The notes below the pieces were generated by a model. It was not told the DNA's origin. It ran no database searches and saw nothing but the letters and a program-made list of their open reading frames with translations. 64,000 nucleotides of DNA from an uncultured Actinomycetota bacterium (lineage in GTDB: Bacteria; Actinomycetota; Actinomycetes; Mycobacteriales; Mycobacteriaceae). The stretch is taken from NCBI GenBank assembly GCA_963787635.1, contig CAWBDP010000009.1:397768-461767 (forward strand). The letters run 5' to 3'. This document shows positions 1 through 64,000 of the stretch, piece after piece. The position numbers were made by a program, and so were the translations under genes. How positions within the stretch are numbered: the stretch's first letter is position 1; each line of letters begins with the position of its first letter.

Positions 1-49
1 TGGCACACTCTGTGCTGACTTACCGGACAACCACAGAGGGGTATCGGCG

Positions 50-919
50 GTGCCGACCAATGAACAGCGACGTGCGTCAGCCAAGCGCAAACTCCAACGC
101 CAGCTGGAACGCCGCGCCCAGCAGGCTCGTCGGCGCCGGATCCTGACCCTGGCCGGCCTGGGGGTCGCGGTGGCCGTCGTGATCGCCGCAATCGTGACCA
201 CCGTGCTGATGACTGGCAATGACCACTCCAAGTCGACGCCGGCGGCCGCCTCGACGACGCCTTCGGATGCGGTGCCGCCGGCGCCGCCGTTGCCGTCGTT
301 CACGCCATCGGCCAACCTGGGCGCCAACTGCGAGTACCCGGCGTCCCCGGAGCCGGCCAGCAAGCCGGTGAATCCGCCGCGGACAGGCAAGGTGCCCACC
401 GACCCCGCCCAGATCAGTGTCAGCATGGTCACCGATCAGGGGAATATCGGTCTGCTGCTGGCCAACAACGAATCGCCGTGCACGGTCAACAGTTTCGCGA
501 GCCTGGTGGCACAAAAGTTTTTCGACAGCACCAGCTGCCATCGGCTGACGACGGCGCCGACGCTGAATGTGCTGCAGTGCGGTGATCCCAAGGCTGACGG
601 TCATGGTGGGCCGGGCTACCAGTTCGCCAACGAATATCCCAGCGACCAGTACAAGCCCGGCGATCCCGCGCTGGACCAGCCGGTCGTCTATCCGCGCGGC
701 ACCCTGGCGATGGCCAACTCCGGAGCCGACAGCAACGGCAGCCAGTTCTTCTTGGTGTACAAGGACTCTCAGCTACCGCCGCAGTACACCGTGTTCGGCA
801 AAATCCAAGACGACGGCCTGGCCACGTTGGACAAGATCGCCAAGGGCGGAGTCGCCGGCGGCGGTGACGACGGCGCACCTGCCATCAAGGTCACCATCAC
901 GTCGGTGCGTCTGGACTGA
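50..919 (+). CDS. ppiB: Cyclophilin-type peptidyl-prolyl cis-trans isomerase B, N-terminal membrane anchor (Rv2582 ortholog)
   Basis: Basic N-terminus MPTNEQRR followed by a TM helix; cyclophilin motifs CHRL..LQCGDP, GTLAMAN..NGSQFF and YTVFG; position next to relA. Confidence 0.93.
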   Translation: MPTNEQRRASAKRKLQRQLERRAQQARRRRILTLAGLGVAVAVVIAAIVTTVLMTGNDHSKSTPAAASTTPSDAVPPAPPLPSFTPSANLGANCEYPASPEPASKPVNPPRTGKVPTDPAQISVSMVTDQGNIGLLLANNESPCTVNSFASLVAQKFFDSTSCHRLTTAPTLNVLQCGDPKADGHGGPGYQFANEYPSDQYKPGDPALDQPVVYPRGTLAMANSGADSNGSQFFLVYKDSQLPPQYTVFGKIQDDGLATLDKIAKGGVAGGGDDGAPAIKVTITSVRLD

Positions 920-945
920 CGCGCTCTGAGTGAGCAGGAGTTCTT

Positions 946-1767
946 GTGGACGAAATGACATTCGGGCGGCTCCGATTGATCACCGCGGCGGTGCTGGTGG
1001 CGGTCGCAGCGGTGGGCTGCGGGGCGATCACCAGTCGCCGCTCCACAACGACGACAACGCACACCTGGGATCGGACGACGACGCCGAGCGCCTTCGCGAC
1101 CACCCCGTCGGCGCCGATAGCCCCGGGCCTTGCGCCACTGCCCCCGTTCGTGCCATGCGCCGAGCTGGGCGCCAACTGTCAATATCCGCCGTCGTCGGAC
1201 CCAGCCGCCAAGCCGGTGTCGGCGCCGAGGTCAGGCAAGGTGCCGACGGACCCCGCCCAGGTCAGTGTCAGCATGGTCACCGACCAGGGCAATATCGGTC
1301 TGCTGCTGGCCAACAACGAATCGCCCTGCACGGTCAATAACTTCGTCAGCCTGGCCCAACAGAAGTTCTTCGACGACACCAGCTGTCACCGGCTGACCAC
1401 GTCACCGGGACTCAGCGTGCTGCAGTGCGGTGATCCTAAGGGCGACGGTAGCGGTGGACCGGGTTACCAGTTCGCCAACGAATATCCCAGCGACCAGTAC
1501 CAGACTGGCGACCCCGCGCTCGACCGGCCGGTCGTCTACCCGCGTGGCACCCTGGCGATGGCCAACGCCGGACCGAACACCAACGGCAGCCAGTTCTTCC
1601 TGGTGTACAAGGACTCTCAGCTACCGCCGCAGTACACCGTGTTCGGCAAAATCCAGCCCGACGGGCTGGCCACCCTGGACAAGATCGCCGCGGGCGGAGT
1701 CGCCGGCGGCGGCGGCGACGGCACACCCGCCACCAAAGTCACCATCACGTCGGTGCGCCTGGACTGA
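946..1767 (+). CDS. Second cyclophilin (ppiB paralog), probable lipoprotein with Thr-rich linker
   Basis: Catalytic domain nearly identical to 50..919. New N-terminus has a hydrophobic stretch ending AAVGC (lipobox-like) and then a Thr/Ser-rich linker. Confidence 0.88.
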   Translation: MDEMTFGRLRLITAAVLVAVAAVGCGAITSRRSTTTTTHTWDRTTTPSAFATTPSAPIAPGLAPLPPFVPCAELGANCQYPPSSDPAAKPVSAPRSGKVPTDPAQVSVSMVTDQGNIGLLLANNESPCTVNNFVSLAQQKFFDDTSCHRLTTSPGLSVLQCGDPKGDGSGGPGYQFANEYPSDQYQTGDPALDRPVVYPRGTLAMANAGPNTNGSQFFLVYKDSQLPPQYTVFGKIQPDGLATLDKIAAGGVAGGGGDGTPATKVTITSVRLD

Positions 1768-1795
1768 CGCGCCGCTGCGGTGAGCAGGAGTTCTG

Positions 1796-3795
1796 GTGGA
1801 AGAAACGACATTCGGGCGGTACCAGTTCTCGAGCTTCTGGGCCGCGGCGCCATGGGCGAAGTCTTCCGTGCGCACGACACTGCCACCGACCGGGTCGTCG
1901 CGATCAAACTGTTGCCGCCGCAGCTGGCCGAAAACCTGGCGTATTAAGCAGCGATTCCGCCGCGAAGCGCGCACGGTCGGCAGGGCTCAACGACCCACAC
2001 GTGGTGCCCATCCACGATTACGGCGAGATCGACGGCCGGCTCTACGTGGACATGCCGTTGATCGAAGGCCGCGACCTGAGCCACGCTGCATCACCGAGGG
2101 TGGCCGAATGCATCCCGCTGGGGCGGTCGCGATCATCGAACAGGTCGCCGCGGCGTTGGACAGCGCCCACCAGGTGGGGTTGGTCCACGGCGATGTCAAG
2201 CCGTCGAACATCCTGGTCGACGCGCGGGAATTCGTCTATGTGACCGATTTCGGGCTCGCCCGGCTCGCCGGCGGCCCCGCGACGGCGAACACTGGGCCCA
2301 CGGGGGGCACCCTGGCCTACATGGCACCCGAGCGCCTCAGCGGAACCACTGACCCTCCTCCGACGTGTATTCGCTGGCCTGTGTGCTGCACGAGTGCCTG
2401 ACCGGGCAACGGCCCCGCCCCGGTGACAGTCTCGAACAGCAGCTCACCGACCACTTCAGCGCCCCGCCGCCGCGACCGTCGGCCAGCTGCCCGGATCTCC
2501 CCCGGCATTCGACGCGGTCATCGCCCGCGGGATGGCCAAGGACCCCGCCGAGCGCTATCAGACCGCGACAGAACTGGCCGACGCCGCGCGTGCAGCGCTG
2601 ACCAACTCCTTCGGCGCGGCACCGCCGCCGCCCGGCCCCACCGAACACGCCATGTGGCCCTCCGCCCAACCCGGCACCATCGCCGCACCGGCGTATGCGG
2701 GATCGCTTGCGCCACCGTCGGTTCCGGTCCGCATCGGCCGCTATCTCTTGATGTTCCTGATTCTGGTGGTCAGCGGCTATCTGGTGATCACGCTTGTCGC
2801 CGGCCACCACCGCGCCCAGCCCGGCATCGACCAGCTCGGGGGTACCCGGATCACGCTGACGGCACGCACCTCCGACGGCTCACCGCCCACGCCCGGGGCG
2901 CTGTCTGCAAGCACAGCACACCATCAGCGCCCGGGCCAAGGGGCTGGGGATCTCGGATGCACAGGTCGTCATCGTGGGCGACAACATCGTCGTGACGGTG
3001 CCCGGCAATAACGCCGACGAAGCACGCAGTCTCAGCCAAACCGCCCGGTTCTACATCCGGCCGGTGATCCAGGCGGTCCCGGCGGGACCTGCCCCGACCG
3101 GCGGCCCGTCGCCGGCACCGACCCCGCCGACCGGTCAAAGCGTTGCCGAGCGCATCGCGATAGAACGGCAGTTGCGGCAGAGCACCAACAAGCGAATTCA
3201 GTACATCGCGCTGGAGTTACAGGCCAGCCGGTGCGACGAGGACGACGTGCTGGCCGGCAATGACGACCCCAGCCTGCCGCTGATCACCTGCTCGACCGAC
3301 CACAAAAGCGCCTACCTGCTGGCGCCGTCGACCATCAGCGGCGACCAGATCCAAGACGCCAGCTCGGGCCTCGACAGCCGCAGCGGCGGCTACGTCGTCG
3401 ACCTGCAGTTCAACGGGCCCGCGGCCAGCACCTGGGCCGACTACACCGCCGCCAACATCGGAACCCAGGTCGCATTCACGCTGGACACCCAAGTCGTCAG
3501 CGCACCGTATATCCGGGAAGCCATCCCGGGCGGACGAACCCAGATCACCGGCGGTGACCCGCCGTTCACCAAAGATTCCGCACGCCAGCTGGCCGACGTC
3601 CTCAATTACGGGCCGCTGCCATTGGCATTCGAACCATCAGCTGCTGAATCGGTCCCGCCGAAACCTGGTGCGGCGAAAACGGTTTCGACGTGGCTGCCGG
3701 CAGCACGGACAGCGGGTGCGGTCGGACTGCTGTTGGCACTGATCGGCGCGCTGGTGATCTTGTACCTTCCCCGGTTTCGCCGGCCGCGCGTCTAG
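1796..3795 (+). pseudogene. Ser/Thr protein kinase fused to SecD TM1-periplasmic-TM2 region; about 7 frameshifts (about 666 aa if repaired)
   Basis: Stitching frames gives GRGAMGEV, VAIK, HGDVKPSN, DFG, YMAPE and DVYSL..LTG. A TM helix follows, then [62 protein letters not shown] matching SecD at 9994..11805. Shifts near 1827, 1945, 1985, 2089, 2360, 2503 and 2910. Confidence 0.8.
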
Positions 3796-6230
3796 GCCGC
3801 GGAGGTAATCCGGTAGACGTCGTAGACACCTTCGACGTTGCGGACGACGTCGAGCAGATGGCCGAGGTGCTTGGGGTCGCCCATCTCGAAGGTGAACCGG
3901 CTGATCGCCACCCGGTCGCCCGACGTGGTCACCGACGCCGACAGGATGTTCACCTTCTCGTCGGCCAGCACGCGCGTCACGTCTGACAGCAGCCGGTGCC
4001 GGTCCAGCGCCTCGACCTGGATGGCCACCAGGAACACCGACGACGGTGACGGCGCCCAGTGCACCTCGATGATCCGCTCGGCCTGCTGTTGCAGGGATGC
4101 GGCGTTGGTGCAGTCGGTCTGGTGCACGCTGACCCCACCGCCACGGGTGACGAAGCCCATGATCTGGTCGCCGGGGACCGGTGTACAGCATTTCGCCAGC
4201 TTGGTCAGCACGCCCGGGGCGCCGGGAACCGCCACCCCAATGTCGTCGGTGCTGCGCTGGCGCCGCGGCATGGTGGTCGGAGTGGACCGCTCGGCGAGCT
4301 CCTCCTCGGCCTGGTCGATGCCGCCCAACTCGGCCAGCAGGCGCTGCACGACATGCCGCGCCGACGCATGCCCCTCACCGATCGCGGTGTACAGCGCGGA
4401 CACGTCAGCGTAGTGCAGTTCGTTGGCCACGGCGGCCATCGAACCGCCACTGACCAAGCGCTGCAACGGAAGTCCGCCGCGGCGTACCTCGCGGGCCATC
4501 GCCTCTTTGCCGGTCTCCAGCGCCTCCTCGCGCCGCTCCTTGGCGAACCACTGCCGGATCTTGGTCTTGGCGCGCGGTGACACCACGAACTGCTGCCAGT
4601 CCCGCGACGGCCCGGCGTTGGCTGCCTTCGACGTGAAAACCTCGACCAGTTCCCCGTTTTCCAGCTTGCGTTCCAGCGCCACCAGCCGGCCGTTGACCCG
4701 GGCGCCGATGCAGCGGTGGCCCACCTCGGTGTGCACCGCGTAGGCGAAGTCCACCGGTGTCGATCCGAGCGGCAGGGTGATCACGTCGCCCTTCGGGGTG
4801 AAGACGAAAATCTCCTGCACCGCGAGGTCGTAACGCAGCGACTCCAGGAACTCGCCCGGGTCGGCAGCCTCCCGCTGCCAGTCGAGCAGTTGACGCATCC
4901 AGGCCATGTCGTCGATCTCAGCAGCGGCTTGCAGATGCGGAATCCCGTTGCGGCCCTTGGCTTCTTTGTAGCGCCAGTGCGCAGCGATGCCGTACTCGGC
5001 GGTGCGGTGCATGTCGCGGGTGCGGATCTGCACCTCCAGCGGCTTGCCCTCCGGCCCGACGACGGTGGTGTGCAGCGACTGGTAGACACCGTATCTGGGC
5101 TGGGCGATGTAATCCTTGAACCGACCGGCTAACGGCTGCCACAGCGAATGCACCACGCCGACAGCGGCATAACAGTCGCGGATCTCGTCACACAGGATGC
5201 GGATACCGACCAGGTCGTGGATGTCGTCGAAGTCGCGGCCCTTGACGATCATCTTCTGGTAGATCGACCAGTAGTGCTTGGGGCGGCCCTCCACGGTCGC
5301 CTTGATCTTCGACGCGTTCAAGGTGGCGACGATCTCGGCGCGCACCTTGGCCAGATAGGTGTCCCGCGACGGCGCCCGGCCGGCCACCAGCCGGACGATT
5401 TCCTCGTATTTCTTGGGATGCAGGATGGCGAACGACAGATCCTCCAGCTCCCACTTTACCGTCGCCATACCGAGCCGATGCGCAAGCGGCGCAATAACTT
5501 CCAGTGTTTCGCGGGCCTTGCGGGCCTGCTTCTCCGGCGGCAGGAAGCGCATGGTCCGCATGTTGTGCAGCCGGTCGGCCACCTTGATCACCAGCACCCG
5601 CGGGTCGCGGGCCATCGCGATGATCATCTTGCGGATCGTCTCGCCCTCGGCCGCACTGCCCAGCACCACCCGGTCCAGCTTGGTCACGCCGTCGACGAGG
5701 TGGCCGACTTCTTCGCCGAACTCCTCGGACAGCGCCTCGAGCGTGTAGCCGGTGTCCTCGACGGTGTCGTGCAGCAGTGCGGCCACCAGCGTGGTGGTAT
5801 CCATGCCCAGCTCGGCCAGGATGTTGGCGACGGCCAGCGGGTGGGTGATGTAGGGATCTCCGGAGTGGCGCACCTGGCTGGCGTGCCGCTGATCGGCCAC
5901 GTCGTAGGCGCGCTGCAGGATCGACAGGTCGGCCTTGGGGTAGACCTCCCGGTGCACGCCCACCAGCGGTTCCAGCACCGGGTTGAGCGCGCTGCGCTGG
6001 GCGGTCATCCGGCGGGCCAGCCGGGCCCGGACCCGCCGCGACGCGCTGGTGGTGGTCTTGACGGTCTCCGAGCGCGGCGACGGTTCGGGCTCGGCCTCCG
6101 GAGCCTCGGTGCGAGGCTCGGTCTCCGCCGGCGGCTCGGTGCCCGGGTCGGTCTCCTGGAGCACGTCGGAGTCCGGCAGTTCTTCGGTGACCGGCTGCAC
6201 AGCTTGGGCCGTGCCCTGGTTGTCCGCCAC
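3792..6230 (-). CDS. relA: Bifunctional (p)ppGpp synthetase/hydrolase Rel
   Basis: HD motif (ALLHDTVED), synthetase, TGS and ACT domains. Start placed at GTG 6230 behind a GGAGG RBS (ORF track extends to 6239). Confidence 0.97.
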
Positions 6231-6296
6231 GTCCGTCACCTCCGACCTCGAGGATATCGCCTCGAGCCCCGTTTTCCCGCCTACGTCGTCCCTGGG

Positions 6297-6842
6297 CTAG
6301 ACGCGATGCAGGCTGCGGACCGGCAGCGGCTGCAGCAGTCCGCGGCCGCCCAGCGCCGTCAGCTCGAGCACTACCGCGGCCACCGGCACCGTGGCACCGC
6401 AGCGGTCCAGCAGCCGGTGCGCGGCGGCGAGGGTGCCGCCGGTGGCCAGCACGTCGTCGACGATGACGACGTTGCGTCCGGCCAACTCGATCCCGTCGGC
6501 GGGGATCTCCAGTGCGTCGCTGCCGTACTCCAGGTCGTAGGTCTGGGTGTGGACCGGCGGCGGCAACTTGCCCTTTTTCCGGATCGCCAGCACCCCGGTG
6601 CCGAGCCGGATGGCGACGGCGCCGGCAATCAGGAACCCGCGGGCGTCGATGCCGGCCACCAGGTCGGCTCCGGCGCAGATTTCGGCCAGCGAGCCGGCCA
6701 CCGCGGCCAGCCCCCGGGGGTCGGCGAACAGCGGGGTGAGGTCCTCGAACTGGACGCCGGGCGTGGGAAAGTCGGCCACTTCGCGGGTCAAGGACCCGAT
6801 CAGCTCAGCCAGCGCCGGGTCGGCTGAGTCGGCTGAGATCAC
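6297..6842 (-). CDS. apt: Adenine phosphoribosyltransferase
   Basis: [26 protein letters not shown] motif [12 protein letters not shown]; GTG start overlaps the upstream TGA. Confidence 0.95.
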
Positions 6843-8494
6843 CGCACCAGCACCCAGCGGTCCATGTTCCAACCGGCGCCCCAGCGCGTCGGGCTGGCCG
6901 TCACCGCGTACATCTTTTTCGACGTCACCAGGGTGCGCTGCTGGCGGTACAGCGGCAGCGTCGGCAGATCGCCCCACAGCACCGGGGCGCTCTGCCCGAG
7001 CAGGCGCACCTGTTCAGTCGGATCAGCGGATACGGCGAGCGCGCTGATGATCCCGTCGATCTGCCCGTTGTTGTAGCCGGCCAGGTTGTTGCCGTTGGCG
7101 CTGAACAGGTCATAGGCGTCCATCGCCGACGATCCGGTCGATCCGCTGCCGGTTGCGCCGCCGGTGCCGGCCAGCAGCACGTCGATCTTGCCGTCCCGCA
7201 GCGTCTGCGGGCCGACGGAGTCCGAGGTGACGTCGGAGACGGAGATCCCGGCCGGAGCGCAGGCTCTGGCGATGGCCCCGACAGTGGCGGCCAGCCGCGC
7301 GTTAGGCGCCCGGTAGCCGATCCGGATCGCCAACGGCTTGCCGGCCAGCACATCCCGGGCCGCATCCGGGCTAGAGCGGATGAACTGGGTGGCCTCAGGT
7401 GCGGCACCTTCGGCCTGCGCAACGGCATCCTCGCTGGTGGTATGCAGTCGCGTGTTGGCGATGGGCACCATGGCGTCGCGCGCGATCACGTCACGCGGCG
7501 TGCACAGCGACAATGCGCGCCGTGCGGGAGTCTGCGACAGCGGGCCGTGCGGAGCGAAGATCAGCTGCTCGATGCCCGCCGCCGGTGCATTGGTGAGCTG
7601 GTAGCTATCCGGGGTCAGCAGCGATCCCGACGACCCGGTGGCGACGTCGACGACGTCGACCGACTTGTTGTTGATCCGGTCCTGAATGTCGGCTGATTGC
7701 GGCCTCACTGTGATCCGTTTGGTGGCAGGCTTGGTCCCCCACCAGCGGTCGTTCGCGACGAGCACCACCGCCCCCCCGTCCAGGACCGAGTCGATCTTGT
7801 AGGGCCCCGAGGACGGGAAGTGCTTGGCGTCGAGGTTGGGTTTGAGATCCCAGGTCATGTTCCACAGTCGGGCGATCCGGTCCACCACCGGCATGTTGTT
7901 GCTCAGCAGCGCTCCGGTCACGTCGACGCCCAGCAGGTCGCCGATGACGTGCGACGGCATGATCGAGGTGGCGGTGAAAAGCTGGTTGTAGTCGACCACA
8001 CTGTGGTCCGGGGCAAACGAGATGCGCGCCTTCTTCTGCCCCGGCCGGCACTCCAGGTTCGCGATGTCGGCGTAGCCAGCGCGGCTGGCGGCGTCGAATC
8101 CGGGGAACCGCCCAGACTGGGCCGCCCAGGTCAGCACCAAATCATCGCAGGTCACCGGCTTGCCGTCGGAGTAGACGGCATTGTCGGCGATTTGGTAGTC
8201 CAAAACCAGCGGTGCGCCGCCGACCACTGAGATCGTGCCGAAGTCGTGGTCGGCGACAACCTGTCCGTCGGGTCCGTGGTAGCCGAAACCGGCGAGGGTG
8301 CGGGCGAAGGCCTGCGCGCCGGCCGATGCAGCTCCGTTGACGGTGTTGGCGTTGTAGGTGGACAGCGCCCCGTCCACCACGTAGTCGATCTGGCCGGCGG
8401 CGCTCCCGGAACACCCCGCGAACGCGGCGGGTCCTACTGCCGCCAGGGTGACCGCCAGCCAGGTGGGAGCCACGCGCCGACGCCAGGGGGCCAT
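6839..8494 (-). CDS. ABC transporter family-5 substrate-binding lipoprotein (Rv2585c-like)
   Basis: Signal peptide ending AFAGC; SGPYKI motif; lies between secF and apt; start trimmed to ATG 8494. Confidence 0.88.
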
Positions 8495-8498
8495 CGGG

Positions 8499-9989
8499 CT
8501 ACTGCCGGCCGATTTGTCGCTTGCCGGTGGGCCGCCGATGACGGCTGCTGGTGGGCCGCACCGGTCGTGCGCCCGGCGCCGGCTTGCTGGGAGCCACCAC
8601 GGTGTCCGCGGTGTCCGCCTCGGCCCCGGTGTGTCGCGGCTCGGGCACCCCAGCGTCGTCAGGGACTGTTTCGGCGGTCTTTTCGGTGGTCTTTTCAGCA
8701 GTCTTTTCCGGGGTCTTTTCAACGGTTTTTGCCGCAACCGTTCTGGACGCCGCCCTGCCGGAGGCCCTACTGGAGACCTTGTCGGTGCGCCTCCGGGAGC
8801 CTTTCCTGGCGCCCCGGCGGGAGCCGTTCTTGGCGGCCTTCCGGGAGACCCCGTCTTCTTCGGCGATTGCGGCGCCGGGGTTGCGGCGCCTGGTCACCCG
8901 CCGGGTGTGGGTGCGCACCAGCCCCGTGCGCTCACGCAGCGTGACCAGCAACGGGGTCGCGAAAAAGATCGACGAGTAGGTGCCGACGATGATTCCGACC
9001 AACTGCACCAGCGCCAGGTCTTTCAACGTGCCCACACCCAGCAGCCACACCGCCACCACCATCAGCGCCAGCACCGGCAGCACCGAGATCAGGCTCGTGT
9101 TGATCGAGCGCATGAAGGTCTGGTTGACCGCCAAGTTGGCCTGCTCGGCGAAGGTGCGCCGGGTGGTGTGCTGGAAGCCGTGGGTGTTCTCCTCGACCTT
9201 GTCGAACACGATGACGGTGTCGTAGAGGGAGAACCCCAGGATCGTCAGTAGCCCGATGACGGTGGCTGGGGTGACCTCGAAGCCGACCAGCGAGTAGACA
9301 CCTGCGGTGACGGTCAGGTCGAAGCACATGGTGGCCAGCGCGGACAAAGCCATGAAGAGCTCGTAGCGCACAAAAATGTAGAGGCCGACCAGGGCCACGA
9401 ACACAACCAGGGCGATCAGGGCTTTTTCGGTGATCTGACCGCCCCAGGTCTCCGACACCGCCGAGTCGCTGATGGCTTTCTTGTTGGGTTTGCCGTCCTG
9501 CGTGGGCTGGAACCGATCGAACAGCGCGTTCTTGAGCTTGGTGGTCTGGTCGTTGGTCAGCGTCTCCGAACGGATCTGCACCGTTGCCGAGCTGCCGCTG
9601 CCGACGATGACCACCGATTCGGGCTGCATGCCCAGGGTCTGTCGGAAGACGTCTTCGACCTGCGCGACCTGGGCCGAGCCTGTCGCGCCGACGACCGGCA
9701 TTGATACCTTGGTGCCGCCCTGGAAGTCGATCCCGAATGTGAACCCGCGAACGATGATGCTGATGATGGCGATGGCGACCATCGCCCCGCCGACGCCGTA
9801 CCAGAGCTTGCGCCGCCCTACCACCTCGAATGCGCCCGTGCCGGTGTAGAGCCGGGAGAAGAAGTTGTGGTGCGGCAGCCCCCCGGCCCCCTCGACGTCG
9901 TCGGCGTCCGGGACGGCTCCGGTGGTTTCGGTGAGCTCCTCGGCGTCGGTCGCTTCGTTGTCGGCGCTCGTGTTCGCTTTGGAAGCCAT
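8499..9989 (-). CDS. secF: Protein translocase subunit SecF with long basic C-terminal tail
   Basis: FGIDFQGGT, SLYDTVIVFDKVEEN, RSINTS motifs; start at ATG 9989. Confidence 0.96.
   Translation of the reverse strand: MASKANTSADNEATDAEELTETTGAVPDADDVEGAGGLPHHNFFSRLYTGTGAFEVVGRRKLWYGVGGAMVAIAIISIIVRGFTFGIDFQGGTKVSMPVVGATGSAQVAQVEDVFRQTLGMQPESVVIVGSGSSATVQIRSETLTNDQTTKLKNALFDRFQPTQDGKPNKKAISDSAVSETWGGQITEKALIALVVFVALVGLYIFVRYELFMALSALATMCFDLTVTAGVYSLVGFEVTPATVIGLLTILGFSLYDTVIVFDKVEENTHGFQHTTRRTFAEQANLAVNQTFMRSINTSLISVLPVLALMVVAVWLLGVGTLKDLALVQLVGIIVGTYSSIFFATPLLVTLRERTGLVRTHTRRVTRRRNPGAAIAEEDGVSRKAAKNGSRRGARKGSRRRTDKVSSRASGRAASRTVAAKTVEKTPEKTAEKTTEKTAETVPDDAGVPEPRHTGAEADTADTVVAPSKPAPGARPVRPTSSRHRRPTGKRQIGRQ
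8677..8736. repeat. 12-bp in-frame tandem repeat (gtcttttcNNNN x4-5) encoding EKT-X repeats in the SecF tail
   Basis: gtcttttcggtg / gtcttttcagca / gtcttttccggg / gtcttttcaacg / gtttttgccgca. Confidence 0.8.
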
Positions 9990-9993
9990 CTCG

Positions 9994-11805
9994 CTATCCC
10001 CGTCCCGCCGCAAGGGGCGCCGAGTGAGAAATTGCCCGCCGTTCGCGTGCGACTTGCTGGATGGCGCCCAGGCCGTTGTAGGCCGGCTTGGCCAGCCTTG
10101 TCGACTTCGACGCCAGATACACCAGCGGCCACGTCACCAGGAACACCACGACCAGGTCGAGGACCGTGGTCAGGCCCAGGGTGAAGGCGAACCCCTTCAC
10201 TTGCCCGATCGCCAGGATGTACAGCACCGCGGCCGCCAGGAACGTCACCGCGTTGCCCGAGATGATCGTCTTGCGGGCCCGCGCCCAACCGCGCGGAACC
10301 GCCGATCTGAACGATCGACCTTCGCGGATCTCGTCTTTGATGCGTTCGAAGAACACCACGAACGAGTCGGCGGTGGTGCCGATACCGATGATCAGACCGG
10401 CGATACCGGCCAGATCCAGGGTGTAGTTGATATATCGGCCCAACAGCACCAGGATCGCGAACACCATCGAGCCCGAAGCCACCAGCGACAACGCCGTCAG
10501 CAAGCCCAGCACCCGGTAGTACAGCAACGAGTACACCAGGACGAGCGCCAGACCGATGGCGCCGGCGATCATGCCGGCCCGCAGCGATGTCAATCCCAGT
10601 GTCGCCGAGACGGTTTCGGCTGACGACGACTCGAACGACAGTGGCAGCGACCCGTATTTCAAGACGTTGGCCAGCTGGCGTGCGCTAGCCGCCGTAAACG
10701 GTGGATCGCCGCCGGTGATCTGGGTCCGCCCGCCGGGGATGGCTTCCCGGATATATGGTGCGCTGACGACTTGGGAGTCCAGGGTGAACGCCGTCTGGAT
10801 CCCGACGTGGGCGGCGGTGTAGTCAGCCCAAGTATTGGTCGCGGACCCCTTGAACTGCAGGTCGACGACATAGCCGCCGCTGTGCTGGTCCAGACCCGAG
10901 CTGGCGTTTTGGATCTCCTCGCCGCTGATGATCGAGGGCGCCAGCAGATAGGCGGCCTTTTTGTCGGTCGAGCAGGTGATCAGCGGCAGGCTGGGGTCGT
11001 CGTTGCCGGCCAGCACGTCTTCCTGGTCGCACCGGCTGGCCTGTAACTCCAGCGCGATGTATTGGATTTGCCTGTTGGTGCTCTGCCGCAGCCTCTTTTC
11101 TATCGCGATGCGCTCGGCCAGTTCCTTGCGTGGATCCGGCAGCTCAGGTACGTCCGCGGGCGGCGCATCTGCCGCTGGCGGAGGCTGCTGTCCCGGCGTC
11201 GGCGTGGGCGGGGGTGTCGGCTCCAACGGGTAGGGGCGGGGCTGCGCCGGGGGTCGGCCGCTGGCCGGCGGCGCGGTAGTGGGTTCGGCGCCCGGGGATT
11301 CCGTCGGCTCGGCGCCCTGGCCGCCCGCCGGCGGTTCTTCGGCCGGCCCGGGCGGGGCTCCTGGCGGCCGCTGGGGACGTCGTTGCGGCCGGGGCAGGCC
11401 CGCCCCTTCCGGCGGAGCGGCCTGCGCCGGCACCGCCTGGATCACCGGCCGGATGAAGAGCTTCGCCGTCTGACCCAGGCTTTTGGCGTCGTCGCCGTTG
11501 CTTCCCGGCACAGTTATGACCAGGTTGTCGCCGTCGATGATGACTTCCGAGCCGGAAACACCCAGCCCGTTGACCCGGTCGCTGATGATCTGCTGCGCGC
11601 GAGACAGGGCATCGCGGCTCGGGCTGGAACCATCCGGCGTCCGCGCGGTCAGGGTGACGCGGGTACCGCCCTGCAGGTCGATGCCGAGCTTGGGGGTGGC
11701 CCGCTTGTCCCCGGTCAGAAACACCAGCAGGTAGACGCCAATGAGCAGGGCCAGAAACACCGACAGATACCGGGCAGGGTGCACCGGCGCCGAAGGCGAT
11801 GCCAC
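9994..11805 (-). CDS. secD: Protein translocase subunit SecD
   Basis: [38 protein letters not shown]; six-TM layout with a Pro-rich periplasmic insert. Confidence 0.96.
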
Positions 11806-11875
11806 GTTGTTGAGTCTCCTCGCTTGCGGGTCAGTTCGACTGCACCGGGAAAGGGTACGTGCCGTGCGGCAGACC

Positions 11876-12256
11876 TCAGTCTTTGGGCAGTCGTTCCGGG
11901 CCGCCGGCGGTCAATCGGTCCGGGTCGGCGACGAGCCCGACGTCCTCGCCGTCGACCTCGTCGGCCACCTCCATCACCTCGGGCTGCAGGTCCGTGGTCT
12001 CGATGCGGTCCCGGATTGCCAGCTTCATCCAGGTGGTCACCACACCGGGCGCGATCTCGAGGTTCACGTTGTCGTCGGTGATGTTGGTGATGGTCCCCTC
12101 CAGGCCGGAGGTGGTATGCACCCGGTCGCCGATCCGCAGCGACTCGTGCAGGTCAATGGTGGCTTGCATGGCGCGCTTTTGTTTGCGCGCACTGAAAAAC
12201 ATGAGCGCCGCGAAGCCGACGAGGAGTGGCAAGAAGAGTAAGGATTGGCTAGTCAC
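11876..12256 (-). CDS. yajC: Preprotein translocase subunit YajC
   Basis: TM helix then [28 protein letters not shown]; upstream of secD; start GTG 12256 inferred. Confidence 0.92.
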
Positions 12257-12380
12257 GGGGGCAACGATCTTTCGTGTGGGTCTCGGGATTGGCACTGGAC
12301 CGGGCGGGCCGCCGGCCCGCATAACTCCCTAGTGTGCCATTCCGCCGCTCGGCACCCCTCGGCAACGTCGATCGCAGACC

Positions 12381-13556
12381 TTGACGGAGCAGTGCGACCA
12401 TGAGACAACGAGCGATGTGAGTCGCATCATCGATTCAGATCAGCACCTCTATGAGAGCCGTTGGCTGTGGGCCGAATACTGCGACCCGGATGTGCGCCAC
12501 GAGGCGATCACCCTCGTCGACGACGACCTCGGGTATACCTGGCTGACCTGGCGCGACGCTCGCCTCGGGTTGGCCGACGTCCACCTTCCCGGCGACACGG
12601 CCTCCTGCGGGGACCACCGCATGCGCCGACGGGCAGGTAAGCCGCCCTCCTACCGCTACGACGACGCGTTGCCCACTTCCTATTGGGAACCCGCCGCACG
12701 CCTGCGGTGGCTCGACGATGCCGATCTCGATGAGGCGGTCGTGTTCCCCAACTTCGGCCTGCTGTGGGAACGCCGGCTGTCGTCGTCGCTTTCGGCGATG
12801 ACCGCCAACATGACGGCATGGAACCGGTGGTGCGCAGCGGTGCAAGCCGAGGGCCGGGGACGACTGCATCCCGTCGCACACCTGACATTGCGCGACCGAA
12901 AGTGGCTGCAGGCCCAGCTGGATTCGCTTGCGGCGGCGGGTATCACGCTGGCAATGATCGGCGCCGGACCCGTGGACGGGCGGCAGCTTTCGCACCCTGA
13001 TCACGACCCGATTTGGTCCGCGTTTGTCGACCATGCCATTACACCGGTGTTCCACGTCGCCGATCAGGTGCGGGTCTTCGACGATTGCTGGTACGCCGAC
13101 GACCCGATGGACGATCTGGTGCCTGCCACCGAAGCGGTGTTTTTGTGGGTGCCTCCGGCGCTGGCGTTGACCGACCTGATCCTGCACGGCGTCTTCGACC
13201 GCCATCCCCGGCTGAACTTCGGCGTAGTAGAACTGAGCTCCGCCTGGGTGCCGCAATTTCTGCTGATGCTGGACGGCGCGTCGGATTTCACCACTCGCCT
13301 CAACGGAAAACCGGTGGCACAGCTGTCCCGGCGACCGAGCGAGTACTTCCTCGACCACGTTCGGGTGTCCTCCTTCTCCTATGAAGACCCCAAGCAGCTG
13401 GCCGAGATGTCCGGCGACGTGTTCATGTTCTGCAGCGACTATCCCCACTCCGAGGGCACCGCGACGCCGCTGGACGATTACCGGCGGATGGGCTGCGCGG
13501 AGCCCGAGATGCCCGGTCTCTTCCACAGCAACATCGACTTGCTGCTGCATCGGTAG
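12381..13556 (+). CDS. Amidohydrolase_2 family metal-dependent hydrolase/decarboxylase
   Basis: IIDSDQHLYE, PVFHV and FCSDYPHSEG motifs; start may be GTG 12417. Confidence 0.82.
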   Translation: MTEQCDHETTSDVSRIIDSDQHLYESRWLWAEYCDPDVRHEAITLVDDDLGYTWLTWRDARLGLADVHLPGDTASCGDHRMRRRAGKPPSYRYDDALPTSYWEPAARLRWLDDADLDEAVVFPNFGLLWERRLSSSLSAMTANMTAWNRWCAAVQAEGRGRLHPVAHLTLRDRKWLQAQLDSLAAAGITLAMIGAGPVDGRQLSHPDHDPIWSAFVDHAITPVFHVADQVRVFDDCWYADDPMDDLVPATEAVFLWVPPALALTDLILHGVFDRHPRLNFGVVELSSAWVPQFLLMLDGASDFTTRLNGKPVAQLSRRPSEYFLDHVRVSSFSYEDPKQLAEMSGDVFMFCSDYPHSEGTATPLDDYRRMGCAEPEMPGLFHSNIDLLLHR

Positions 13557-13688
13557 CCTGCTGAATTGCGGCGCCGGTCAGTGGTGGAGACCCGACGGCC
13601 AACGTGTGCCGGCCGGTGATACGCCGGGCGACTAGCGCCCGTTGTCACGTTCGGTGTCTAGCCGATCTCCGGAGGTTAGGCTACCGGG

Positions 13689-15028
13689 GTGCCCCCTCTC
13701 GAACAGAGTCGCCACCTTGCCACCGAAATCCCCGGTCCGGCGTCACTGGAGTTGACCAAACGCCGAACGGCCGCGGTGGCCACCGGCGTGCGCAGCGCCA
13801 TTCCGGTGTATGCCGCGCGCGCCGGCGGCGGCATCGTCGAAGACGTCGACGGTAACCGCCTCATCGACCTGGGTTCTGGCATCGCGGTGACCACGATCGG
13901 CGTCTCCGCGCCGCGCGTCGTCGACGCGGTGCGCGAGCAGGTCGCTGAGTTTACCCATACCTGCTTCATGACCACGCCGTACGAGACCTACGTCGCCGTC
14001 GCCGAACAGCTCAACCGGATCACCCCAGGCTCCGGGGAAAAGCGCTCGGCGCTGTTCAACTCGGGCTCGGAGGCGGTGGAAAACTCCATCAAGATCGCCC
14101 GCAGCTACACCCGCAAGAGCGCGGTGGTCGCTTTCGACCACGCTTACCACGGGCGGACCAACCTGACGCTGGCGTTGACCGCCCAGTCCATGCCCTACAA
14201 GAGCGGCTTCGGGCCGTTCGCGCCGGAGATCTACCGCGCCCCGCTGTCCTACCCGTTCCGCGACGGTCTGCTCGACAAAGAGCTGGCCACCAACGGCGAG
14301 CTGGCCGCCCAGCGCGCCATCGACGTCATCGCCAAGCAGGTCGGCGCGGACAACCTGGCCGCCATCGTGATCGAGCCGATCCAAGGTGAAGGCGGCTTCA
14401 TCGTGCCCGCGCCGGGGTTCCTCCCGAAGCTGTTGAGGTGGTGCCGCGACAACGAGGTGGTGTTCATCGCCGACGAGATCCAGAGCGGATTCGCCCGTAC
14501 CGGCGCGATGTTCGCGTGCGAGCACGAGGAAATCGAGCCCGACTTGATCTGCATCGCCAAGGGCATCGCCGACGGCCTGCCGCTGTCGGCGGTGACGGCA
14601 GCGCCGAGATCATGGACACCCCGCGGGCCGGCGGACTGGGTGGCACCTACGGCGGAAACCCGCTGGCGTGTGCGGCCGCACTGGCCACCATCGCGACCAT
14701 CGAGGACGACGGGCTCATCGAGCGCGCGCAGCACATCGAAAAGCTGATGAAGGACCGTCTGGGCCGGTTGCAAGCCGACGACGACCGGATCGGCGACGTC
14801 CGCGGCCGGGGCGCCATGATCGCGATGGAACTGGTGTGTCCGGGTGGCGCCGACCCCGACGCGGAGCTGACGAAGGCGCTTGCCGCGGCCTGCCACGCCG
14901 CCGGGGTCATCATCTTGACCGCGGGCACGTTCGGCAACGTCGTGCGTTTCCTGCCGCCCCTGACCATCAGCGATGAGCTGCTCACTGAAGCACTGGACAT
15001 ACTTTCGGACAAGCTCGCGGATCTCTAG
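13689..15028 (+). CDS. gabT: 4-aminobutyrate aminotransferase (1-bp frameshift near 14597)
   Basis: Class III PLP motifs FNSGSEAVENS, YHGRT, EPIQGEGGF, DEIQSGF, AKGIADG. C-terminus continues in ORF 14438..15028 (GGTYGGNP); gtgacggcagc is one G short. Confidence 0.92.
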
Positions 15029-15229
15029 ACGTCGTTTTCTGCGCCGAGTGGCCAGTTATGACACGCTTCCCGCGATTTCATGTGCGATAAGTGGCCACCC
15101 GCCGTGGGTTTCCTCACAGCAGCCGCACGCCTCTTTCCGGAATAACTTTAGCTTTGCTAACGTAGTTTCTGGTAGGTGCACCGTCGCACCGGATCAAAAT
15201 TTTCCCAGTAATTGTTTCGAGGTTCTGTT

Positions 15230-18200
15230 ATGTCGATTGATATCCAGTTTGATGCCCAAGAGCAGCAGAAACGTCGTGCCGCGGAGTTGACCGCCAACGA
15301 CCCGCAGTTCGCCGCCGCCCGGCCGAGTGAAGCCGTGAGCGCGGCGATCCAGCAGGCCGGACCGCGATTCGCACACGTCGTTCACGCCGCGCTGACGGGT
15401 TACGCCGACCGGCCCGCGTTGGCCCAACGCGCCTACGAGCTGGTCAAGGACCGGCAGACCGGGCGCACGTCCGCCGAGCTGCGGCCCTGGTTCGACACCA
15501 TCACCTACGGCGAGCTGGCCAAGCGGGTCGACGCGTTGTCACGAGCGCTGCCCGACGCCGGCGTGACGCCCGGTGACCGAGTCTGCGTGCTGGGCTTCAC
15601 CAGCGTTGATTACACGACCTTTGACATCGCGCTCGGCCTGGCGGGCGCGGTGTCGGTTCCGCTGCAGACCAGCGGGGCGATCACGCAGTTGCAGCCGATC
15701 GTGACCGAGACTGAGCCCACCCTGTTCGCGGCCGGCGTCGACTACCTTTCCGACGCCGTCGACCTGCTCCTCGCCGCCTCGCAAGCCGGTCACACACCGG
15801 GACGGCTGATGGTGTTCGACTACCGCAGCGAGATCGACGACAACCGGGCGGCGCTGCAAAGCGCCCACGAGCGGCTGGCCGATCTCGGGATTGCCGTCGA
15901 CACTCTCAACGAGGTCCGTGAGCGTGGCGCAGCGCTGCCGGCGCCCGTCGTCGAGTCCGACGCCCAGGACCCCCTGGCGCTGCTGATCTATACCTCCGGC
16001 AGCACCGGCGCGCCCAAGGGCGCGATGTACCCGCAAAGCAACGTCGCAAAGATGTGGAATCGCTCGACCAAGAACTGGTTCGGGCCAAGCGCGGCGTCGA
16101 TCACTGTCAACTTCATGCCGATGAGCCACATCATGGGCCGCGGCATCCTCTACGGCACCCTCGGCAATGGCGGGACCGCCTACTTCGCCGCCAAGAGCGA
16201 CATGTCCACTCTGCTGGAGGACCTCAGGCTGGTGCGGCCCACCGAGCTGAACTTCGTGCCGCGGATCTGGGAGATGCTGCACGGCGAATACCTCAGCGAG
16301 GTGGACCGGCGTACAGCCGAGGGTGTCGATCGGGAGCGGGCCGAGTCTCAAGTGCTGGCCGATGTGCGCCAAGAGCTGCTGGGCGGTCGCTTCATCTTCG
16401 CGATGACCGGCTCGGCGCCTACCTCTCCTGAGTTGAAGACCTGGGTCGAGTCTCTGCTGCAGATGCACCTGCTGGACGGGTACGGCTCCACCGAGGCCGG
16501 CATGGTGCTGTTCGACGGCCAGGTGCAGCGCCCGCCCGTCATCGACTACAAGCTCATCGACGTCCCTGACCTGGGCTACTTCCACACCGACCGGCCCTAC
16601 CCGCGCGGTGAGCTGCTGCTCAAGACCGAAAACATGTTCCCCGGCTACTACAAGCGGCCCGAGACCACAGGCAACGTGTTCGACGAGGACGGCTACTACC
16701 GGACCGGCGACGTCGTCGCCGAGGTCGCTCCCGACCAGCTGGTCTACGTCGACCGCCGCAACAACGTGCTCAAGCTGGCGCAGGGCGAGTTCGTCACGGT
16801 CGCCAAACTGGAGGCGGTGTTCGGCAACAGCCCGCTGGTTCGCCAGATCTACGTCTACGGCAACAGCGCCCACCCGTTTCTGCTGGCGGTCGTGGTGCCG
16901 ACGGACGTGAACACGTCGAAGTCAGCGATCGCCGAGTCGCTACAGAAGGTCGCGAAAGGGGCCGGTCTGCAGTCCTACGAAGTGCCGCGCGACTTCATCG
17001 TCGAGACGACGCCGTTCACCCTGGAGAACGGGCTGCTGACCGGCATCCGCAAGCTGGCCTGGCCCAAGCTGAAGGCACACTACGGCGAGCGCTTGGAGCA
17101 GCTCTACGCCGACTTGGCGGATGGGCAGGCCAACGAGCTGACCGAACTACGTCGCAACGGCGCCGACGCGCCGGTGTTGGACACCGTCAGCCGGGCCGCC
17201 GCAGCGATGCTGGGTGCGGCGAGGTCGGACCTGACACCCGACGCCCACTTCACCGATCTGGGCGGAGACTCGTTGTCGGCGTTGACATTCGGCAACCTGC
17301 TGCGCGAGATCTTCGACGTCGACGTGCCGGTGGGTGTCATCGTCAGCCCGGCCAGCGACCTGCAGGCCATCGCCGACTACATCGATGCCGAGCGGAAGGG
17401 CACTAAGCGGCCCACGTGCGCCTCCGTGCACGGCCGTGACGCGGTCGAGGTGCACGCCGGCGACCTGACGCTGGACAAGTTCCTCGACGCCGCGACGCTA
17501 GCCGCCGCGCCCGAGCTGCCGAGGCCCGCCTCCGAGGTGCGCACCGTCCTGCTGACCGGCGCCACCGGCTTCCTAGGCCGCTACCTGGCCCTGGACTGGC
17601 TGGAACGAATGGCGCTGGTCGACGGCAAGGTGATCGCCTTGGTGCGGGCCAAGTCGGATGACGCCGCACGTGCGCGTCTCGACAAGACGTTCGGCGGTGG
17701 CGAGATTCAAGGCGATCCCAAGCTGCTTGCGCATTACCGCGAGCTGGCCGCCGAGCACCTGGAGGTCATCGCCGGCGACAAGGGTGAGGCCAACCTCGGC
17801 CTGGACCCGCAGACCTGGCAGCGGCTGGCCGACACCGTCGACCTGATCGTCGATCCCGCGGCGCTGGTCAACCACGTGCTGCCGTACAGCGAGCTGTTCG
17901 GCCCCAACGCGCTGGGCACCGCCGAGCTGATCCGCATCGCGCTCACCACCAAGATCAAGCCCTACACCTACGTGTCGACGATCGGTGTGGGCGACCAGAT
18001 CAAGCCGGGCACGTTCGTCGAGGATGCCGACGTCCGGGTGATGAGTTCGACTCGCAAGATCAACGACGGCTACGCCAACGGCTACGGCAACAGCAAGTGG
18101 GCCGGCGAGGTGCTGCTGCGCGAGGCGCATGACCTGTGCGGGCTGCCGGTCGCGGTGTTCCGATGCGACATGATCCTGGCCGACACCACCTATGCGGGCC

Positions 18201-18751
18201 AGCTGAACCTGCCGGACATGTTCACCCGGCTGATGCTGAGCCTGGTGGCCACCGGCGTGGCACCGGCGTCGTTCTACGAGCTGGACAGCTCGACTGGTAA
18301 AGGCAACCGGCCGCGTGCGCACTACGACGGGCTTCCGGTGGAGTTTATCGCCCAGGCGATCTCCACCCTGGGTGCGCAGGTGGTCGACGGGTACCAGACC
18401 TATCACGTGATGAACCCGTACGACGACGGCGTCGGCCTCGACGAGTACGTCGACTGGCTGATCGACGCCGGATACTCGATCCAGCGGGTCGGCGACTACG
18501 CCACCTGGCTGCAGCGGTTCGAGACCACGCTGCGGGCCCTGCCGGAGCGGCAGCGCCAGTACTCGCTGCTGCCGCTGATCCACAACTACCAAAAGCCGGA
18601 AAAGCCGATCAACGGCTCGATGGCACCCACCGACCGGTTCCGCGCGGCGGTGCAGGAGGCGAAAATCGGTCCGGACAAAGACATTCCGCATGTCACGCCG
18701 GACGTGATCGTCAAGTACATCACCGATCTGCAGTTGCTCGGATTGCTCTGA
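15230..18751 (+). CDS. car: Carboxylic acid reductase (A-T-R domains; FadD9/Rv2590 family)
   Basis: [17 protein letters not shown], phosphopantetheine site [29 protein letters not shown]. Confidence 0.95.
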
Positions 18752-18759
18752 GAGCGGGC

Positions 18760-18799
18760 AAAGCCGGTCGTCGACAATGAAGTCGGCGACCGGCTTTTT
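18760..18799 (+). terminator. Intrinsic terminator after car, possibly bidirectional
   Basis: 16-bp stem aaagccggtcgtcgac / gtcggcgaccggcttt (one G-U), 6-nt loop, T-run; between convergent genes. Confidence 0.8.
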
Positions 18800-18811
18800 C
18801 GTGGTTGTCGG

Positions 18812-19480
18812 CTAGCTCGCGGACGTGCCGGCCCGGGGCCGACGATGGAACAGGCCATGCCGGTGGTGCTCTTCGGGAGCAGCGGCTTGCTGGGAGCGGA
18901 CCTGGGTCGGCGCGTCGGGCGAGACCGGCGGCTCCGACTCGGGCGCGGGAGGCGGCGTCGTTTCGCGGGCCGGTGGCAAGTCTGCTGCTGGCGGGACGAC
19001 CTCCACGTCGCGCGCGAACCGCACCGCCAGCCGCGCCAAGACCGCTCCGCCCAGGAACACCATGAGCGCGCCCAGCCCGGAGAAGTAGCAGACGTCGACG
19101 ACGGCCCGCTTGACGTCGGTGACGCCGATCGGCTGACCCGCATCGCCGATCCGCAACGCCGGCGCGAACGCGCGGCCGACGACGAGCCAGGCACCGGCGG
19201 CAGTCGCCAGCCAGCCGCCCAACATGGCAGGGGCGCGGTTTCCTGACGCCATCAACAACAGCCCGCCGACGACGGCGGTGACTCCGGGAAACACCTCCAG
19301 CCAGCCGCGTGCCGAGGTCCACACCCATGCGGAGTCGGGCGTGAAAGCGAAATTGAAATACGGCCCGACGAACGGAATCAACGCTCCCCAGATCCCGAGG
19401 CCGATCAGCAGCAGTCCGCTGACTGCGCCGCGGCTGCGCGGCATTCGTAGGCTGCCGTAGCCTCTCCGCGAATCCTTCAT
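18812..19480 (-). CDS. Conserved actinobacterial membrane protein (4 TM, Pro-rich tail)
   Basis: MPRSRGAVSGLLLIGLGIWGALIPFVGPYF; hydrophobic segments; ATG 19480 with a GGAG upstream. Confidence 0.75.
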   Translation of the reverse strand: MKDSRRGYGSLRMPRSRGAVSGLLLIGLGIWGALIPFVGPYFNFAFTPDSAWVWTSARGWLEVFPGVTAVVGGLLLMASGNRAPAMLGGWLATAAGAWLVVGRAFAPALRIGDAGQPIGVTDVKRAVVDVCYFSGLGALMVFLGGAVLARLAVRFARDVEVVPPAADLPPARETTPPPAPESEPPVSPDAPTQVRSQQAAAPEEHHRHGLFHRRPRAGTSAS

Positions 19481-19521
19481 TCCCACGTCTCCTTCGAACA
19501 GTGGACGAAAGTACGAGAGGA

Positions 19522-19547
19522 ATACCCACACCGGGCCTGAAATAACC
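19522..19547 (-). promoter_or_regulatory. Candidate SigF-type promoter (GGTTA-N15-GGGTAT)
   Basis: Minus strand reads ggttatttcaggcccggtgtgggtat about 40 bp upstream of the ATG. Confidence 0.4.
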
Positions 19548-19572
19548 GGCCCGGCGGCTGCGAGCTGGACTT

Positions 19573-19965
19573 TTAGGTCGTCACGAGCGCGATGACGACC
19601 AGCACGACGGCGATCGCCGGAAACAGTCCCTGTGTCAACGCGGCCCGGGCTTTGTCCCGCGCCGACGCCACCAGCACCACCGCGGCGGACGCCATAGAGC
19701 CGACGCCGGTGAGCACGAGGGTGACTCCGACAGCGTGGTGCCCGAAGGCGACCGCGAGGATTCCGACGCCCGTCGCGATCGCCAGGAACAGGTTGTAGAA
19801 GCCTTGGTTGAACGCGAGCAGCTTGGTGGTTTCAGCTTCTTCGGGCGTGGTGCCGAACGCCGCGCGGGTGCGCGGCGAGGTCCAGGTCAGCGACTCCATC
19901 GTGAAGATGTAGACGTGCAACAGCGCGGCCAGCGCGGCGAATACCAAACCGGCAGTGAGCATCAC
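19573..19965 (-). CDS. DUF1304 family membrane protein
   Basis: LHVYIFTMES..W and AFNQGFYNLFLA motifs. Confidence 0.85.
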   Translation of the reverse strand: MMLTAGLVFAALAALLHVYIFTMESLTWTSPRTRAAFGTTPEEAETTKLLAFNQGFYNLFLAIATGVGILAVAFGHHAVGVTLVLTGVGSMASAAVVLVASARDKARAALTQGLFPAIAVVLVVIALVTT

Positions 19966-19971
19966 GTTCTC

Positions 19972-20082
19972 CTATCCCTGATAGCGGCGACCCGCTTCGC
20001 CCGGCTTTGCCGCCCTCGCGATCACGCTCTGATGTTGGTGGTGACCCGCTTCGCCCGGCTTTGCCGCCCTCGCGATCACCAC
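19972..20082 (-). repeat. MIRU-like tandem repeat (2 identical 37-bp cores, 54-bp period) forming a 36-codon coupling minigene
   Basis: gacccgcttcgcccggctttgccgccctcgcgatcac at 19989-20025 and 20043-20079. GTG overlaps the ruvB TAG; the minigene TAG overlaps the AGGAG RBS of the DUF1304 gene. Confidence 0.8.
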
Positions 20083-21143
20083 TAGTCGAACAGGCCCGGT
20101 TGGCCGAACCCGGTCACCCCGGCCGGTGGCGTCATCCCCAGGTGGGACCAGGCCTGCACGGTGGCGACCCGGCCGCGCGGGGTGCGCGCAATCATCCCGG
20201 CCCGCACCAGAAACGGCTCGCATACCTCCTCGACGGTGGTGGCCTCCTCCCCGACCGCGACGGCCAGCGTCGACACCCCCACCGGGCCACCGCCGAAGCT
20301 GCGGGTCAGCGCAGTCAGCACAGCTCGGTCCAGCCGGTCCAGGCCGAGTTCGTCGACGTCGTAGACCTCCAGCGCCGACTTGGCGACATCGCGGGTTATG
20401 ACGCCGTCGGCGCGCACCTCGGCGTAGTCACGGACCCGGCGCAGCAGCCGGTTGGCGATGCGCGGCGTGCCCCGCGACCGTCGGGCGATCTCCGCACCGG
20501 CATCAGCCTCGAGTTCGATCCCCAGAATTCCGGCCGAGCGGCTCAGCACTCGCTCCAGTTCGGCGGGCTCGTAGAAATCCATGTGCGCGGTGAAGCCGAA
20601 CCGGTCGCGCAGCGGGCCGGTCAGCGCACCGGACCGGGTGGTCGCGCCGACCAGCGTGAACGGTGCCACCTCCAGCGGAATCGACGTCGCCCCAGGGCCT
20701 TTCCCGACCACCACGTCGACGCGGAAGTCCTCCATCGCCAGGTAGAGCATCTCCTCGGCCGGCCGGGCGATGCGGTGAATCTCGTCGATGAACAATACGT
20801 CGTGCTCGACCAGGTTGGACAGCATCGCGGCCAAGTCGCCGGCGCGTTCCAGCGCCGGACCGGAGGTGAGTCGCAGCGACGAGCCGAGCTCGGCGGCGAT
20901 GATCATCGCCAGTGACGTCTTGCCCAGGCCCGGTGGGCCAGAGAGCAGGATGTGATCCGGTGTGCCACCGCGGTTTTTGGCTCCTTCGATGACCAGCTGC
21001 AGCTGTTCGCGCACCCGCGGCTGGCCGATGAACTCCCGCAACGAGCGAGGCCGCAGACCGGCGTCGACGTCGCCCTCACCGACCGTCAACGCAGCGGAAA
21101 CTTCCCGCTCTTCGACGGCCCCGTCATCGTCGGCGGGGGTCAC
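20082..21143 (-). CDS. ruvB: Holliday junction branch migration helicase RuvB
   Basis: [12 protein letters not shown], Walker [30 protein letters not shown]. Confidence 0.98.
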
Positions 21144-21727
21144 TTCTTACCCAACATCGACAGCGCTGCCCGCAGCGCACTCGACGTGCTGGCCTGCCCG
21201 TCCCCGGCCAATACTTTGTCGGTGGCTTCCTCGGCCTGCTTGACCGCAAACCCAAGTCCAACAAGGGCTTCCACCACCGGATCGCGCACGGCGTGGCCAT
21301 TGACCGAGCGGCCCGGCGACGCCGCGACCGCTCCGACCTTGTCGCGCAGTTCCAGCACCAACCGTTCGGCACCGCGCTTGCCGATACCGGGCACCCGGGT
21401 CAACGCGCTGACGTCGCCGTCGCCGAGTGCCTGGCGCAGCGCGGGCGCGTCGTAAACGGCCAGGGTGGCCAGCGCGATCTTCGGACCGACCCCCGAGACC
21501 CCCAACAGCGTCAGGAACAGGTCGCGGGCCTCGCCGTCGGGAAACCCGTACAGCGTCATCGAATCCTCGCGCACGATCATCGCAGTGATGAGCCGGGCCT
21601 CGCTGCCCCGCCGCAGCGTCGCCAGGGTGGACGGTGTGGCCATCACCTTGTAGCCCACACCGGCGGCTTCGATGACGACATGGTCCAGCGCGACGTCAAG
21701 CACCTCGCCGCGCACCGAGGCGATCAC
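21140..21727 (-). CDS. ruvA: Holliday junction binding protein RuvA
   Basis: [38 protein letters not shown]. Confidence 0.97.
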
Positions 21728-22278
21728 GTCGCGGCCCTGACTTTGGCGGCAAACTGCCTGCGTTGCTCGGCGGCTTTGGCCTCCGCGGCGGCCATCCGGG
21801 CGATCATCGGGGCCCGCCAGCAGTGACAGATCGCCAGCGCCAGTGCGTCTGCGGCGTCAGCGGGCGTCGGTTTAGCTTGCAGTCCAAGGATTTTGGTGAC
21901 CATCGCGGTGACCTGAGCTTTGTCGGCGGCGCCGTTGCCGGTGACGGCGGCCTTGACCTCGCTGGGCGTGTGGAAGTGCACGTCGATCTCGCGGCGGGCC
22001 GCCGCCACTGCGACGACGCCGCTGGCCTGCGCGGTGCCCATCACCGTCGACACGTTGTGCTGGGAGAACACCCGCTCGATGGCGAGGACGTCGGGCAGGT
22101 GGGTGTCCAACCAGTGCTCGACGGTATCGCTGATCGTGAGCAGCCTTTTCGGCAGCGGCTCGTCGGCGGGTGTGCGGACCACATCGACGTCCAGCGCGAT
22201 GATCTGACGACCGCTTCCGTTCTCCACCACCGACAGCCCACAGCGGGTCAGACCCGGGTCGACGCCCATCACACGCAC
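21724..22278 (-). CDS. ruvC: Holliday junction resolvase RuvC
   Basis: [29 protein letters not shown]; start GTG 22278. Confidence 0.96.
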
Positions 22279-22296
22279 TGCCACGCCCTCTCGATG

Positions 22297-22312
22297 CCGA
22301 ACGGTTGTTCGA
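22297..22312 (-). promoter_or_regulatory. LexA SOS box upstream of ruvC
   Basis: TCGAAC-AACC-GTTCGG, 11/12 match to mycobacterial TCGAAC-N4-GTTCGA, directly after the -10. Confidence 0.85.
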
Positions 22313-22313
22313 T

Positions 22314-22336
22314 AGCTTACTGGCCGGCGCTGACAT
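22314..22336 (-). promoter_or_regulatory. RecA-NDp / PafBC-type DNA-damage promoter of ruvCAB
   Basis: aTGTCAgcg-ccggccag(8)-TAAGCT fits tTGTCRgtg-N8-TAnnnT. Confidence 0.75.
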
Positions 22337-22420
22337 GGCCGGACAGGACACGCGGTGACCTGGGTGGGGTTGGCGACGCTCCCCACCGCCATCATGTGAC
22401 TTCGGCTCCCGGGCCGTTGG

Positions 22421-22852
22421 TCACACGGCCAGCGGATTTATCCAACGCACGCCGGGAAACCGCATGAAATCTGTATCCGCAGAGGCAATTTCGACTCCAT
22501 GCTCGATAGCAAGGGCGGCCAGCTGCGCATCAGGGACGAGATTGCCGGTGATTTCGACCTGTGCGCATAGCCTTGCATAAATCCTTGCGGTGGTCTCCGT
22601 GGCAGGCGGGATCCAGACCACGGGAACCGCCAGCCAGTCTTCTATGTATCTCCACGCGTCCAAAGCTGACAGCGGGTTCGCGGTGACTCGGGGATGCGTG
22701 ACGATTCGCAGGAACGCGCCAATTGTCTGCCAGGGCAGCCCAACTCGGGTATCTGCGTCGAGTTGTTCCTGCAGCCAGGCCGCTGCCGTCACGTTATGGC
22801 GGCTGTCTTCGTCGATCGCATACAGCAGCAGGTTTGCGTCAACGATCATCAT
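22421..22852 (-). CDS. vapC: VapC PIN-domain toxin
   Basis: [33 protein letters not shown] acidic PIN motifs. Confidence 0.93.
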
Positions 22853-23068
22853 CGATCAGATCAAGCACGTCGGCGACGTTGGTGACGTCCACCTTCAGGC
22901 CGATCTTCGCGGTCCGGTGCTGGTATTTGACGGCCTCGGGGGTTTGGCGCCTTGGGTCATCCCGCGCCGCGCCAGCAGATTCAGCGCCTCGCTAAGGCCC
23001 ATCCCGGCACGGCGAAGACGTTCGATCTCGGCAGCCACATCGCTGTCGATCACCACCGTCGTTCGCAT
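22839..23068 (-). CDS. vapB: VapB antitoxin (RHH-type), 1-bp frameshift in G5 run at 22938-22942
   Basis: MRTTVVIDSDV..GLSEALNLLARRG. Adding one base extends it to ..[17 protein letters not shown], overlapping the vapC start. Confidence 0.82.
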
Positions 23069-23110
23069 GACTGTCATGTTACCAAGTGCGCATCACCGCG
23101 TGTGGCTACG

Positions 23111-23124
23111 TGCATCATGATGCA
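23111..23124. promoter_or_regulatory. Perfect 14-bp palindrome, candidate VapBC operator
   Basis: TGCATCATGATGCA about 43 bp upstream of vapB; TAACAT -10-like hexamer at 23076-23081 (minus strand). Confidence 0.45.
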
Positions 23125-23340
23125 GAACACGGATGCTACAAATGTTCCCGCTCGAGATTTGCCGGGCCCGAGCACATTCTGATGCGCCCGCCAGAAGACG
23201 TCGCGTTGGCGAACACCTCGCTGTCGCCGAGCGCATCGTCGTACCGCGCCGAAGCTGGGAAAAAGCTGTTAAGTTGAACCGCACCAAAACCGCATCATCG
23301 ATCAAACGCGGCGCAGTCATGCGGGGACAGAAGGGTTGGC

Positions 23341-23952
23341 ATGGGTATCGCGCTGGTTGTGTTGGGCTGCCTGCTGCTGGCGGCCGCGCTGGTCGTGCTG
23401 TTCGTGGCACTCCGGCGGCCTAAGACACCTCAGCAGGCCGGCGGACGTCAGGATCCGTTGTCGTTCAACGCGATGCCGCAGTTCGGGCCGCGACAGCTGG
23501 GCCCCGGAGCAATCGTCAGCTTCGGCGGCGTCGACTATGTGGTCCGCGGGTCGGTCACCTACCGCGAGGGTCCGTTCGTGTGGTGGGAGCACCTGTTGGA
23601 AGGCGGGGACGAGCCGGTCTGGTTCAGCGTCGAAGAAGACGACGGCCGCCTGGAACTGGCGATGTGGTTCAAGGACCGCCAAGATCTCGAACTGCAGCCC
23701 GGCGGCGAGCACGTGATCGACGGTGTGACCTACCGCGAAGTCGAGCATGGTCATGCCGGCTACACCACCGAAGGCACGACGGGCCTGCCGGCCGGCGGCG
23801 ACATGGATTTCGTCGACTACGCCAGCGTCGACAAGTCCGCGCTGCTGTCCTTCGAGCGCTGGGCGCCGGGCACGCCGTGGGAGATTTCCACGGGCAAGCC
23901 GGTGCTCAGCGGCGAACTCACCGTCTACCCCGCCCCGCCGGCTGGCGCGTAA
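23341..23952 (+). CDS. DUF4178 domain membrane-anchored protein (Rv2597-like)
   Basis: N-terminal TM helix; LGPGAIVS..DYVVRGS..WWEHLL; synteny. Confidence 0.85.
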   Translation: MGIALVVLGCLLLAAALVVLFVALRRPKTPQQAGGRQDPLSFNAMPQFGPRQLGPGAIVSFGGVDYVVRGSVTYREGPFVWWEHLLEGGDEPVWFSVEEDDGRLELAMWFKDRQDLELQPGGEHVIDGVTYREVEHGHAGYTTEGTTGLPAGGDMDFVDYASVDKSALLSFERWAPGTPWEISTGKPVLSGELTVYPAPPAGA

Positions 23953-23959
23953 GGAGCCG

Positions 23960-24400
23960 ATGGCGTCCATGAGCCGAAACCGCCTCTTCGTGGTCGCCGG
24001 CCTATTGGCGGCCGCCGGCGCGGTATTCCTTGGCTTCGGAACGTCGTTGATGAGCAAGGACATTCGCTCCTATGTGGCCGGGCACTACCAAGAGTATTCC
24101 CGCGATGTCAACGGAAAGCGCTACGTCTGCACCGGATCACCCAGACAAGTGGCCGACACACTTGCCGGCTATCAGCGCCCCGCGGCACGCGCGAACAACG
24201 CCGGCACCCAATACCTGCGTTACGACAACGCGATCGTCTCCGTCGGCCCCGACGGAACCCGACCGTGCAGCATCCGGGTCGAGGACCTCAGCGCCGGATA
24301 CAACCACGGCGCGTTCATCTTCCTTGGGCCCGGCTTCTATCCGGGAGCTCCCTCCGGCGGCGCCGGGGGCAGCCCCGGCGGCCCGGGCGGAACCAAATGA
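23960..24400 (+). CDS. DUF4247 domain protein (Rv2599-like)
   Basis: AAGGAG RBS; MSRNRLFVVAG..; Gly-rich C-terminus GGAGGSPGGPGGTK. Confidence 0.8.
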   Translation: MASMSRNRLFVVAGLLAAAGAVFLGFGTSLMSKDIRSYVAGHYQEYSRDVNGKRYVCTGSPRQVADTLAGYQRPAARANNAGTQYLRYDNAIVSVGPDGTRPCSIRVEDLSAGYNHGAFIFLGPGFYPGAPSGGAGGSPGGPGGTK

Positions 24401-24441
24401 CACCTCACCGAACGTAGGCAAACGAAGCAAAGGAGTTAGTC

Positions 24442-24897
24442 ATGTATTTAGCCCTCGAGTTGGGAAGCATCGACCTCAGTCCCATCGTCAAGGGCGCGGT
24501 CGCCACCATCCTGTACTTTCTGGTCGGCATGGGTGTCCTGGTGCTGGGCTTCGTGATGGTCGATGTGCTGACGCCGGGCAAGCTGCGCCAACTGGTGTTC
24601 GTCGATCGTCGTCCCAACGCCGTCATGCTGGCCTGCGCGATGTATATCGCGCTGGCCACCGTCATCATCAGCGCCATCGTCAACAGCTACAGTCAGCTTG
24701 GTCAGGGACTGCTCGGTGTTGCGGTGTACGGCCTGATGGGCGTCATCCTGCAAGGGATCGCGCTGCTGACGCTGCATCTGGTGATACCGGGCAACTTTCA
24801 TGAGCACGTCGACGAGCCCGAGCTGCATCCGGCGGCGTTCGCCACCGCCGTGATGCTGCTGGCTGTGGGAGGGGTGACTGCCGCCGCGCTCTCATGA
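24442..24897 (+). CDS. DUF350 membrane protein (Rv2600-like)
   Basis: [19 protein letters not shown]; 4 TM helices; precedes speE. Confidence 0.85.
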
Positions 24898-26468
24898 CGG
24901 CCACCGATCAGCAAGCACCGGCACCGGTAACGCTTTCGCCCACGACGCGCTGGCGGGCACTGCTGCTGGCGGCTGTTGCGACGTGCGCGGCGTGCGGCAT
25001 CGTGTACGAGCTTGCGCTGCTGACGCTTTCGGTGAGCCTCAACGGCGGCGGAATCGTCGCGACGTCGCTGATCGTCGCGGGCTACATCGCCGCGCTGGGA
25101 GCCGGCGCCCTGTTCGTCAAGCCGCTGTTGGCCAGGGCCGCAATCGCTTTCATCGTCGTCGAGGCGTTGCTGGGCATCATCGGCGGCTTGTCCGCCGCGG
25201 CCCTGTACGTGATGTTCGCCTTCATCGGCAGCTCACTGTGGGTACTGGCCATCGGAACCGCCCTGATCGGCGGTCTGGTCGGCGCCGAGGTGCCCCTGTT
25301 AATGACGCTGCTGCAGCGTGGCCGCCAGGCCGACCCTACCGCTGCCGGCCGAATACTGGCCAACCTCAACGCCGCTGACTACCTCGGGGCGTTGATCGGC
25401 GGGCTGGTCTGGCCGTTCGCCCTGCTGCCGCATCTAGGCATGATCCGGGGCGCGGCGGCTACCGGAATCGTCAACCTGGTCGCGGCGGCCTTGCTGGCGA
25501 TCTTCCTGCTGCGACACGTCGTTTCCACCCGTGCGCTGGCCACCGCGCTGTGTGCGCTGGCGGCGGCGCTGGCCCTGCTGGCCACGTTGCTAGTGCGCGC
25601 GCATGCCATCGAAATCTCAAGCAGACAACGGCTTTACGCCGACCCGATCATCAGCTACCGGCAAAGCCCCTACCAGGAAATCGTGGTGACGCGGCGCGGC
25701 AACGACATGCGCCTGTACCTCGACGGAGGTCTGCAGTTTTCCACCCGAGACGAGTACCGCTACACCGAAAGCCTGGTCTACCCCGCGCTGGGCACTTGCA
25801 CCCACTCGGTGCTGGTGCTGGGCGGCGGTGACGGCTTGGCGGCCCGCGAACTGCTCCGCCAACCCGGCGTCGAGAAGATCGTGCAGGTCGAGATGGACTC
25901 CGCCGTCATCGAATTGGCGCGCACCACCTTGCGCGACACCAACGCCAGTGCATTGGACAACCCGCGCGTCAACATCGTGATCGACGACGCGATGCGATGG
26001 TTACGCCGCCCCGGGGTCATCCCGCCCGGGGGCTTCGGCACCGTTGTCGTCGACCTGCCCGACCCCGACACACCCGTGCTGGGACGGCTGTACTCGACCG
26101 AGTTCTACACGCTCGTCGCGCATGCGCTGGCACCCGACGGGCTCGTCGTAGTGCAGGCGGGGAGCCCGTTTTCCACCCCGACCGCATTCTGGCGCACGGT
26201 CTCGACCATCCGGACCGCCGGCTATGCGGTTACGCCCTACCACGTGCATGTGCCCACCTTCGGCGACTGGGGATTCGCACTGGCGCGCCGCGGTGACACC
26301 TCCCCCAGACCCGTCGTGCCGGCGAATGCGCCTCGGCTGCGATTCCTCAATCAGCAGGTGCTCGACGCCGCCACCGTGTTCTCCGACGACATTGCGCCCC
26401 GCACGCTGGAACCCTCGACCCTGGAACATCCGCGCGTCGTCGAAGACATGCGCCACGGGTATGACTAG
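24894..26468 (+). CDS. speE: Membrane-fused polyamine aminopropyltransferase (spermidine synthase-like)
   Basis: 7-TM N-terminus; [49 protein letters not shown]. Confidence 0.92.
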
Positions 26469-26591
26469 TTGCACTGACCAAAGAGAGGTTAGCTACGCGG
26501 CTGGCGGGTGGTTGGTCGCCGAGTGCGGTGCAGCGGTCGGGGCACAGCGTCGTAGCGGGGCCGCGGCTCGGCCGGGCACCTCTAAGTGCCC

Positions 26592-26640
26592 GCCTCGTAG
26601 CGACAACGTCGCCGTGGTCAGGCCGTTGTCGCTACGAGGC
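26592..26640. terminator. Perfect 17-bp inverted repeat between convergent speE and yebC
   Basis: gcctcgtagcgacaacg (26592-26608) / cgttgtcgctacgaggc (26624-26640), 15-nt loop. Confidence 0.7.
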
Positions 26641-26692
26641 AGGCAATAACCTATCCTCCGGCCTTTCGGTTACTGAAGTGACTGCCGAGGCG

Positions 26693-27445
26693 TCACTCGT
26701 CCAAAGCGGACAGCACCTCGTCGGACACGTCGACATTGGTCCAGACGTTTTGCACATCATCGCTATCCTCCAGCGCATCAACGAGTTTGAACACCTTACG
26801 GGCCCCGTCGACGTCGAGGGAAACGGTGACCGACGGCTGAAAGCCAGCCTCTGCGGAGTCATAGTCGATTCCGGCGTCCTGCAACGCGGTCCGCACCGCC
26901 ACCAGATCGCCGGGCTCGGACACCACTTCGAAGCTGTCGCCCAGGTCGTTGACGTCCTCGGCGCCGGCGTCGAGCACCGCGATCAGCACGTCGTCCTCGG
27001 TTAACCCATCCTTCTCCAAGGTGACCACACCCTTGCGGGAGAACAGATAGGACACCGAGCCGGGGTCGGCCATGTTGCCGCCGTTGCGGGTCATCGCGAC
27101 CCGCACCTCGCTGGCGGCGCGGTTGCGGTTGTCGGTCAGGCACTCGATGAGCACCGCTACCCCATTGGGCCCGTAACCCTCGTAGGTGATGGTTTGCCAG
27201 TCAGCGCCGCCGGCTTCTTCACCGGCGCCGCGTTTGCGGGCCTTTTCGATGTTGTCGTTGGGCACCGAGCTCTTCTTGGCTTTCTGGATCGCGTCATACA
27301 GCGTCGGGTTGCCAGCCGGGTCGCCGCCACCGACGCGGGCCGCGACCTCGATGTTCTTGATCAGCCGGGCGAACATCTTGCCGCGGCGAGCGTCGACGAC
27401 GGCCTTCTTGTGCTTGGTGGTGGCCCACTTGGAATGGCCGCTCAT
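26693..27445 (-). CDS. yebC: YebC/PmpR family protein (Rv2603c)
   Basis: [35 protein letters not shown]. Confidence 0.96.
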
Positions 27446-27683
27446 GGAAGTCCTAGCCGTCCTATCTGAATTCCTGTGCTTCTTTCGTGGCCAGACGAGT
27501 CTACGTGGACGGCGGGTAGCGATCGTTTCGGCGCTGCACGGGACCGCCGTGAGCACACCTCGATATCGTCGTCACGGCGGCGTCGGCAATGGCCTGATCA
27601 CCGGTGTCCTACGGATGCCGATGCAGCTCAGATGATCCGGCGAGGTCGCCCCCGAATCCGGACGCGCACGCTACCATCGCCGC

Positions 27684-28385
27684 ATGTCTCATTCGTCTCC
27701 CACTGAGCCCTATCCTGAGGATGGTATGGAATCTGACCCTGATGCCACCGTTGAATCTGAGCTCGCGGACTCAGCGCCGAGCGAGTCAACGCGCACTGAG
27801 TCAGTGCCTACTTCTGAGTCAATGCCCACTCAGTCGACGCCCACTGAGTCAATACCCACCGAGTCGGCGCGCAGGAAAAGCACCAAAAATCGCGGCAAGA
27901 AACGTCCCCCCGCCACCAAAAGGCGCAGGGAAATTTCAAGCCGGCAGATGCTGACGGCCGCGGCAATTGTTGTGATCGTGTCGGCACTCGCCGCCGGCGC
28001 GTGGTTTTACTGGGCGGGTAACACGAAGTTCAAAGACGAAGAAACCACACTGGCAAAAACAAACGTGTGCAGTGCCTACACAGTGGTGCGCGACGCGGTG
28101 GCGGCCAATTCGAACTTCAAAATCGCCAAGGGTGACGTGGCTGCGTTATACGGGGCGCGGGCAAACATTCGCCTGGCGCTTTTGGGCAGCGGCCTGTACC
28201 TGCACGACCGGGTCGCCCAAGAACCGGCCGCTCCAGCCGATCTTGTCAAAGCCGCTAATTCCCTCGCCAAGACCATCGACGAACTGGGAATCAACGACCT
28301 TGCGAACCGCGACAACGTCGCCCAGGCTCCGTTGCGCGAAGATCTCAATTCCGAGATCGTCCAATTGAACTCGTTGTGCAAGTAG
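27684..28385 (+). CDS. Hypothetical single-TM protein with acidic TES-x-P repeat N-terminus
   Basis: Open 233-aa ORF; 15-bp repeats at about 27795-27872; basic stretch, TM helix, then a helical domain with 2 Cys. Confidence 0.72.
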   Translation: MSHSSPTEPYPEDGMESDPDATVESELADSAPSESTRTESVPTSESMPTQSTPTESIPTESARRKSTKNRGKKRPPATKRRREISSRQMLTAAAIVVIVSALAAGAWFYWAGNTKFKDEETTLAKTNVCSAYTVVRDAVAANSNFKIAKGDVAALYGARANIRLALLGSGLYLHDRVAQEPAAPADLVKAANSLAKTIDELGINDLANRDNVAQAPLREDLNSEIVQLNSLCK

Positions 28386-28571
28386 TCGATTGCGCGCGGT
28401 TGAATGACGGCGCCGAGTGTCTTGCTCCAACGCCCGTCGGATGCTGATGTGGCAGCCGCAAAGGAGGCCGACCTCGAAAATGCGGCCGGAAACTCTGCAA
28501 ATCGTTGTGGCGTCTGGATTTTCTGGCGATGGCCCTGAACGCAAGCTGACGTCGGAAGGCGGGGGGACGAC

Positions 28572-29198
28572 ATGGCTGATCCAGGTAATCTAGATCCTCA
28601 CGCCCCGCAGCGTCAGGCGCCGATGCGGTCGGCTGATCCTCCTGATTCGCGCTCCAGGAAGGCCATAATGGTGCCACTTGCCATAGCGGGAGCTGGCCTA
28701 GTCCTGTTTTTAGCTGGATGGCTGATCAGCCACACGGAATCTCGCGGGATGGTGCACAACGTCGGCCTTTGCATGATACTGCTAGCCATCATACTTTTTC
28801 CCGTTGCGCTGTTTGTTCATTTCTTTCTGGCATCTAAAGAAGATAAACGCCGCTCGCCAAATCTCACAGCGCGTCCCCCTGACCCGGTGGGATACACACA
28901 TGCGGGAGAACCGATCTACCCCGTAGTTGGATACACGCCCGACGGCGTGGCTGTTACCGCAGATCGCATGGCGCGGCGTGATACAGCGAATTCCGAGTAC
29001 AATACAATGGCAATTCTCGCACTCGTGTTTGCTTTTCTCGTTCCAATACTCGCTATTCCTTTTGGTCTGATATCGCTGTCACAGATTGGGCGAACTCGCG
29101 AAAAAGGCGCCACCATGGCGATGGTGGGGTTGCTGTTAGGGTCTGCCGCTGTGGTAGTCGGCATTGTCGGCATTGCAATGCTCGTTAATACCAAGTAA
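28572..29198 (+). CDS. DUF4190-domain membrane protein
   Basis: C-terminal NTMAILALVFAFL..FGLISLSQI..KGATMAMVGLLLG; two extra N-terminal TM helices; visibly lower GC. Confidence 0.75.
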   Translation: MADPGNLDPHAPQRQAPMRSADPPDSRSRKAIMVPLAIAGAGLVLFLAGWLISHTESRGMVHNVGLCMILLAIILFPVALFVHFFLASKEDKRRSPNLTARPPDPVGYTHAGEPIYPVVGYTPDGVAVTADRMARRDTANSEYNTMAILALVFAFLVPILAIPFGLISLSQIGRTREKGATMAMVGLLLGSAAVVVGIVGIAMLVNTK

Positions 29199-29303
29199 GC
29201 GTCGACTAGGCCACGCCGGCTAACACTGCCCGCCGAACCACCTGCACGGCACCTGCCCAGCGACACGGGTCGCGGCTGAGGTCGCCGATCGGCGCTATCG
29301 CAC

Positions 29304-29918
29304 TTAGCCAGGTTTGATCCACCGCCACTGCGTCGACCACCACGGGTCGGGCGTCGGGCAAGGTGTCGGTCACCGCGCCCACCACCCCGGGCCATGCTTC
29401 GGCGTGGTAATCGTCGCCGGATAACCAGCCTCCCGGCTGAACCTTCGGAGCCCAGGCGCTGATGTCGGCTACGACGCTGTCGTAATCGTGGCGGGCGTCG
29501 ATATGCACCCAGGCCAGCGCGTTGTCCGCGAACAGCCCGGCGGCAGCCACCGAATCGCTGATCACCAGTTGGATGGTGTCGCGAAACCGCAACCAATGAT
29601 GTTGCGGTGTAACAGCCCGGCGAACGTCCCCCCGCCGTGGGCCACCGCGGATCCGTGCGCGTCGATCTCGCCGCGGCCTTCCGGTCCGCTGCCCCGAGCG
29701 GTGTCGACGCCGATGATTCTGGTCGTGCGATGAGAGCCGCGCACCACCTCGGCCAACGAGCAGATGCTGCGCCCCAGATAGCACCCCACCTCGACGAACC
29801 AACTGCCGTCGGGAAAGTGCGCCGCGGCTTCCTCTTGATGGCGACGCCACTGAAACCAGCCCGGAATGTCGCGCCAGGCTGTGGACCGATTTATCGAACT
29901 TACTGGTCCGATCGTCAC
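29304..29918 (-). CDS. Class I SAM-dependent methyltransferase (Methyltransf_24-like), frameshifted near 29583 and probably near 29343
   Basis: [23 protein letters not shown], then in a second frame [34 protein letters not shown]. End is 29304 (..QWRWIKPG*) or 29206. Confidence 0.75.
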
Positions 29919-30512
29919 GTCTCGGCCGATCCGACCGATCTCGACGAACAACCGGTGAATGCGCCGGTCGCCGGTCATCTCCGGGTGAAACGCCGTCGCC
30001 AAAACCCGGCCCTGCCGCACCGCGACCACGTGACCGGCCGCGCGGGCCAGCACCTCCACACCCGGTCCGGTCCGCTCTACCCACGGCGCACGGATGAACA
30101 CCGCATGCACCGGGTCGTCCAGACCGGCAAACGTCAAATCTCCTTCAAACGAATCGACCTGGCGTCCGAAAGCGTTGCGCCGCACCGTCATATCGATGGC
30201 GCCCAGCGGGACCGCCGCCCGGCCGCCGGCCCCGGCGTCCAGGATCTCGTCGGCCAGCAGGATCATGCCGGCACACGCGCCGTAGGCCGGCAACCCGTCG
30301 GCCAACCGCTCACGCAGCGGCTCCAGCAACGACAGCTCAAGCAGCAGATGGCTCATCGTCGTCGACTCCCCACCGGGAATGACCAGGCCGTCCACCGCAT
30401 CGAGCTCCGCAAGAACCCGCACCGGCACGGCGTCGGCACCGACCTCACGCAACGCCGCCAGGTGTTCGCGGGCGTCGCCCTGCAGCGCCAGCACCCCGAT
30501 TCGGGGGCTCAC
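29915..30512 (-). CDS. pdxT: PLP synthase glutaminase subunit PdxT (apparent 1-bp insertion near 29936 runs it into the methyltransferase)
   Basis: [49 protein letters not shown]. Confidence 0.93.
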
Positions 30513-30520
30513 TGTCACTT

Positions 30521-31357
30521 TCAAGGCCGGAAGTCGCGCGGAAACCGGGTCAGGCCCTCCTGCATGACCGCGGCGACCATCTCGCCGGACCGGGTGTAGA
30601 TCTTGCCCTGGCACAGCGCCCGACCGGCGCAGGCCGACGGCGAGGACTGGTCGTAGAGCAACCACTCGTCGGCCCGGAACATCCGCATGAACCACATCGC
30701 GTGATCCAGCGACGCCACCTGCAGATGCGCGCGCTCCTCGAGATGCGTGACCTGCGCTGACCCCAGCAACGTCAGATCGCTCATGTAGGCCAGCGCGCAG
30801 ATATGCAGCACCGGGTCGTCGGGCAGCGGATCATGGTGCCGAAACCACACCTGCTGCTGGGAGGCCTTGCCGGGCACCGGCTGCAAGCTGTCGCGCGGCA
30901 CGATCCGGACGTCCCATTCCTCGAACTGCCGGAATCCGGCGTCGTCGAACACCTTGATCGACCTCAGCCCCGGCAGGCCGTTCGGCGGCGGCGCAGTCGG
31001 CATGACGTCCTGGTGGTTGATGCCGTCCTGGTCGGTCTGGAACGACGCCGACATGGAGAAGATGGTCTCGCCGTGCTGCACAGCATTGACCCGCCTGGTG
31101 CAGAACGAGCCGCCGTCGCGGAGGCGCTCCACCAGAAAAACCGTGGGCGCCTGGGCATCTCCGGGCCGGAGGAAGTACCCGTGCAGCGAGTGCACCAGGT
31201 AGTGCGGCTCGACGGTGCGCACCGCCGACACCAGCGACTGGCCCGCCACGTGACCACCGAATGTTCGCTGCAGGAAACCCGATTCCGGGCTGAACACGCT
31301 ACCGCGGTAGATGTTGACCTCGAGTTGTTCGAGATCAAGGATCTCTTCGATCGCCAC
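30521..31357 (-). CDS. tesB: Acyl-CoA thioesterase II
   Basis: [47 protein letters not shown]. Confidence 0.95.
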
Positions 31358-31399
31358 GCTATGACCGTCTGCTCTTCGCGTGAGCGCTCATCGCTGTTC

Positions 31400-32317
31400 T
31401 TACCAGCCGCGTTCGGCCAGGCGATGAGGCGCGGCGATCTCCTCCACATTGATGCCTACCATCGGCTCGCCCAGGCCGCGGGACACCCTGGCCAGCACGT
31501 CGGGGTCGTCGTAGAACGTGGTCGCCTTGACAATCGCGGCGGCCCGGCCGGCCGGATCGCCGGATTTGAAGATGCCCGACCCGACGAAGACGCCCTCTGC
31601 CCCCAGCTGCATCATCAGCGCGGCGTCGGCCGGGGTAGCGATGCCGCCGGCGGTGAACAGCGTCACCGGCAGCTTGCCGGCCCGGGCCACTTCCACGACC
31701 AACTCGTAAGGTGCGGCGAGTTCCTTTGCCGCGACGTACAACTCGTCCTCGGACATCGACGACAACCGGCGGACTTCGCCGCCGATGGCACGCATGTGCG
31801 TGGTGGCGTTGGAGACGTCACCGGTGCCGGCTTCGCCCTTGGAGCGGATCATTGCTGCGCCCTCGTTGATCCGCCGTAACGCCTCGCCGAGGTTGGTCGC
31901 ACCGCACACGAACGGCACGGTGAACTTCCATTTGTCGATGTGGTGGGTGTAGTCGGCGGGGGTCAGCACTTCGGATTCGTCGACGTAGTCCACGCCCAGG
32001 CTCTGCAGGATCTGCGCTTCCACGAAATGCCCGATGCGTGCTTTGGCCATCACCGGAATGGTGACCGCCTCGATGATGCCCTCGATCATGTCGGGGTCGC
32101 TCATCCGCGACACGCCGCCCTGGGCCCGGATGTCGGCGGGCACCCGTTCCAGCGCCATCACCGCCACCGCGCCGGCGCCCTCGGCGATGCGGGCCTGCTC
32201 GGGGGTGACGACGTCCATGATGACGCCGCCCTTGAGCATCTCGGCCATCCCGCGTTTGACCCGGGCCGTTCCGGTCTGCCCGCTGCCGGCAACGCCGTTG
32301 GATGCGGCGGTATCCAC
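31400..32317 (-). CDS. pdxS: PLP synthase subunit PdxS
   Basis: [43 protein letters not shown]. Confidence 0.97.
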
Positions 32318-32405
32318 TACTGATCTCCTTCAACTGGTCTCGATCCAGTCTAGAGGGGACTGCCAAACCGATTTTTGCGGTGGACGCCTCTCCCCCGCGA
32401 GCAGG

Positions 32406-33449
32406 TCAGCGGATGGACTGCAACTGGCGCGCGGCCCCGGCCGCCGGTGCGTCGGCCAGCGTGTGCGCGTCGGCCAGCAGTTCGCGCAGCTGCAGCGGAT
32501 ACACCGTTTGTCCGGCAGCGACCAGCTCGGCGATATCGGCGGCGTCGCACCACCGGAAACAGTGAATGTAGCGGCGCTCCAACTCGGTGCGCCCCGCGAT
32601 GGACGGTTCGAAGCGGCGGGTGCGATGCACGAAGAAGAACTCCTGGCTGTCGATCACCGACCCGTTGAAGTCGAAGACCGCGTCGCGCCGCCAGATCGGG
32701 CCGATCATGTCGACGGGGTCAACCCGTAGCCCGGTCTCCTCGGCCAGCTCCCGGGTGGCGGCCTGGGCCAACTGCTCGCCTTCGTGCACCTGGCCGCCGA
32801 CCGTGAACCACCATTGCGGCGCTGGATTTGCAGCGTCGTGCGGCGCTGCAGGGTCGGATCCGCACAACAGCAGCACCGCCCCGGCTTCGTCCAGTAGCAC
32901 GACCCGGGCCGAGGTGCGCCGACGCGGCAGGGCGTTACCCTCGTGAGCCGCCGGATAGGACCGCTCGGCGATTTCGAAATAGGTTGGCAGCGGCGCGGTT
33001 CCACCGAGCCGCAGCAGGCGCACGATCGGCCGCTCGCGCAACGCGAGGGTGTCGCGAACCGCGTCGTTGTGAAATCTGCGGGCCAGCAACACCCGTGCCT
33101 CGGCGTCGGCCAGTTCCGCGACCAGCGCCGAGGGCAGTGCCGCCGGGTCGACCACCGCCAGCGCGGCGGAGAGTTCGTTTTCGCACGTCTCGCGGGCGTG
33201 CCTGGGTGCCTGCTCGGCGGCGTCGGCCAGGGCCGCCAGCTTGCCGGCCTCCGGGGCATCGCCGTACGCGTCGGCCGCCACGGCCCGGGCCACCACGGCG
33301 CGTCGCGCCAGCGCACTGTCCAGTGCCTGCCAGGACAGGTCGTAGCGGACATGTAACCGATCTAACCGGTGGGCCATCTGATAGATGTCGTTGCCGACCA
33401 CGATGACCACCGTGACCAGCGCCGCGATCGCGATGACCAGCCAGGTCAT
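32406..33449 (-). CDS. LemA-like/NUDIX hydrolase membrane protein (Rv2609c-like)
   Basis: N-terminal TM helix and coiled region; Nudix box GGQVHEGEQLAQAATRELAEETG. Confidence 0.85.
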   Translation of the reverse strand: MTWLVIAIAALVTVVIVVGNDIYQMAHRLDRLHVRYDLSWQALDSALARRAVVARAVAADAYGDAPEAGKLAALADAAEQAPRHARETCENELSAALAVVDPAALPSALVAELADAEARVLLARRFHNDAVRDTLALRERPIVRLLRLGGTAPLPTYFEIAERSYPAAHEGNALPRRRTSARVVLLDEAGAVLLLCGSDPAAPHDAANPAPQWWFTVGGQVHEGEQLAQAATRELAEETGLRVDPVDMIGPIWRRDAVFDFNGSVIDSQEFFFVHRTRRFEPSIAGRTELERRYIHCFRWCDAADIAELVAAGQTVYPLQLRELLADAHTLADAPAAGAARQLQSIR

Positions 33450-34573
33450 CAGACCGCTACCTGGACCTTGGCACCCGCGCCCGCGACCGTCTCATACACC
33501 CGCAGGATCTGGTCCCCCACCACCGACCAGTCGTAGCGGCGCACCACCGCAGCACCGGTCTCGATGTAGCGTTCGCGCAGGATGTCGTTGTGCAGCACGT
33601 GCACCAGGGCGTCTGCCAGCGCCGCGCCGTTGTCCACCGGCACCAGCGCGCCGGCTTCCCCGTCGCGCAGCACCCGCCGGAAGGCGTCGAGGTCGCTGGC
33701 CACCACCGGGGTCCGGGCAGCCATCGCCTCGACCAACACGATGCCGAAGCTCTCGCCGCCGGTGTTCGGCGCGCAGTACACGTCAGCGCTGCGCATCGCC
33801 GCGGCCTTGTCGGCGTCGTTCACCTGGCCCAAAAAACGTAGATGGCCCGCTAAATCGCCTGCTGCACTTCGTAATTCGTCCTCATTACCGCGGCCGACGA
33901 CCATCAGCTCGACGTCGGGAAACTGCCGGACCAGCGTGGGCAGCGCGTCCAGCAGCACGGTCATGCCTTTGCGGGACTCGTTGTAGCGCCCCAAAAACAG
34001 CACGGTCTTGCCCGGCCGAGGATAGCCGTCGAGCCGCGGCGCGTTGGCGAAGGACGCGACGTCGACACCGTTGGGGATCTCCACCGCATCCGAACCCAGC
34101 GCCTCCATCTGCCAGCGCCGGGCCACGTCGGAAACCGCGATCCGGCCGACGATCTTCTCCAGCAGGGGCCGCAGCAGTCTCCCGACGACTGTCAGCGTCA
34201 GCGACTTGGTGGTGGCCGTGTGGAAGGTCGCCACGATCGGGCCCTCGGCGTCGCGTAGGGCCCATAACGACAGGCTCGGCGCATTCGGTTCGTGCAGGTG
34301 CAGCAGGTCGAAATCGCCATCGGCCAGCCAGCGTCTGACCCGGCCGTGCACCGCCCGATTGAACTGCACCCGCGCCACCGACCCGTTGTAGGGAATCGGT
34401 ATGGCTTTGCCGGCAGAAACCACAAAGTCGGGCAGGTCGACGTGCGGCGACGAGGGGGCCAGCACACTCACCGCATGGCCACGGGCGCGCATCACCGCCG
34501 CCAGTTGCAGCACATGGGACTGCACCCCGCCGGGCACGTCGAACGAGTAGGGACACACCATGCCGATCCGCAT
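33449..34573 (-). CDS. pimA: Phosphatidyl-myo-inositol mannosyltransferase
   Basis: MRIGMVCPYSFDVPGGVQSH, GESFGIVLVEAMA (GT4). Confidence 0.96.
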   Translation of the reverse strand: MRIGMVCPYSFDVPGGVQSHVLQLAAVMRARGHAVSVLAPSSPHVDLPDFVVSAGKAIPIPYNGSVARVQFNRAVHGRVRRWLADGDFDLLHLHEPNAPSLSLWALRDAEGPIVATFHTATTKSLTLTVVGRLLRPLLEKIVGRIAVSDVARRWQMEALGSDAVEIPNGVDVASFANAPRLDGYPRPGKTVLFLGRYNESRKGMTVLLDALPTLVRQFPDVELMVVGRGNEDELRSAAGDLAGHLRFLGQVNDADKAAAMRSADVYCAPNTGGESFGIVLVEAMAARTPVVASDLDAFRRVLRDGEAGALVPVDNGAALADALVHVLHNDILRERYIETGAAVVRRYDWSVVGDQILRVYETVAGAGAKVQVAV

Positions 34574-35526
34574 TAGGTGCCCTCCAATTTGGCGCGCCGC
34601 TCCTTGGAGAGATCGGCCAGCCACTGGGGCTGCATCATGTGCCAGTCGGCGGGGTGGGCCGCGATATGGCGCGCAAAAATGTCGGCCAACGCCTGGGTGA
34701 TGGTGCCGATGTCGCCGCTGGAACAGTCCAGCTCCGGGTAGAAGCGGACGATGGGCGCCTTGCCCTCTTCGTACCAGCAGTGCACCGGAAACAGCGCCGC
34801 CCCGGTATCGACCGCCAATTTCGCCGGTCCGGCCGGCATCCGGGTGGGTTCGCCGAAGAAATCGACAGTCAGCCCGGTGCGGGTCAAATCGCGGTCGGCC
34901 ATCAGGGCGACCAACCGGCTCTCCCGTATTCGTTGGGTCAGCAATTCATACGGTGGTCGCTCGCCCCCGGAGTGCGGGATCACCTCGAAGCCCAGGCTCT
35001 CCCGATAGTCGATGAAACGCCGGTACAGCGACTCGGGTTTGAGCCGCTCGGCGACGGTGGTGAAGGTGCCGTGGGTCTGGGCCAGCCACAGCCCGCACAT
35101 ATCCCAGTTGCCGCTGTGCGGCAGCGCGCAGATCGCGCCGCGGCCCGCGGCCAGCGCTGCCTGCACATCATCGAATCCCTCGACCAACTCGCCACACTGG
35201 CGGGTCACGGCCTGGTGATCCATCGTCGGCAACCGGAACGTCTCGCGCCAGTACCGCGCATAGGACAACAGCGATGCGCGCATCAGCTCGTCGGGTACCT
35301 CGGCCGGTGCCACACCGATGACGCGGGCCAGGTTCTTGCGCAGCTGATCCGGTCCGCCGTTGCGGCCGGCATAGCGGGCCCCGGCGTCGAAAACGTTGCG
35401 CGCGGCGAACTCCGGCAGCGCACGCACCATCATCCAGCCGGCCGCGAATCCCAGGTCGGTCATTCTGCTGCCCAGGCCCGACCCGGTGATCCTGGGCACT
35501 TTCGAGCCCGTCGGGACGGCATTCAC
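34573..35526 (-). CDS. patA: PIM acyltransferase
   Basis: YWRETFRLP, ALPHSGNWD, VAERLKPE, LMADRDL, DWHMMQPQW. Confidence 0.94.
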   Translation of the reverse strand: MNAVPTGSKVPRITGSGLGSRMTDLGFAAGWMMVRALPEFAARNVFDAGARYAGRNGGPDQLRKNLARVIGVAPAEVPDELMRASLLSYARYWRETFRLPTMDHQAVTRQCGELVEGFDDVQAALAAGRGAICALPHSGNWDMCGLWLAQTHGTFTTVAERLKPESLYRRFIDYRESLGFEVIPHSGGERPPYELLTQRIRESRLVALMADRDLTRTGLTVDFFGEPTRMPAGPAKLAVDTGAALFPVHCWYEEGKAPIVRFYPELDCSSGDIGTITQALADIFARHIAAHPADWHMMQPQWLADLSKERRAKLEGT

Positions 35527-36290
35527 GTCTCGCCCGTTCCCGGGTCGGGTTTGTTCCGAATCGCCCGCTTCGCCCCATCGCCGTTACGCGGCTGGGGGTG
35601 CCCCCGCCCCGGGCCCGATTGGCCCGCATCGTCGCCGGGCCGGGCGGCGTCAGGCCGGTCTGCCGGCGGCATCGGATCCCTCGCCCCGGGCGAGGTCCGC
35701 ACCGCCCACAACCGCTGGATGCAAGTGATCACGCTCGCCACGGCAAGCACCCACATCGCCAGGGGCAGCGCCCATTTCAGCGGATAGGACGGCAGGGACG
35801 ACAACCCGCAGCCGACGAGCACGATGATCAACCGTTCCGGGCGTTCGATGAAGCCCCCGTCGCCGCGCAACCCGCTGGCTTCGGCGCGGGCCTTGATGTA
35901 GGAGATCACCTGCGAGGTGACCAGGCAGATCATCGTCGCCACCGCCAGCTGGCGGCTATGCAGACCGAATGCCGCCCACCACAAAAACCCGCAGAACACC
36001 GCGCCGTCACTGATGCGATCGCAGGTGGCGTCCAGCACGGCGCCGAAGCGGCTGCCGCCGCCGCTCTCCCGGGCCACCGCACCGTCGAGCATGTCGAACA
36101 TCACGAAGAACCAGACGACGAATGTGCCGATGAATAGGTGGCCGGTGGGAAACAGCGCCAGCGAGGCCACCACCGACGCCGCGGTGCCCAGGATGGTGAT
36201 GCTGTCCGCGGTGAAGCCCACCCGCATCAACCCCCGGGCCAGCGGCGTGGTGACGCGTGCGACTCCTTCGCGGGACAGCAGCTTGCTCAT
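35523..36290 (-). CDS. pgsA: Phosphatidylinositol phosphate synthase with C-terminal extension
   Basis: CDP-alcohol motif DMLDGAVAR..FGAVLDATCDRISD; ISYIKARAE; IERPER. Confidence 0.94.
   Translation of the reverse strand: MSKLLSREGVARVTTPLARGLMRVGFTADSITILGTAASVVASLALFPTGHLFIGTFVVWFFVMFDMLDGAVARESGGGSRFGAVLDATCDRISDGAVFCGFLWWAAFGLHSRQLAVATMICLVTSQVISYIKARAEASGLRGDGGFIERPERLIIVLVGCGLSSLPSYPLKWALPLAMWVLAVASVITCIQRLWAVRTSPGARDPMPPADRPDAARPGDDAGQSGPGRGHPQPRNGDGAKRAIRNKPDPGTGET
35560..35645 (-). repeat. Degenerate MIRU-like element read in frame within the pgsA 3' end
   Basis: 35621-35640 matches 45312-45331 at 19/20; cccgcttcgccc (35564-35575) is shared with the 19989 repeat. Confidence 0.55.
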
Positions 36291-36847
36291 GATTGGTTGG
36301 CCCATTCGGTGGCCAGCAACCGGCGGGTGTCGCGCAGCAGCTGCGGAAGGACCTTGGAGTCGCCGATAATCGTGATGAAGTTCGCGTCGCCACCCCAGCG
36401 CGGCACCACGTGCACGTGCAGGTGCTCGGCCAGCGAGCCGCCCGCCGAGGTGCCCAGGTTCAGCCCGACATTGAAACCATGCGGCCGCGAGACGTTTTTG
36501 ATGACGCGAATCGCTCTCTGCGTGAACGCCATCAGCTCCACGCTCTCCGGGTCGGTGAGATCCTCGAGTTCGGATACCCGCCGATAGGGCACCACCATCA
36601 GGTGTCCGGGGTTGTACGGGTAGAGGTTCAGCACGGCGTAGACCAGTTCCCCCCGGGCAACCACCAGACCCTCCTCGTCGGACAGCTGCGGGATGTCGGT
36701 GAAAGGCTGCTCAGGGTCTGAGTTTGCCCGCCGCAGCGGCGCCTCGGCCAGGTAACTCATCCGGTAGGGCGTCCACAGGCGCTGCAGATGGTCGGACTCA
36801 CCGACCCCTCTGTCGACGATCGGGTCGTCCCGCTCGTCGCTACCCAT
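36287..36847 (-). CDS. HIT-family Ap4A phosphorylase (Rv2613c-like)
   Basis: [33 protein letters not shown]. Confidence 0.93.
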
Positions 36848-38947
36848 GGCTGCCCGCCTTCACCAGATCCGCGGTGGGAGCTGAGTTTTCGCGCGCCGCG
36901 AGCCAGCCCACGATGGTGGCCACCGCGTCGTCGCGGGCCACCCCGTTGATCTGGGTGCGGTCGCCGAACCGGAAGCTCACCGCGCCGGCGGCGACGTCGC
37001 GGTCTCCGGCCAGCAGCATGAACGGCACCTTCTGGTTGGTGTGGTGGACGATCTTCTTGGCCATCCGGTCGTCGCTGGAATCCACCTCGACCCGCACCCC
37101 ATGCAACTTAAGTTGTGCGGCAACGCCGTTCAGGTAGGGCACGTGGCCATCGGCAACCGGGATGCCGACCACCTGCACCGGCGCCAGCCAAGCCGGGAAC
37201 GCGCCGGCGTAGTGCTCGGTGAGGATGCCGAAGAACCGTTCGATCGACCCGAACAGCGCGCGGTGGATCATCACCGGCCGCTGCCGGGTTCCGTCGGCCG
37301 CGGTGTATTCCAGATCGAACCGCTCCGGGAAGTTGAAGTCCACCTGGATGGTCGACATCTGCCAGCTGCGGCCCAGCGCGTCGCGGGCCTGCACGGAGAT
37401 CTTCGGGCCGTAGAAAGCCGCCCCACCCGGGTCGGGAACCAGGTGCAGGCCCGAGTCCGCCGCCACCTCGGCCAGGACGTTGGTGGCCTGGTCCCACATC
37501 TCGTCGGAGCCGACGAACTTGTCCGGATCTTTGGTGGACAGCTCCAGGTAGAAGTCCGCCAGGCCGTAATCGCCGAGCAGGTCGAGCACGAACCGCAGCA
37601 GCGACGCCAGCTCGGCGCGCAGCTGGTCGTGGGTGCAGTAGATGTGCGCGTCGTCCATGGTGAACCCGCGCGCCCGGGTCAGCCCGTGTATCACACCGGA
37701 TTTCTCATACCGGTAGACGGTGCCGAACTCGAAGAGCCGCAACGGAAGTTCACGATAGGACCGGCCCCGGGACCGGTAGATCAGGGTGTGCATCGGGCAG
37801 TTCATCGGCTTGAGGTAATAGTCCTGCCCGGGCTTGCGCAGCGTTGCTCGTCGTCGTATTCGGCGTCGAGGTGCATCGGGGGGAACATGCCGTCGGCGTA
37901 CCAGTCCAGGTGCCCCGAGGTGTGGAACAGCTCGGCTTTGGTGATGTGCGGGGTGTTGACGAATTCGTAGCCGGCCTCAATGTGCTTGCGTCGCGAATAC
38001 TCCTCCAGCTCCCGGCGCACGATGCCACCCTTCGGGTGGAAAACCGCCAGACCCGAGCCGATTTCGTCGGGAAAGCTGAACAGGTCCAGCTCGGCGCCCA
38101 GCTTGCGGTGGTCGCGGCGCTGGGCTTCCTCCAGCAAGTGCAGGTGACGGTCGAGCGCTTCCGGTGACTCCCAGGCCGTGCCGTAAATGCGTTGCAGGCT
38201 GGCGTTGTTCTGGTCGCCGCGCCAGTAGGCGGCCGAGCTGCGGGTCAGCGTGAACGCCGGGATGTGTTTCGTGGTCGGGATATGCGGACCACGGCACAAA
38301 TCGCCCCAAACCCGTTCGCGGGTACGGGGATTGAGGTTATCGTAGGCGGTCAGCTCGTCGCCGCCGACCTCCATGACCGCGGGATCACCGGACTTGTCGT
38401 CGACGAGCTGCAGCTTGTAGGGCTCGTCGGCCAATTCGGCGCGGGCCTGCTCTTGGGATTCGTAGACCCGCCGGTCAAAAAGCTGCCCGTCCTTGACGAT
38501 CTGGCGCATCCGCTTCTCCAGCGCCACCAGGTCCTCCGGGGTGAACGGCTCGGGCACGTCGAAGTCGTAGTAGAACCCGTCGATGATCGGCGGCCCGATC
38601 CCCAGCCTGGCCTGCGGGAAGAGGTCCTGGACAGCCTGGGCCAGCACGTGCGCGCAGGAGTGCCGGATGACGCTGCGGCCGTCGTCGGTGTCGGCCGCCA
38701 CTGGGATGGCCTCGGCGTCGTGGTCGGGTACCCAACTCAGGTCACGCAACGCGCCGTCGGCGTCGCGCACCACGACGATCGCATCCGGCGCGCCCCGGCC
38801 CGGCAAGCCGGCATCCCGAACCGCGGCGGCCGCGGTCGTCCCGGCAGGAACCCGGATCGGTGCTTGCGGTGACTGCGAACCCGGCTCAGCCGGGTGCCGC
38901 GGGTCACCGCCATCGGCGCCTGGGACGGGCTGTGCGGGGGCGCTCAC
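36840..38947 (-). CDS. thrS: Threonine--tRNA ligase (1-bp frameshift near 37848)
   Basis: [46 protein letters not shown]; split over two ORFs, about 702 aa if repaired. Confidence 0.96.
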
Positions 38948-39041
38948 GGCGTGCTCTCCAGAAGGTGTCAAGGGTCTCGCAGGGTTATCCAACGGTAGGC
39001 GACCATGCTATCGGGGCGACTGCTCAACGCGGGCCGCAGCC

Positions 39042-39665
39042 TCACGGCTGGCCGGGCTTGAGCAGGACGAACAGTCCGGACGCTTCGCACAATAAGGTAT
39101 TTTCGTCGAATAGCCGGCCCGACACGAAAATCTTGCGCCCATCCACGTGGTCGACGCCCGACTCGAACTGCAACTGCTTTTCGATCGGGACGATGCGACG
39201 GTAATCGATGTGCAGGTACGCGGTGCGTTGGCGAGGACCGCCGGTGAGCACCGCCGACGTCAGGCCCAGCACCGTATCGAAGAGCAGCCCCAGGGCCCCG
39301 CCGTGTACGGCGCCGTTGCGTCCCAGGTGAAACCGGGCGAATCGGGCCCAGCCTTCGATGCGGCCGTCGTCGTTCTTCTTGGCCTCCATCGGGATGGTCA
39401 AGATGTTGCCGCGGACTGGCAGATCGGTGCGCCGGCCCGACGGCGACTGCCATTCGTCGGTGTCGAACGGCGCCAGCAGGGTGGACACCTTGTCCAGCAG
39501 GTCGGCGGCCTCGCTGATCACGTGATCGGGAGCATCGACAGCACGGGCGTGATCCTGCAGCTTGCGCACACCGTCGATGAATCTGCCGTAATCGGGTCCG
39601 CCCTTGGTGGTGGGTTCGGGCGGATTGAATCCCCCGCCGGGGTGCCGGTGCGGTTGGGTAGCCAC
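39042..39665 (-). CDS. PaaI-like hotdog-fold thioesterase
   Basis: HLGRNGAVHGGALGLLFD, TAYLHIDYR; start uncertain. Confidence 0.8.
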   Translation of the reverse strand: MATQPHRHPGGGFNPPEPTTKGGPDYGRFIDGVRKLQDHARAVDAPDHVISEAADLLDKVSTLLAPFDTDEWQSPSGRRTDLPVRGNILTIPMEAKKNDDGRIEGWARFARFHLGRNGAVHGGALGLLFDTVLGLTSAVLTGGPRQRTAYLHIDYRRIVPIEKQLQFESGVDHVDGRKIFVSGRLFDENTLLCEASGLFVLLKPGQP

Positions 39666-39792
39666 CAGGACACCGTATTGGGTTTGCCGGTGGGCGCGTT
39701 GCTTGCGCATCGAAATCGACGCCAGAGTGACTTTCCGGCCGGTCTCGCGCGCTGACGTCGATCTCGGCGCCACGGGAGCGCGAAAGGGACTG

Positions 39793-40668
39793 TCAGTCGT
39801 TCTGTTGGGCCCCGGCGTGGGCCAGCGTCTCGAATTCGTCGTCGCTGAGCGTGATCTCGGCGGCGGCCACGTTCTCCTCCAGGTGCGCCACGCTCGAGGT
39901 CCCCGGAATCGGCAGGATCACCGGCGAACGTTTCAGCAGCCAGGCCAGCGCCAGCTGCGATGGCGTCGCATGGTGGTCGGCGGCCATCTGCGCCAGCGGC
40001 CCGTCCGGGGCGGCCAGCGGGCCGGCCGCCAACGGGAACCAGGGAATGAAACCGATGTTCTGGCTGGTCGCGGCGTCCAAGAGCGATTCGGACTTGCGGG
40101 CGGTCAGGTTGTACATGTTCTGCACCGACACGATCTCGGTGATCTGCTGGGCCGCCGTGAGCTGGTCGACCTCGATCTCCGATAGGCCGATATGCCGGAT
40201 CTTGCCTTCGTTCTTCAGCGTGAGCAGCTCACCGACCTGGTCGGCCAGCGGGAAGTTGCTGTCGATGCGGTGCAGCTGGAACAAATCGATGGTGTCCACG
40301 CCCAGCCGACGCAGGCTCATCTCGGCTTCCTGACGCAGGTAGGTCGGGTTGCCCAGCGGGATCCACACATCCGGGCCGGTCCGCAACAGCCCGGCCTTGG
40401 TCGCGATGACCAGGCCCGAATAGGGATGCAGCGCCTCGTGAATGATCTCTTCAGAGATGTACGGGCCGTACGAGTCGGCGGTGTCGATGAAGTTGACACC
40501 GAGTTCCACGGCGCGACGCAGCACGCGGACGCATTCGTCACGGTCGGCGGGCGGGCCCCAGACACCCTGGCCGGTCAGGCGCATCGCGCCGAAACCGAGC
40601 CGGTTGACGGTCAGATCACCGCCGAGAGTGAACGTTCCGGATGCCTGGGCGACGGTTTGAGTAGTCAC
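39793..40668 (-). CDS. Aldo/keto reductase
   Basis: RLGFGAMRL, FIDTADSYG, IATKAG, IDLFQLHR, IPIPGTSS..HLEEN. Confidence 0.93.
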   Translation of the reverse strand: MTTQTVAQASGTFTLGGDLTVNRLGFGAMRLTGQGVWGPPADRDECVRVLRRAVELGVNFIDTADSYGPYISEEIIHEALHPYSGLVIATKAGLLRTGPDVWIPLGNPTYLRQEAEMSLRRLGVDTIDLFQLHRIDSNFPLADQVGELLTLKNEGKIRHIGLSEIEVDQLTAAQQITEIVSVQNMYNLTARKSESLLDAATSQNIGFIPWFPLAAGPLAAPDGPLAQMAADHHATPSQLALAWLLKRSPVILPIPGTSSVAHLEENVAAAEITLSDDEFETLAHAGAQQND

Positions 40669-40712
40669 CCTGCCGACCGTACGCCGACGACTCATCATGG
40701 CAAGCTGAGCAG

Positions 40713-41210
40713 GTGGACCTGCACAGGCTCAGCGATCTGCCCCTGACCTATTCGGAAGTGGGCGCCACCGCAGGACCGCTGCCGCCGGGATACCACCACC
40801 AGAGCGTCGTGAGGCAGATCGGCACCGGGCGAGTGCGCTTCGACCGGGCCGCCGATGCGGTCATGCACTGGGGAATGCAGCGCGGCACCGGCCTGCGGCC
40901 GCAGTCCGACAGCGACGTCGTCGCGGTCGGCGCACTGGTGGTGGTCAAGCTCGGTTTCCTGCGGGCACCTTGTCGGGTCGTGTACGTGCTCGACGAACCC
41001 GATCTCCGCGGCTTCGGCTACGGCACCCTGCCCGGGCACCCCGAGTGTGGCGAGGAGCGGTTCGCGGTGCGCCACGATCCGGTCACCGACGCGGTGTTCG
41101 CGGAAGTCTGCGCGTTCTCCCGGCCCGCGACGTGGTGGGGCAGCGCGGGTAGGCCGGTGGTGTCGCTGGCCCAGCGCGTCATCGCCCAGCGCTACCTGCG
41201 CGCGGTGTAA
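40713..41210 (+). CDS. DUF1990 family protein (Rv2616-like)
   Basis: YSEVGAT, PCRVVYV, GFGYGTLPGHPECGEERF. Confidence 0.88.
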   Translation: MDLHRLSDLPLTYSEVGATAGPLPPGYHHQSVVRQIGTGRVRFDRAADAVMHWGMQRGTGLRPQSDSDVVAVGALVVVKLGFLRAPCRVVYVLDEPDLRGFGYGTLPGHPECGEERFAVRHDPVTDAVFAEVCAFSRPATWWGSAGRPVVSLAQRVIAQRYLRAV

Positions 41211-41236
41211 CGGCCGGCTATTCGGCCGCACATGAC

Positions 41237-41339
41237 GCCGAGCGTCACGATAGCGTGACGATCGCTGCCGAGCGTCACCACAGCGTGACGCCCAGCAGCG
41301 TTTGCCGGGCCGGCCACCGTCACGGCAGTGTGACAGCGG
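41237..41339. repeat. REP-like palindromic repeats between convergent genes
   Basis: gccgagcgtcac-N6-gtgacg at 41237-41260 and 41267-41290; degenerate third copy at about 41317-41339. Confidence 0.7.
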
Positions 41340-41343
41340 CCCG

Positions 41344-42294
41344 CTACCCCTGACCCCAGCCGGCGAGCAAACGCGCTGCTCCTGAACACATTTCGTCGAT
41401 GACATCACCCACCGAGGCGGCACCGCTGATCATGCCGACGCCTTCACCGGCGTCGACTGGTGCGATCGCGCGGTCGTCGGCGGCGATCGACGCGGCCAAC
41501 TCCTCGCGCGCCGGCTGATCGGCGGCCAGGGCATCCTCGTGGCCGGCCCACCGCGCGACGAAGTCGTTGGCCAGCACACGCGACGGGAACCGGGCCGGCC
41601 AGGGCAGCCCCTTGGCGACGTCGAAGACCCGGGTGATCGTGGTGTCGGTCTCGCGGGCCGCAATCAGGGCACGGCGGCTGCCGTCGGCCGTCAGCGCCTC
41701 TGGACAGGCCGCCAAGCGGGTGCCCACCCAGGCTCCGCTGGCGCCGGCGGCCAGCACCGCGGCCAGGCTTCGCGGCGACGCGATTCCGCCGCCGGCCAGC
41801 ACCGGGATGGACACCGCGTCCAAGACGGCGTCGAGCAGCGGCAGCGTCCCGAGCCGCACGTCACCGTGACCGCCGCCTTCGGACCCACGCGCGACCAGGA
41901 TGTCGAACCCGGCGTCGGCGGCCTCGCGGGCGCCGGGGCTGTCGTATACCTGTGTGACCGTGGCGATTCCGGCGTCATGGGCCGTGGCGACCCATGACCA
42001 GTCGGAACCGAAACTGACCGACAACAGGACGGGCCGGGCGGCCAGCGCATCCTCGAGCAGTCCCGGCTCGTTGCGCATCACCCAGTCCACCAGGCCGATT
42101 CCGAATGTGCCGGATAGGTGTTGCAGCTCTTCTTTCAGTGCCGCCCTGGATCCGGCACTGCCCATGCCGACCATGCCCAGCCCACCGGCCGCGCTGACGG
42201 CAGCAGCCAGCCGACCACCGGCGACCCCGCCCATTGGGGCGTTGACGATCGGCACCCGCAGGCCGAAACCCCGCGACCAGGCCGTGGAGAGCAC
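41344..42294 (-). CDS. Nitronate monooxygenase family flavoprotein
   Basis: PIVNAPMGG, ARGSEGGGHG, PVLAGGGIA, GAWVGTR. Confidence 0.9.
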   Translation of the reverse strand: MLSTAWSRGFGLRVPIVNAPMGGVAGGRLAAAVSAAGGLGMVGMGSAGSRAALKEELQHLSGTFGIGLVDWVMRNEPGLLEDALAARPVLLSVSFGSDWSWVATAHDAGIATVTQVYDSPGAREAADAGFDILVARGSEGGGHGDVRLGTLPLLDAVLDAVSIPVLAGGGIASPRSLAAVLAAGASGAWVGTRLAACPEALTADGSRRALIAARETDTTITRVFDVAKGLPWPARFPSRVLANDFVARWAGHEDALAADQPAREELAASIAADDRAIAPVDAGEGVGMISGAASVGDVIDEMCSGAARLLAGWGQG

Positions 42295-42303
42295 CGGGGC
42301 CGG

Positions 42304-42645
42304 CTACGACGACTCGACGTTTTTGACCACGGTAAGCATCACCACCGAATCCTCGACCGCGTGCAGCGCATGCCGGTGGGGCGGGATCGTGACGTGGTCG
42401 CCGGCCTTGCCGTCCCACGCGTCGTCGCCGGCAGTCAGCCGCACATGGCCCTGCAGCACCTGCAGGGTGGCCTCGCCCGGGCTCTCGTGTTCGGAAAGCT
42501 CGTACCCGCCGAGCAGTGCCAGCACCGTCTGCCGAAGTTCGTGGGTGTGACCGCCGTGGATGGTGTGCGCGGCCCGCCCGCTGTGCGACTGGTGTGCCTC
42601 GGCCAGTTTCTCGGCGGCTAGGTCGGTCAGTGACGTCGATTCCAT
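42304..42645 (-). CDS. Cupin protein (Rv2619c-like)
   Basis: LSEHESPGEATLQVLQG, IPPHRHALHA. Confidence 0.88.
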   Translation of the reverse strand: MESTSLTDLAAEKLAEAHQSHSGRAAHTIHGGHTHELRQTVLALLGGYELSEHESPGEATLQVLQGHVRLTAGDDAWDGKAGDHVTIPPHRHALHAVEDSVVMLTVVKNVESS

Positions 42646-42682
42646 GACTGTCCTTCGATTTCGAGGTCGGCGGTCTGATCGC

Positions 42683-43108
42683 TCATCCGGTCAATAGAAC
42701 TATCCCCGCCACGAGCAACGCAACTGCCTTGGCCGCCTCCAGACCGACATAGGCGTAATGGCCGCGAGAGCGGGGCGCCTCGAGGCCGGCCAGCACCTGG
42801 TCGGAGCGGCGGTTCAACCGCGGCCTTACGGCGGCCAGCTGGACGGCGAGCGCGGCCAACGCGACCGCGAACGCGACGATCGCACCCACCGGCGGTGGCT
42901 TCACGGCGATAACCACCAGAATGACCGCGGCGAAAGCGATTTCGACGCGGTTGAGCGCACGGAAGACCAGCCGGCCGATACCGAGGCCGACCTGCAGCGT
43001 CACGCTGGGCGCACGAAACTTCAGCGGCGCCTCCAGAAATGAAATCGCCACGACCATGCCCAGCCAGACGAACGTGACAGCGACGGCAATGGCCGCCGCG
43101 GCGCTCAC
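42683..43108 (-). CDS. Conserved membrane protein (Rv2620c-like)
   Basis: WLGMVVAISFLEAPLKFRA; 4 TM helices; start GTG 43108 overlaps the upstream stop. Confidence 0.85.
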   Translation of the reverse strand: MSAAAAIAVAVTFVWLGMVVAISFLEAPLKFRAPSVTLQVGLGIGRLVFRALNRVEIAFAAVILVVIAVKPPPVGAIVAFAVALAALAVQLAAVRPRLNRRSDQVLAGLEAPRSRGHYAYVGLEAAKAVALLVAGIVLLTG

Positions 43109-43773
43109 CGGCGGGCGACTTCGGCGACGTGAGCAAGGCACAGATCCGGTTCGGCCAACGGCTCCAGCCGCTCGACAGTGACCGGCGCGTTCCAGTTTTC
43201 CAACGCACCCTGCATCATGCCCAAGTGGATGGGGCAGACGATCGCGGTACTGGCTTCGGCGACCTCCAAAAACGGGCAATGCCGCAGCCCGACCTGTCTA
43301 CCCTCCGATTCACGGCGCTCGGGTGCGAAGCCAAGCTCGTCGAGCAGCTCCATGAGGTGGTCGATCGATGCCTCGACGCTTGCCGCCGGAATAGCGGCGG
43401 AGCGGGTTGGCAGACTCCGCCCCCAGGCCCGCCCCGCGGCCGCCGCCTTGGCACTCGGGTCGCTGTCAGCGGCAATTCCCATGCTGAGGATCTCGGCGAG
43501 CAGTTGGTACCGCCGTGGCCCGCCGTGATCCATCTCCCGGACAGCCCGAAACATCAGCGGTGGACGGCCCGGACCGCCGCGGTCGGGCTGCACGTGTTCC
43601 ACCCGACCGTCGCGGATCAGGGCCTCGAGGTGGAAACGCACGGTGTTGGGGTGTACGTCGAGTTCTTCGGCGATCGCGGCAATGCTCAGCGGCGCCTCAG
43701 CCGCCCGCAACACCTGCATCACCGCACGCCGGCGCCTGCCGGGTTGTTCTGCTGAACTAGCGATGTCATTCAT
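43105..43773 (-). CDS. HTH transcriptional regulator with SufR-like Cys motif (Rv2621c-like)
   Basis: w[21 protein letters not shown]; C-terminal HCPF-x9-CPIH. Confidence 0.85.
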
Positions 43774-44126
43774 TGCGCCTGCGATTCTTCTCCACTCGGC
43801 AGACCAGCCACCAGCGGGGCGTCGACTCCGAGTGCCCCGACCTTGGCCGCTCCGCCCGGTGAGCCCAGCGGCTCGTCGCGTCCGGGAAGCGTGTCGGTGA
43901 AGAAGGCCTCGTTGTCCGCCTGGTACGGCTGAAGATCGTCGGGAAGATCGTCTTCGTAGTAGATTGCCTCGACCGGGCAGACCGGCTCACAGGCGCCGCA
44001 GTCCACGCATTCGTCGGGGTGAATGTAGAGGGCACGCCCGCCCTCGTAGATGCAGTCGACGGGGCACTCCTCCACGCACGACCGGTCCATCACGTCGACG
44101 CAGGGCTTCCCGATTACGTAGGTCAT
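43770..44126 (-). CDS. fdxA: 7Fe ferredoxin (FdxA type)
   Basis: [37 protein letters not shown]. Confidence 0.92.
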
Positions 44127-44133
44127 GCGCTAG

Positions 44134-44161
44134 AGTTTACACAAAATCATTTGTATAAACT
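44134..44161. promoter_or_regulatory. AT-rich 28-bp inverted repeat operator between divergent fdxA and DUF2249 genes
   Basis: AGTTTACACAAA-ATCA-TTTGTATAAACT, arms match 11/12. Confidence 0.75.
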
Positions 44162-44180
44162 AGCGAGGGCCCGAAAATTG

Positions 44181-44783
44181 TTGGTCGACAACGAACTTGA
44201 CGTCCGAGAGCTGCGCAAACCGGACAAGCACCCGACGATATTCTCGACTTATGCCGCATTGTCGGCCGGCGAATCGTTTGTCCTGATCAACAACCATGAC
44301 CCTAAGCATCTGCATGACGAGTTCGAAACCGACCTGTCCGGCGGCTACGGCTGGGCGTACCTCGAGAAGGGTCCTGCGGTCTGGCGGATCCGGATCACCA
44401 AACACACCACTAACCCACCGCCGAGGATGCTGACCAACACTGCTGCGGCAACCGAACCCAACGCGAGCGGTGCGCTCTGGAAACTGGAAGTCCGTGAGCG
44501 CGACCTGGACTCCAACGTTATCGCGCTGGCACCCGATGGCCGCATCGACGCCCATACCGGAGCCGACGTCGACGTGTTGATCCACGTGCTGTCCGGCAGC
44601 GGCCAGCTGTGCACCGAGAACGGGCTGATCGACCTGGTCCCGGGTGCTCTGCTGTGGCTGCCGAAACACTCGCGCCGAGCGTTCGTCGCCGGCCCGGCCG
44701 GGTTGCGATACCTCACGGTGCACAAGAAGCGTGAGATCCTGCCGCTGATGCCTGCCGCACCCACTGTGCCGCAGGCCTTCTGA
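44181..44783 (+). CDS. DUF2249 + cupin domain protein
   Basis: ELDVREL..KHPTIF..GESFVLINNHDPKHL (DUF2249); HTGADVDVLIHVLSGSG (cupin); TTG start inferred. Confidence 0.8.
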   Translation: MVDNELDVRELRKPDKHPTIFSTYAALSAGESFVLINNHDPKHLHDEFETDLSGGYGWAYLEKGPAVWRIRITKHTTNPPPRMLTNTAAATEPNASGALWKLEVRERDLDSNVIALAPDGRIDAHTGADVDVLIHVLSGSGQLCTENGLIDLVPGALLWLPKHSRRAFVAGPAGLRYLTVHKKREILPLMPAAPTVPQAF

Positions 44784-44903
44784 TGACGCGCCCAGCCGGG
44801 GGTGTCTCGTCGAACCGGCCCGACGACACGGTGCAGGGGCATTGGCTGCTTGCGCGACTTGAGCAGAACGTGACCGGCAGTCTGTAAGAATCCCCCGCTG
44901 CCG

Positions 44904-45284
44904 TCAGTGTGCGTCGATCTCGTCGAAGACCCGCTGGGCGATCCGGAAGGAGCTGTTGGCGTCCGGCAACCCGCAGTAGATCGCGGTCTGCAGCAGGACT
45001 TCCTTGATCTCGTCGCGAGACAACCCGTTGCGCAAGGCCGCCGCGATATGCGCCGAGAGCTCTTCGTCGCGCCCGCGGGCGATCAGCGCGGTCATGGCGA
45101 TCATCGAGCGGCTGCGCCGGTCCAGCCCGGGACGTCCCCACACGGCGCCCCAGGCGAATTCGGTGATCAGCTCTTGGAAGTCGCGGGTGAAGGCGGTGAT
45201 GCGCGCGTCTGCGCGGTCGACGTAGGCCTCGCCCAACACTTCGCGTCGCACGGTTGCGCCGCGGTCGTGGCGGCTACTCTCCAT
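44904..45284 (-). CDS. pcaC: 4-carboxymuconolactone decarboxylase
   Basis: RREVLG..DFQELITEFAWGAVWGRPGLDRRSRS, AIYCGLP; GAGGAGG RBS. Confidence 0.93.
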   Translation of the reverse strand: MESSRHDRGATVRREVLGEAYVDRADARITAFTRDFQELITEFAWGAVWGRPGLDRRSRSMIAMTALIARGRDEELSAHIAAALRNGLSRDEIKEVLLQTAIYCGLPDANSSFRIAQRVFDEIDAH

Positions 45285-45339
45285 GCCCGCCTCCTCCTCT
45301 GGCCACTTCGCGGCCCGCATCGTCACCGGGCGCGCTCAT
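45285..45339 (-). repeat. Single MIRU-like element as the pcaD-pcaC spacer
   Basis: atgagcgcgcccggtgacgatgcgggccgcgaagtggccagaggaggaggcgggc; its ATG overlaps the pcaD TGA and it supplies the pcaC RBS. Confidence 0.7.
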
Positions 45340-46121
45340 CTGTTCTCCCGTCTCTTGAGCTTCAGCAACACATCTGCGACACGGTCGGGCTGCTCGGCCG
45401 GTGCGAGGTGCGCGGCATCGGGCAACTCGATGAACCTGCCACGCGTGACTTTAGCAGCGATAAATCGCAACGAATCCGAAGGCGTGGCAATGTCGTTCGC
45501 ACCGGCGACGGCGACGACCGGAGTGGTGATCTCGCCAAGCCGGTAGCGGGCGTCGAATTCGGCCAACGCCTCGCAGGTGCGGGCATACCCGTCATCGTCC
45601 ACTCGGCGCAACGCGTCGAGCAGCCCCCTGGCGGACCCCGGATCGCGTTCGAAGAACCCCGGACTGAACCACCGTCGCACTGAGAGGGCCACTACTTCAC
45701 CGGTGCCGCCGTTGCGAACTACCTGCGCCCGGGATTTCCAGTCGACCGGGTCGCCTATTCGCGCCGCGGTGCAGATCAGCGCGGCCGACGCGACGCGCTC
45801 CGGATACCCCAGCAGCATCTCGATTCCCACGGCGCCGGCCACTGACATGCCGGCATAGGTGAACCGACACTTGCCGATTTCGTTTTCGACCATCCCAACG
45901 ACGCTGGTGGCGAGATCGTCAATGGTGAACGCGTCACGCGGTCGCGGGCTGGCGCCGTGGCCGGGTAGGTCCCAGCCGATGACGTGATAGGCGCCAGCCA
46001 ACCGTTGGGCGACCGACGACCACAGCGTGGCAACCGAGGTTCCCAGCGCCGGGCCGACGACCAGCGGCGGCAACTCCGGTGCGCCGGCCAGCACCGATCC
46101 GATGATCCGGGGAACACTCAC
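45336..46121 (-). CDS. pcaD: 3-oxoadipate enol-lactone hydrolase
   Basis: ALGTSVATLW, WDLPGHG, GMSVAG nucleophile elbow, AHLAPAEQP; operon context. Confidence 0.88.
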   Translation of the reverse strand: MSVPRIIGSVLAGAPELPPLVVGPALGTSVATLWSSVAQRLAGAYHVIGWDLPGHGASPRPRDAFTIDDLATSVVGMVENEIGKCRFTYAGMSVAGAVGIEMLLGYPERVASAALICTAARIGDPVDWKSRAQVVRNGGTGEVVALSVRRWFSPGFFERDPGSARGLLDALRRVDDDGYARTCEALAEFDARYRLGEITTPVVAVAGANDIATPSDSLRFIAAKVTRGRFIELPDAAHLAPAEQPDRVADVLLKLKRRENR

Positions 46122-47341
46122 GGGTGGTCCTTGACTGCCCGCCGGGCACGCTCCAGGCTCTCGTCGATCAGCGTGTCGACGGCACCGAAATACGTTCCGG
46201 ACGGCGACTTTCCAGCCAGCTCGGCGACGGCTCGCTGCTCGCTGAGCACATCAACGTCGTCGAGGTTATCGGTCATCCGCTGCGGGTGCACCTGCAGTCC
46301 GGCGAGCAGCTCGCCGCACTGGCTGCCGGCGATTACACATCGGCGAGCCAGCGTGCGCAGGGCGTCCCATTCGACGTGCCAGGCGCCGTCGGGGCGTTCG
46401 TCGTTGGCGAGCGCGGCGGCGGTGTGCAACGTTGCGGCCAGTGGCGGCGCGGCAATCGCGGCACGCCGAATCAGGATGGACAGCACTGGATTACGCTTGT
46501 GCGGCATGCTCGACGATCCGCCGCGATCCCCGCCGGCGGGTTCGCTCAGTTCGCCGATCTCCGGGCGGCACAGGGTCACGACGTCCGACGCGATGCGTCC
46601 CCACGCGTCGGTGCATCCGACCAGCGCGTCGGCGACCGCGGTCACCGGTGCGCGCGTGGTATGCCATGGCAGCCGGACAGCCAAACCCAAAGTGGCCGCG
46701 GTGGTTTGCACCAGCTGAGCGGTGATCTGCGCGGGATCGCCCTGACCGCCGACGAATTTGGCCAACTCCATGGTCGCGGCCATGGTTCCGCCCGCTCCGC
46801 CGATCTGGACCGGCGTGCTCAGCCCACGTAGTTGCTGATATGCGTCGACGACTCCGCCCAGCCACGCCGCGGCCTTGGCTCCGAACGTGGTGGGCACGGC
46901 GTGCTGAGTCAGGGTGCGGGCCACCATCGGCGTGCCCCGGTGGGTGTTGGCCAATGCGGACAGCGTCGAAATCTCTTCCACCAATTGGTCTGTCAGCGCG
47001 TCCAGCACGGCGCGGGTGGCCAGCATCAAAGCGGTGTCGAGAACGTCCTGGCTGGTCAGGCCGCGGTGGATCCACCGTCCGATGGTCGCGCGGTCACGCA
47101 GCATTGCGACCACAACGATGACCGGGTTGCCGGCGGCTTCGGACCCGGCTGCGAGCGTCTCACAATCCTGCGGCTTCAGCAGCCGCTCGAGATCAGCGCC
47201 GGTGCACTCGGCCGGTGCCAGTCCGGCAACGGCCAGCGCGTTCAACCAGGCCGACTCCACCGCGACCATCGCGCGCAGCAGCTCCACATCAGTCATGAGT
47301 TCACCGGCGCGCTGGTCGCCCGGCCACAGCAGATTCGTCAT
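46118..47341 (-). CDS. pcaB: 3-carboxy-cis,cis-muconate cycloisomerase
   Basis: HRGLTSQDVLDT, RTLTQHA, GSSSMPHKRNP, ERPDGAWHVEW. Confidence 0.93.
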   Translation of the reverse strand: MTNLLWPGDQRAGELMTDVELLRAMVAVESAWLNALAVAGLAPAECTGADLERLLKPQDCETLAAGSEAAGNPVIVVVAMLRDRATIGRWIHRGLTSQDVLDTALMLATRAVLDALTDQLVEEISTLSALANTHRGTPMVARTLTQHAVPTTFGAKAAAWLGGVVDAYQQLRGLSTPVQIGGAGGTMAATMELAKFVGGQGDPAQITAQLVQTTAATLGLAVRLPWHTTRAPVTAVADALVGCTDAWGRIASDVVTLCRPEIGELSEPAGGDRGGSSSMPHKRNPVLSILIRRAAIAAPPLAATLHTAAALANDERPDGAWHVEWDALRTLARRCVIAGSQCGELLAGLQVHPQRMTDNLDDVDVLSEQRAVAELAGKSPSGTYFGAVDTLIDESLERARRAVKDHP

Positions 47342-47916
47342 CGCCGATCCCCGCCGTAGCTCAGGAAGACGGTCTCGATTTGAGTCCGGCCGCCCTGCAC
47401 GCGGATGTCGAATCGATATCCCGCACGCCCAGAGAGACTTTCGTCCAGACATCTCAGCGTGGCCCGTTGCGCGGCGGTCAGCCCGGACAAGCGGTCGTCT
47501 GCGTCGAGGTCGGCGTCCGGCAGGTAGGCGCGGGTGAACAAGCGGTTCAGCAAGCCGCGCGCGAAGACGGTGATCGCGAAGAACGGGGACCGGCCGGCGG
47601 TCGCCGATCCGGGAGGCAGCGTGGTGAAACTGTACTGACCATTAGCGTCGGTCGCCGATCTGCCCCATCCGGTGAAGGCCGAACCGTCACGCCGCAGTGA
47701 GCCGGCCTGCCGGACGATGTTGCCCTGCGGGTCGGGCTGCCACAGCTCGACGAGGGCGTCCGGTATGCCATGGCCGGCGCCGTCATAGACCGTGCCGAGT
47801 AACCGTACGGCGCACGGGTGATCCTCGTCGACCAACCGACCCCCACCCGTATAGGACAATGCGCAGTCGAAAAACGGCCCCACGGTTTGCCCTGGAGTGC
47901 AGGCGGATTCAGCCAT
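47338..47916 (-). CDS. pcaG: Protocatechuate 3,4-dioxygenase alpha subunit
   Basis: TPGQTVGPF, DALVELWQ, GWGR, VFARGLL..LFTRAY, ETVF. Confidence 0.93.
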   Translation of the reverse strand: MAESACTPGQTVGPFFDCALSYTGGGRLVDEDHPCAVRLLGTVYDGAGHGIPDALVELWQPDPQGNIVRQAGSLRRDGSAFTGWGRSATDANGQYSFTTLPPGSATAGRSPFFAITVFARGLLNRLFTRAYLPDADLDADDRLSGLTAAQRATLRCLDESLSGRAGYRFDIRVQGGRTQIETVFLSYGGDRR

Positions 47917-48679
47917 GATGGCTTTCGGATTCGGTCCAGGTGCGCGCGCTTCCCGCCACCACGATGTCCCACCGGTACCCGGTCGCGTACTCCGCCTCAG
48001 TGAGGTCATGGTCGTAGCCGGCGACCAGCCGTTTGCGGGCAGCGGGGTCGACGATGGATTGGTAGATGGGGTCCAGGTCGAACAAGGGGTCGCGGGGAAA
48101 GTACATCTGGGTGACCAGGCGTTGGGTGAAAGCGGTTCCGAAGACCGAGAAATGGATATGCGCCGGCCGCCAGGCATTGTGGTGATTACGCCAGGGATAC
48201 GGACCCGGCTTGATCGTGAGGAAGCGGTAGGTGCCGTCCGGGCCGGTCAGGCAGCGACCCACTCCGGTGAAGTTCGGATCGAGCGGCGCGGGGTGCTGAT
48301 CGCGCCGGTGGCGGTAGCGCCCGCTGGCATTCGCCTGCCAAATCTCGATCAGCTGACCGGCGACCGGCCTGCCCGCCTCGTCGAGCAGCCGCCCGGTCAG
48401 GATGATCCGCTCCCCGATCGGCTCACCGGAATGACCGGCAGTCAGGTCGGCATCGAGGGGGTCGACGTCCTGCGGGCCGAAGCACGGCGCGCAGAGTTCG
48501 ACGTCCTCGGGATCCACGCGGAAATGCGGCGATGCCGGATGGCGCAGGACACTGCTGCGGTACGGCGGATAGTCCAGCCGCGGCTCAGTCGCGTCGTGGG
48601 CCCCGCAGTCGGCGGCGATGCGGGCCATTTCTGCGGTGATTTCGCTTTGGGACGCGACGCGCTGGGGTGCGGCCTCCAT
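47909..48679 (-). CDS. pcaH: Protocatechuate 3,4-dioxygenase beta subunit
   Basis: YPPYRSS..RHP, EIWQANASGRY, KPGPYPWRNH.NAWRPAHIH, TQMYF. Confidence 0.95.
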   Translation of the reverse strand: MEAAPQRVASQSEITAEMARIAADCGAHDATEPRLDYPPYRSSVLRHPASPHFRVDPEDVELCAPCFGPQDVDPLDADLTAGHSGEPIGERIILTGRLLDEAGRPVAGQLIEIWQANASGRYRHRRDQHPAPLDPNFTGVGRCLTGPDGTYRFLTIKPGPYPWRNHHNAWRPAHIHFSVFGTAFTQRLVTQMYFPRDPLFDLDPIYQSIVDPAARKRLVAGYDHDLTEAEYATGYRWDIVVAGSARTWTESESHHG

Positions 48680-48730
48680 GACCAGTGAAGCTAACCACAC
48701 AACCGGTCGGCCTAAACCTGGTTGGCCGCA

Positions 48731-49216
48731 CTAGATGGTGCGCAGCAGCGCCGTTCTGCCCTTGACCCGGAGCTTTTGCATGGTGGAACCGCGCAGCTGC
48801 TCGATGCGCGCAGCCATCTTGTCGCCCAGCACCTGCAGTTCCTCGTCGGTGATCTGCACCGGGGGCGGCACCGGGATCATGTCACGTTCCTCTTCGTCGG
48901 CGTGGGCTTCCAGGACGGTCTTGAAGGATTCCCATTCTTGCTCGTAGTTCGGATCGGTCGGCCGGGTGCGCAGCAGCACGGCAAGCTGATCGGTCACCTG
49001 ACGATGCTCGGCGTGCGCGATCGCGATTAGTCGGCTGGCCGCCGCGAGCGCCGGGTAGTAGAGGTCATCCTCGACGCGGAAATGAATGTCCAGCTCGACC
49101 AGCATCTCGTCGAGGTAGGCCTGCCGTTCGGCCGTACCCACCGGCGTCTCGCTGACCTTTCGACCCAGCCCCTTGAGTACCTTGTGGTGCTCTTGCAATA
49201 CCGTGTAGGCGTTCAT
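48731..49216 (-). CDS. Hemerythrin-like di-iron protein (Rv2633c ortholog)
   Basis: MNAY.VL..HH, HFRVEDDLYYPAL, HAEH, HADEEE; closely matches recalled Rv2633c. Confidence 0.9.
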   Translation of the reverse strand: MNAYTVLQEHHKVLKGLGRKVSETPVGTAERQAYLDEMLVELDIHFRVEDDLYYPALAAASRLIAIAHAEHRQVTDQLAVLLRTRPTDPNYEQEWESFKTVLEAHADEEERDMIPVPPPVQITDEELQVLGDKMAARIEQLRGSTMQKLRVKGRTALLRTI

Positions 49217-50187
49217 TTGGGCGACCTTCTCCCCCGCTTATTGTCCGGATGTAGCAAATTCCTTGTGTCGCCGCGCAACTCGATCATGCCGTCGCGGATA
49301 CGGGTTTGATAACACGGCAGCGAAGCCGCTGACGGGCCACGCAGCACCTCGCCGGACTCGACGTCGAAGCGGGAGCCGTGCCAAGGGCACACGATGCGGC
49401 TACGATCGACCCAGCCGTCGGCCATCGGTGCGCCCATGTGCGGGCAGTACTCGCCGAACGCCGACACCTGACCGTCGCCGATGCGGCACAGCACCAGTCC
49501 CACGCCGTCGACTTCAACCTGTTGGGGCTTGCCGTCCCGCAACGACTCCAAAGCCAGCACCGGTGTCCAACTTTGGCTGCGCAGTCGCTGACCGGACTGG
49601 TCGGTACCGATGCCCGATTCGAACACCAAGGCACCACCCATGTAGCTGCTTCCGACGGTGATGCCGTACCCGAGCGCGCTGGTCGCGATCCCTCGAACGT
49701 GGCGGCCGCGATGGCGATCCCACCACGACAGGATGTAGAGACCCGTCGCGAACATGTTCAGCAAACCGTGCATCAGCCCGATGCGACGGTCTTCTTCATG
49801 GGTGTGCTGCCAATCGGTTACCCCGGTGACCGCTGAGCCCAGGTTCGCCAGAATTCCCAGTCCGAGGGCACGCCGGGCAAATCGCGAGGCGTCCAGGACT
49901 TCGGAAGCCGGTCGGCCCGGCAACACGCTCAGCGCGTCCAGGGCCACGGTCGTTCCAATGGCTCCACTGGTGAACGAGGCCAGCGGCGGGTGCACCGGAT
50001 GACCGAGCCACACACCATTCAGCACGTTGGTAACGCGGTCACGCGCGCCGCCCAGCGCATTGAACACCATGCCGAGGAAGTGTTCGAACCGGTAGCTCGG
50101 CCGGTCCAGCCACTCTTGCCGCCCGATAACCGACAATGCGCGCGTCCCGACCTTATGCACCTGGTATGCCGACGACTGCTGAACCAT
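49213..50187 (-). CDS. DUF2231-like membrane domain + Rieske [2Fe-2S] protein
   Basis: WLGHPVHPP, TGVTDW, GLMHG; Rieske CPHMG..CPWHGSRFD; stop overlaps the hemerythrin ATG. Confidence 0.85.
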   Translation of the reverse strand: MVQQSSAYQVHKVGTRALSVIGRQEWLDRPSYRFEHFLGMVFNALGGARDRVTNVLNGVWLGHPVHPPLASFTSGAIGTTVALDALSVLPGRPASEVLDASRFARRALGLGILANLGSAVTGVTDWQHTHEEDRRIGLMHGLLNMFATGLYILSWWDRHRGRHVRGIATSALGYGITVGSSYMGGALVFESGIGTDQSGQRLRSQSWTPVLALESLRDGKPQQVEVDGVGLVLCRIGDGQVSAFGEYCPHMGAPMADGWVDRSRIVCPWHGSRFDVESGEVLRGPSAASLPCYQTRIRDGMIELRGDTRNLLHPDNKRGRRSPK

Positions 50188-50388
50188 GGGCACGAGTCCT
50201 TCCCTCGAGTGCGTGGTCACGCGACGATATCTTCAGACACAACCAGACCACCGTAACGCGGGCGCGAAACCCGCCACGCCGGCCGGTCGTATTGACCAAG
50301 ACGTCAGCCCGAGGCATTCTCTAACTAGCGGAGTTGCTCTCTGTATAGCAGACAACCCGCCGACCGGGGGTCTGAAGTGGAGGTCGCG

Positions 50389-51753
50389 ATGATCGATCAC
50401 CGCAGCGTCTTCGACAACGTCCGGCGCGGCATGATTCCCGCGCACATCTACAACGACAACGCCATCTTCGAACTGGAAAAAGAGCGACTTTTCAACCGCG
50501 CCTGGACGTTCGTCGCGCACGAATCGGAGATCCCGCAAGACGGCGACTACGTGGTACGCCGGGTGCTCGACGATTCGTTCATCATCACGCGCGACTCGAA
50601 TGGCGATGTACGCGCTTTATTCAATATGTGCCTGCACCGCGGAATGCAGGTCTGTCGCGCAGAGATGGGCAACGCCTCCAACTTCCGCTGCCCCTACCAC
50701 GGCTGGACGTACCGCAATGACGGCCGGCTCACCGGCCTTCCGTTCCACCGCGAGGCCTACGGCGGTGACGGCGGGTTCGCCAAGGACGGCCTGGCGCTGC
50801 TGCCGGCGCCGAACCTGGCCAGCTACAACGGCCTGATTTTCGTCAACCTGGACCCCAACGCCCAACCGCTGGACAACTTCCTCGGCGACTTCCGGTTCTA
50901 TCTGGACTTCTACACCAAGCAGAGCCACCACGGTCTGGAAGTCCGCGGCCCGCAGCGCTGGCGGATCAAGGCGAACTGGAAGATCGGCGCCGAGAATTTC
51001 GCCGGCGACATGTACCACACCCCGCACACGCACGCGTCGATCGTCGAGATCGGATTGTTCCGCGAGCCCAAGGCTCAGAAGCGGAAGGACGGCGCCACCT
51101 ATTGGGCGCACAGCGGCGGCGGAACCACCTACAAACTCCCGCCGGGCGGCTTCGAACAACGCATGCGCTACGTCGGATATCCCGACGAGATGATCGCCCG
51201 CGTCAAAGAGGTATGGACACCGCAGCAGCAGCAACTGGTGGGCGAGGACGGGTTCATGATCTCGGCCGCCTCGTGCTTCCCGAATCTGAGTTTCGTGCAC
51301 AACTGGCCCAAGGTGATCGCGACGACAGGCGACGACGTGTTGCCGTTCATCTCGATTCGGCTCTGGCAGCCGGTCAGCGCGAACGAAACCGAGGTGTGCT
51401 CGTGGTTTGCGGTGGACGCCGGCGCACCGCCGGAGTTCAAGAGAAATTCCTACCGCGCCTACCTGATGTGCTTCGGATCGACGGGAATGTTCGAACAGGA
51501 CGACGTGGAGAACTGGGTGTCGCTGACCAACACCGCCGGCGGTTCGATGGCGCGCCGGCTCTTGCTGAACAGCCGGATGGGTCTGCTCTCCGACGACCGG
51601 CCGGTCGTCGACACGCTGCCCGCCAACGCGTTTCACGGGCCGGGACGCGCCCAGGTCGGTTACAACGAGCACAACCAGCGCGCACTGCTCAAGCTGTGGG
51701 CCGATCACCTCGAGATACCGCCGGCCGTCTCGCGCACCGAGGCGCCGGCATGA
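50389..51753 (+). CDS. phtAa: Ring-hydroxylating dioxygenase alpha subunit, phthalate 3,4-dioxygenase type
   Basis: Rieske CLHRG..CPYHGW; ENFAGDMYHTPHTH; FEQDDVEN; recalled similarity to actinobacterial PhtAa/PadAa/OphA1. Confidence 0.82.
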   Translation: MIDHRSVFDNVRRGMIPAHIYNDNAIFELEKERLFNRAWTFVAHESEIPQDGDYVVRRVLDDSFIITRDSNGDVRALFNMCLHRGMQVCRAEMGNASNFRCPYHGWTYRNDGRLTGLPFHREAYGGDGGFAKDGLALLPAPNLASYNGLIFVNLDPNAQPLDNFLGDFRFYLDFYTKQSHHGLEVRGPQRWRIKANWKIGAENFAGDMYHTPHTHASIVEIGLFREPKAQKRKDGATYWAHSGGGTTYKLPPGGFEQRMRYVGYPDEMIARVKEVWTPQQQQLVGEDGFMISAASCFPNLSFVHNWPKVIATTGDDVLPFISIRLWQPVSANETEVCSWFAVDAGAPPEFKRNSYRAYLMCFGSTGMFEQDDVENWVSLTNTAGGSMARRLLLNSRMGLLSDDRPVVDTLPANAFHGPGRAQVGYNEHNQRALLKLWADHLEIPPAVSRTEAPA

Positions 51754-52286
51754 TACCGACCGAACAAGAGAAACCACTGCCGTTCAATGACTCTCGGCAC
51801 CTCCAGGCACATCAGTTTCTGGTCGACGAGGCCTACCTGCTCGATGCGCAGCACTACGAGGCGTGGCTGGACACCCTGACCGACGACGTCCACTACCTGA
51901 TGCCGGTGCGAGTCACCACCGCACGCGGCGCGGGATTCGACACCTCGCCGGGGATGTCGCACTTCGACGAGGACAGATACGCGTTGACCCGCCGCGTTGC
52001 CCGGTTCCGCACCGAACATGCCTGGACCGAGGATCCGCCGTCACGGCTGCGCCATTTCATCACCAACGTGCGCACGTTCGGCTGCACCGATGACGCACAT
52101 CTCGTGGTGGAATCGGCCGAGCTGCTGTTCCGCAGTCGCGGCGACGTCAACGAGGCCGCGCTGGTGTCCTGCGGCCGCCGGGACGTGCTGCGCCGGTGCG
52201 GCGGTCAGCACTGGAAACTTGCGCGCCGCACGGTGCTGCTCGACGAATCGGTGTTGCGGATGCAGAATTTGGCAGTTTTTCTATGA
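51750..52286 (+). CDS. phtAb: Ring-hydroxylating dioxygenase beta subunit
   Basis: FLVDEAYLLD..W, WTEDPPSRLRHFITNV, LARR.VLLD; ATGA overlap. Confidence 0.85.
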   Translation: MIPTEQEKPLPFNDSRHLQAHQFLVDEAYLLDAQHYEAWLDTLTDDVHYLMPVRVTTARGAGFDTSPGMSHFDEDRYALTRRVARFRTEHAWTEDPPSRLRHFITNVRTFGCTDDAHLVVESAELLFRSRGDVNEAALVSCGRRDVLRRCGGQHWKLARRTVLLDESVLRMQNLAVFL

Positions 52287-52558
52287 ACTCTCCTATAAAC
52301 GACGACCTCACCGGACTGCTGCGGGGCGCAGTAGGCGAACCCCTCGCGATCGCAAATGAATTCACCGAAGTCGTGGTGCTCCGGGTGGACACCCGCAACG
52401 GGTCGCGACTGCTCGTCAGCGCACCCAAGTCGGGGCGCTGGATCAGCCTGGACGCCCTCGAGCTGGAGGCATTGACCTGGCAGAACACCCGCACGCTTGC
52501 CGCGATCGTCGGCAACGTCGACGCTCCGCTGCTTCCCGACGACCAGGAACAGCCATGA
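52283..52558 (+). CDS. Small conserved protein of pht operons (orf0/PhtU-like)
   Basis: IANEF..VDTRNGSRLL..WISLDALELEALTWQN; coupled between the beta subunit and the dehydrogenase. Confidence 0.72.
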   Translation: MNSPINDDLTGLLRGAVGEPLAIANEFTEVVVLRVDTRNGSRLLVSAPKSGRWISLDALELEALTWQNTRTLAAIVGNVDAPLLPDDQEQP

Positions 52559-53349
52559 CCGGATGGCTGGACGGCAAGCGGGCCCTGGTCGTGGGCGCCG
52601 GCTCCGGGATCGGCCGGGCCGTCGTCGACGCGTTTCGCGCCGAAGGCGCCAACGTTGCTGTGCTGGAACGCGATCCAGCCAAATGCGACGTGCTTCGACA
52701 TGAGGTGCCCGATGTTCCGGTGATCGAGGGCGACGCCGTCACCCGCGAGGCGAACGATCGTGCGGTGGCTGCCGCGGTCGAGGCCTTCGGGGGGCTGGAC
52801 ACACTGGTCAACTGCGTGGGGATTTTCGACTTCTACCGAGGCGTGGCCGACATCGACGCCAACGACTTGTCGGCCGCTTTCGATGAGATGTTCCGCACCA
52901 ACGTGCTCAGCCACCTGCAATCGGTCAAAGCCGCACTGCCGGCGCTGCAGACCCAGACCGGGTCCTCGATCGTGCTCGCCGAGTCGGCTTCGTCGTTTTA
53001 TGCCGGACGCGGCGGCGCGCTGTATGTCTCGTCGAAATTCGCGGTGCGCGGTCTGGTCGCCACCCTTGCCTACGAATTGGCGCCGGGGATCCGGGTCAAC
53101 GGCGTAGCACCGGGCGGCACAGTGCACACCGACCTGCGCGGCCCGGCCACCCTCGGGCTGGACACCGTCCGACTGGACGACACCCCGGACCGGGCAACCG
53201 ATCTTGCCCGCCGCGCACCGCTGAACGTCGCACTCTCGCCCGAGGACCACGCGTGGAGTTTCGTGTTCTTCGCCTCGGATCGTTCGCGCGGCATCACCGC
53301 CGGCAGCGTACATCCCGACGGCGGATTCGGGCTGGGAAAACCGACATGA
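52555..53349 (+). CDS. phtB: cis-dihydrodiol dehydrogenase (SDR)
   Basis: GAGSGIG, NCVGIFD, YVSSK, RVNGVAPGG..TDLRG. Confidence 0.82.
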   Translation: MTGWLDGKRALVVGAGSGIGRAVVDAFRAEGANVAVLERDPAKCDVLRHEVPDVPVIEGDAVTREANDRAVAAAVEAFGGLDTLVNCVGIFDFYRGVADIDANDLSAAFDEMFRTNVLSHLQSVKAALPALQTQTGSSIVLAESASSFYAGRGGALYVSSKFAVRGLVATLAYELAPGIRVNGVAPGGTVHTDLRGPATLGLDTVRLDDTPDRATDLARRAPLNVALSPEDHAWSFVFFASDRSRGITAGSVHPDGGFGLGKPT

Positions 53350-54056
53350 GCCTGCACGACGAACGCAGCCTGGTCGCGTTGGCGTGCCGGGTCGCGGCTG
53401 CCCGCGGGCTGGTCGACGGCATCCTCGGCCACGTGAGCCTGCGGGTCGACGACGATCATCTGCTGATCCGGTGCCGCAGTGACACCGACACCGGCCTGGC
53501 GTTCACCCGAGCGACCGACATCCGGCTCGTCCGCTTCGACGGAACCGCGGGCGCTGCAGGCGAACTCGACGGATATCGCGTTCCCAACGAACTTGCCATC
53601 CATGCCGAAACCCTGCTCGCGAACCACGAGCACCGGGCCGTCGCACACCTGCATCCGCCGGCCGTCGTCGCCGCTGATCTCGCCGGTATCACGATCCGGT
53701 CGATCTATGGGGCCTACGACATCCCGGGTGCGTGGCTGGCGCGCGGCGGTGTGCCGGTCTACGAACGTGCTGTGCTGATCCGAAATTCGCGGCTGGGCAA
53801 GGAAATGGTGGCCGCCATGCGGGGCGCACCGGTTGTCATCTGCCGTGGCCATGGAATAACCAGCGCCGCGGCCACCGTGCCGCAGGCGGTGCTGCAGGCG
53901 ATCAGCCTCAATGCGCTCGCCGACATGTCGTTGCGGGTGCGCTCAGCCGGCGGCACGCTGCGCGACATCGACGACCGGGACTGGGACGACCTGCCGATGC
54001 CCGAATTCCTCGCCGACGCGGCCTGGCGACACGAGATTGCCCGGCTTGGCGAATGA
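53346..54056 (+). CDS. phtC: Class II aldolase-fold protein, probable 3,4-dihydroxyphthalate decarboxylase
   Basis: GHVSLR, ELAIH, AHLHP, RGHG; PhtC/PadC/OphC belong to this fold; operon context. Confidence 0.72.
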   Translation: MSLHDERSLVALACRVAAARGLVDGILGHVSLRVDDDHLLIRCRSDTDTGLAFTRATDIRLVRFDGTAGAAGELDGYRVPNELAIHAETLLANHEHRAVAHLHPPAVVAADLAGITIRSIYGAYDIPGAWLARGGVPVYERAVLIRNSRLGKEMVAAMRGAPVVICRGHGITSAAATVPQAVLQAISLNALADMSLRVRSAGGTLRDIDDRDWDDLPMPEFLADAAWRHEIARLGE

Positions 54057-54070
54057 CCCGGCCGAGCCAA

Positions 54071-54853
54071 TCAGAGTTGGTCGCCGATCTCCTTGGCGGC
54101 CTGGATGAGTACCGCTGCGACGGCGGCATATTGCGACCTGGTCAGCCGATGCTGGGGAGCCGCGGCGTTCAGCGCCAGCCGAAGCCCCGGCGCCCGCGTT
54201 GGTATCGGTGCGGCGACCGACGCGACGCCTTCCTCGCTCTCCTCCCGGTTGACGGCATATCCGCGTTCACGGACACGAGAAAGCTCGGCCACCAAGGCGG
54301 TACGGCTGCCGATCGAGCGCGCCGTGGTGCGTTCCAGGTCTTCACCGGGCAGCAGCGCAAGCAATTCCGGTTGCGACAACTGGCCCAGCATGGCCTTACC
54401 GGTGGAAGTGCAATGCGCCGGCATCGTCAGCCCCAGCCGCGAGGCCACTCGGACGGCGCTTGGACCCTCGACCGCGGCGATGAACCGTACCGCGGCACCA
54501 TCGAGCATCCCCAGATGAATTGTTTCCCGCAGCTGTTCGCCGACTCGGCGCATGACCGGCAGAGCGGTCGCCTGGATATCGGTGCGGCCGAAGATCGCAA
54601 ACGCCACGCCGGTCAGCGCCGGGCCGGGCCGGTAGACCTTGGACGCCGGGTCTTGCCGGACAAACCCGCGGTAGGCCAGCATCGCCAGCAGCCGGTGCGC
54701 GGTGGATGACGCCACGCCCAGATAGCGGGTGGCCTCGCTCAACCGGATCTCGGACCGATCGCCCAACAGCAGCAGCAGCTTCAATGCATTATCGACCGAC
54801 TCGATCGGATACTGCGGCGCAGATGAATCGGGCCGCTGCGCCTTCTTCTGCAT
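54071..54853 (-). CDS. phtR: IclR family regulator (PhtR-like)
   Basis: SVDNALKLL..STAHRLLAML; HCTSTGKAML; RGYA..EESEEGV; convergent with the pht operon. Confidence 0.75.
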   Translation of the reverse strand: MQKKAQRPDSSAPQYPIESVDNALKLLLLLGDRSEIRLSEATRYLGVASSTAHRLLAMLAYRGFVRQDPASKVYRPGPALTGVAFAIFGRTDIQATALPVMRRVGEQLRETIHLGMLDGAAVRFIAAVEGPSAVRVASRLGLTMPAHCTSTGKAMLGQLSQPELLALLPGEDLERTTARSIGSRTALVAELSRVRERGYAVNREESEEGVASVAAPIPTRAPGLRLALNAAAPQHRLTRSQYAAVAAVLIQAAKEIGDQL

Positions 54854-55027
54854 GACACCGACGGTACCTGCGACCACCCCCGAATATTGACGCCTGTTGC
54901 GCGGCAACCTTTCCGGGGACACTCCACCTGTCCCGGTCAACGGGAGCGTGCCTCGAGAGTGGCCGGTCCCGTGGTACCCGCGCGGCCCTGGCCGATCGGG
55001 TCCAGCCGGATCGTGCATCCTTGACCC

Positions 55028-55678
55028 ATGAGCCTGGTGTCCCTGCTGCAATCCGTGCCGCCGGTGGTGGTCTATGTGATGGTAGGAGCCGTGGTCGGAG
55101 TCGAGAGTCTGGGTGTCCCGCTTCCCGGCGAGATCGTGCTCGTCACCGCCGCACTGATGTCGTCGCGTCACGAGCTTGCCGTCAACCCGATCGGAGTGGG
55201 CGCGGCCGCGGTCATCGGAGCCGTGATCGGTGACTCGATCGGTTACACACTGGGTCGACGGCTCGGGATGTCGCTCTTCGACTGGCTCGGCCGCCGGCTT
55301 CCGCGACATTTCGGTCCCGGTCATGTCGCGCTCGCCGAGAAAATATTCACCCGCTGGGGATCCCATGCCGTGTTCTTCGGACGGTTCATCGCGCTGCTGC
55401 GGATCTTCGCCGGGCCGCTCGCCGGCGCATTGAAGATGCGGTATCCGCGATTTCTCGCCGCCAATGTGGCCGGCGCGATCTGCTGGGCAGGTGGCACCGC
55501 GGCGCTGGTGTATTACGCGGGACTCGCGGCCGAGCGCTGGCTGGAGCGTTTCTCGTGGATCGCCTTGGTCGTCGCGGTCGTCGGCGGCGTGACTGCGGCG
55601 ATCCTGCTGCGTAAACGCACCGCCCGCGCGATCGCCGAGCTCGAGGCCGAGCAGGAGGCCGGCAAAACTACCGCCTGA
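55028..55678 (+). CDS. dedA: DedA family membrane protein (Rv2637-like)
   Basis: ESLGVPLPGE, GDSIGY..G, FFGRFIALLRIF..AG. Confidence 0.93.
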   Translation: MSLVSLLQSVPPVVVYVMVGAVVGVESLGVPLPGEIVLVTAALMSSRHELAVNPIGVGAAAVIGAVIGDSIGYTLGRRLGMSLFDWLGRRLPRHFGPGHVALAEKIFTRWGSHAVFFGRFIALLRIFAGPLAGALKMRYPRFLAANVAGAICWAGGTAALVYYAGLAAERWLERFSWIALVVAVVGGVTAAILLRKRTARAIAELEAEQEAGKTTA

Positions 55679-55785
55679 GCCGCTTGTCAAGGTCTTGCCG
55701 GGAGGCCTTAACATACTCACAGGCTGTGATATATGGACAGACCTACCCGACTGATATAAGACTGAGATCTGCAAAGTGGCGGCCG

Positions 55786-55877
55786 GTCTTCAGATATGTA
55801 GGACGGTCATCCATCTCGTCATCAGGCGCGTAGGACAGCAACATTCAGTCTTCAGACACGTAGGACGGTCATCCATC
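55786..55877. repeat. 30-bp direct repeat pair (62-bp period) upstream of the anti-anti-sigma gene
   Basis: gtcttcagatatgtaggacggtcatccatc (55786-55815) and gtcttcagacacgtaggacggtcatccatc (55848-55877); partial gtaggac between them. Confidence 0.85.
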
Positions 55878-55912
55878 GCGGCGCGGTTGCGCCAGTCGAT
55901 TAGGAGTGCACC

Positions 55913-56365
55913 ATGAACCTCGCCATCGCGGATGCCTTTTCCGGCACGCCAAACCATCTGAAACTGACTACCCGCCTGCTCGCAGAACTGGGCAATGTGC
56001 ACAGCAAGCTCCGGGCGACCACCCAACGCAACGCCTCGGCGGTGATGGTCTACGCCGGCGGCGAAGTCGACGCCTGCAACGAGCGCATCTGGCGGCATCT
56101 GCTGGACGAGGCGGCCGCAGCCGTCACCGCGCCCGGGCCGCTCGTCATCGACACCAGCGGCCTCGATTTCATGGGATGCTGCGCCTTCTCCGCCTTGGCC
56201 GACAAGGTGAAGTCGTGCCGGGATCGAGGTATCGAGGTGCGCCTGGTGAGCTGTCAGCCGGTGGTACCGAAGCTCATCGAGGCGTGCGGGCTCAGCCACC
56301 TACTGCCCGTCCACCCGACGGTGGACTCCGCGTTGTCGGTCAGCCCCGACGAAACCGCTGTCTAG
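55913..56365 (+). CDS. STAS-domain anti-sigma factor antagonist (Rv2638-like)
   Basis: AGGEVDA, LVIDTSGLDFMGCC, LPVHPTVDSAL. Confidence 0.88.
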   Translation: MNLAIADAFSGTPNHLKLTTRLLAELGNVHSKLRATTQRNASAVMVYAGGEVDACNERIWRHLLDEAAAAVTAPGPLVIDTSGLDFMGCCAFSALADKVKSCRDRGIEVRLVSCQPVVPKLIEACGLSHLLPVHPTVDSALSVSPDETAV

Positions 56366-56982
56366 CGGACTCGCTGACCCAGAAGATCTTTGCCCGGTCC
56401 GGAAAGCTGACGTAGGGCATCCGGGCGTCCCGCCACTGCCATCACGAGCGCTTCCGCGGGACCGGTCACCTCGGCGCCGTCGCCGTGCGACCAGTCGAGG
56501 TCCGTCGCGACAAGCCGCATGCCGCGGGTGCGTTTGGCGGCCCGTATCGGAGGCGCAGTCATGGCGAGATCCAACGTCCGGCGCAGCCGCTGCGGCGGAA
56601 TCGTGCGCTCGACGCCGAGCGGCCAGCGGATGTCTTGTTGGTGGATCATTCCGTCGACCAAGGCGATCATGCCGCCGAACGCCGACGTGAGACCCCGCGG
56701 CGGGATACCGGCGCGCATCAATTCGGTGAGTTGTTTAGGCGAGTGGGTGGCGTACTCAGCGACGCCGATCGCATTGATGCGATGCAGCCAGAACCTGCCT
56801 TTTGCGAAGCGCCGGAACAACTCCCAGCGGTTGAGTTCGTCGTAGCTCACGACGTGGGCGACGACGTCACGCACCCGCCATTGCTCGCACAGCGTGGGCT
56901 GCTCCCACTGCGCCGGGGACAGACCCGCCAGCAGCTCGACGAAGTCCGCCCGCTCCTCACACGCCAGTTGCATCGTGGTCAC
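56362..56982 (-). CDS. Mycothiol-dependent maleylpyruvate isomerase family (DinB-like) protein
   Basis: EERADF..W..TLCEQWRVRDVVAH, IHQQDIR, LVATDLDWS.G. Confidence 0.85.
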   Translation of the reverse strand: MTTMQLACEERADFVELLAGLSPAQWEQPTLCEQWRVRDVVAHVVSYDELNRWELFRRFAKGRFWLHRINAIGVAEYATHSPKQLTELMRAGIPPRGLTSAFGGMIALVDGMIHQQDIRWPLGVERTIPPQRLRRTLDLAMTAPPIRAAKRTRGMRLVATDLDWSHGDGAEVTGPAEALVMAVAGRPDALRQLSGPGKDLLGQRVR

Positions 56983-57191
56983 GGCGTCGTCTTCGGATCG
57001 CTTCACCGCATCACGACCGCTCGAAACACCTTCCACCGCTGCCGAGTTGGACCACCCCCTAAGAGTAAGCCGCTGTGAACCGTCCGTGCAGGCTTACGGG
57101 TGGGGCGGTTAGCCCGGGTTGTCAACAGTTCGGACTTTCTCCACAGCTTGGATCCTGGCGGTCAAACTCATCGGCGTTTTGGCCGTATCAT

Positions 57192-57207
57192 TCGAACATG
57201 GGTTCGA
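57192..57207 (+). promoter_or_regulatory. Perfect LexA SOS box overlapping the REP13E12 start codon
   Basis: TCGAAC-ATGG-GTTCGA; TATCAT -10 at 57186-57191. Confidence 0.88.
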
Positions 57208-58566
57208 CTAGTCGTGAGGAGATCGTCGAGGTCTTCGACACGCTCGACGCTGTCCTGGACCAGGCCTTGGCGCTGACTTTCGACGCGTTGACCACCCCCG
57301 AACGGATGGCATTGCTGGACCGCTGCGAAACGGTGCGCCGCCAGCTGCCGGCTGTCGAGCACCCGCTGATCAACCAGATCGCGGCAACGCTCCAGCGACG
57401 AGGAACTCGGCGGCAAGCTGGCCCGCGCGCTGGCCGAGCGACTGCGCATCACTCGCGGTGAAGCCAGCCGCCGGATCGGCGAAGCCGCAGAACTCGGTGA
57501 TCGCCACGCGCTGACCGGCCAACCGCTGGGGCCAGTGCTACGGCCACTGCCGCTGCCCAGCGCGCCGGGACAATCGGGTCGGCCCACATCACGGTGATCC
57601 GGCGGTTTCTGCGACAGCAGCCCGGCTGGGTTGATGTCGCCACCGCGGCAACAAGCCGAAGCGCTGCTGGCCGGCCAAGCCGAGAAATCCGGCCCGACCA
57701 GCTCGCCCAGCTAGCCGACAAGCTCACCGACTGCCTCAACCCCGACGGCGAACTACACCGAGGAAGACCGCGCCCGCCGACGTGGTCTGGTCTTGGGCAA
57801 ACAACAAGACGACGGCATGAGCCCACTGCGCGGGTGGCTGACCCCTGAGCTGCGCGCCAGCCTGGAGGCGGTGCTGGCCAAGCTGGCCGCACCCGGCATG
57901 GCCAACCCCGACGACAAGATGCCGGCGGTGGATGAAGAGCCATCGAGGAAGCCGTCCAGCGCGATACCCGCTCACCGGCCCAACGCAATCACGACGGCCT
58001 ACTGGCTGCGCTGCGGGCTGTGCTGGCCAGCGGAAAACTCGGACAGCACAACGGATTACCGGCCACCATCATCGTGTCGACCACGCTCAAGGACCTGGAA
58101 TCCGCCGCCGGTCAAGGCACTCACCGCTTGCGGCAGCCTGCTGCCGATGTCCGATGTCATCCGGCTGGCCAGCCATGCGCATCATTACCTCGCGATCTTC
58201 GACAACGGCAAAGCCCTGGCGCTGTATCACACGAAACGGCTGGCCTCCCCTGCACAGCGAATCATGCTCTACGCCAAAGACCGTGGCTGCACCAAACCCG
58301 GCTGCCCCGCCCCCGCCTACTACTGCCAAGCCCACCATGTTCGGGGCTGGCAAGCCACCCAGTGCACCGACATCGACGACCTCGCCCTGGCCTGCGGCAT
58401 CGACAACCGCCTCGCCGAAAACGGCTGGACCACTCGTAAGAACGCTCAAGGTGAAACCGAGTGGATCCCACCGCCACATCTGGACCACGGCCAACCCCGC
58501 ACCAACAACTTCCATCACCCCGAAAAACTCCTCCGCGAAAACGACGAGGATCCCGGCAGCGACTGA
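57198..58566 (+). mobile_element. REP13E12-family element (DUF222 + HNH), multiply frameshifted
   Basis: MGSTSREEI..LTTPE..HPLINQ; in shifted frames [71 protein letters not shown]. Confidence 0.85.
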
Positions 58567-58588
58567 GTCTGGCTGGCATCCTGTAAAC

Positions 58589-58792
58589 ATGGCTGGCAAG
58601 GAAGTCGATCGAGTCCGGGCGACGAGTGCCGTGGCGGTGATCAGGCAGCACCCCGCGCTAGTGCTCTTCGCGGTGTCCCCTGCGCTGGTGGCACTGGGCC
58701 TCATCTGGTGGCTGGCCGGCGCAGGCTGGGGGATCTTCGCCAGCATCGCGCTGGTGCTCGCCGGCGCCGGTCTCGTCCTCGTCAAAAGGTGA
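58589..58792 (+). CDS. Small two-TM membrane protein
   Basis: MAGKEVDRVRA.. then two hydrophobic helices ending KR; 67 aa. Confidence 0.65.
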   Translation: MAGKEVDRVRATSAVAVIRQHPALVLFAVSPALVALGLIWWLAGAGWGIFASIALVLAGAGLVLVKR

Positions 58793-58796
58793 CGCG

Positions 58797-59456
58797 TTAC
58801 CGGTTGCCCGCAGCTCCGGCGTTACGCAGATCGGCGACCAACGACCGGTAGGCCTCGTCACGCTGATCGGAACGATCGCGTAGCACCGCGGACGGGTGAA
58901 CGGTGGCCACTACGACCGGCTCCGGGTCCACCTGCACATCGAGGGTCGGCGGAAGCTGCAGTAGCTCGCCGCGGTGGGCGGTAACCCGAAACGCGGTGCC
59001 CAGCAAGGATTGCGCAGCGGTGGCGCCCAAGCAGACGATCACGTGCGGCCGTAACGCCTCGATCTCGGCCAAGAGCCAGGGCTGGCACGCCACGACTTCG
59101 GTGCGGCTGGGTTTCTGGTGTATCCGCCGTTTGCCGGTCTTCCTGGTGAACTTGAAGTGCTTGACGGCGTTGGTCTCATATGTCAGCCGCGGGTCGATGT
59201 CCGCATCGTCGAGCGCACGCGCCAGCAATTTGCCCGCCGGACCCACGAACGGCAGCCCTTCGCGATCCTCCTGGTCCCCCGGCTGCTCACCGACCAGCAT
59301 GATCGGCGCGTCGGACCGACCATGGCCGAACACGGTCTGCGAGGCGTCCCGGTACAGCGAGCAGCCCTGACAACAGCCGGCGGCGGCTTCCAGCGAACCC
59401 AGCGCACGATCGTCGGGCAGATAGCGCGCCGCACCCGGTGCCGACGCCGGGCTCAT
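58797..59456 (-). CDS. udgX: UdgX, [4Fe-4S] uracil-DNA glycosylase family 4-like covalent binder
   Basis: CQGC, GEQPG, NAVKHFKF, diagnostic KRRIH R-loop, HPSAVLR. Confidence 0.92.
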   Translation of the reverse strand: MSPASAPGAARYLPDDRALGSLEAAAGCCQGCSLYRDASQTVFGHGRSDAPIMLVGEQPGDQEDREGLPFVGPAGKLLARALDDADIDPRLTYETNAVKHFKFTRKTGKRRIHQKPSRTEVVACQPWLLAEIEALRPHVIVCLGATAAQSLLGTAFRVTAHRGELLQLPPTLDVQVDPEPVVVATVHPSAVLRDRSDQRDEAYRSLVADLRNAGAAGNR

Positions 59457-59475
59457 GAGCCGGCGCTAACTCGCA

Positions 59476-60036
59476 CTAACCCTTGCCGAGGATGGCGTCG
59501 CGAGCACGATCGGCCATCGCGGCGAACGGGCCGGCCAACACGTTGGCCTTCGCGGACTCCACACCCGGGTGCGGTCTGGTGGGCGCTGTGGATTCGGCGA
59601 ACTTGACGGCGCGACCCATCCGCTTCAGCTGGTCGCCGCTCAGCTCGTCCTGAAGTTTGGCGAATTCCTCCTGCTCCTCGTGCTCGGCATGCTCGACGAC
59701 GGAATCCCGAAGCTTCTTCAGCTTTTTGGTGAACTTGTCGTCGTCGAGGTCAAGTTTCTCCAACTCCGCAAGCGCCTTTTTGGCCTCGCTCTCCTCCTCG
59801 AGCCGCTTGTCGACGACCTGATCACCGTCGGGTATCTCTTTTCTGGCCCGCGGATGGACGATTTCCTCTTCGGCGGTTTCGTGGACCGCCAAGAGCCGCC
59901 GCAACTCGAGGAATGCCTTCTCGCGTTCCTTGCCCGACACCGACAGCGCCTCGTCGAACAGCGATTTGATCCGCTCGTGCTGGCTGGTGAGGAATTCGAC
60001 CACATCGGCGGGTGACTTGACATCGGCATCGGCCAT
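59476..60036 (-). CDS. Hemerythrin domain protein
   Basis: QHERIK, VHETAEEEIVHP, HAEHEEQEEF, APTRPHP. Confidence 0.88.
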   Translation of the reverse strand: MADADVKSPADVVEFLTSQHERIKSLFDEALSVSGKEREKAFLELRRLLAVHETAEEEIVHPRARKEIPDGDQVVDKRLEEESEAKKALAELEKLDLDDDKFTKKLKKLRDSVVEHAEHEEQEEFAKLQDELSGDQLKRMGRAVKFAESTAPTRPHPGVESAKANVLAGPFAAMADRARDAILGKG

Positions 60037-60090
60037 GGCTTGACTCCTGTGTCGTCGTGCGCGGGGCTGATGACGCACTGCCGAGGCGGC

Positions 60091-60115
60091 TACCCAACCT
60101 CGATAATCGTCAAAC
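60091..60115 (-). promoter_or_regulatory. SigF-type promoter for hemerythrin-udgX
   Basis: GTTT-N16-GGGTA on the minus strand, 55 bp upstream of ATG 60036. Confidence 0.65.
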
Positions 60116-60260
60116 GCGCGGGGGTCGGTCCCCATTAAAGTTCCAGACTCTCCGGCAACGAAATCAGGTCCTGACCGGGGCTTTCAGGAACCCCAATCAG
60201 TCAAGCGCGCAACACGTTTCACGATCGCAAAGCGAGCTGGCAGACCGACCGGGCCAGACA

Positions 60261-60287
60261 GGTGTAGCCCGACTCCTGCCGGGGTAT
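60261..60287 (+). promoter_or_regulatory. Candidate SigF-type promoter for the lipoprotein operon
   Basis: GGTGT-N16-GGGTAT. Confidence 0.45.
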
Positions 60288-60333
60288 TGCACACTGAAAG
60301 TAATGCACTGACGGAGGGTGACTGATAGCTGCC

Positions 60334-61389
60334 GTGACTTGTCCGAAAGCCCGTCCCCGGAAGTGGCCGGGCATCGCGGCTGCCACGCTCGTAGTGGCAG
60401 CCGCGGGGTGCGGCGCGCCGGGTACCTCACTGGAAAGCACGCCCGAGGTTGTTCTGCAGGCGGTGGGTGCGGCGCTGCACAGCCCGGTGTGGTCGTACCG
60501 CACCAGCACGCTGCTGGCACTCACCGATGATCACCGGCTCGCGGAAATCCCCAATCCGAGCGGACCCGCGCTGGCCGGCACACGGCTGTCCGCACCGATG
60601 GCCGTGGGACGCAATCTCCAAATCAGCCAACAAGACGATCGACACGTTTTCGTGCCGCAACCCGACCGCGACCGCGTCGCGGTCGTGGACCTCGTCAGCC
60701 TGCGCGAGATCGACGACTTCGACGCCGGCCCTGCTCCGGCCTACCTTTCCGAAGACGCCGGCATGCGAGTGCTGCTGGCGCTGTCGGCCGACGGCTCGTC
60801 GGTTACTCCGGTAGACCAGTACGGCTTCCGAAAATTACCTACCGCCAAGATCATCGGCGACCCGGCGGACACGGTCGAAGGCGCCAACCGTGGGCGTGAG
60901 ATTGACTATCATCTCTACGGCCCTTCGGGAATCCGCTATTACAAGGGTCCCTCGTCGCCGCCCACCGAACACGGCTCGCTGCGCATGGACGTCGCGGTCT
61001 CGGCCGGTGACGGGGCGCAGGTGACGCGCAGTTATGTGGCACGCCACAACGACGGCACGCTTTACGCCGTCGACTCGGGCCGCGGCGGCGAGGGCTTGCA
61101 GGTGCTGGCCAGTGCCCGGTTGCCATCGCCCATCCGTTACCTGGGCACCGACGACACCCGCATCTATGCCGCCACCGATCGGGAATTGGTGGTCCTGGAG
61201 ACGGCCAGCTTTACCGGCTTTCCGGACGGAATCATTCCGGTGATCAGGGTGACCAACTACCGGGCCGCGCTGCCCGCCGGTCCGGTCGGGGCGGCGCCGC
61301 TCTCCGGTATGGCCCTCGGAACGCACCGGGTGTTCCTCACGCTCGCGGGAGCACCGTATGTGATCAGCATCGCAAAGCCGCACCTATGA
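60334..61389 (+). CDS. Putative lipoprotein, beta-propeller-like
   Basis: Signal peptide ending VAAAGC; beta-rich repeats (VAVVDL, LYAVD, IYAAT). Confidence 0.7.
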   Translation: MTCPKARPRKWPGIAAATLVVAAAGCGAPGTSLESTPEVVLQAVGAALHSPVWSYRTSTLLALTDDHRLAEIPNPSGPALAGTRLSAPMAVGRNLQISQQDDRHVFVPQPDRDRVAVVDLVSLREIDDFDAGPAPAYLSEDAGMRVLLALSADGSSVTPVDQYGFRKLPTAKIIGDPADTVEGANRGREIDYHLYGPSGIRYYKGPSSPPTEHGSLRMDVAVSAGDGAQVTRSYVARHNDGTLYAVDSGRGGEGLQVLASARLPSPIRYLGTDDTRIYAATDRELVVLETASFTGFPDGIIPVIRVTNYRAALPAGPVGAAPLSGMALGTHRVFLTLAGAPYVISIAKPHL

Positions 61390-61751
61390 GCACATCACCA
61401 GAACAGAACCAGGAAAAGGTCGACATCGACGACGACGTCGAGGTGGTGACCGAACAGATCGCAGCGCTACAGGAACTCGCACAACAGCACGACCTGCCCG
61501 ACGACAAGATTTACGACTTCAGCATCCGGTGGGGTACCGCCCTTGCCGGACGGCTACGACGGATGGTGCACTACAGCTCGCTAGGCATGCTCGACAGACC
61601 TGACGAGGACCGTTTCCAGGCGCTGTGCGAGGAACTTCGCTCGCTATCCAGCCTGATCGACCGCTTCGGGCTGGCCCATCCGGTCTTCACCGATCCGCCC
61701 GAACGTAAGCGACGCGCTATCCCGCTGCTGAGGCCTCTTCGTCGGAGATGA
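61386..61751 (+). CDS. Hypothetical protein
   Basis: ATGA-coupled to the lipoprotein; 121 aa; no motif recognised. Confidence 0.6.
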   Translation: MSTSPEQNQEKVDIDDDVEVVTEQIAALQELAQQHDLPDDKIYDFSIRWGTALAGRLRRMVHYSSLGMLDRPDEDRFQALCEELRSLSSLIDRFGLAHPVFTDPPERKRRAIPLLRPLRRR

Positions 61752-62010
61752 GAAAATCTCTGTCGGCCAGGACAATTCCGGTTCTCGGCTGCGCACAATC
61801 GGGGTTGCGGCAGGTCAGCGCCACCATATAGGCGTCGTCGTCCTCGTCGAGGAACAGAAAGCCAAGGTACAGCGCGTACCCGACCTCGAAGTCTGTCTCG
61901 TCGCAGCATTCACAATGCCCGCCTTTGGCCGAGATCTGCTCCGAAACTCGTTGACGCGCATCGGGTTTCAGAATGATAAGTTCGGGACGCACGCCGTCGG
62001 GGTCAGTCAT
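61717..62010 (-). CDS. Small Cys-rich acidic protein (zinc-ribbon-like)
   Basis: HCECC..C-x4-C; starts 1 nt after the oxidoreductase stop. Confidence 0.6.
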   Translation of the reverse strand: MTDPDGVRPELIILKPDARQRVSEQISAKGGHCECCDETDFEVGYALYLGFLFLDEDDDAYMVALTCRNPDCAQPRTGIVLADRDFLISDEEASAAG

Positions 62011-62011
62011 C

Positions 62012-63503
62012 TCAGATCTCCACGTCTTTGGCGTAGTAGACGTTGTCTTCGCGCCAGCCGCCCAAACCCGATCCGATGCCGGTGAAGTCGTCGATGAACT
62101 CGATCTGGTTGATCCACTTGGCCATCTTGAAGCCAACCTGGGTCTCCACCCGCAATCGCAACGGTGCGCCATGCTTGATCGGCAACGGCTTGCCGTTCAT
62201 CTCATAGGCCAGCAGGGTCTGCGGCTTGTAGGCGAGTTCGAGATCCATCACCTCGTAAAACTGGCCGCCGCCATGCGAGGACGGCTCGTCGGTGCTGTTG
62301 TCCTGCATGGTCAAAAAACAGATATATTTCGCCTGCGGCAGCGGCCGCACCAGGTGCACGAGTCGGGCCAGCGGAAGCCCGGTCCATTCGCCGATACTTG
62401 TCCAACCTTGCACACAGTTGTGCATCGTCCGTTGCGATTCCCGGCCGACCAGCGACCGCAGGGCAGCCAGGTCAAGAGTGACCGGCTGTTCGACCAGCCC
62501 GCCGACCCGAAGCCGCCAGTCGACGAAGTTGTGCACCGCCATCACCTTGTAGGCGGTCGCAGTCGGGGGTTTGCCGTTGACGCGATGCTCCTTGGAAATC
62601 TTTCGCGCCGGATAGTTCTGTCGGGACTTCAATGGGCGCAGTAGCGCCGAGCCGAACGGGGCTGATCACCGCCTCGAGTATCCGGCGAACCTGGACGGGC
62701 CGGCGCAGACTCGACACCGTGGCGACCACGTGAACGGCGATGATCCCCGCGATGATCACCAGCGACAGGGCTGTGGCCCAGTTGATGTTGCGGACCGAGC
62801 CGAAAATCATCGAGGCCGTCAACTGGCCCCAACCCCAGAAAAACACCATCGACAGGTGGATTGCGATGAAGCCCAAAAACGCAACCAATCCGAGGAAGTG
62901 CAGGCTGCGTGCCCATTGCCGTCCGCCCCACATCTGCACATACCACGGAAATCTTGCCTCGACCGCAGGGGACTGTGCCGCGCCGGTCAGGATCTGGAAC
63001 GGGGCTAGCACGAACACCACACCGGCATAGGTCAGCTTCTGCATCGCATCCAGCGGCTCACCGGGCAGTAGCGGCGGCAGGTTGAACGACATGTAGGTAC
63101 AGATGTCATTCCACGCCTCTGGGAATATCGACCACGAATAGGGCCAGTACCGGTGCCACTGCCCGGTTGCAAACAGCAGCACGTAGTAGGAGACGCCGAC
63201 GAGAATCCACCCGATGACCGCGAAAAAGTGCCAGTGCCGGCCCATACCGAGTTGTGCGTGGCCGGGCAACGAAACCAGCGGGTGATAGTCCTCTTCTTCG
63301 TCGAGAGTGTCGTAGAGCTTATTGCGCGGCATGACTTTTCGGGTGAAGCGGGCCCACTCGGTGCCGGGCTTGCTGTCGTCGTGCCAGTACAACTTGGGGT
63401 GGGTCGACAAGATCTCGATACCGCTGCGCAGCAGCAACGTCAGGAACAGGACGTTGAGCCAGTGGTCGATCCGCAACCACGCCGGATAATCGAGCGTCGT
63501 CAT
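62012..63503 (-). CDS. Cytochrome b + molybdopterin oxidoreductase fusion (MsrQ/MsrP-like), 1-bp frameshift near 62646
   Basis: N-part: RIDHW, GRHWH, RSLHF heme-b His. C-part: HNCVQGW, LAYEMNG..HGAPLRLRV..GFKMAKW; about 496 aa if repaired. Confidence 0.85.
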
Positions 63504-63519
63504 ATCCTGCCTGTCACCT

Positions 63520-64000
63520 TCAGTCTTGCCAACCTTGTCGTCGCGGATAGGCGACGTTGATACCCGAGAGGACGGTCGTATGCACGGCGATAAAACCCGC
63601 CGCAAATGCCATCGCCAGGGTCCCGGGCGCGAAATCCCACCGGCCACTCACCGCTATCAATCCGGGCAGGCTGATCAACCGACTTGCCAGATAGATGCCG
63701 AGGAAGACGATGCACAGCGCGCTACCGGCATACCAACCGACCTGTGTGACAACGGGTTTCAGGACGAACCCCATCGAGCCGGCGATTACAGGGCACCCGA
63801 TGATCAGCGCTATGCAGTACACAATGAAATACAGCGGCGGTGCCGACTGGGTGGTCAAGACATAGACATGCGCTGCAGCTATGCCTATCAGCAGCGATGC
63901 GCCTAACGCGGTCACCGTCCGCGGCAGGTCGAAGGCGATCCAGCCGTTCAGGGTCAGCAGCGGAGACGAAAAAATACGCCGCCACAGTCCGGTGACGCTT
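63520..64000 (-). CDS. Membrane protein, 5' end beyond the window
   Basis: Frame open from the window edge (..TLNGWIAFDLPRTVTALG..); 4 hydrophobic segments. Confidence 0.7.
   Translation of the reverse strand, partial: SVTGLWRRIFSSPLLTLNGWIAFDLPRTVTALGASLLIGIAAAHVYVLTTQSAPPLYFIVYCIALIIGCPVIAGSMGFVLKPVVTQVGWYAGSALCIVFLGIYLASRLISLPGLIAVSGRWDFAPGTLAMAFAAGFIAVHTTVLSGINVAYPRRQGWQD

Follow-up and report, generated by a model that had tools for sequence, protein, structure and literature searches.

The window analysed here, a stretch of DNA of 64,000 nucleotides, raises the question of whether the genes between ppiB and relA form a working unit that couples protein folding after translocation with sensing at the Sec translocon. 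The original prediction described an operon of three co-directional genes for two PPIases and a kinase with a SecD head. Our main reading, with a probability of roughly 0.7, is that ppiB is followed by ppi2, a product of tandem duplication, and by a SecD-headed kinase gene that underwent gene conversion and was recently inactivated. The features of the locus are, with positions in the window:

50-919, plus strand: ppiB (ppi1), membrane-anchored cyclophilin of 289 aa (Pfam PF00160 and synteny)
920-945, plus strand: intergenic region 1, 26 bp, with AGGAG at 936-940, 5 nt 5' of the GTG at 946
946-1767, plus strand: ppi2, second cyclophilin gene, 273 aa (Pfam PF00160)
1768-1795, plus strand: intergenic region 2, 28 bp, with AGGAG at 1786-1790, 5 nt 5' of the GTG at 1796
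1796-3795, plus strand: frameshifted receptor Ser/Thr kinase fused to SecD(TM1-P1-TM2), probable pseudogene (frameshift-aware alignment to the intact P0001 and P0002; HGD for HRD)
2974-3795, plus strand: the only long open stretch, a remnant of 273 codons with the last part of the P1 base, the whole P1 head and TM2 (PF22599)
3792-3795, both strands: CTAG, overlapping stops of the kinase remnant (plus) and relA (minus)
3792-6239, minus strand: relA, 815 aa, convergent, intact (Pfam HD_4, RelA_SpoT, TGS, ACT)
8499-10013, flanking secD: secF (Pfam)
9994-11805, minus strand: secD, 603 aa (Pfam)
11876-12322, flanking secD: yajC (Pfam)

The predicted layout stood. The units are co-directional and separated by gaps of 26 and 28 bp, CTAG supplies the TAG stop to the plus strand and to the convergent relA, and the sec genes are a few kilobases away: Pfam identified relA, apt, an SBP_bac_5 gene, secF, secD and yajC in that order within 3.8-12.3 kb. 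No frame is broken in ppiB, ppi2, relA, apt, the SBP gene, secF or secD. The third unit is not one gene: 1796-3795 is split into ORFs at 1796-2401, 2423-2995, 2532-3011 and 2974-3795, in three frames. No promoter-like and no terminator-like site was present in the two junctions, which is compatible with co-transcription and is not evidence for it; ppiB, ppi2 and the kinase unit may form one transcript. The two intergenic regions are homologous to each other in the alignment.

Both PPIases were confirmed. The Pro_isomerase family PF00160 (cut-off 21.7 bits) matched ppi1 with an E-value of 2e-25 (residues 124-287, 90.2 bits) and ppi2 with 7e-28 (98.2 bits), in both cases over profile positions 2-158 of 159. 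The HR, QCGDP, AMAN and GSQFF motifs are kept in alignments to the PDB cyclophilins 7l6y and 1w74. Ppi1 starts with a basic cytosolic N-terminus and a single TM helix, and a linker rich in Pro and Thr leads to the cyclophilin domain; the hydrophobic N-terminal segment is the predicted membrane anchor. PpiB adjoins hisS and relA in 25 other mycobacterial loci, collinear and syntenic. The first 24 nt of ppi2 (946-969) repeat those of the kinase gene; a hydrophobic segment that contains AAVGC comes next, and a Thr/Pro linker connects it to the cyclophilin domain. Lipoboxes follow the rule [LVI/A][ASTVI][GAS]C after a hydrophobic region and a positive N-region. AAVGC, with LITAAVLVAVAAVG and the arginines R8 and R10 ahead of it, resembles a lipobox with the cysteine as residue 25, or as residue 22 from an internal ATG. 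The suggested lipoprotein type of the second PPIase is consistent with this motif.

The 5' end of ppi2 makes the gene a chimera: the ribosome-binding site and the first eight codons are the same as those of the kinase start, and this homology stops after GTGGACGAAATGACATTCGGGCGG in the alignment. From about nt 1200 onward, ppi2 and ppi1 share 85% of amino acids and about 88% of nucleotides; in the TM segment and linker the amino acid identity is only about 42%. These features are best explained by a tandem duplication of a unit of about 850 nt (120-969 and 970-1819) that began within ppiB and ended at codon 8 of the following gene. Because the unit reached codon 8, ppi2 would have inherited the ribosome-binding site and the first eight codons of the kinase gene, joined to the membrane segment, linker and catalytic domain of PpiB. 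Both intergenic regions and the start of ppi2 are as a simple 850-nt duplication predicts.

Alternatively, ppi2 could be the remnant of a kinase-PpiB fusion (PknCyp) in which an in-frame deletion, reaching from codon 9 up to the membrane segment, removed the kinase. PknCyp genes occupy exactly the position of ppi2 in 13 of the 25 surveyed mycobacterial loci, including the nearest species, and are the commonest occupant in relatives. The retained eight kinase codons and the strong divergence of the TM segment and linker, relative to the rest of the gene, also speak for such an origin. However, this segment is no closer to PknCyp linkers (33-40% identity) than to PpiB linkers (40-48%), and a tblastn search for its origin gave no clear affinity. 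The cyclophilin domain groups with the ppiB of the same genome, away from the diverged PknCyp domains of near relatives. Gene conversion blurs both the linker affinities and the cyclophilin grouping. A deletion origin is possible and rather doubtful; tandem duplication is the preferred origin of ppi2.

Between ppi2 and ppi1, dN/dS is 0.25 at a dS of 0.38. This ratio indicates purifying selection, and ppi2 is therefore probably functional, as a working, possibly lipid-anchored, extracytoplasmic PPIase of the cell envelope. Clustering of 15 billion proteins left ppi1, ppi2 and the remnant ORF each as a singleton, and a near-identical strain to compare with is therefore lacking.

The kinase gene could be reconstructed by bridging frames. 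Within any single frame, Pfam matches only positions 89-172 of the 263 positions of the kinase profile. Frameshift-aware alignment to the intact homologues P0001 and P0002 located seven frame changes at approximately 1827, 1945, 1976, 2083, 2355, 2500 and 2907. Four to five of them are inside the kinase domain, and no uninterrupted frame runs through subdomains I-XI. Once the frames are bridged, VAIK, DFG and APE are present, and HRD is changed to HGD. The approximate layout is a kinase domain at 1796-2640, a juxtamembrane part, TM1 at 2742-2804, P1 base and head at 2820-3650 and TM2 at 3712-3768. The kinase and the SecD P1 homology of the predicted SecD-head kinase are thus present, and an intact reading frame is not. 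Programmed frameshifting or an alternative genetic code was ruled out by seven shifts in both directions that share no motif. Apart from the frameshifts and HGD, the gene has little sign of decay; the dN/dS of its P1 head relative to secD is 0.34, and the last 890 nt are free of frameshifts.

Frameshifts in an assembly may be consensus errors, for instance in a poorly polished or strain-mixed stretch, and the kinase could be intact in the living organism. The genome is only 92.4% complete, and the essential genes hisS and thrS carry frameshifts in the same assembly, so some or all of the seven shifts could be errors. Of the 95 residues invariant in the family, the stitched product retains 90, and some intact members do no better; the return of the motifs on bridging fits as well. 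One shift, near 2500, is in a C5/C6 homopolymer. The other six are outside homopolymers, with insertions and deletions mixed; homopolymer context did not separate the kinase frameshifts from those in hisS and thrS. The density of frameshifts tells against errors. The conserved coding sequence compared, about 36 kb, gives an assembly background of about two frameshifts (one in hisS, about 1.24 kb upstream of the window, and one in thrS, at about 37.8 kb) versus seven in 1.1 kb of the kinase gene, a difference of about 100-fold, and the flanking genes are free of frameshifts over more than 10 kb. The loss of the HRD arginine, which is invariant in 19 of 19 intact members, is a substitution and not an indel. 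Among the paralogous kinase loci of the same genome, 12 of 52 have frame changes and four have several; this excess of multi-hit disruption fits real decay in an expanded kinase family. Assembly errors are an unlikely explanation of the whole pattern. If they were the cause, ppiB, ppi2 and the kinase-SecD module would be present and potentially functional here.

The kinase-SecD gene of this genome is, with good probability, a recent pseudogene, inactivated by the seven frameshifts and the loss of the family-invariant arginine. As the kinase frame is destroyed, a functional three-gene operon is most likely not operative in this genome, and the locus is unfit as evidence for one. Its annotation should read probable pseudogene, or call for re-sequencing, and should not imply a working sensor.

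The ectodomain is SecD-like. The remnant ORF matched PF22599 (SecDF_P1_head) with 1e-26 and 93.2 bits (cut-off 27), the SecDF structure 5xan with 2e-14 and the secD family TIGR01129 with 1.6e-44 and 152.7 bits, below the cut-off of 244.4. Its AF2 model had a pLDDT of 83.8, and all Foldseek matches with E-values up to 1e-4 were SecDF proteins (3aqo, 5yhf, 5xan, 3aqp, 5mg3). Residues 304-653 of the stitched product align to residues 1-428 of the SecD of the same genome, and the homology ends after TM2. No match to PF02355 (SecD_SecF_C) was found in the ORFs of the window or in the intact family members. The extracytoplasmic half of this receptor-type Hanks kinase is a copy of SecD residues 1-428, with TM1, P1 base and head, and TM2.

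The P1 head of the kinase has 72% amino acid and 84.2% nucleotide identity to the resident secD. Nucleotide identities to the secD of other species are 73-79%, and those to orthologous kinase genes only 67-70%. Being nearer to the resident secD than to its orthologues, the P1 head points to gene conversion. In locus L014, the kinase P1 head is 92.8% identical to the secD of its own genome. A single clade of the kinase P1 domains was rejected (AU test, p = 0.0007), for a group that was chosen after the tree was seen. Judged by these identities, secD is the parent and the likely conversion donor of the ectodomain, and the P1 head has probably been partly homogenised with the resident gene, 7 kb away.

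The open remnant could still be expressed as a functional stand-alone P1-head protein with a C-terminal anchor. It has a GTG start, every frameshift is upstream of it, with none in the last 890 nt (P = 0.016 under uniform spread), its dN/dS versus secD is 0.34, and a kinase-less TM-P1-TM protein exists at locus L099. That protein retains TM1, though; the remnant has neither TM1 nor a signal sequence, and its head would remain cytoplasmic. A ribosome-binding site is not evident 5' of 2974, and the dN/dS ratio mostly records the history before inactivation. A stand-alone function is very improbable, and the remnant is best regarded as part of the decayed kinase gene.

Intact relatives define the family to which this gene belonged. 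A fusion family was delimited here as proteins of 580-700 aa with PF00069 and PF22599. The stitched product of 665 aa retrieved intact homologues of 590-690 aa with both domains, covered 91-100% of their length at 45-62% identity and was collinear in the order kinase, juxtamembrane part, TM1, P1 and TM2. By these alignments, 1796-3795 is assigned to the kinase-SecD(P1) fusion family as a decayed copy. HRD is present in 19 of 19 intact members, and VAIK and DFG in nearly all; in P0017, the lysine of VAIK and the aspartate of DFG are lost. Mycolicibacterium komossense (P0021) and Mycolicibacter minnesotensis (P0035) are among the species with an intact gene. The activation loop is complete in P0001, P0002 and P0021, whereas members of the P0008 type have none. 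In loci L013 and L014, an intact kinase-SecD(P1) gene lies directly 3' of ppiB and overlaps the stop of relA by 4 nt as well, with CTAG in the former and TTAG in the latter.

Direct inspection of 25 loci revealed that the interval between ppiB and relA is a variable slot across the mycobacterial genus. Two intact types occupy it, the kinase with SecD(TM1-P1-TM2) and a sister type, the kinase with a whole copy of PpiB. Decayed copies occur in the same slot elsewhere: L098 and L118 are frameshifted, L104 holds a Cyp remnant and L099 the P1 without a kinase. In the kinase-domain tree, the SecD and PpiB types form one unresolved clade, distinct from PknD-like kinases, and the kinase of the window was unplaced within it. 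The 18 nearest sampled species all lack a kinase-SecD gene and have either a kinase-PpiB fusion or neither gene, so the history of the locus is only partly resolved. PF22599 matches per genome over-count second P1 copies, as SecD itself can give two; genome G146 has PknCyp only. A scan of public genome contigs with the fusion-family alignment yielded generic kinases only, the patterns picked being kinase-only peptides.

In most of the loci surveyed, the kinase clade is accompanied by a second cyclophilin domain, usually as part of the kinase protein, and on this point of co-occurrence the idea of a folding and Sec module stands. It is also supported by the intact kinase-SecD(P1) genes after ppiB in other mycobacteria; it most likely does not operate here, where the kinase frame is destroyed. 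The proposed folding and secretion-sensing module is thus a real and apparently undescribed family that is most likely dead in this genome. Our literature search found no description of a SecD-kinase or cyclophilin-kinase architecture, and the PknE-like receptor kinase clade between ppiB and relA in many mycobacteria is apparently undescribed.

For most mycobacterial receptor kinases, the signal that activates them is not known. Here the ectodomain comes from a known parent whose partners (unfolded preproteins, SecF/SecYEG, prolyl substrates) are also known, and this provides a directly testable hypothesis on the signal of its kinase. In the intact relatives, the kinase would be cytoplasmic and the P1 domain outside the membrane. 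P1 would either capture unfolded secretory proteins as they emerge, like the SecD head, or dock on Sec components, and would so report the secretion or folding load via Ser/Thr phosphorylation. This signalling role, including sensing at the Sec translocon, is purely an inference. As a tentative generalisation, mycobacteria may harbour a class of receptor Ser/Thr kinases, so far undescribed, whose sensors are copied from neighbouring envelope-biogenesis genes, SecD TM1-P1-TM2 or whole PpiB. Gene conversion would keep the ectodomains matched to their parents, intact members would gauge the load of folding or of Sec-dependent export, for instance by binding the unfolded substrates or the partners of SecD and PpiB, and signal by phosphorylation, and the copy in the window would have been lost recently. 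In a small space, the locus illustrates how a gene with a chimeric start arises by tandem duplication and how domains are recruited from neighbouring genes. It also exemplifies concerted evolution of sensor and parent gene and repeated decay.

Among known kinases, the AF2-modelled kinase domain is closest to PknE of M. tuberculosis (2h34); the kinase of the intact member P0001 is 53% identical to it, with a TM-score of 0.87 for the predicted structure. The family matches the layout of PknE, PknB and PknD: an N-terminal cytoplasmic Hanks kinase, a juxtamembrane linker, a TM helix and an extracytoplasmic sensor. Sensor domains of M. tuberculosis kinases include a DsbG homologue, which has the fold of a protein-folding catalyst (PMC1847690). 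Unlike in PknE, PknB and PknD, the sensor here is SecD TM1-P1-TM2, which crosses the membrane twice and ends in a short cytoplasmic tail, and that of the sister type is a whole PpiB; the copy in the window is frameshifted. The best NCBIfam match for the kinase and juxtamembrane part of the intact members was StpK7 (MSMEG_1200; NF052427) with 447-464 bits. This is far below the cut-off of 900 bits and covers only profile positions 5-346 of 601, so the fusion proteins are not members. StpK7 belongs to a BREX-like island (PMC13355554), not to the ppiB-relA locus.

The ectodomain matches the P1 of SecD and SecDF (T. thermophilus 3aqo/3aqp, D. radiodurans 5xan) by PF22599 and by fold. It is collinear with residues 1-428 of mycobacterial SecD, with TM1, the GG motif, P1 base, P1 head and TM2. 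Unlike SecD, it is fused to a kinase and lacks the Pro-rich insert (SecD residues 134-226), TM3-6 and SecD_SecF_C, and therefore cannot form the proton-driven SecDF core. PpiB of M. tuberculosis (Rv2582) is likewise a cyclophilin anchored in the membrane and is encoded beside relA. Ppi1 has the same position, with hisS upstream and facing relA, and the same architecture, and the catalytic domain is common to ppi2. Unlike M. tuberculosis, this genome has a further copy whose N-terminus is chimeric and lipoprotein-like, and relatives fuse the whole PpiB to a kinase.

The interval between ppiB and relA is occupied by a second cyclophilin gene (ppi2) and a frame-disrupted sequence encoding a kinase fused to SecD TM1-P1-TM2 (kinase-SecD), where P1 is the extracytoplasmic base and head of SecD. 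The features are:

50..919, plus strand: ppiB (ppi1), 289 aa, cyclophilin (PF00160, 2e-25)
946..1767, plus strand: ppi2, 273 aa, cyclophilin (PF00160, 7e-28)
1796–3795, plus strand: kinase-SecD sequence, four ORFs in three frames
2974..3795, plus strand: remnant of the kinase-SecD sequence, its final 273 codons and only open stretch, SecDF_P1_head (PF22599, 1e-26)
3792–3795, both strands: CTAG, a TAG stop for each strand (kinase remnant and relA)

The gaps of 26 and 28 bp each carry AGGAG 5 nt ahead of a GTG start. Gene order in the window (GC ~67%) is mycobacterial: ppiB converges on relA, followed by apt, an SBP gene, secF, secD and yajC. The two cyclophilin genes, the short gaps, the CTAG shared with relA and the proximity to yajC-secD-secF thus agree with the original prediction. 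The stop overlap leaves no space for terminators between the kinase gene and relA. The 4-nt overlap is kept in three distant genomes, as CTAG here and at L013:9893-9896, and as TTAG at L014:9851-9854 (L-numbers denote ppiB-relA loci of other mycobacterial genomes).

The 665-aa protein obtained by bridging the frames starts with a Hanks kinase and a juxtamembrane linker; two TM helices then enclose ~300 extracytoplasmic residues, and a short tail closes the chain. Residues 304–653 align with residues 1–428 of the SecD of the same genome, covering TM1, the GG motif, P1 base and head, and TM2; the Pro-rich insert of SecD is absent from the kinase ectodomain. Identity to this SecD rises from 57% in the first part to 72% in the head. 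The remnant also matches the SecDF of D. radiodurans and T. thermophilus by sequence, and SecDF structures were the sole matches at E ≤ 1e-4 for its AF2 model (pLDDT 83.8). The kinase-SecD protein has no SecD_SecF_C domain, hence the SecD fragment serves as an ectodomain and not as a translocase subunit.

Frameshift-aware protein-to-DNA alignment of 1796–3795 with two intact homologues required seven frame changes, at ~1827, 1945, 1976, 2083, 2355, 2500 and 2907. The arginine of HRD, a motif invariant in 19 of 19 intact relatives, is replaced by glycine. An assembly artefact would explain the frameshifts, and the assembly does have indel errors: when conserved coding sequence around the window (~36 kb) was compared with M. 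paraense-like loci, the essential aminoacyl-tRNA synthetase genes hisS and thrS each proved to be split by a frameshift (~0.055 indel errors per kb). The bridged protein also retains 90 of 95 family-invariant residues, and its P1 head has a dN/dS of 0.34 against secD. However, the kinase density of 7 frameshifts in 1.1 kb is ~100 times this background, while ppiB, ppi2, relA, apt, the SBP gene, secF and secD are free of frameshifts. Six of the seven lie outside homopolymers, with +1 and −1 shifts mixed. Disruption is also frequent among kinases of the same PknE-like type in this genome: 38 of 52 loci keep one intact frame, 12 have a disrupted frame (several hits in four of these) and two are truncated. 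An artefact is therefore improbable, and the kinase-SecD sequence is regarded as a pseudogene with a probability of about 0.72–0.8. If real, the inactivation was recent, given the retained invariant residues and the dN/dS of the P1 head.

The thrS gene (36840–38992, minus strand) is split by a single frameshift at ~37,805–37,844 into ORFs 36840..37805 and 37802..38992. hisS is split once at codon ~171, near 396527 on the contig, which is ~1.24 kb ahead of window position 1. A CGACGAC motif precedes both breaks, which are most likely assembly errors.

The 52 PknE-like loci (e.g., C2:272927-273718, C9:76067-76871 and C9:84409-84940 on two contigs of this genome) compare with ~15–17 matches in most relatives. 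The excess of disrupted frames looks like birth-and-death evolution of an expanded family.

Intact homologues of the bridged protein have 580–700 aa, PF00069 and PF22599, and 45–62% identity over 91–100% of the length. Among their sources are soil metagenomes, MAGs, Mycolicibacterium komossense and Mycolicibacter minnesotensis. In a sister architecture, the same kinase clade is fused to the entire PpiB, with cytosolic helix, TM, linker and cyclophilin (kinase-PpiB). L014 has the order ppiB, kinase-SecD, convergent relA; in L013, kinase-PpiB and a 57-aa ORF lie between ppiB and kinase-SecD. Gaps in both are 22–34 bp. An intact kinase-SecD gene occupies the same slot, with the same relA stop overlap, in L013 and L014. 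The original prediction is partly confirmed: its anatomy and its association across genomes stand, but its key gene is broken in this genome.

The ppiB-relA interval was inspected in 25 other genomes. It holds kinase-PpiB in 13 (one with three tandem copies, two frameshifted), a SecD-P1 paralogue in four (kinase-fused in L013 and L014, a degenerate mosaic in L015, kinase-less in L099), a kinase of ~380 aa without ectodomain in two and nothing recognisable in about six. None of the 18 nearest sampled species (87–90% nt identity at the relA 3′ end) has a kinase-SecD gene.

Several variants were observed. The triple kinase-PpiB array follows ppiB at L118:28-5410, its relA-proximal copy frameshifted in the cyclophilin domain. 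L015:8001-11012 (P0028, Mycobacterium sp. pUA109) encodes 1003 aa in which a truncated kinase and a SecD P1 head are joined to several TM helices and, at the C-terminus, a cyclophilin. Another mosaic protein, P0018 (847 aa), combines kinase, P1 head and Thioredoxin_4 (DsbA-like). L099:12160-13119, on a Mycolicibacterium wolinskyi-like contig, is a stand-alone TM-P1-TM SecD paralogue after ppiB and a second cyclophilin gene. Kinase-only clade members (~380–390 aa) occupy the slot at L109:5325-6095 and L119:3819-4595; P0091, P0095, P0113 and P0120 are further examples.

VAIK, HRD and DFG are kept in nearly all 19 intact kinase-SecD proteins; P0017 lost both the VAIK lysine and the DFG aspartate. 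In eight of the 19, a stretch of ~20 residues that lies between DFG and subdomain IX and comprises the activation loop and APE is missing; they are probably pseudokinases. These eight (P0007-P0012, P0017 and P0019; e.g., L013:8001-9896 and L014:8001-9854) form one clade and keep the ectodomain.

The second cyclophilin gene is chimeric. From ~nt 290 of ppi1 on, it shares 72–98% identity per 50-nt window with ppi1, and the homology continues past the stop codon and the intergenic region through the first 24 nt of the next gene, where it ends. The ppi2 ribosome-binding site and codons 1–8 (VDEMTFGR, kinase start VEETTFGR) are thus copied from the kinase start. After these codons, ppi2 continues with LRLITAAVLVAVAAV, which is similar to the PpiB pre-TM/TM segment, RRRILTLAGLGVAVAVV. 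A tandem duplication of 850 nt (120–969 / 970–1819) would explain this chimera, and a similar one ending at the end of the kinase juxtamembrane region would yield kinase-PpiB fusions. Loss of the kinase domain from a kinase-PpiB gene is a less likely alternative origin of ppi2; the linker comparison favours neither route. With a dN/dS of 0.25, ppi2 is under purifying selection, and it retains the catalytic motifs. Its AAVGC resembles a lipobox.

The P1 head of the window shares 84.2% nt identity over 520 nt with its own secD, 73–79% with secD of other species and only 67–70% with the "orthologous" kinase genes. For L014, identity to its own secD is 92.8%. Kinase ectodomains are interleaved with SecDs in the P1 tree, and a single kinase P1 clade, a group named after the tree was seen, was rejected by the AU test (p = 0.0007). 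Cyclophilin domains likewise pair within genomes. These sequence patterns are most simply read as gene conversion acting on each sensor and the neighbouring parent gene; repeated, independent recruitment of sensor domains is the alternative. The dS values of ppi1/ppi2 (0.38; 335–916 vs. 1183–1764) and kinase P1 head/secD head (0.39; 3300–3640) are near-equal, either by coincidence or perhaps because both pairs were duplicated or converted at a common time.

Where the genes are intact in other species, co-transcription of ppiB with the kinase(s) would be expected. The P1 or PpiB ectodomain may meet the unfolded exported proteins or Sec partners of its parent and would signal this contact via the PknE-like kinase. 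With its kinase arm most likely dead, this genome would be left with two cyclophilins. Proteins of the family are labelled "SecD" or "protein kinase domain-containing protein" in databases, and a literature search found no paper on kinase-SecD or kinase-cyclophilin receptor kinases. Receptor Hanks kinases are a known kind; these two versions are apparently undescribed. Among named NCBIfam models StpK7 comes closest, with a score far below its cut-off, and the closest solved kinase is PknE of Mycobacterium tuberculosis (53% identity). A folding-catalyst fold as sensor of such kinases has a precedent in the DsbG-like domain of M. tuberculosis kinases (PMC1847690).

Follow-up and report, generated by a model that had tools for sequence, protein, structure and literature searches.

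To our knowledge, most receptor Ser/Thr kinases of bacteria respond to signals that have yet to be identified, and actinobacteria are without the classical Cpx and sigma-E systems. PASTA modules, which bind peptidoglycan fragments, occur in penicillin-binding proteins (PBPs) as well as in the kinase PknB, and the cytoplasmic pseudokinase domain of M. tuberculosis MviN/MurJ (Rv3910) is a phosphorylation target recruiting FhaA. In M. tuberculosis, the sensor of PknE (Rv1743) is a homologue of the envelope protein-folding catalyst DsbG (PMC1847690). The PknE kinase (2H34) is also the closest solved kinase fold to the one described here, with 52% identity and a TM-score of 0.90 normalised to the target.

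The locus analysed here lies in a stretch of 64,000 nucleotides (the window) from an uncultured bacterium of the Mycobacteriaceae. It is quite probably a decayed copy (pseudogene) of a member of a small, uncharacterised mycobacterial family of receptor Ser/Thr kinases with a SecD-derived sensor. Like PknE, the members of this family are receptor Ser/Thr kinases with N-in topology, and one of them, P0133, recalls the DsbG-like sensor by an additional DsbA-like Thioredoxin_4 domain. PknE, however, crosses the membrane with a single TM helix and senses through a DsbG-like domain, whereas the fusion carries the two-TM hairpin of SecD (TM1-P1-TM2) and lies in the slot between ppiB and relA, its window copy being frameshifted. 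TM1, P1 base, head and TM2 are homologous to those of SecD (T. thermophilus 3AQP/3AQO/5YHF; D. radiodurans 5XAN/5XAM/5XAP), but a kinase is added at the N-terminus, the long Pro-rich insert between base and head that is typical of SecD in mycobacteria is shorter, and TM3-6, the proton-relay segment and a fused or adjacent SecF are missing. Without TM3-6 and the proton-relay segment, the fusion cannot be a PMF-driven translocase subunit. As in PknB and other PASTA kinases, the sensor module is also found in the housekeeping machinery thought to be monitored, but here it comes from the protein-export machinery, and the borrowed head seems to keep exchanging sequence with its donor. MviN/MurJ similarly joins an envelope-biogenesis membrane protein to a degenerate kinase, and can be compared with those family members that have a short kinase, among them P0143, in which SecD TM3-6 is retained; the transporter and the domain order are nevertheless different, and FhaA recruitment has no known equivalent in the fusion family.

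Table 1. Features of the locus and of its surroundings, in window positions.
Feature	Position	Strand	Basis or remark
ppiB, membrane-anchored cyclophilin, upstream border of the slot	50..919	+	Pfam Pro_isomerase; synteny in 80 loci
Second cyclophilin gene, at the place of the kinase-cyclophilin fusion in intact relatives	946..1767	+	Pfam, comparison
Whole decayed gene (kinase, linker, TM1, SecD P1 base and head, TM2, tail)	1796..3795	+	~666 codons after seven frame corrections
Hanks-type Ser/Thr kinase domain, over three frames	1814..2600	+	Pfam Pkinase, alignment A1; holds 6/7 frame changes
Frame change 1	~1826		minus 1
Frame change 2	~1945-1948		plus 1, generating a TAA
Frame change 3	~1984		plus 1
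Frame change 4	~2091		minus 1
Frame change 5	~2352-2359		minus 1
Frame change 6	~2499-2505		minus 1, within a C run (C5)
Frame change 7	~2907		plus 1
Pro/Ala-rich juxtamembrane linker	2601..2741	+	translation; equivalent residues 275-296 of the P0099 model have low pLDDT
TM1 (YLLMFLILVVSGYLVITLVAG), homologous to SecD TM1	2742..2804	+	translation, base alignment; helix 298-325 of the P0099 model
N-terminal part of SecD P1 base and short Pro-rich spacer	2805..3135	+	61% identity to own SecD residues 69-134; base tree; contains frame change 7
SecD P1 head and returning base strand, free of frame changes	3136..3639	+	Pfam SecDF_P1_head PF22599, blastn, head tree, fold search
TM2, homologous to SecD TM2	3709..3768	+	BLASTP alignment to SecD residues 406-428; model helix 243-268
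Short, basic tail on the cytoplasmic side (PRFRRPRV), with stop codon	3769..3795	+	ORF and translation
relA, intact, downstream border of the slot	3792..6239	-	88-90% identity to RelA of relatives
secF	8499-10013		pairs with resident secD (secD-secF pair 8499-11805)
Resident housekeeping secD, 603 aa	9994..11805	-	likely head donor 10599-11118

A preliminary description of this DNA, made from its letters and ORFs, had read the gene as one ORF of about 666 aa (kinase, linker, TM helix, SecD P1, TM helix, tail) after seven repairs, and translation, Pfam and alignment A1 bear this reading out. In the three-frame translation and ORF listing, the kinase pieces lie in three frames and are followed by a single open frame of 273 aa (2974-3795). 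Once the seven single-base frame changes had been placed by comparison with intact homologues, the corrected read-through was 62% identical to the intact P0017 over 91% of its length (E 1.7e-233) and colinear with intact family members along its whole length (alignment A1). Pkinase (PF00069) is matched by two pieces, 2102-2401 (E 4.1e-17) and 1780-1947 (E 3e-4). All the kinase motifs named in that description are found (GRGAMGEV, VAIK, HGDVKPSN, DFG and APE), together with RFRREA for the alpha-C Glu, and the third of them contains KPSN with the catalytic Asn. As assembled, the reading frame through the kinase domain is interrupted by the six frame changes inside it. Furthermore, the HRD motif reads HGD (HGDVKPSN, ~2186-2194), whereas all 19 intact members have Arg at that position. 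Kinase activity is compatible with a non-RD motif, and the change from HRD to HGD alone is not decisive.

The membrane part of the gene is assigned to SecD by several comparisons. ORF 2974-3795 matches SecDF_P1_head (PF22599, E 1.2e-26), and its head is 72% identical to that of the window's own SecD in a BLASTP alignment that extends through SecD TM2 (residue 428 of 603). At the nucleotide level, 3145-3664 and the resident secD are 84.2% identical without any gap (blastn). The AlphaFold model of the same ORF has a mean pLDDT of 84, and in the fold search all nine PDB chains at E <= 0.001 are SecDF, the next one being the SecD chain of the holotranslocon; the search with the full-length model is dominated by kinase matches, SecDF being seen with the separate model. 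The PDB sequence matches were likewise to SecDF only. The ORF stops nine codons past TM2, at the point where TM2 of SecD ends, and the SecD segment around residues 477-491 has no counterpart in the fusion by BLASTP against the own SecD. By Pfam, the TM3-6 bundle (PF02355 SecD_SecF) is matched neither in the window copy nor in 21 family clusters; P0143/G319 is an exception, its residues 545-706 being 44% identical to SecD TM3-6. There is no fused or adjacent SecF partner at the fusion gene, the next gene being relA, which is convergent with it, the two stops overlapping by 4 nt. As TM3-6 and the proton-relay segment are absent, the fusion protein, judged from its sequence, cannot be a translocase; on this point BLASTP to the own SecD and the missing PF02355 confirm what had been proposed.

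The preliminary description had suggested looking for intact relatives with dN/dS below 1, and these are found in other mycobacteria. At least 21 protein clusters (90% identity) in Mycobacterium sensu lato combine Pkinase and SecDF_P1_head in an intact form; among about 400 species genomes, intact genes are present in G272, G300 and G319, and the carriers of the family include the culturable Mycolicibacterium komossense and Mycolicibacter minnesotensis. One gene encodes kinase, linker, TM1, P1, TM2 and a short tail in ~580-700 aa. In 7 of the 8 loci examined, the gene is flanked by ppiB and relA, and secDF is a few kb away, the same slot being used in L021, L022, L023, L038, L128 and L129/L130, and the divergent member P0137 (M. 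komossense) being located outside it. Since intact relatives occupy the same chromosomal spot, the SecD-kinase design is real. In the kinase, NG86 dN/dS among intact members is 0.17-0.40, and in the head it is 0.24-0.54; the kinase domains of the long type are the most constrained part (0.17-0.27). Ten of the 21 members are without activation loop and APE, and this short-kinase half of the family looks like pseudokinases. Our literature search found no paper characterising SecD-kinase or cyclophilin-kinase architectures, in agreement with the preliminary description, whose author knew of no characterisation of the former.

In a FastTree kinase tree, in which clades were read without inspecting supports, all SecD-P1 and cyclophilin kinases form one clade, separate from the PknD types as well as from 32 kinases that are intact in this genome. 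By this placement, the kinase of our locus is one member of a tandem-kinase clade in the ppiB-relA slot. The ectodomains of the slot clade are a cyclophilin, SecD P1, a beta-propeller, or SecD P1 with a DsbA-like thioredoxin (P0133, DsbA-like Thioredoxin_4), and the content of the slot differs greatly between genomes (80 loci). The SecD-type kinase usually has a tandem partner, a sister kinase bearing a cyclophilin ectodomain copied from the neighbouring PpiB. These kinase-cyclophilin fusions (M. colombiense L029, M. sherrisii L049, G003 L004, G008 L006) are sister paralogues in the same clade and slot, and their ectodomain is also copied from a neighbouring gene (ppiB), but the PPIase stands behind a single TM helix instead of a SecD hairpin; among the 80 loci surveyed, intact kinase-cyclophilin genes are found in nine and the SecD type in one. 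In the window, the first codons and upstream bases of the second cyclophilin gene duplicate the kinase start (83% tandem duplicate). The signal peptide of this gene resembles those of the lipoprotein-type second cyclophilins of L043, L052 and L072. Genes with P1 but no kinase also exist, in the same slot (L067) or elsewhere (L026), so that the ectodomain may act alone. L057 and L067 were considered as the same pseudogene with common frameshifts and rejected, their ORFs being P1-only (a head fragment in L057) and devoid of any kinase remnant.

Base and head of the ectodomain have different histories. The base tree unites all SecDs in a single clade (98%), with the fusions, including the window pseudogene, outside. 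The head tree, by contrast, places the pseudogene beside its own SecD (94%) and the fusion group of G272 beside SecD_G272 (91%). An AU test rejects monophyly of the fusion heads (p = 0.024), and head dS is 0.35 to the own secD vs 0.54-0.93 to the others. Kinase, TM1 and P1 base thus constitute a separate lineage common to the fusions, which points to one old fusion. According to the head tree, the P1 head was not copied a single time but has undergone repeated homogenisation with the resident secD, and its grouping with this gene fits gene conversion. The original proposal of a receptor kinase with a copied SecD sensor therefore holds for the TM1-P1-TM2 module, but has to be amended in that the head was not copied once and that this copy is most likely a pseudogene.

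In a rival reading, the gene could be intact in the living organism, the seven changes being errors in the consensus of a metagenome-derived assembly that is noisy and probably built from long reads, clustered because the slot varies between co-assembled strains. Over 125.7 kb of conserved genes, the assembly (18 contigs, 92% completeness) does contain 14 background frame switches (~one per 9 kb), with 12 of 94 conserved genes and 9 of 52 other kinase-domain loci split. The closest relatives are long-read soil MAGs, the slot is highly variable, and in-frame nonsense substitutions are absent, save the indel-made TAA. An exact-protein look-up of ORF 2974-3795 gave no match, and an exact 31-mer across the HGD codons is absent from the metagenome and genome contigs searched; as no independent copy of the allele was found, the seven shifts, or some of them, could be errors of the consensus in a region that varies between strains. 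Homopolymers are linked neither to the seven sites, of which one lies in a C5 run, nor to the background switches, so that homopolymer context cannot separate real indels from errors. All seven shifts, however, lie within the first 1.1 kb, at ~60 times the assembly background (Poisson p ~4e-9 for seven or more in 2 kb), whereas ~10 kb of flanking genes are intact without any. They mix insertions and deletions, 4 of the 93 columns invariant in 19 intact members are changed as well, including the HRD Arg, and the derived branch dN/dS is raised for the pseudogene head (0.44-0.71 vs 0.16-0.22 for secD). We therefore consider assembly errors an unlikely cause. The 890 nt at the 3' end are shift-free, with a chance of ~0.016 if shifts were evenly spread, and gene conversion at dS 0.35 explains this only partly. 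Programmed frameshifting was ruled out by the presence of seven shifts of both signs and the absence of slippery sites. With decay as the preferred reading, function appears to be lost in this genome, given the seven frameshifts, the HRD to HGD change and the absence of any other member of the slot kinase clade, and nothing would be sensed here, the gene being most likely a pseudogene.

Two further readings concern the origin and the working part of the gene. The resident secD is only 6-7 kb away, and its 84% nucleotide identity to the head would suit a one-off accident in which a kinase gene became joined to a fragment of secD without ever being functional, the dead-on-arrival product already envisaged in the preliminary description. 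This is contradicted by at least 21 protein clusters with intact architecture and junction, found in the same slot in seven loci, by purifying selection on kinase and head (dN/dS below 1), and by the separate, old TM1 and base lineage common to all fusions, and is hardly credible. The kinase half could otherwise be dispensable, the working unit being the SecD-P1 module anchored in the membrane, as an accessory factor in export or as a holdase; what is left here would then be a relic of this module and not of a sensor. The kinase-less genes of L067 and L026, the truncated kinase in half of the family and an ectodomain spared by all frameshifts but one speak for this reading. That one shift (~2907), however, falls between TM1 and head, so that here no single frame can encode TM1, P1 and TM2 together; ORF 2974-3795 has neither TM1 nor any signal sequence, and the intact long-type kinase domains are the most constrained of all parts. 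We thus regard this reading as very improbable.

For the intact members, a role as sensor of envelope protein export or folding load can be inferred from the company of their domains, as cyclophilin, DsbA-like Thioredoxin_4 and SecD P1 are partners in the same clade or protein. In these members, a cytoplasmic PknE/PknD-like kinase is connected, through the Pro-rich linker, to a membrane hairpin that corresponds to the N-terminal third of SecD (TM1, base and head of the periplasmic P1, TM2). The SecD-type head would bind unfolded exported polypeptides or dock at SecF/SecYEG, and client occupancy or clustering could control kinase dimerisation and trans-autophosphorylation, with a sensor of export or folding load as the outcome. 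Since the activation loop has been lost from about half of the intact proteins, a report to a cytoplasmic kinase cannot be the universal mechanism: this loss in 10 of the 21 members argues against kinase signalling as the common output, and in the short-kinase half the same module might act via a pseudokinase scaffold. A more speculative possibility, which we put forward only tentatively, is that the ppiB-relA slot is a hot-spot where one receptor-kinase lineage repeatedly gains a sensor copied from a neighbouring envelope protein-biogenesis factor (PpiB, SecD P1, DsbA-like thioredoxin). Gene conversion from secD would keep the head matched, and the kinase would compete for the same unfolded clients and so read the export or folding load.

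For this genome, less can be claimed: what the locus documents is either the loss of such a system or a problem of the assembly. In itself, the base/head mosaic offers a clear case, taken from nature, of an essential gene and its domain-shuffled paralogue undergoing gene conversion. For the family, the ancestry of the sensor names a candidate class of ligands (unfolded exported polypeptides) or a docking partner (SecF/SecYEG), and the sensor idea is directly testable, as culturable M. komossense and M. minnesotensis carry the family. If true, the hot-spot proposal would mean that secretion stress is sensed through a mimic of the machine, a principle similar to that of PASTA for the cell wall. 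Sensors derived from SecD, a prolyl isomerase and a thiol-disulfide oxidoreductase point to an undescribed branch of phospho-signalling that may monitor envelope export and folding in actinobacteria.

The kinase sequence of the window copy is spread over all three frames (ORF listing and translation), and its last 273 codons (2974-3795) are uninterrupted. Comparison with intact homologues restores a single 666-codon frame by seven single-base changes, four deletions and three insertions. Pfam matches Pkinase in the kinase pieces and SecDF_P1_head in ORF 2974-3795 (E 1.2e-26). Aligned to the resident SecD, the window copy shows 61% identity in the P1 base and 72% in the head; the match continues through TM2 and stops at residue 428 of the 603 in SecD, and nothing in the window copy corresponds to the SecD segment [15 protein letters not shown]. 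The predicted structure of ORF 2974-3795 has a mean pLDDT of 84, and the nine PDB chains that it matches at E <= 0.001 are all SecDF structures, a holotranslocon SecD chain coming next. Frame repair, Pfam, SecD alignment and fold matches thus confirm the kinase and SecD P1 architecture proposed across the seven shifts in the preliminary description, and every motif listed there is present. The window copy is indeed not a translocase, and differs from a SecD, as it is devoid of the TM3-6 and SecF by which the latter is recognised.

This architecture is real, old and maintained outside this genome. With the repaired protein as query, intact proteins with Pkinase and SecDF_P1_head, 581-1003 aa long, are recovered in 21 clusters at 90% identity. 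All of them belong to Mycobacterium, Mycolicibacterium or Mycolicibacter, or stem from soil metagenomes, and are labelled in databases as 'protein translocase subunit SecD' or 'protein kinase domain-containing protein'. In the alignment of the repaired copy with intact members (A1), these are colinear with it from the first codons through the basic tail. The family is small: in a library of 1.84 billion proteins (50% identity), the profile is covered in full by no more than three representatives; of about 400 genomes representing species of the genus, three have an intact copy (G272, G300 and G319). At seven loci the gene occupies the slot that it has in the window, between ppiB and relA, and a divergent M. 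komossense member is located outside it. The order is ppiB, kinase-cyclophilin, kinase-SecD-P1, relA at L021, L022 and L038; two kinase-cyclophilin genes precede kinase-SecD-P1 at L128, a kinase with a beta-propeller follows it at L129/L130, and L023 carries a kinase-SecD(full)-cyclophilin gene. Among five intact genes, pairwise dN/dS (NG86) is 0.17-0.40 for the kinase, 0.24-0.54 for the P1 head, 0.40-0.89 for TM1 plus base, and about 0.5-1.3 in most pairs for linker and tail. Intact orthologues with dN/dS below 1, suggested earlier as a sign of function, therefore exist, and the 21 intact clusters, the shared slot and these dN/dS values refute the alternative of a dead-on-arrival recombination product. 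Our literature search found no paper on the kinase-SecD architecture.

Genes at the start of the window (first 12 kb), and related genes at loci (L) of other mycobacterial genomes (G); P, intact protein cluster
Feature	Locus	Positions	Strand
ppiB, membrane-anchored cyclophilin	window	50-919	+
Second cyclophilin gene	window	946-1767	+
Kinase-SecD-P1, window copy	window	1796-3795	+
Frame changes, from comparison with intact homologues	window	about 1826, 1946, 1984, 2091, 2355, 2502, 2907	
relA	window	3792-6239	-
apt	window	6297-6977	-
Solute-binding lipoprotein gene	window	6839-8737	-
secF	window	8499-10013	-
secD	window	9994-11805	-
Stand-alone TM1-P1-TM2 gene without kinase, ppiB-relA slot	L067	7825-8742	+
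Stand-alone TM1-P1-TM2 gene without kinase, elsewhere	L026 (G097)	7318-8496	-
Triple fusion P0143	L023	8199-11210	+
Kinase-cyclophilin gene	L021	10312-12024	-
Kinase-cyclophilin gene	L022	5075-6913	+
Kinase-cyclophilin gene	L004	862-2646	-
Kinase-cyclophilin gene	L006	592-2376	-
Kinase-cyclophilin gene	L029		
Kinase-cyclophilin gene	L049		
Three tandem slot-type kinases (602-620 aa) adjoining secD	G010:C12 (L002, L017)	about 7900-12600	
Second full-length SecD paralogue, outside the secDF operon	L024 (G280)	8403-10133	
Second full-length SecD paralogue, outside the secDF operon	L025 (G349)	7617-9278	

The window copy itself is probably a pseudogene. When 94 conserved ORFs of the complete relative G005 are placed on this genome, 14 frame switches are counted in 125.7 kb and 12 of the 94 genes are split; with about one switch per 9 kb in conserved genes, any single frameshift in this assembly needs caution. 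Ten of the ~53 kinase-domain loci are likewise split (9 of 52 excluding the window locus), the closest public relatives are long-read soil MAGs, and searches by exact protein and exact 31-mer returned no second copy of the window allele from the protein, genome_contigs and metagenome_contigs collections. All this would fit an assembly artefact, which we nevertheless consider unlikely, as seven shifts in 1.1 kb exceed the background about 60-fold (Poisson p about 4e-9 for at least seven in 2 kb), roughly 10 kb of flanking genes is free of them, and 4 of 93 invariant columns are altered relative to all 19 intact members, all four in the kinase, including HRD to HGD. Furthermore, three-point decomposition gives a branch dN/dS of 0.44-0.71 for the head of the window copy and 0.16-0.22 for secD, the slot clade of the kinase tree contains none of this genome's 32 intact kinases, and where G272 and G300 have a kinase-cyclophilin gene the window has only a kinase-less cyclophilin. 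Shift density, clean flanks, altered columns, raised branch dN/dS and the lack of slot-clade kinases therefore favour real decay. The 3' 890 nt are free of shifts (chance about 0.016 under even spread), for which conversion from secD accounts only in part.

The region corresponds to Rv2582-Rv2587c of M. tuberculosis, expanded by additional genes in the ppiB-relA slot. The second cyclophilin begins with MDEMTFGR, compared with MEETTFGR for the kinase; about 16 nt upstream and the first codons are duplicated (930-975 vs 1780-1825), the remaining signal peptide resembles that of lipoprotein-type second cyclophilins in other mycobacteria (L043, L052, L072), and 234-944 forms an 83% tandem repeat with about 1079-1794. 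This gene could be either a kinase-cyclophilin gene minus its kinase or the product of a 5'-end swap.

The ectodomain of the fusions is mosaic. In a tree of TM1 and the N-terminal P1 base, housekeeping SecDs form a single clade (98% ultrafast bootstrap) and all fusions, window copy included, lie outside it; a two-residue deletion after TM1 is common to the fusions. In the P1 head tree, fusions are dispersed among SecDs: the head of the window copy groups with its own SecD (94%), those of G272/P0023/P0017/P0122 with the SecD of G272 (91%), and those of P0135/P0137 with another SecD (88%). A tree constrained to keep the fusion heads monophyletic is worse by 75 log-likelihood units (AU p = 0.024). 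Window positions 3145-3664 align gap-free with the resident secD at 84.2% nucleotide identity, and dS of this head is 0.35 vs its own secD and 0.54-0.93 vs other sequences, orthologous secD heads differing by 0.61-0.67; the resident secD is 6-7 kb distant and inversely oriented. The simplest reading of these comparisons is a single old fusion whose head would since have undergone repeated gene conversion by the resident secD. Repeated independent capture of the SecD ectodomain could also scatter the heads, but is less parsimonious because kinase, linker, TM1 and base are all common to the fusions.

A kinase-domain tree (88 distinct sequences, among them 32 intact kinases from this genome; FastTree, supports not inspected) gathers every SecD-P1 kinase and every kinase-cyclophilin fusion in one clade, the two types interleaved; those 32 kinases and the PknD types lie outside this clade. 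The nearest solved kinase is Mtb PknE (2H34, 52% identity), whose sensor is a DsbG homologue (PMC1847690). In P0133 (847 aa), a DsbA-like Thioredoxin_4 domain follows the short kinase and SecD P1; P0143, from Mycobacterium sp. pUA109 and likewise present in G319, has 1003 aa and comprises a short kinase, SecD P1, SecD TM3-6 (44% identity) and a C-terminal cyclophilin. The partners within the clade, prolyl isomerase, disulfide oxidoreductase and SecD head, are therefore all extracytoplasmic protein-biogenesis modules. Intact kinase-cyclophilin receptors, with a PPIase ectodomain copied from the adjacent ppiB, are present in M. colombiense and M. sherrisii as well as in many MAGs; such genes are commoner than the SecD type and apparently likewise uncharacterised. 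The genome studied here (5.03 Mb in 18 contigs) has roughly five times as many kinase-domain loci as M. tuberculosis.

By analogy with SecD, intact members would have the kinase inside, TM1, P1 outside, TM2 and the tail inside. In the full-length P0099 model (mean pLDDT 84.9), both halves are confident and the linker is disordered. The SecDF P1 head captures emerging preproteins, its movement being driven by the TM bundle (structures 3AQP, 5XAN, 5YHF); as this bundle is missing, the fusion head could bind but could not be powered. In our preferred model, ligand- or partner-dependent clustering of the SecD hairpin would favour N-lobe dimerisation and trans-autophosphorylation of the kinase, both typical of PknB, PknD and PknE. 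The TxTGxTVGT activation loop is retained in long-type members (A1). The main mechanistic rival is docking, in which the hairpin would position the kinase at SecF/SecYEG.

In 10 of the 21 members the activation loop and APE are missing along with some of the C-lobe, and their Pfam match ends at about profile position 146-149. The short sub-clade (P0098, P0124-P0128, P0134, P0136) has deletions at A1 columns about 170-195, removing activation loop, P+1 loop and APE, and 224-238, a roughly 15-aa stretch. GFG replaces DFG in P0134, and HRDxN replaces HRDxK in P0134 and P0136, with loss of the catalytic-loop Lys. Judging from these losses, short-type members are likely pseudokinases keeping the SecD ectodomain, so that kinase output is not universal in the family.

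The family would operate like the mycobacterial receptor Ser/Thr kinases PknE and PknD, with a sensor taken over from housekeeping machinery; a parallel is PknB, which has PASTA in common with PBPs. The local instance being most likely a pseudogene, the chief value of these results lies at the family level, in the slot, the exchange of ectodomains and the conversion with secD.

Follow-up and report, generated by a model that had tools for sequence, protein, structure and literature searches.

A chromosomal phthalate–protocatechuate gene locus without linked electron-carrier genes in slow-growing mycobacteria

What lies at this locus? Within the window, by which we mean the whole 64-kb stretch of DNA that was analysed, Pfam and NCBIfam profile searches delineated two gene sets (Table 1): a leftward pca set on the minus strand, in the order pcaC-D-B-G-H, and a rightward pht set on the plus strand, in the order phtAa-Ab-orf-B-C, with an IclR-family gene at its 3′ end that is convergent with phtC. 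All genes named in the original prediction (alpha and beta subunits, small orf, SDR, aldolase-fold gene, IclR and pcaHGBDC) were thereby found in place. Its description of the pht genes as divergent from pcaHGBDC holds with respect to strand, but pcaH and phtAa are not direct neighbours: two further minus-strand genes, encoding a hemerythrin and a DUF2231-Rieske protein, intervene and head the leftward unit.

Table 1. Coordinates (positions in the window) and supporting evidence for the features of the pht-pca locus
Feature	Position	Strand	Evidence
pcaC, 4-carboxymuconolactone decarboxylase	44904-45326	-	Pfam CMD; NCBIfam TIGR02425 161.6 > cut-off 155.7
pcaD, 3-oxoadipate enol-lactonase	45336-46121	-	alpha/beta hydrolase (Pfam); NCBIfam PcaDC N-terminal half 267.6 bits
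pcaB, 3-carboxy-cis,cis-muconate cycloisomerase	46118-47341	-	Pfam Lyase_1; TIGR02426 top match
pcaG, protocatechuate 3,4-dioxygenase alpha subunit	47338-47916	-	TIGR02423 155.8 > cut-off 126.25
pcaH, protocatechuate 3,4-dioxygenase beta subunit	47909-48700	-	TIGR02422 349.7 > cut-off 296.4; Pfam Dioxygenase_C, PCDO_beta_N
hemerythrin-like di-iron protein (Rv2633c / M. kansasii HLP class)	48731-49216	-	Pfam Hemerythrin; PDB 6q09 255 bits
membrane protein, DUF2231 + C-terminal Rieske [2Fe-2S] domain	49213-50220	-	Pfam DUF2231, Rieske
putative phtAa promoter + operator	50292-50352	+	conserved non-coding columns, 81 upstream regions
phtAa, phthalate 3,4-dioxygenase large (alpha) subunit, type V Rieske oxygenase	50377-51753	+	Pfam Rieske, Ring_hydroxyl_A
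phtAb, small (beta) subunit	51750-52286	+	Pfam Ring_hydroxyl_B; 75% identity to RHA1 PadAb
small orf, conserved 91-aa product	52283-52558	+	65% identity to RHA1 hypothetical protein, padAb-padB interval
phtB, phthalate cis-3,4-dihydrodiol dehydrogenase (SDR)	52555-53349	+	Pfam adh_short; 79% identity to RHA1 PadB
phtC, 3,4-dihydroxyphthalate decarboxylase (class II aldolase fold)	53346-54056	+	NCBIfam NF053537 DhpthDcsPhtC equivalog; 68% identity to RHA1 PadC
phtR, IclR-family regulator	54071-54853	-	Pfam HTH_IclR, IclR_C; 68% identity to RHA1 PadR

The five rightward genes are joined by 4-bp start/stop overlaps, the last of which places the phtC ATG at 53346 over the phtB stop (ATGA). In the leftward set, pcaG begins at an ATG (47916) still inside the end of pcaH, the ATG of pcaB (47341) shares bases with the pcaG stop (again ATGA), and one in-frame stop (45336–45338) parts pcaC from pcaD. 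The same junction stop is present in five relatives (L004, L007, L008, L010 and L029), and in several others the pcaD/pcaC region aligns as two pieces at this junction.

Six pht products are 65–79% identical, and collinear, to Pad proteins of Rhodococcus jostii RHA1. Judged by this collinear identity to an experimentally studied operon and by the conservation of its order in 80 further genomes, the cluster is far beyond a chance set of open reading frames. PhtAa is 77% identical to RHA1 PadAa and falls with it in a strongly supported 22-row clade of a quick tree; its best solved relative is PDB 9jp5 (9jp5_A), “Phthalate 3,4-dioxygenase alpha subunit”, at 818 bits, as compared to 376 for Rhodococcus NDO, 241 for BphA and 214 for HcaE. 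The alpha subunit hence groups with the phthalate 3,4-dioxygenases, and other families are not favoured. Its ten cofactor residues (Rieske ligands C85, H87, C105 and H108, plus E206, D211, H214, H219, D375 and D376) are invariant among 85 orthologues. PhtC scores 349.7 against the DhpthDcsPhtC equivalog NF053537 (cut-off 200) and PhtB 378 against NCBIfam PRK06200 (cut-off 330). Together, the RHA1 identity, the 9jp5 match and the PhtC equivalog back the predicted actinobacterial phthalate 3,4-dioxygenase route (pht/pad/oph), and phthalate breakdown via protocatechuate is supported as the likely pathway. The 91-aa orf product, a regular of actinobacterial pht/pad operons, had no Pfam or NCBIfam match; AlphaFold2 modelled it as a helix, four strands and two helices (mean pLDDT 73), and a fold search of the PDB gave no significant match (best E 0.15).

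For the lower pathway, PcaH, PcaG and PcaC, like PhtC, clear their NCBIfam equivalog cut-offs. PcaB scored narrowly below that of TIGR02426 (325.8 bits; cut-off 355.75), and PcaD fell under that of TIGR02427 (205.1; cut-off 255.85), its best NCBIfam match being the N-terminal half of the bifunctional PcaDC. As anticipated, pcaIJ and pcaF lie outside the window: the sole match to the pcaI/scoA family in the genome is on contig C8, where pcaIJ-like genes lie, and no thiolase in the genome reaches the NCBIfam equivalog cut-off for pcaF.

Is this an “island”, as the original prediction called it? The term does not fit, since the locus shows no tRNA genes, flanking repeats or base-composition shift, and both locus and flanks are widespread in related Mycobacterium. 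The carrier-less pht order is the same in all 80 related loci retrieved, the phtAa-phtAb-orf core is common to all of them (79 of 80 by the count for the orf), and the flanking IclR-DedA-STAS genes are kept in most; many relatives have a smaller pca set, with no pcaD/pcaC homologue beside pcaB in most of the 80 loci. Of 300 genomes of the genus, 109 encode the PhtC equivalog; the genus also has remoter PhtC-like genes (60% identical) adjoining an oxygenase that is just 41% identical. Cultured species with the locus include M. celatum, M. fragae and M. colombiense. With thrS and dedA as syntenic anchors, four of the five other complete genomes hold 8.6–27.5 kb of variable content in between; the genes upstream of the locus presumably follow the order of M. 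tuberculosis Rv2609c–Rv2614c. What we describe is a chromosomal pht-pca locus of slow-growing mycobacteria that is common to many and not private.

Upstream of phtAa, the most conserved non-coding columns among 81 such regions are the −35-like hexamer TTGACC (50292–50297), the site CTCTAACTAGCGGAG (50319–50333) and the palindrome TCTGTATAGCAGA (50340–50352), whose end lies 24 nt ahead of the phtAa start. The counterpart of the palindrome in RHA1, TCTGCATAGCAGA, is found ~80 nt upstream of padAa and recurs where padR begins, and that on a Mycobacterium plasmid reads TCTGTCTAGCAGA. TCTG-N5-CAGA occurs twice in the window, versus 0.73 expected occurrences. PhtR probably controls expression by acting at this conserved putative operator.

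Which proteins would supply PhtAaAb with electrons? The ferredoxin and reductase genes, phtAc and phtAd, are absent from the cluster and from all 80 related loci, and the phtB-phtC overlap leaves no space for them between these two genes. Elsewhere in the genome, the best reductase homologue is an FdR-type candidate (C2:18506-19747; 44.7% identical to PadAd), the closest PadAc-like ferredoxin shows 41% identity, and contig C7 carries two adjacent ferredoxin-reductase pairs. Small PhtAc-like ferredoxins, presumably of the [3Fe-4S] type, number at least 12 in the genome. Ferredoxins with such a cluster are those employed by type V oxygenases, whose carrier genes are often unlinked and serve several oxygenases (PMC2358900). 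Electrons for PhtAaAb probably come from genes elsewhere in the genome. Identities of only 41% and 45% for the best ferredoxin and reductase homologues, and PcaB and PcaD scores under their equivalog cut-offs, weigh against a working route. No Pat-type phthalate transporter or esterase genes were found at the locus either. The earlier suggestion that the organism may use phthalate has the pathway genes behind it, but is weakened because phtAc/phtAd, transporter and esterase are missing; plasticiser esters in particular would call for an esterase, which the locus lacks.

We favour, with moderate confidence, a working chromosomal locus leading from phthalate via protocatechuate to β-ketoadipate, with PhtAaAb fed by unlinked carriers. 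PhtAaAb would convert phthalate and O2 to the cis-3,4-dihydrodiol, which PhtB would oxidise to 3,4-dihydroxyphthalate and PhtC decarboxylate to protocatechuate; PcaHG would then cleave the ring, and PcaB, PcaC and PcaD would yield β-ketoadipate. The final steps might fall to a ScoAB-type CoA-transferase (contig C8) and one of the genome’s many thiolases, while the electrons may be delivered by the contig C2 candidate reductase together with one of the small PhtAc-like ferredoxins. From sequence, we infer that the enzymes are still active on phthalate.

The published reading is that of a decaying relic (Kweon et al. 2015, PMC4342237), a ‘broken operon’ from an ancestral aromatic-degrading lifestyle whose oxygenase became inert upon loss of phtAc and phtAd. 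The missing carriers, transporter and esterase, and the further reduction of the pca set in many relatives, are all in line with it. Selection on the remaining genes, however, speaks against it: over ~75–80 species, with dS close to saturation and species pairs not independent, median dN/dS was 0.13 for phtAa, 0.15 for phtAb, 0.22 for the orf, 0.19 for phtB and 0.18 for phtC, low like that of the flanking dedA (0.14) and below that of the STAS gene (0.37). For phtAa, median omega in carrier-less pairs (0.123) was about equal to that in carrier-bearing ones (0.083–0.106). Per pht gene, 71–78 of ~80 orthologues are free of stops and frameshifts, with some incomplete ones ending at contig ends, and start/stop overlaps and putative operator are conserved. 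The low dN/dS, the ten invariant metal-site residues, translational coupling and a palindrome common to RHA1 argue against decay, which we consider unlikely. Less probable still is that the natural substrate is another ortho-dicarboxylated or related aromatic acid, handled by the same chemistry, with phthalate at best a side substrate. Retention of the locus in species not known to degrade pollutants, opportunistic pathogens among them, the lack of phthalate-specific uptake genes and the diversification implied by the remoter PhtC-like genes would suit such a substrate; the closeness of PhtAa to PadAa, the curated equivalog model cleared by PhtC and the putative operator shared with the RHA1 pad promoter point back to phthalate.

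Could the DUF2231-Rieske membrane protein stand in for PhtAc as the donor to PhtAaAb? Its gene lies head-to-head with phtAa, between pcaH and phtAa in ~60 of the 80 loci, and its Rieske domain is nearer to RHO-type ferredoxins (best NCBIfam matches AndAb, 50.8 bits, and HcaC, all under cut-offs) than to bc1 or b6f subunits. In a set of 299 further genomes of the genus, this protein and PhtC occur together in 65 and are both missing from 178, although these counts are confounded by shared ancestry; 43 have PhtC only and 13 the Rieske protein only. Moreover, at least 17 loci have carrier-less pht genes without the Rieske gene, and type V oxygenases take [3Fe-4S] ferredoxins. The gene overlaps by 4 bp the hemerythrin gene, itself on the pcaH strand and 30 nt upstream of pcaH, whose product matches an M. 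kansasii protein (PDB 6q09) described as an Rv2633c orthologue (PMC6993866). A second such pair (hemerythrin 78%, Rieske protein 75% identical) resides on contig C6, with no pht or pca gene nearby. This constant pairing with an NO-reactive HLP-class hemerythrin (PMC8913304) suggests a redox or NO module of its own; the hemerythrin is probably outside the catabolic pathway, and a donor role for its Rieske partner appears very improbable.

How does the locus compare with known systems? The RHA1 pad operon (pRHL1/pRHL2), counterpart of oph in Rhodococcus sp. DK17, shares the order Aa-Ab-small orf-B-...-C, the protein and regulator identities given above and the palindrome TCTG(C/T)ATAGCAGA upstream of the alpha-subunit gene. 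It differs in holding padAc (64-aa ferredoxin) and padAd (reductase) between padB and padC, in its adjoining patABCD-type transporter and hydrolase genes, in a regulator that is divergent at the 5′ end, and in being plasmid-borne, whereas the present locus is chromosomal and adjoins pca genes. The pht operon of Mycolicibacterium vanbaalenii PYR-1 (phtRAaAbBAcAd), compared by its published description, belongs to the same type V family, has an IclR regulator and likewise stems from Mycobacteriaceae, but includes the carrier genes phtAc and phtAd, whose products supply NidAB and NidA3B3 as well (PMC2358900). The HcaEFCBD (3-phenylpropionate) and BphA (biphenyl) systems, whose names automatic annotation assigns to these genes, similarly combine a two-subunit Rieske oxygenase with an SDR dihydrodiol dehydrogenase, and the generic NCBIfam PRK models for HcaF and HcaB were passed; unlike them, the operon here has no Rieske ferredoxin (HcaC) or HcaD, and an HcaE/BphA identity for PhtAa was rejected on the structural scores and on 249.7 against the HcaE equivalog cut-off of 830. 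The carrier-less form itself has been known since 2015, when Kweon et al. described ‘broken’ pht and pca operons in M. avium 104, M. avium subsp. paratuberculosis K-10 and Mycobacterium sp. JDM601 and judged the arrangement incapable of phthalate hydroxylation (PMC4342237). As in those mycobacteria, which do not degrade PAHs, phtAaAb stands here without phtAc/phtAd and the pca cluster without pcaIJ and pcaF; pcaL, reported lost there, has its two activities kept here as separate pcaD and pcaC. Where function was then inferred lost (PMC4342237), the wider sample presented here reveals strong purifying selection.

What do the pht genes encode? In protein comparison, their six products align collinearly with those of the pRHL2-borne pad cluster of Rhodococcus jostii RHA1 (identities in the table). 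PhtC scores above the cut-off of the NCBIfam equivalog NF053537 (3,4-dihydroxyphthalate decarboxylase, class II aldolase fold; 349.7 bits against 200), and the top match of the alpha subunit among solved structures is PDB entry 9jp5, 'Phthalate 3,4-dioxygenase alpha subunit' (818 bits, E 2.4e-245), followed by Rhodococcus naphthalene dioxygenase at 376 bits. The alpha subunit does not fall into another dioxygenase family, the outcome that the original prediction had named as speaking against it: BphA and HcaE structures reach only 241 and 214 bits, and an HcaE/BphA identity was also rejected on the equivalog models, with 249.7 against 830 for HcaE and 177 against 781 for BenA. RHA1 collinearity, the 9jp5 match and the PhtC equivalog thus support the predicted phthalate 3,4-dioxygenase route, and sequence comparison supports placing the pht genes in the actinobacterial type V (Pht/Pad/Oph) pathway. 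With this assignment, the misleading names that automatic annotation gave to the same genes in records of RHA1 and of a plasmid ('3-phenylpropionate dioxygenase', 'hcaB', 'class II aldolase') are corrected. The predicted gene list and coordinates were likewise correct, save for the Rieske and hemerythrin genes that it omitted, which are located between pcaH and phtAa, at the head of the leftward unit.

Features of the pht-pca locus and its neighbourhood. The gene map is based on GC3 coding-frame analysis, Pfam and NCBIfam searches and a start-codon check; dN/dS is the median of pairwise Nei-Gojobori values, window versus ~75-80 orthologues per gene, with dS near saturation and pairs non-independent.
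Feature	Position	Strand	Basis	RHA1 counterpart (identity)	Median dN/dS
Cupin	42304-42690
HTH regulator	43105-43773
FdxA-type ferredoxin	43770-44129		NCBIfam FdxA_Actino, 176.7 > cut-off 125
DUF2249 protein, divergent	44019-44783
pcaC	44904-45326	-	Pfam/NCBIfam
pcaD	45336-46121	-	Pfam/NCBIfam
pcaB	46118-47341	-	Pfam/NCBIfam
pcaG	47338-47916	-	Pfam/NCBIfam
pcaH	47909-48700	-	Pfam/NCBIfam
Hemerythrin	48731-49216	-	Pfam/NCBIfam
DUF2231+Rieske membrane protein	49213-50220	-	Pfam/NCBIfam
phtAa	50377-51753	+	Pfam/NCBIfam	PadAa (77%)	0.13
phtAb	51750-52286	+	Pfam/NCBIfam	PadAb (75%)	0.15
91-aa ORF	52283-52558	+	GC3 frame, start-codon check	hypothetical ORF (65%)	0.22
phtB	52555-53349	+	Pfam/NCBIfam	PadB (79%)	0.19
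phtC	53346-54056	+	Pfam/NCBIfam	PadC (68%)	0.18
IclR gene (phtR), convergent with phtC	54071-54853	-	Pfam/NCBIfam	PadR (68%)	0.15
dedA (flank)					0.14
STAS gene (flank)					0.37

Start and stop codons overlap by 4 bp at all junctions of the pht unit. In the leftward unit, overlaps at pcaH/G and pcaG/B were read directly in the sequence, and that at pcaB/pcaD is 4 bp by coordinates. Between 44700 and 55100, a scan for consensus sigma-70 promoters found none, and a terminator scan returned only two terminator-like sites, both intragenic. Among the pca products, PcaH (TIGR02422, 349.7 against 296.4), PcaG (TIGR02423, 155.8 against 126.25) and PcaC (161.6 against an equivalog cut-off of 155.7) exceed their cut-offs, while the best matches of PcaB (325.8) and PcaD (205.1) lie just below and below the respective equivalog cut-offs of 355.75 and 255.85. 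Jointly, PcaD and PcaC match the bifunctional PcaDC model over its whole length; one in-frame stop codon divides them. As a stop occurs at the same junction in five relatives (loci L004, L007, L008, L010 and L029) and the fused form, pcaL, was found only in G136, another genome of the genus, we take the split to be natural rather than an assembly error. A pcaL broken by nonsense mutation was rejected too, given this recurrence and the several further loci that align there as two pieces. As predicted, neither pcaIJ nor pcaF was found in the window. Elsewhere in the genome, the only member of the pcaI/pcaJ family is a ScoA-ScoB-type ORF on contig C8, a CoA-transferase candidate above the pcaI/pcaJ subfamily cut-offs, and no thiolase in the genome reached the pcaF cut-off (best 356 bits against 597). 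Directly beside pcaC, the FdxA-type ferredoxin, HTH regulator, cupin and divergent DUF2249 genes form a cluster (42304-44783).

In RHA1, padB and padC are separated by padAc (encoding a 64-aa ferredoxin) and padAd (reductase); phtB and phtC of the window overlap (ATGA at 53346-53349), leaving no space for carrier genes. The dedicated electron carriers, PhtAc ([3Fe-4S] ferredoxin) and PhtAd (GR-type reductase), are absent from the cluster and from the 80 related loci (PadAc/PadAd in 0/80). A search of the 5.03-Mb assembly found no match to PadAc at E<=1e-5 and nothing above 45% identity to PadAd, and neither the genome nor the 80 loci yielded orthologues of PadAc, PadAd, PatA or the Pat hydrolase. 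With respect to uptake, searches with the PatA-type binding protein of RHA1 and with the hydrolase gene beside it found no homologue, and the ATPase gave generic ABC matches only (35-43% identity). The suggestion of plasticiser use was overstated, as plasticiser esters would call for an esterase, which this locus lacks.

Where might PhtAaAb obtain its electrons? The closest PadAd homologue in the genome (C2:18506-19747, 44.7% identity) immediately follows tuf and an SDR gene, a placement corresponding to that of FdR (Rv0688) in M. tuberculosis. Two adjacent ferredoxin-reductase pairs are encoded on contig C7. Small PadAc-like ferredoxins (26-41% identity) number at least 12 and are scattered through the genome, mostly on C8; like the PadAd homologue, the best of them lies on a contig other than that of the window. 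The FdxA-type protein is a candidate ferredoxin inside the window. For type V oxygenases, carrier genes are often unlinked and shared among several oxygenases (PMC2358900, an earlier study by the group of Kweon et al. 2015). PhtAaAb could thus borrow a housekeeping P450-type FdR and a ferredoxin as its electron supply, and we favour this explanation as far more likely than a donor encoded next door. The latter would be the adjoining membrane-anchored DUF2231-Rieske protein, feeding the carrier-less PhtAaAb of slow-growing mycobacteria and thereby linking the membrane redox pool to a ring-hydroxylating dioxygenase that is itself soluble; we know of no description of such a route from this pool to a Rieske oxygenase. 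The Rieske domain of this protein is indeed closer to oxygenase ferredoxins than to respiratory-chain subunits, but the protein is missing from at least 17 pht loci and from 43 of 108 other PhtC-bearing genomes, occurs without PhtC in 13 genomes, and is found again in a second Rieske-hemerythrin pair on contig C6 (75% and 78% identity) in a neighbourhood devoid of pht and pca genes, which makes a donor role highly improbable. We rather regard the pair as an independent redox module of two genes, sharing the slot by chance. Borrowed carriers, in turn, would make the locus, if it works, a clean case of a Rieske oxygenase dependent on unlinked electron carriers.

The two genes of this module overlap by 4 bp and occur twice in the genome (window 48731-50220, minus strand; G000:C6:1391-2832, plus strand), and the pair lies between pcaH and phtAa in ~60 of the 80 loci. 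Its hemerythrin is close to M. kansasii HLP (PDB 6q09; 255 bits), which was published as an orthologue of Rv2633c (PMC6993866) and described as an NO peroxidase. In M. tuberculosis, the place of the locus may be taken by the DosR block (Rv2623-2631) and PE_PGRS46, a reading for which this kinship to Rv2633c is one indirect point in favour. In published work, the HLP class is said to occur only in mycobacteria causing respiratory disease; unlike this published restriction, we find it in the present genome and in many environmental MAGs. Five complete genomes of the genus yielded no match to this hemerythrin at E<=1e-10.

A locus scan with one genome per species returned the 80 loci, each bearing the label Mycobacterium or uncultured Actinomycetota, with alpha subunits 81-87% identical to that of the window. 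Aa-Ab-orf is present in all of them, as are B and C except in a few loci truncated by a contig end, and most share IclR (minus strand), DedA and STAS downstream and pcaH/pcaB upstream. The carrier-less locus is thus widespread in non-tuberculous mycobacteria, including the opportunistic pathogens M. colombiense, M. celatum, M. kyorinense and M. triplex as well as M. fragae, M. intermedium, M. asiaticum, M. europaeum, M. paraffinicum, M. mantenii, M. heidelbergense and M. bohemicum. Across the genus, 109 of the 300 genomes sampled have a gene that satisfies the PhtC equivalog. Several uncultured Actinomycetota MAGs fall among Mycobacterium sequences in the alpha-subunit tree, which was built in 'quick' mode and has very long outgroup branches. 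The label 'island' in the original prediction went too far, and recent acquisition was rejected: the GC content of the locus (63-68%) is like that of its flanks, the window holds no tRNA genes, no repeats bracketing the locus were found, and the same locus and flanks recur in ~80 species. These flanks consist of core genes, upstream NUDIX, PimA-type GT4, acyltransferase, HIT and ThrS, downstream DedA and STAS. The spacing of thrS and dedA is 8.6-27.5 kb in four of the five further complete genomes compared within the genus, so that the intervening segment is a variable slot in a conserved frame.

Within the genus, the locus also has variants. In G136 (L095, G136:C1:2248877-2268876; 4.4-Mb genome), phtR|phtAaAb-orf-B-C-pcaH-G-B-pcaL forms a compact, single-strand unit ~270 kb from the genome's own thrS-dedA region, with carrier genes absent. 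In the genome G057 (L096, G057:C1:378409-398408), phtAa-Ab-orf precedes homologues of PadAc (71% identity) and PadAd (53%) and then three tandem phtC copies, of which copies 2 and 3 match the PhtC model only at C-terminal positions 86-231; no phtB was detected between orf and the phtC copies. Two further loci (L093 and L094, from G259 and G232) hold genes above the PhtC cut-off, 60% identical to the window's PhtC, beside a Rieske oxygenase 41% identical to PhtAa, and may represent a related pathway for a different substrate. Within the window, thrS (36840-39007, minus strand) is split over two frames overlapping at 37802-37976; given that thrS is essential, the split probably reflects an assembly indel error and not a true pseudogene, and other frameshifts in this assembly (18 contigs, 92.4% complete) need like caution. 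Two 33-nt copies, 91% identical and 62 nt apart, lie in the intergenic stretch 55786-55880 (plus strand) just upstream of the STAS gene at 55913, whose product is an anti-sigma-factor antagonist, and could be a duplicated regulatory site. Downstream of the locus are a DUF222 fragment and a third hemerythrin-domain gene (57793-58566, plus strand, and 59476-60183, minus strand), DUF222 being presumably a domain of the REP13E12/HNH-endonuclease-associated family.

The strongest non-coding conservation 5' of phtAa comprises a TTGACC hexamer and the palindrome TCTGTATAGCAGA at 50340-50352. RHA1 carries TCTGCATAGCAGA upstream of padAa, with a second copy at the start of padR, and the counterpart on a Mycobacterium plasmid reads TCTGTCTAGCAGA; TCTG-N5-CAGA alone is not rare (2 found against 0.73 expected). 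The locus hence possesses an IclR regulator with a putative operator at the phtAa promoter, and RHA1 shares the palindrome. The 91-aa ORF, judged from the operons compared, is a constant member of pht/pad operons: it is kept in every one examined from Rhodococcus to Mycobacterium, with 26 invariant positions, and is under purifying selection. Pfam and NCBIfam gave no family match for it. An AlphaFold2 model from 43 orthologues (mean pLDDT 73) comprises a helix, four strands and two helices, for which Foldseek against the PDB returned nothing below E 0.15 and only a weak likeness to PUR repeats.

Is the locus functional or decaying? Pht operons without phtAc and phtAd, accompanied by reduced pca operons, were described in M. 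avium 104, M. avium subsp. paratuberculosis K-10 and Mycobacterium sp. JDM601, and the published reading of such carrier-less pht genes is that of a broken operon (Kweon et al. 2015, PMC4342237). In our alpha subunit, the Rieske centre and the mononuclear-iron site are intact, and the Rieske ligands C85, H87, C105 and H108, together with E206, D211, H214, H219, D375 and D376, are invariant in 85/85 orthologues. Carrier-less Aa pairs (n=3,335) have a median omega of 0.123 (90th percentile 0.153) as compared to 0.083-0.106 for carrier-bearing pairs, values to be read with dS near saturation and pairs non-independent. Low dN/dS, an omega near that of carrier-bearing pairs, invariant ligands and a conserved upstream site all argue against decay. 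Purifying selection on so widespread a locus challenges the view of a broken remnant, and makes function with borrowed electron carriers, in our reading of these sequences, more likely than the 'broken operon'. If the locus works, its hosts can use phthalate or a close analogue as food in soil and water.

Compared to known systems, the locus represents no new kind. It is a further member of the carrier-less class described for M. avium 104, K-10 and JDM601, and the only fresh point, drawn from sequence conservation, is that this variant is both widespread and selectively maintained.
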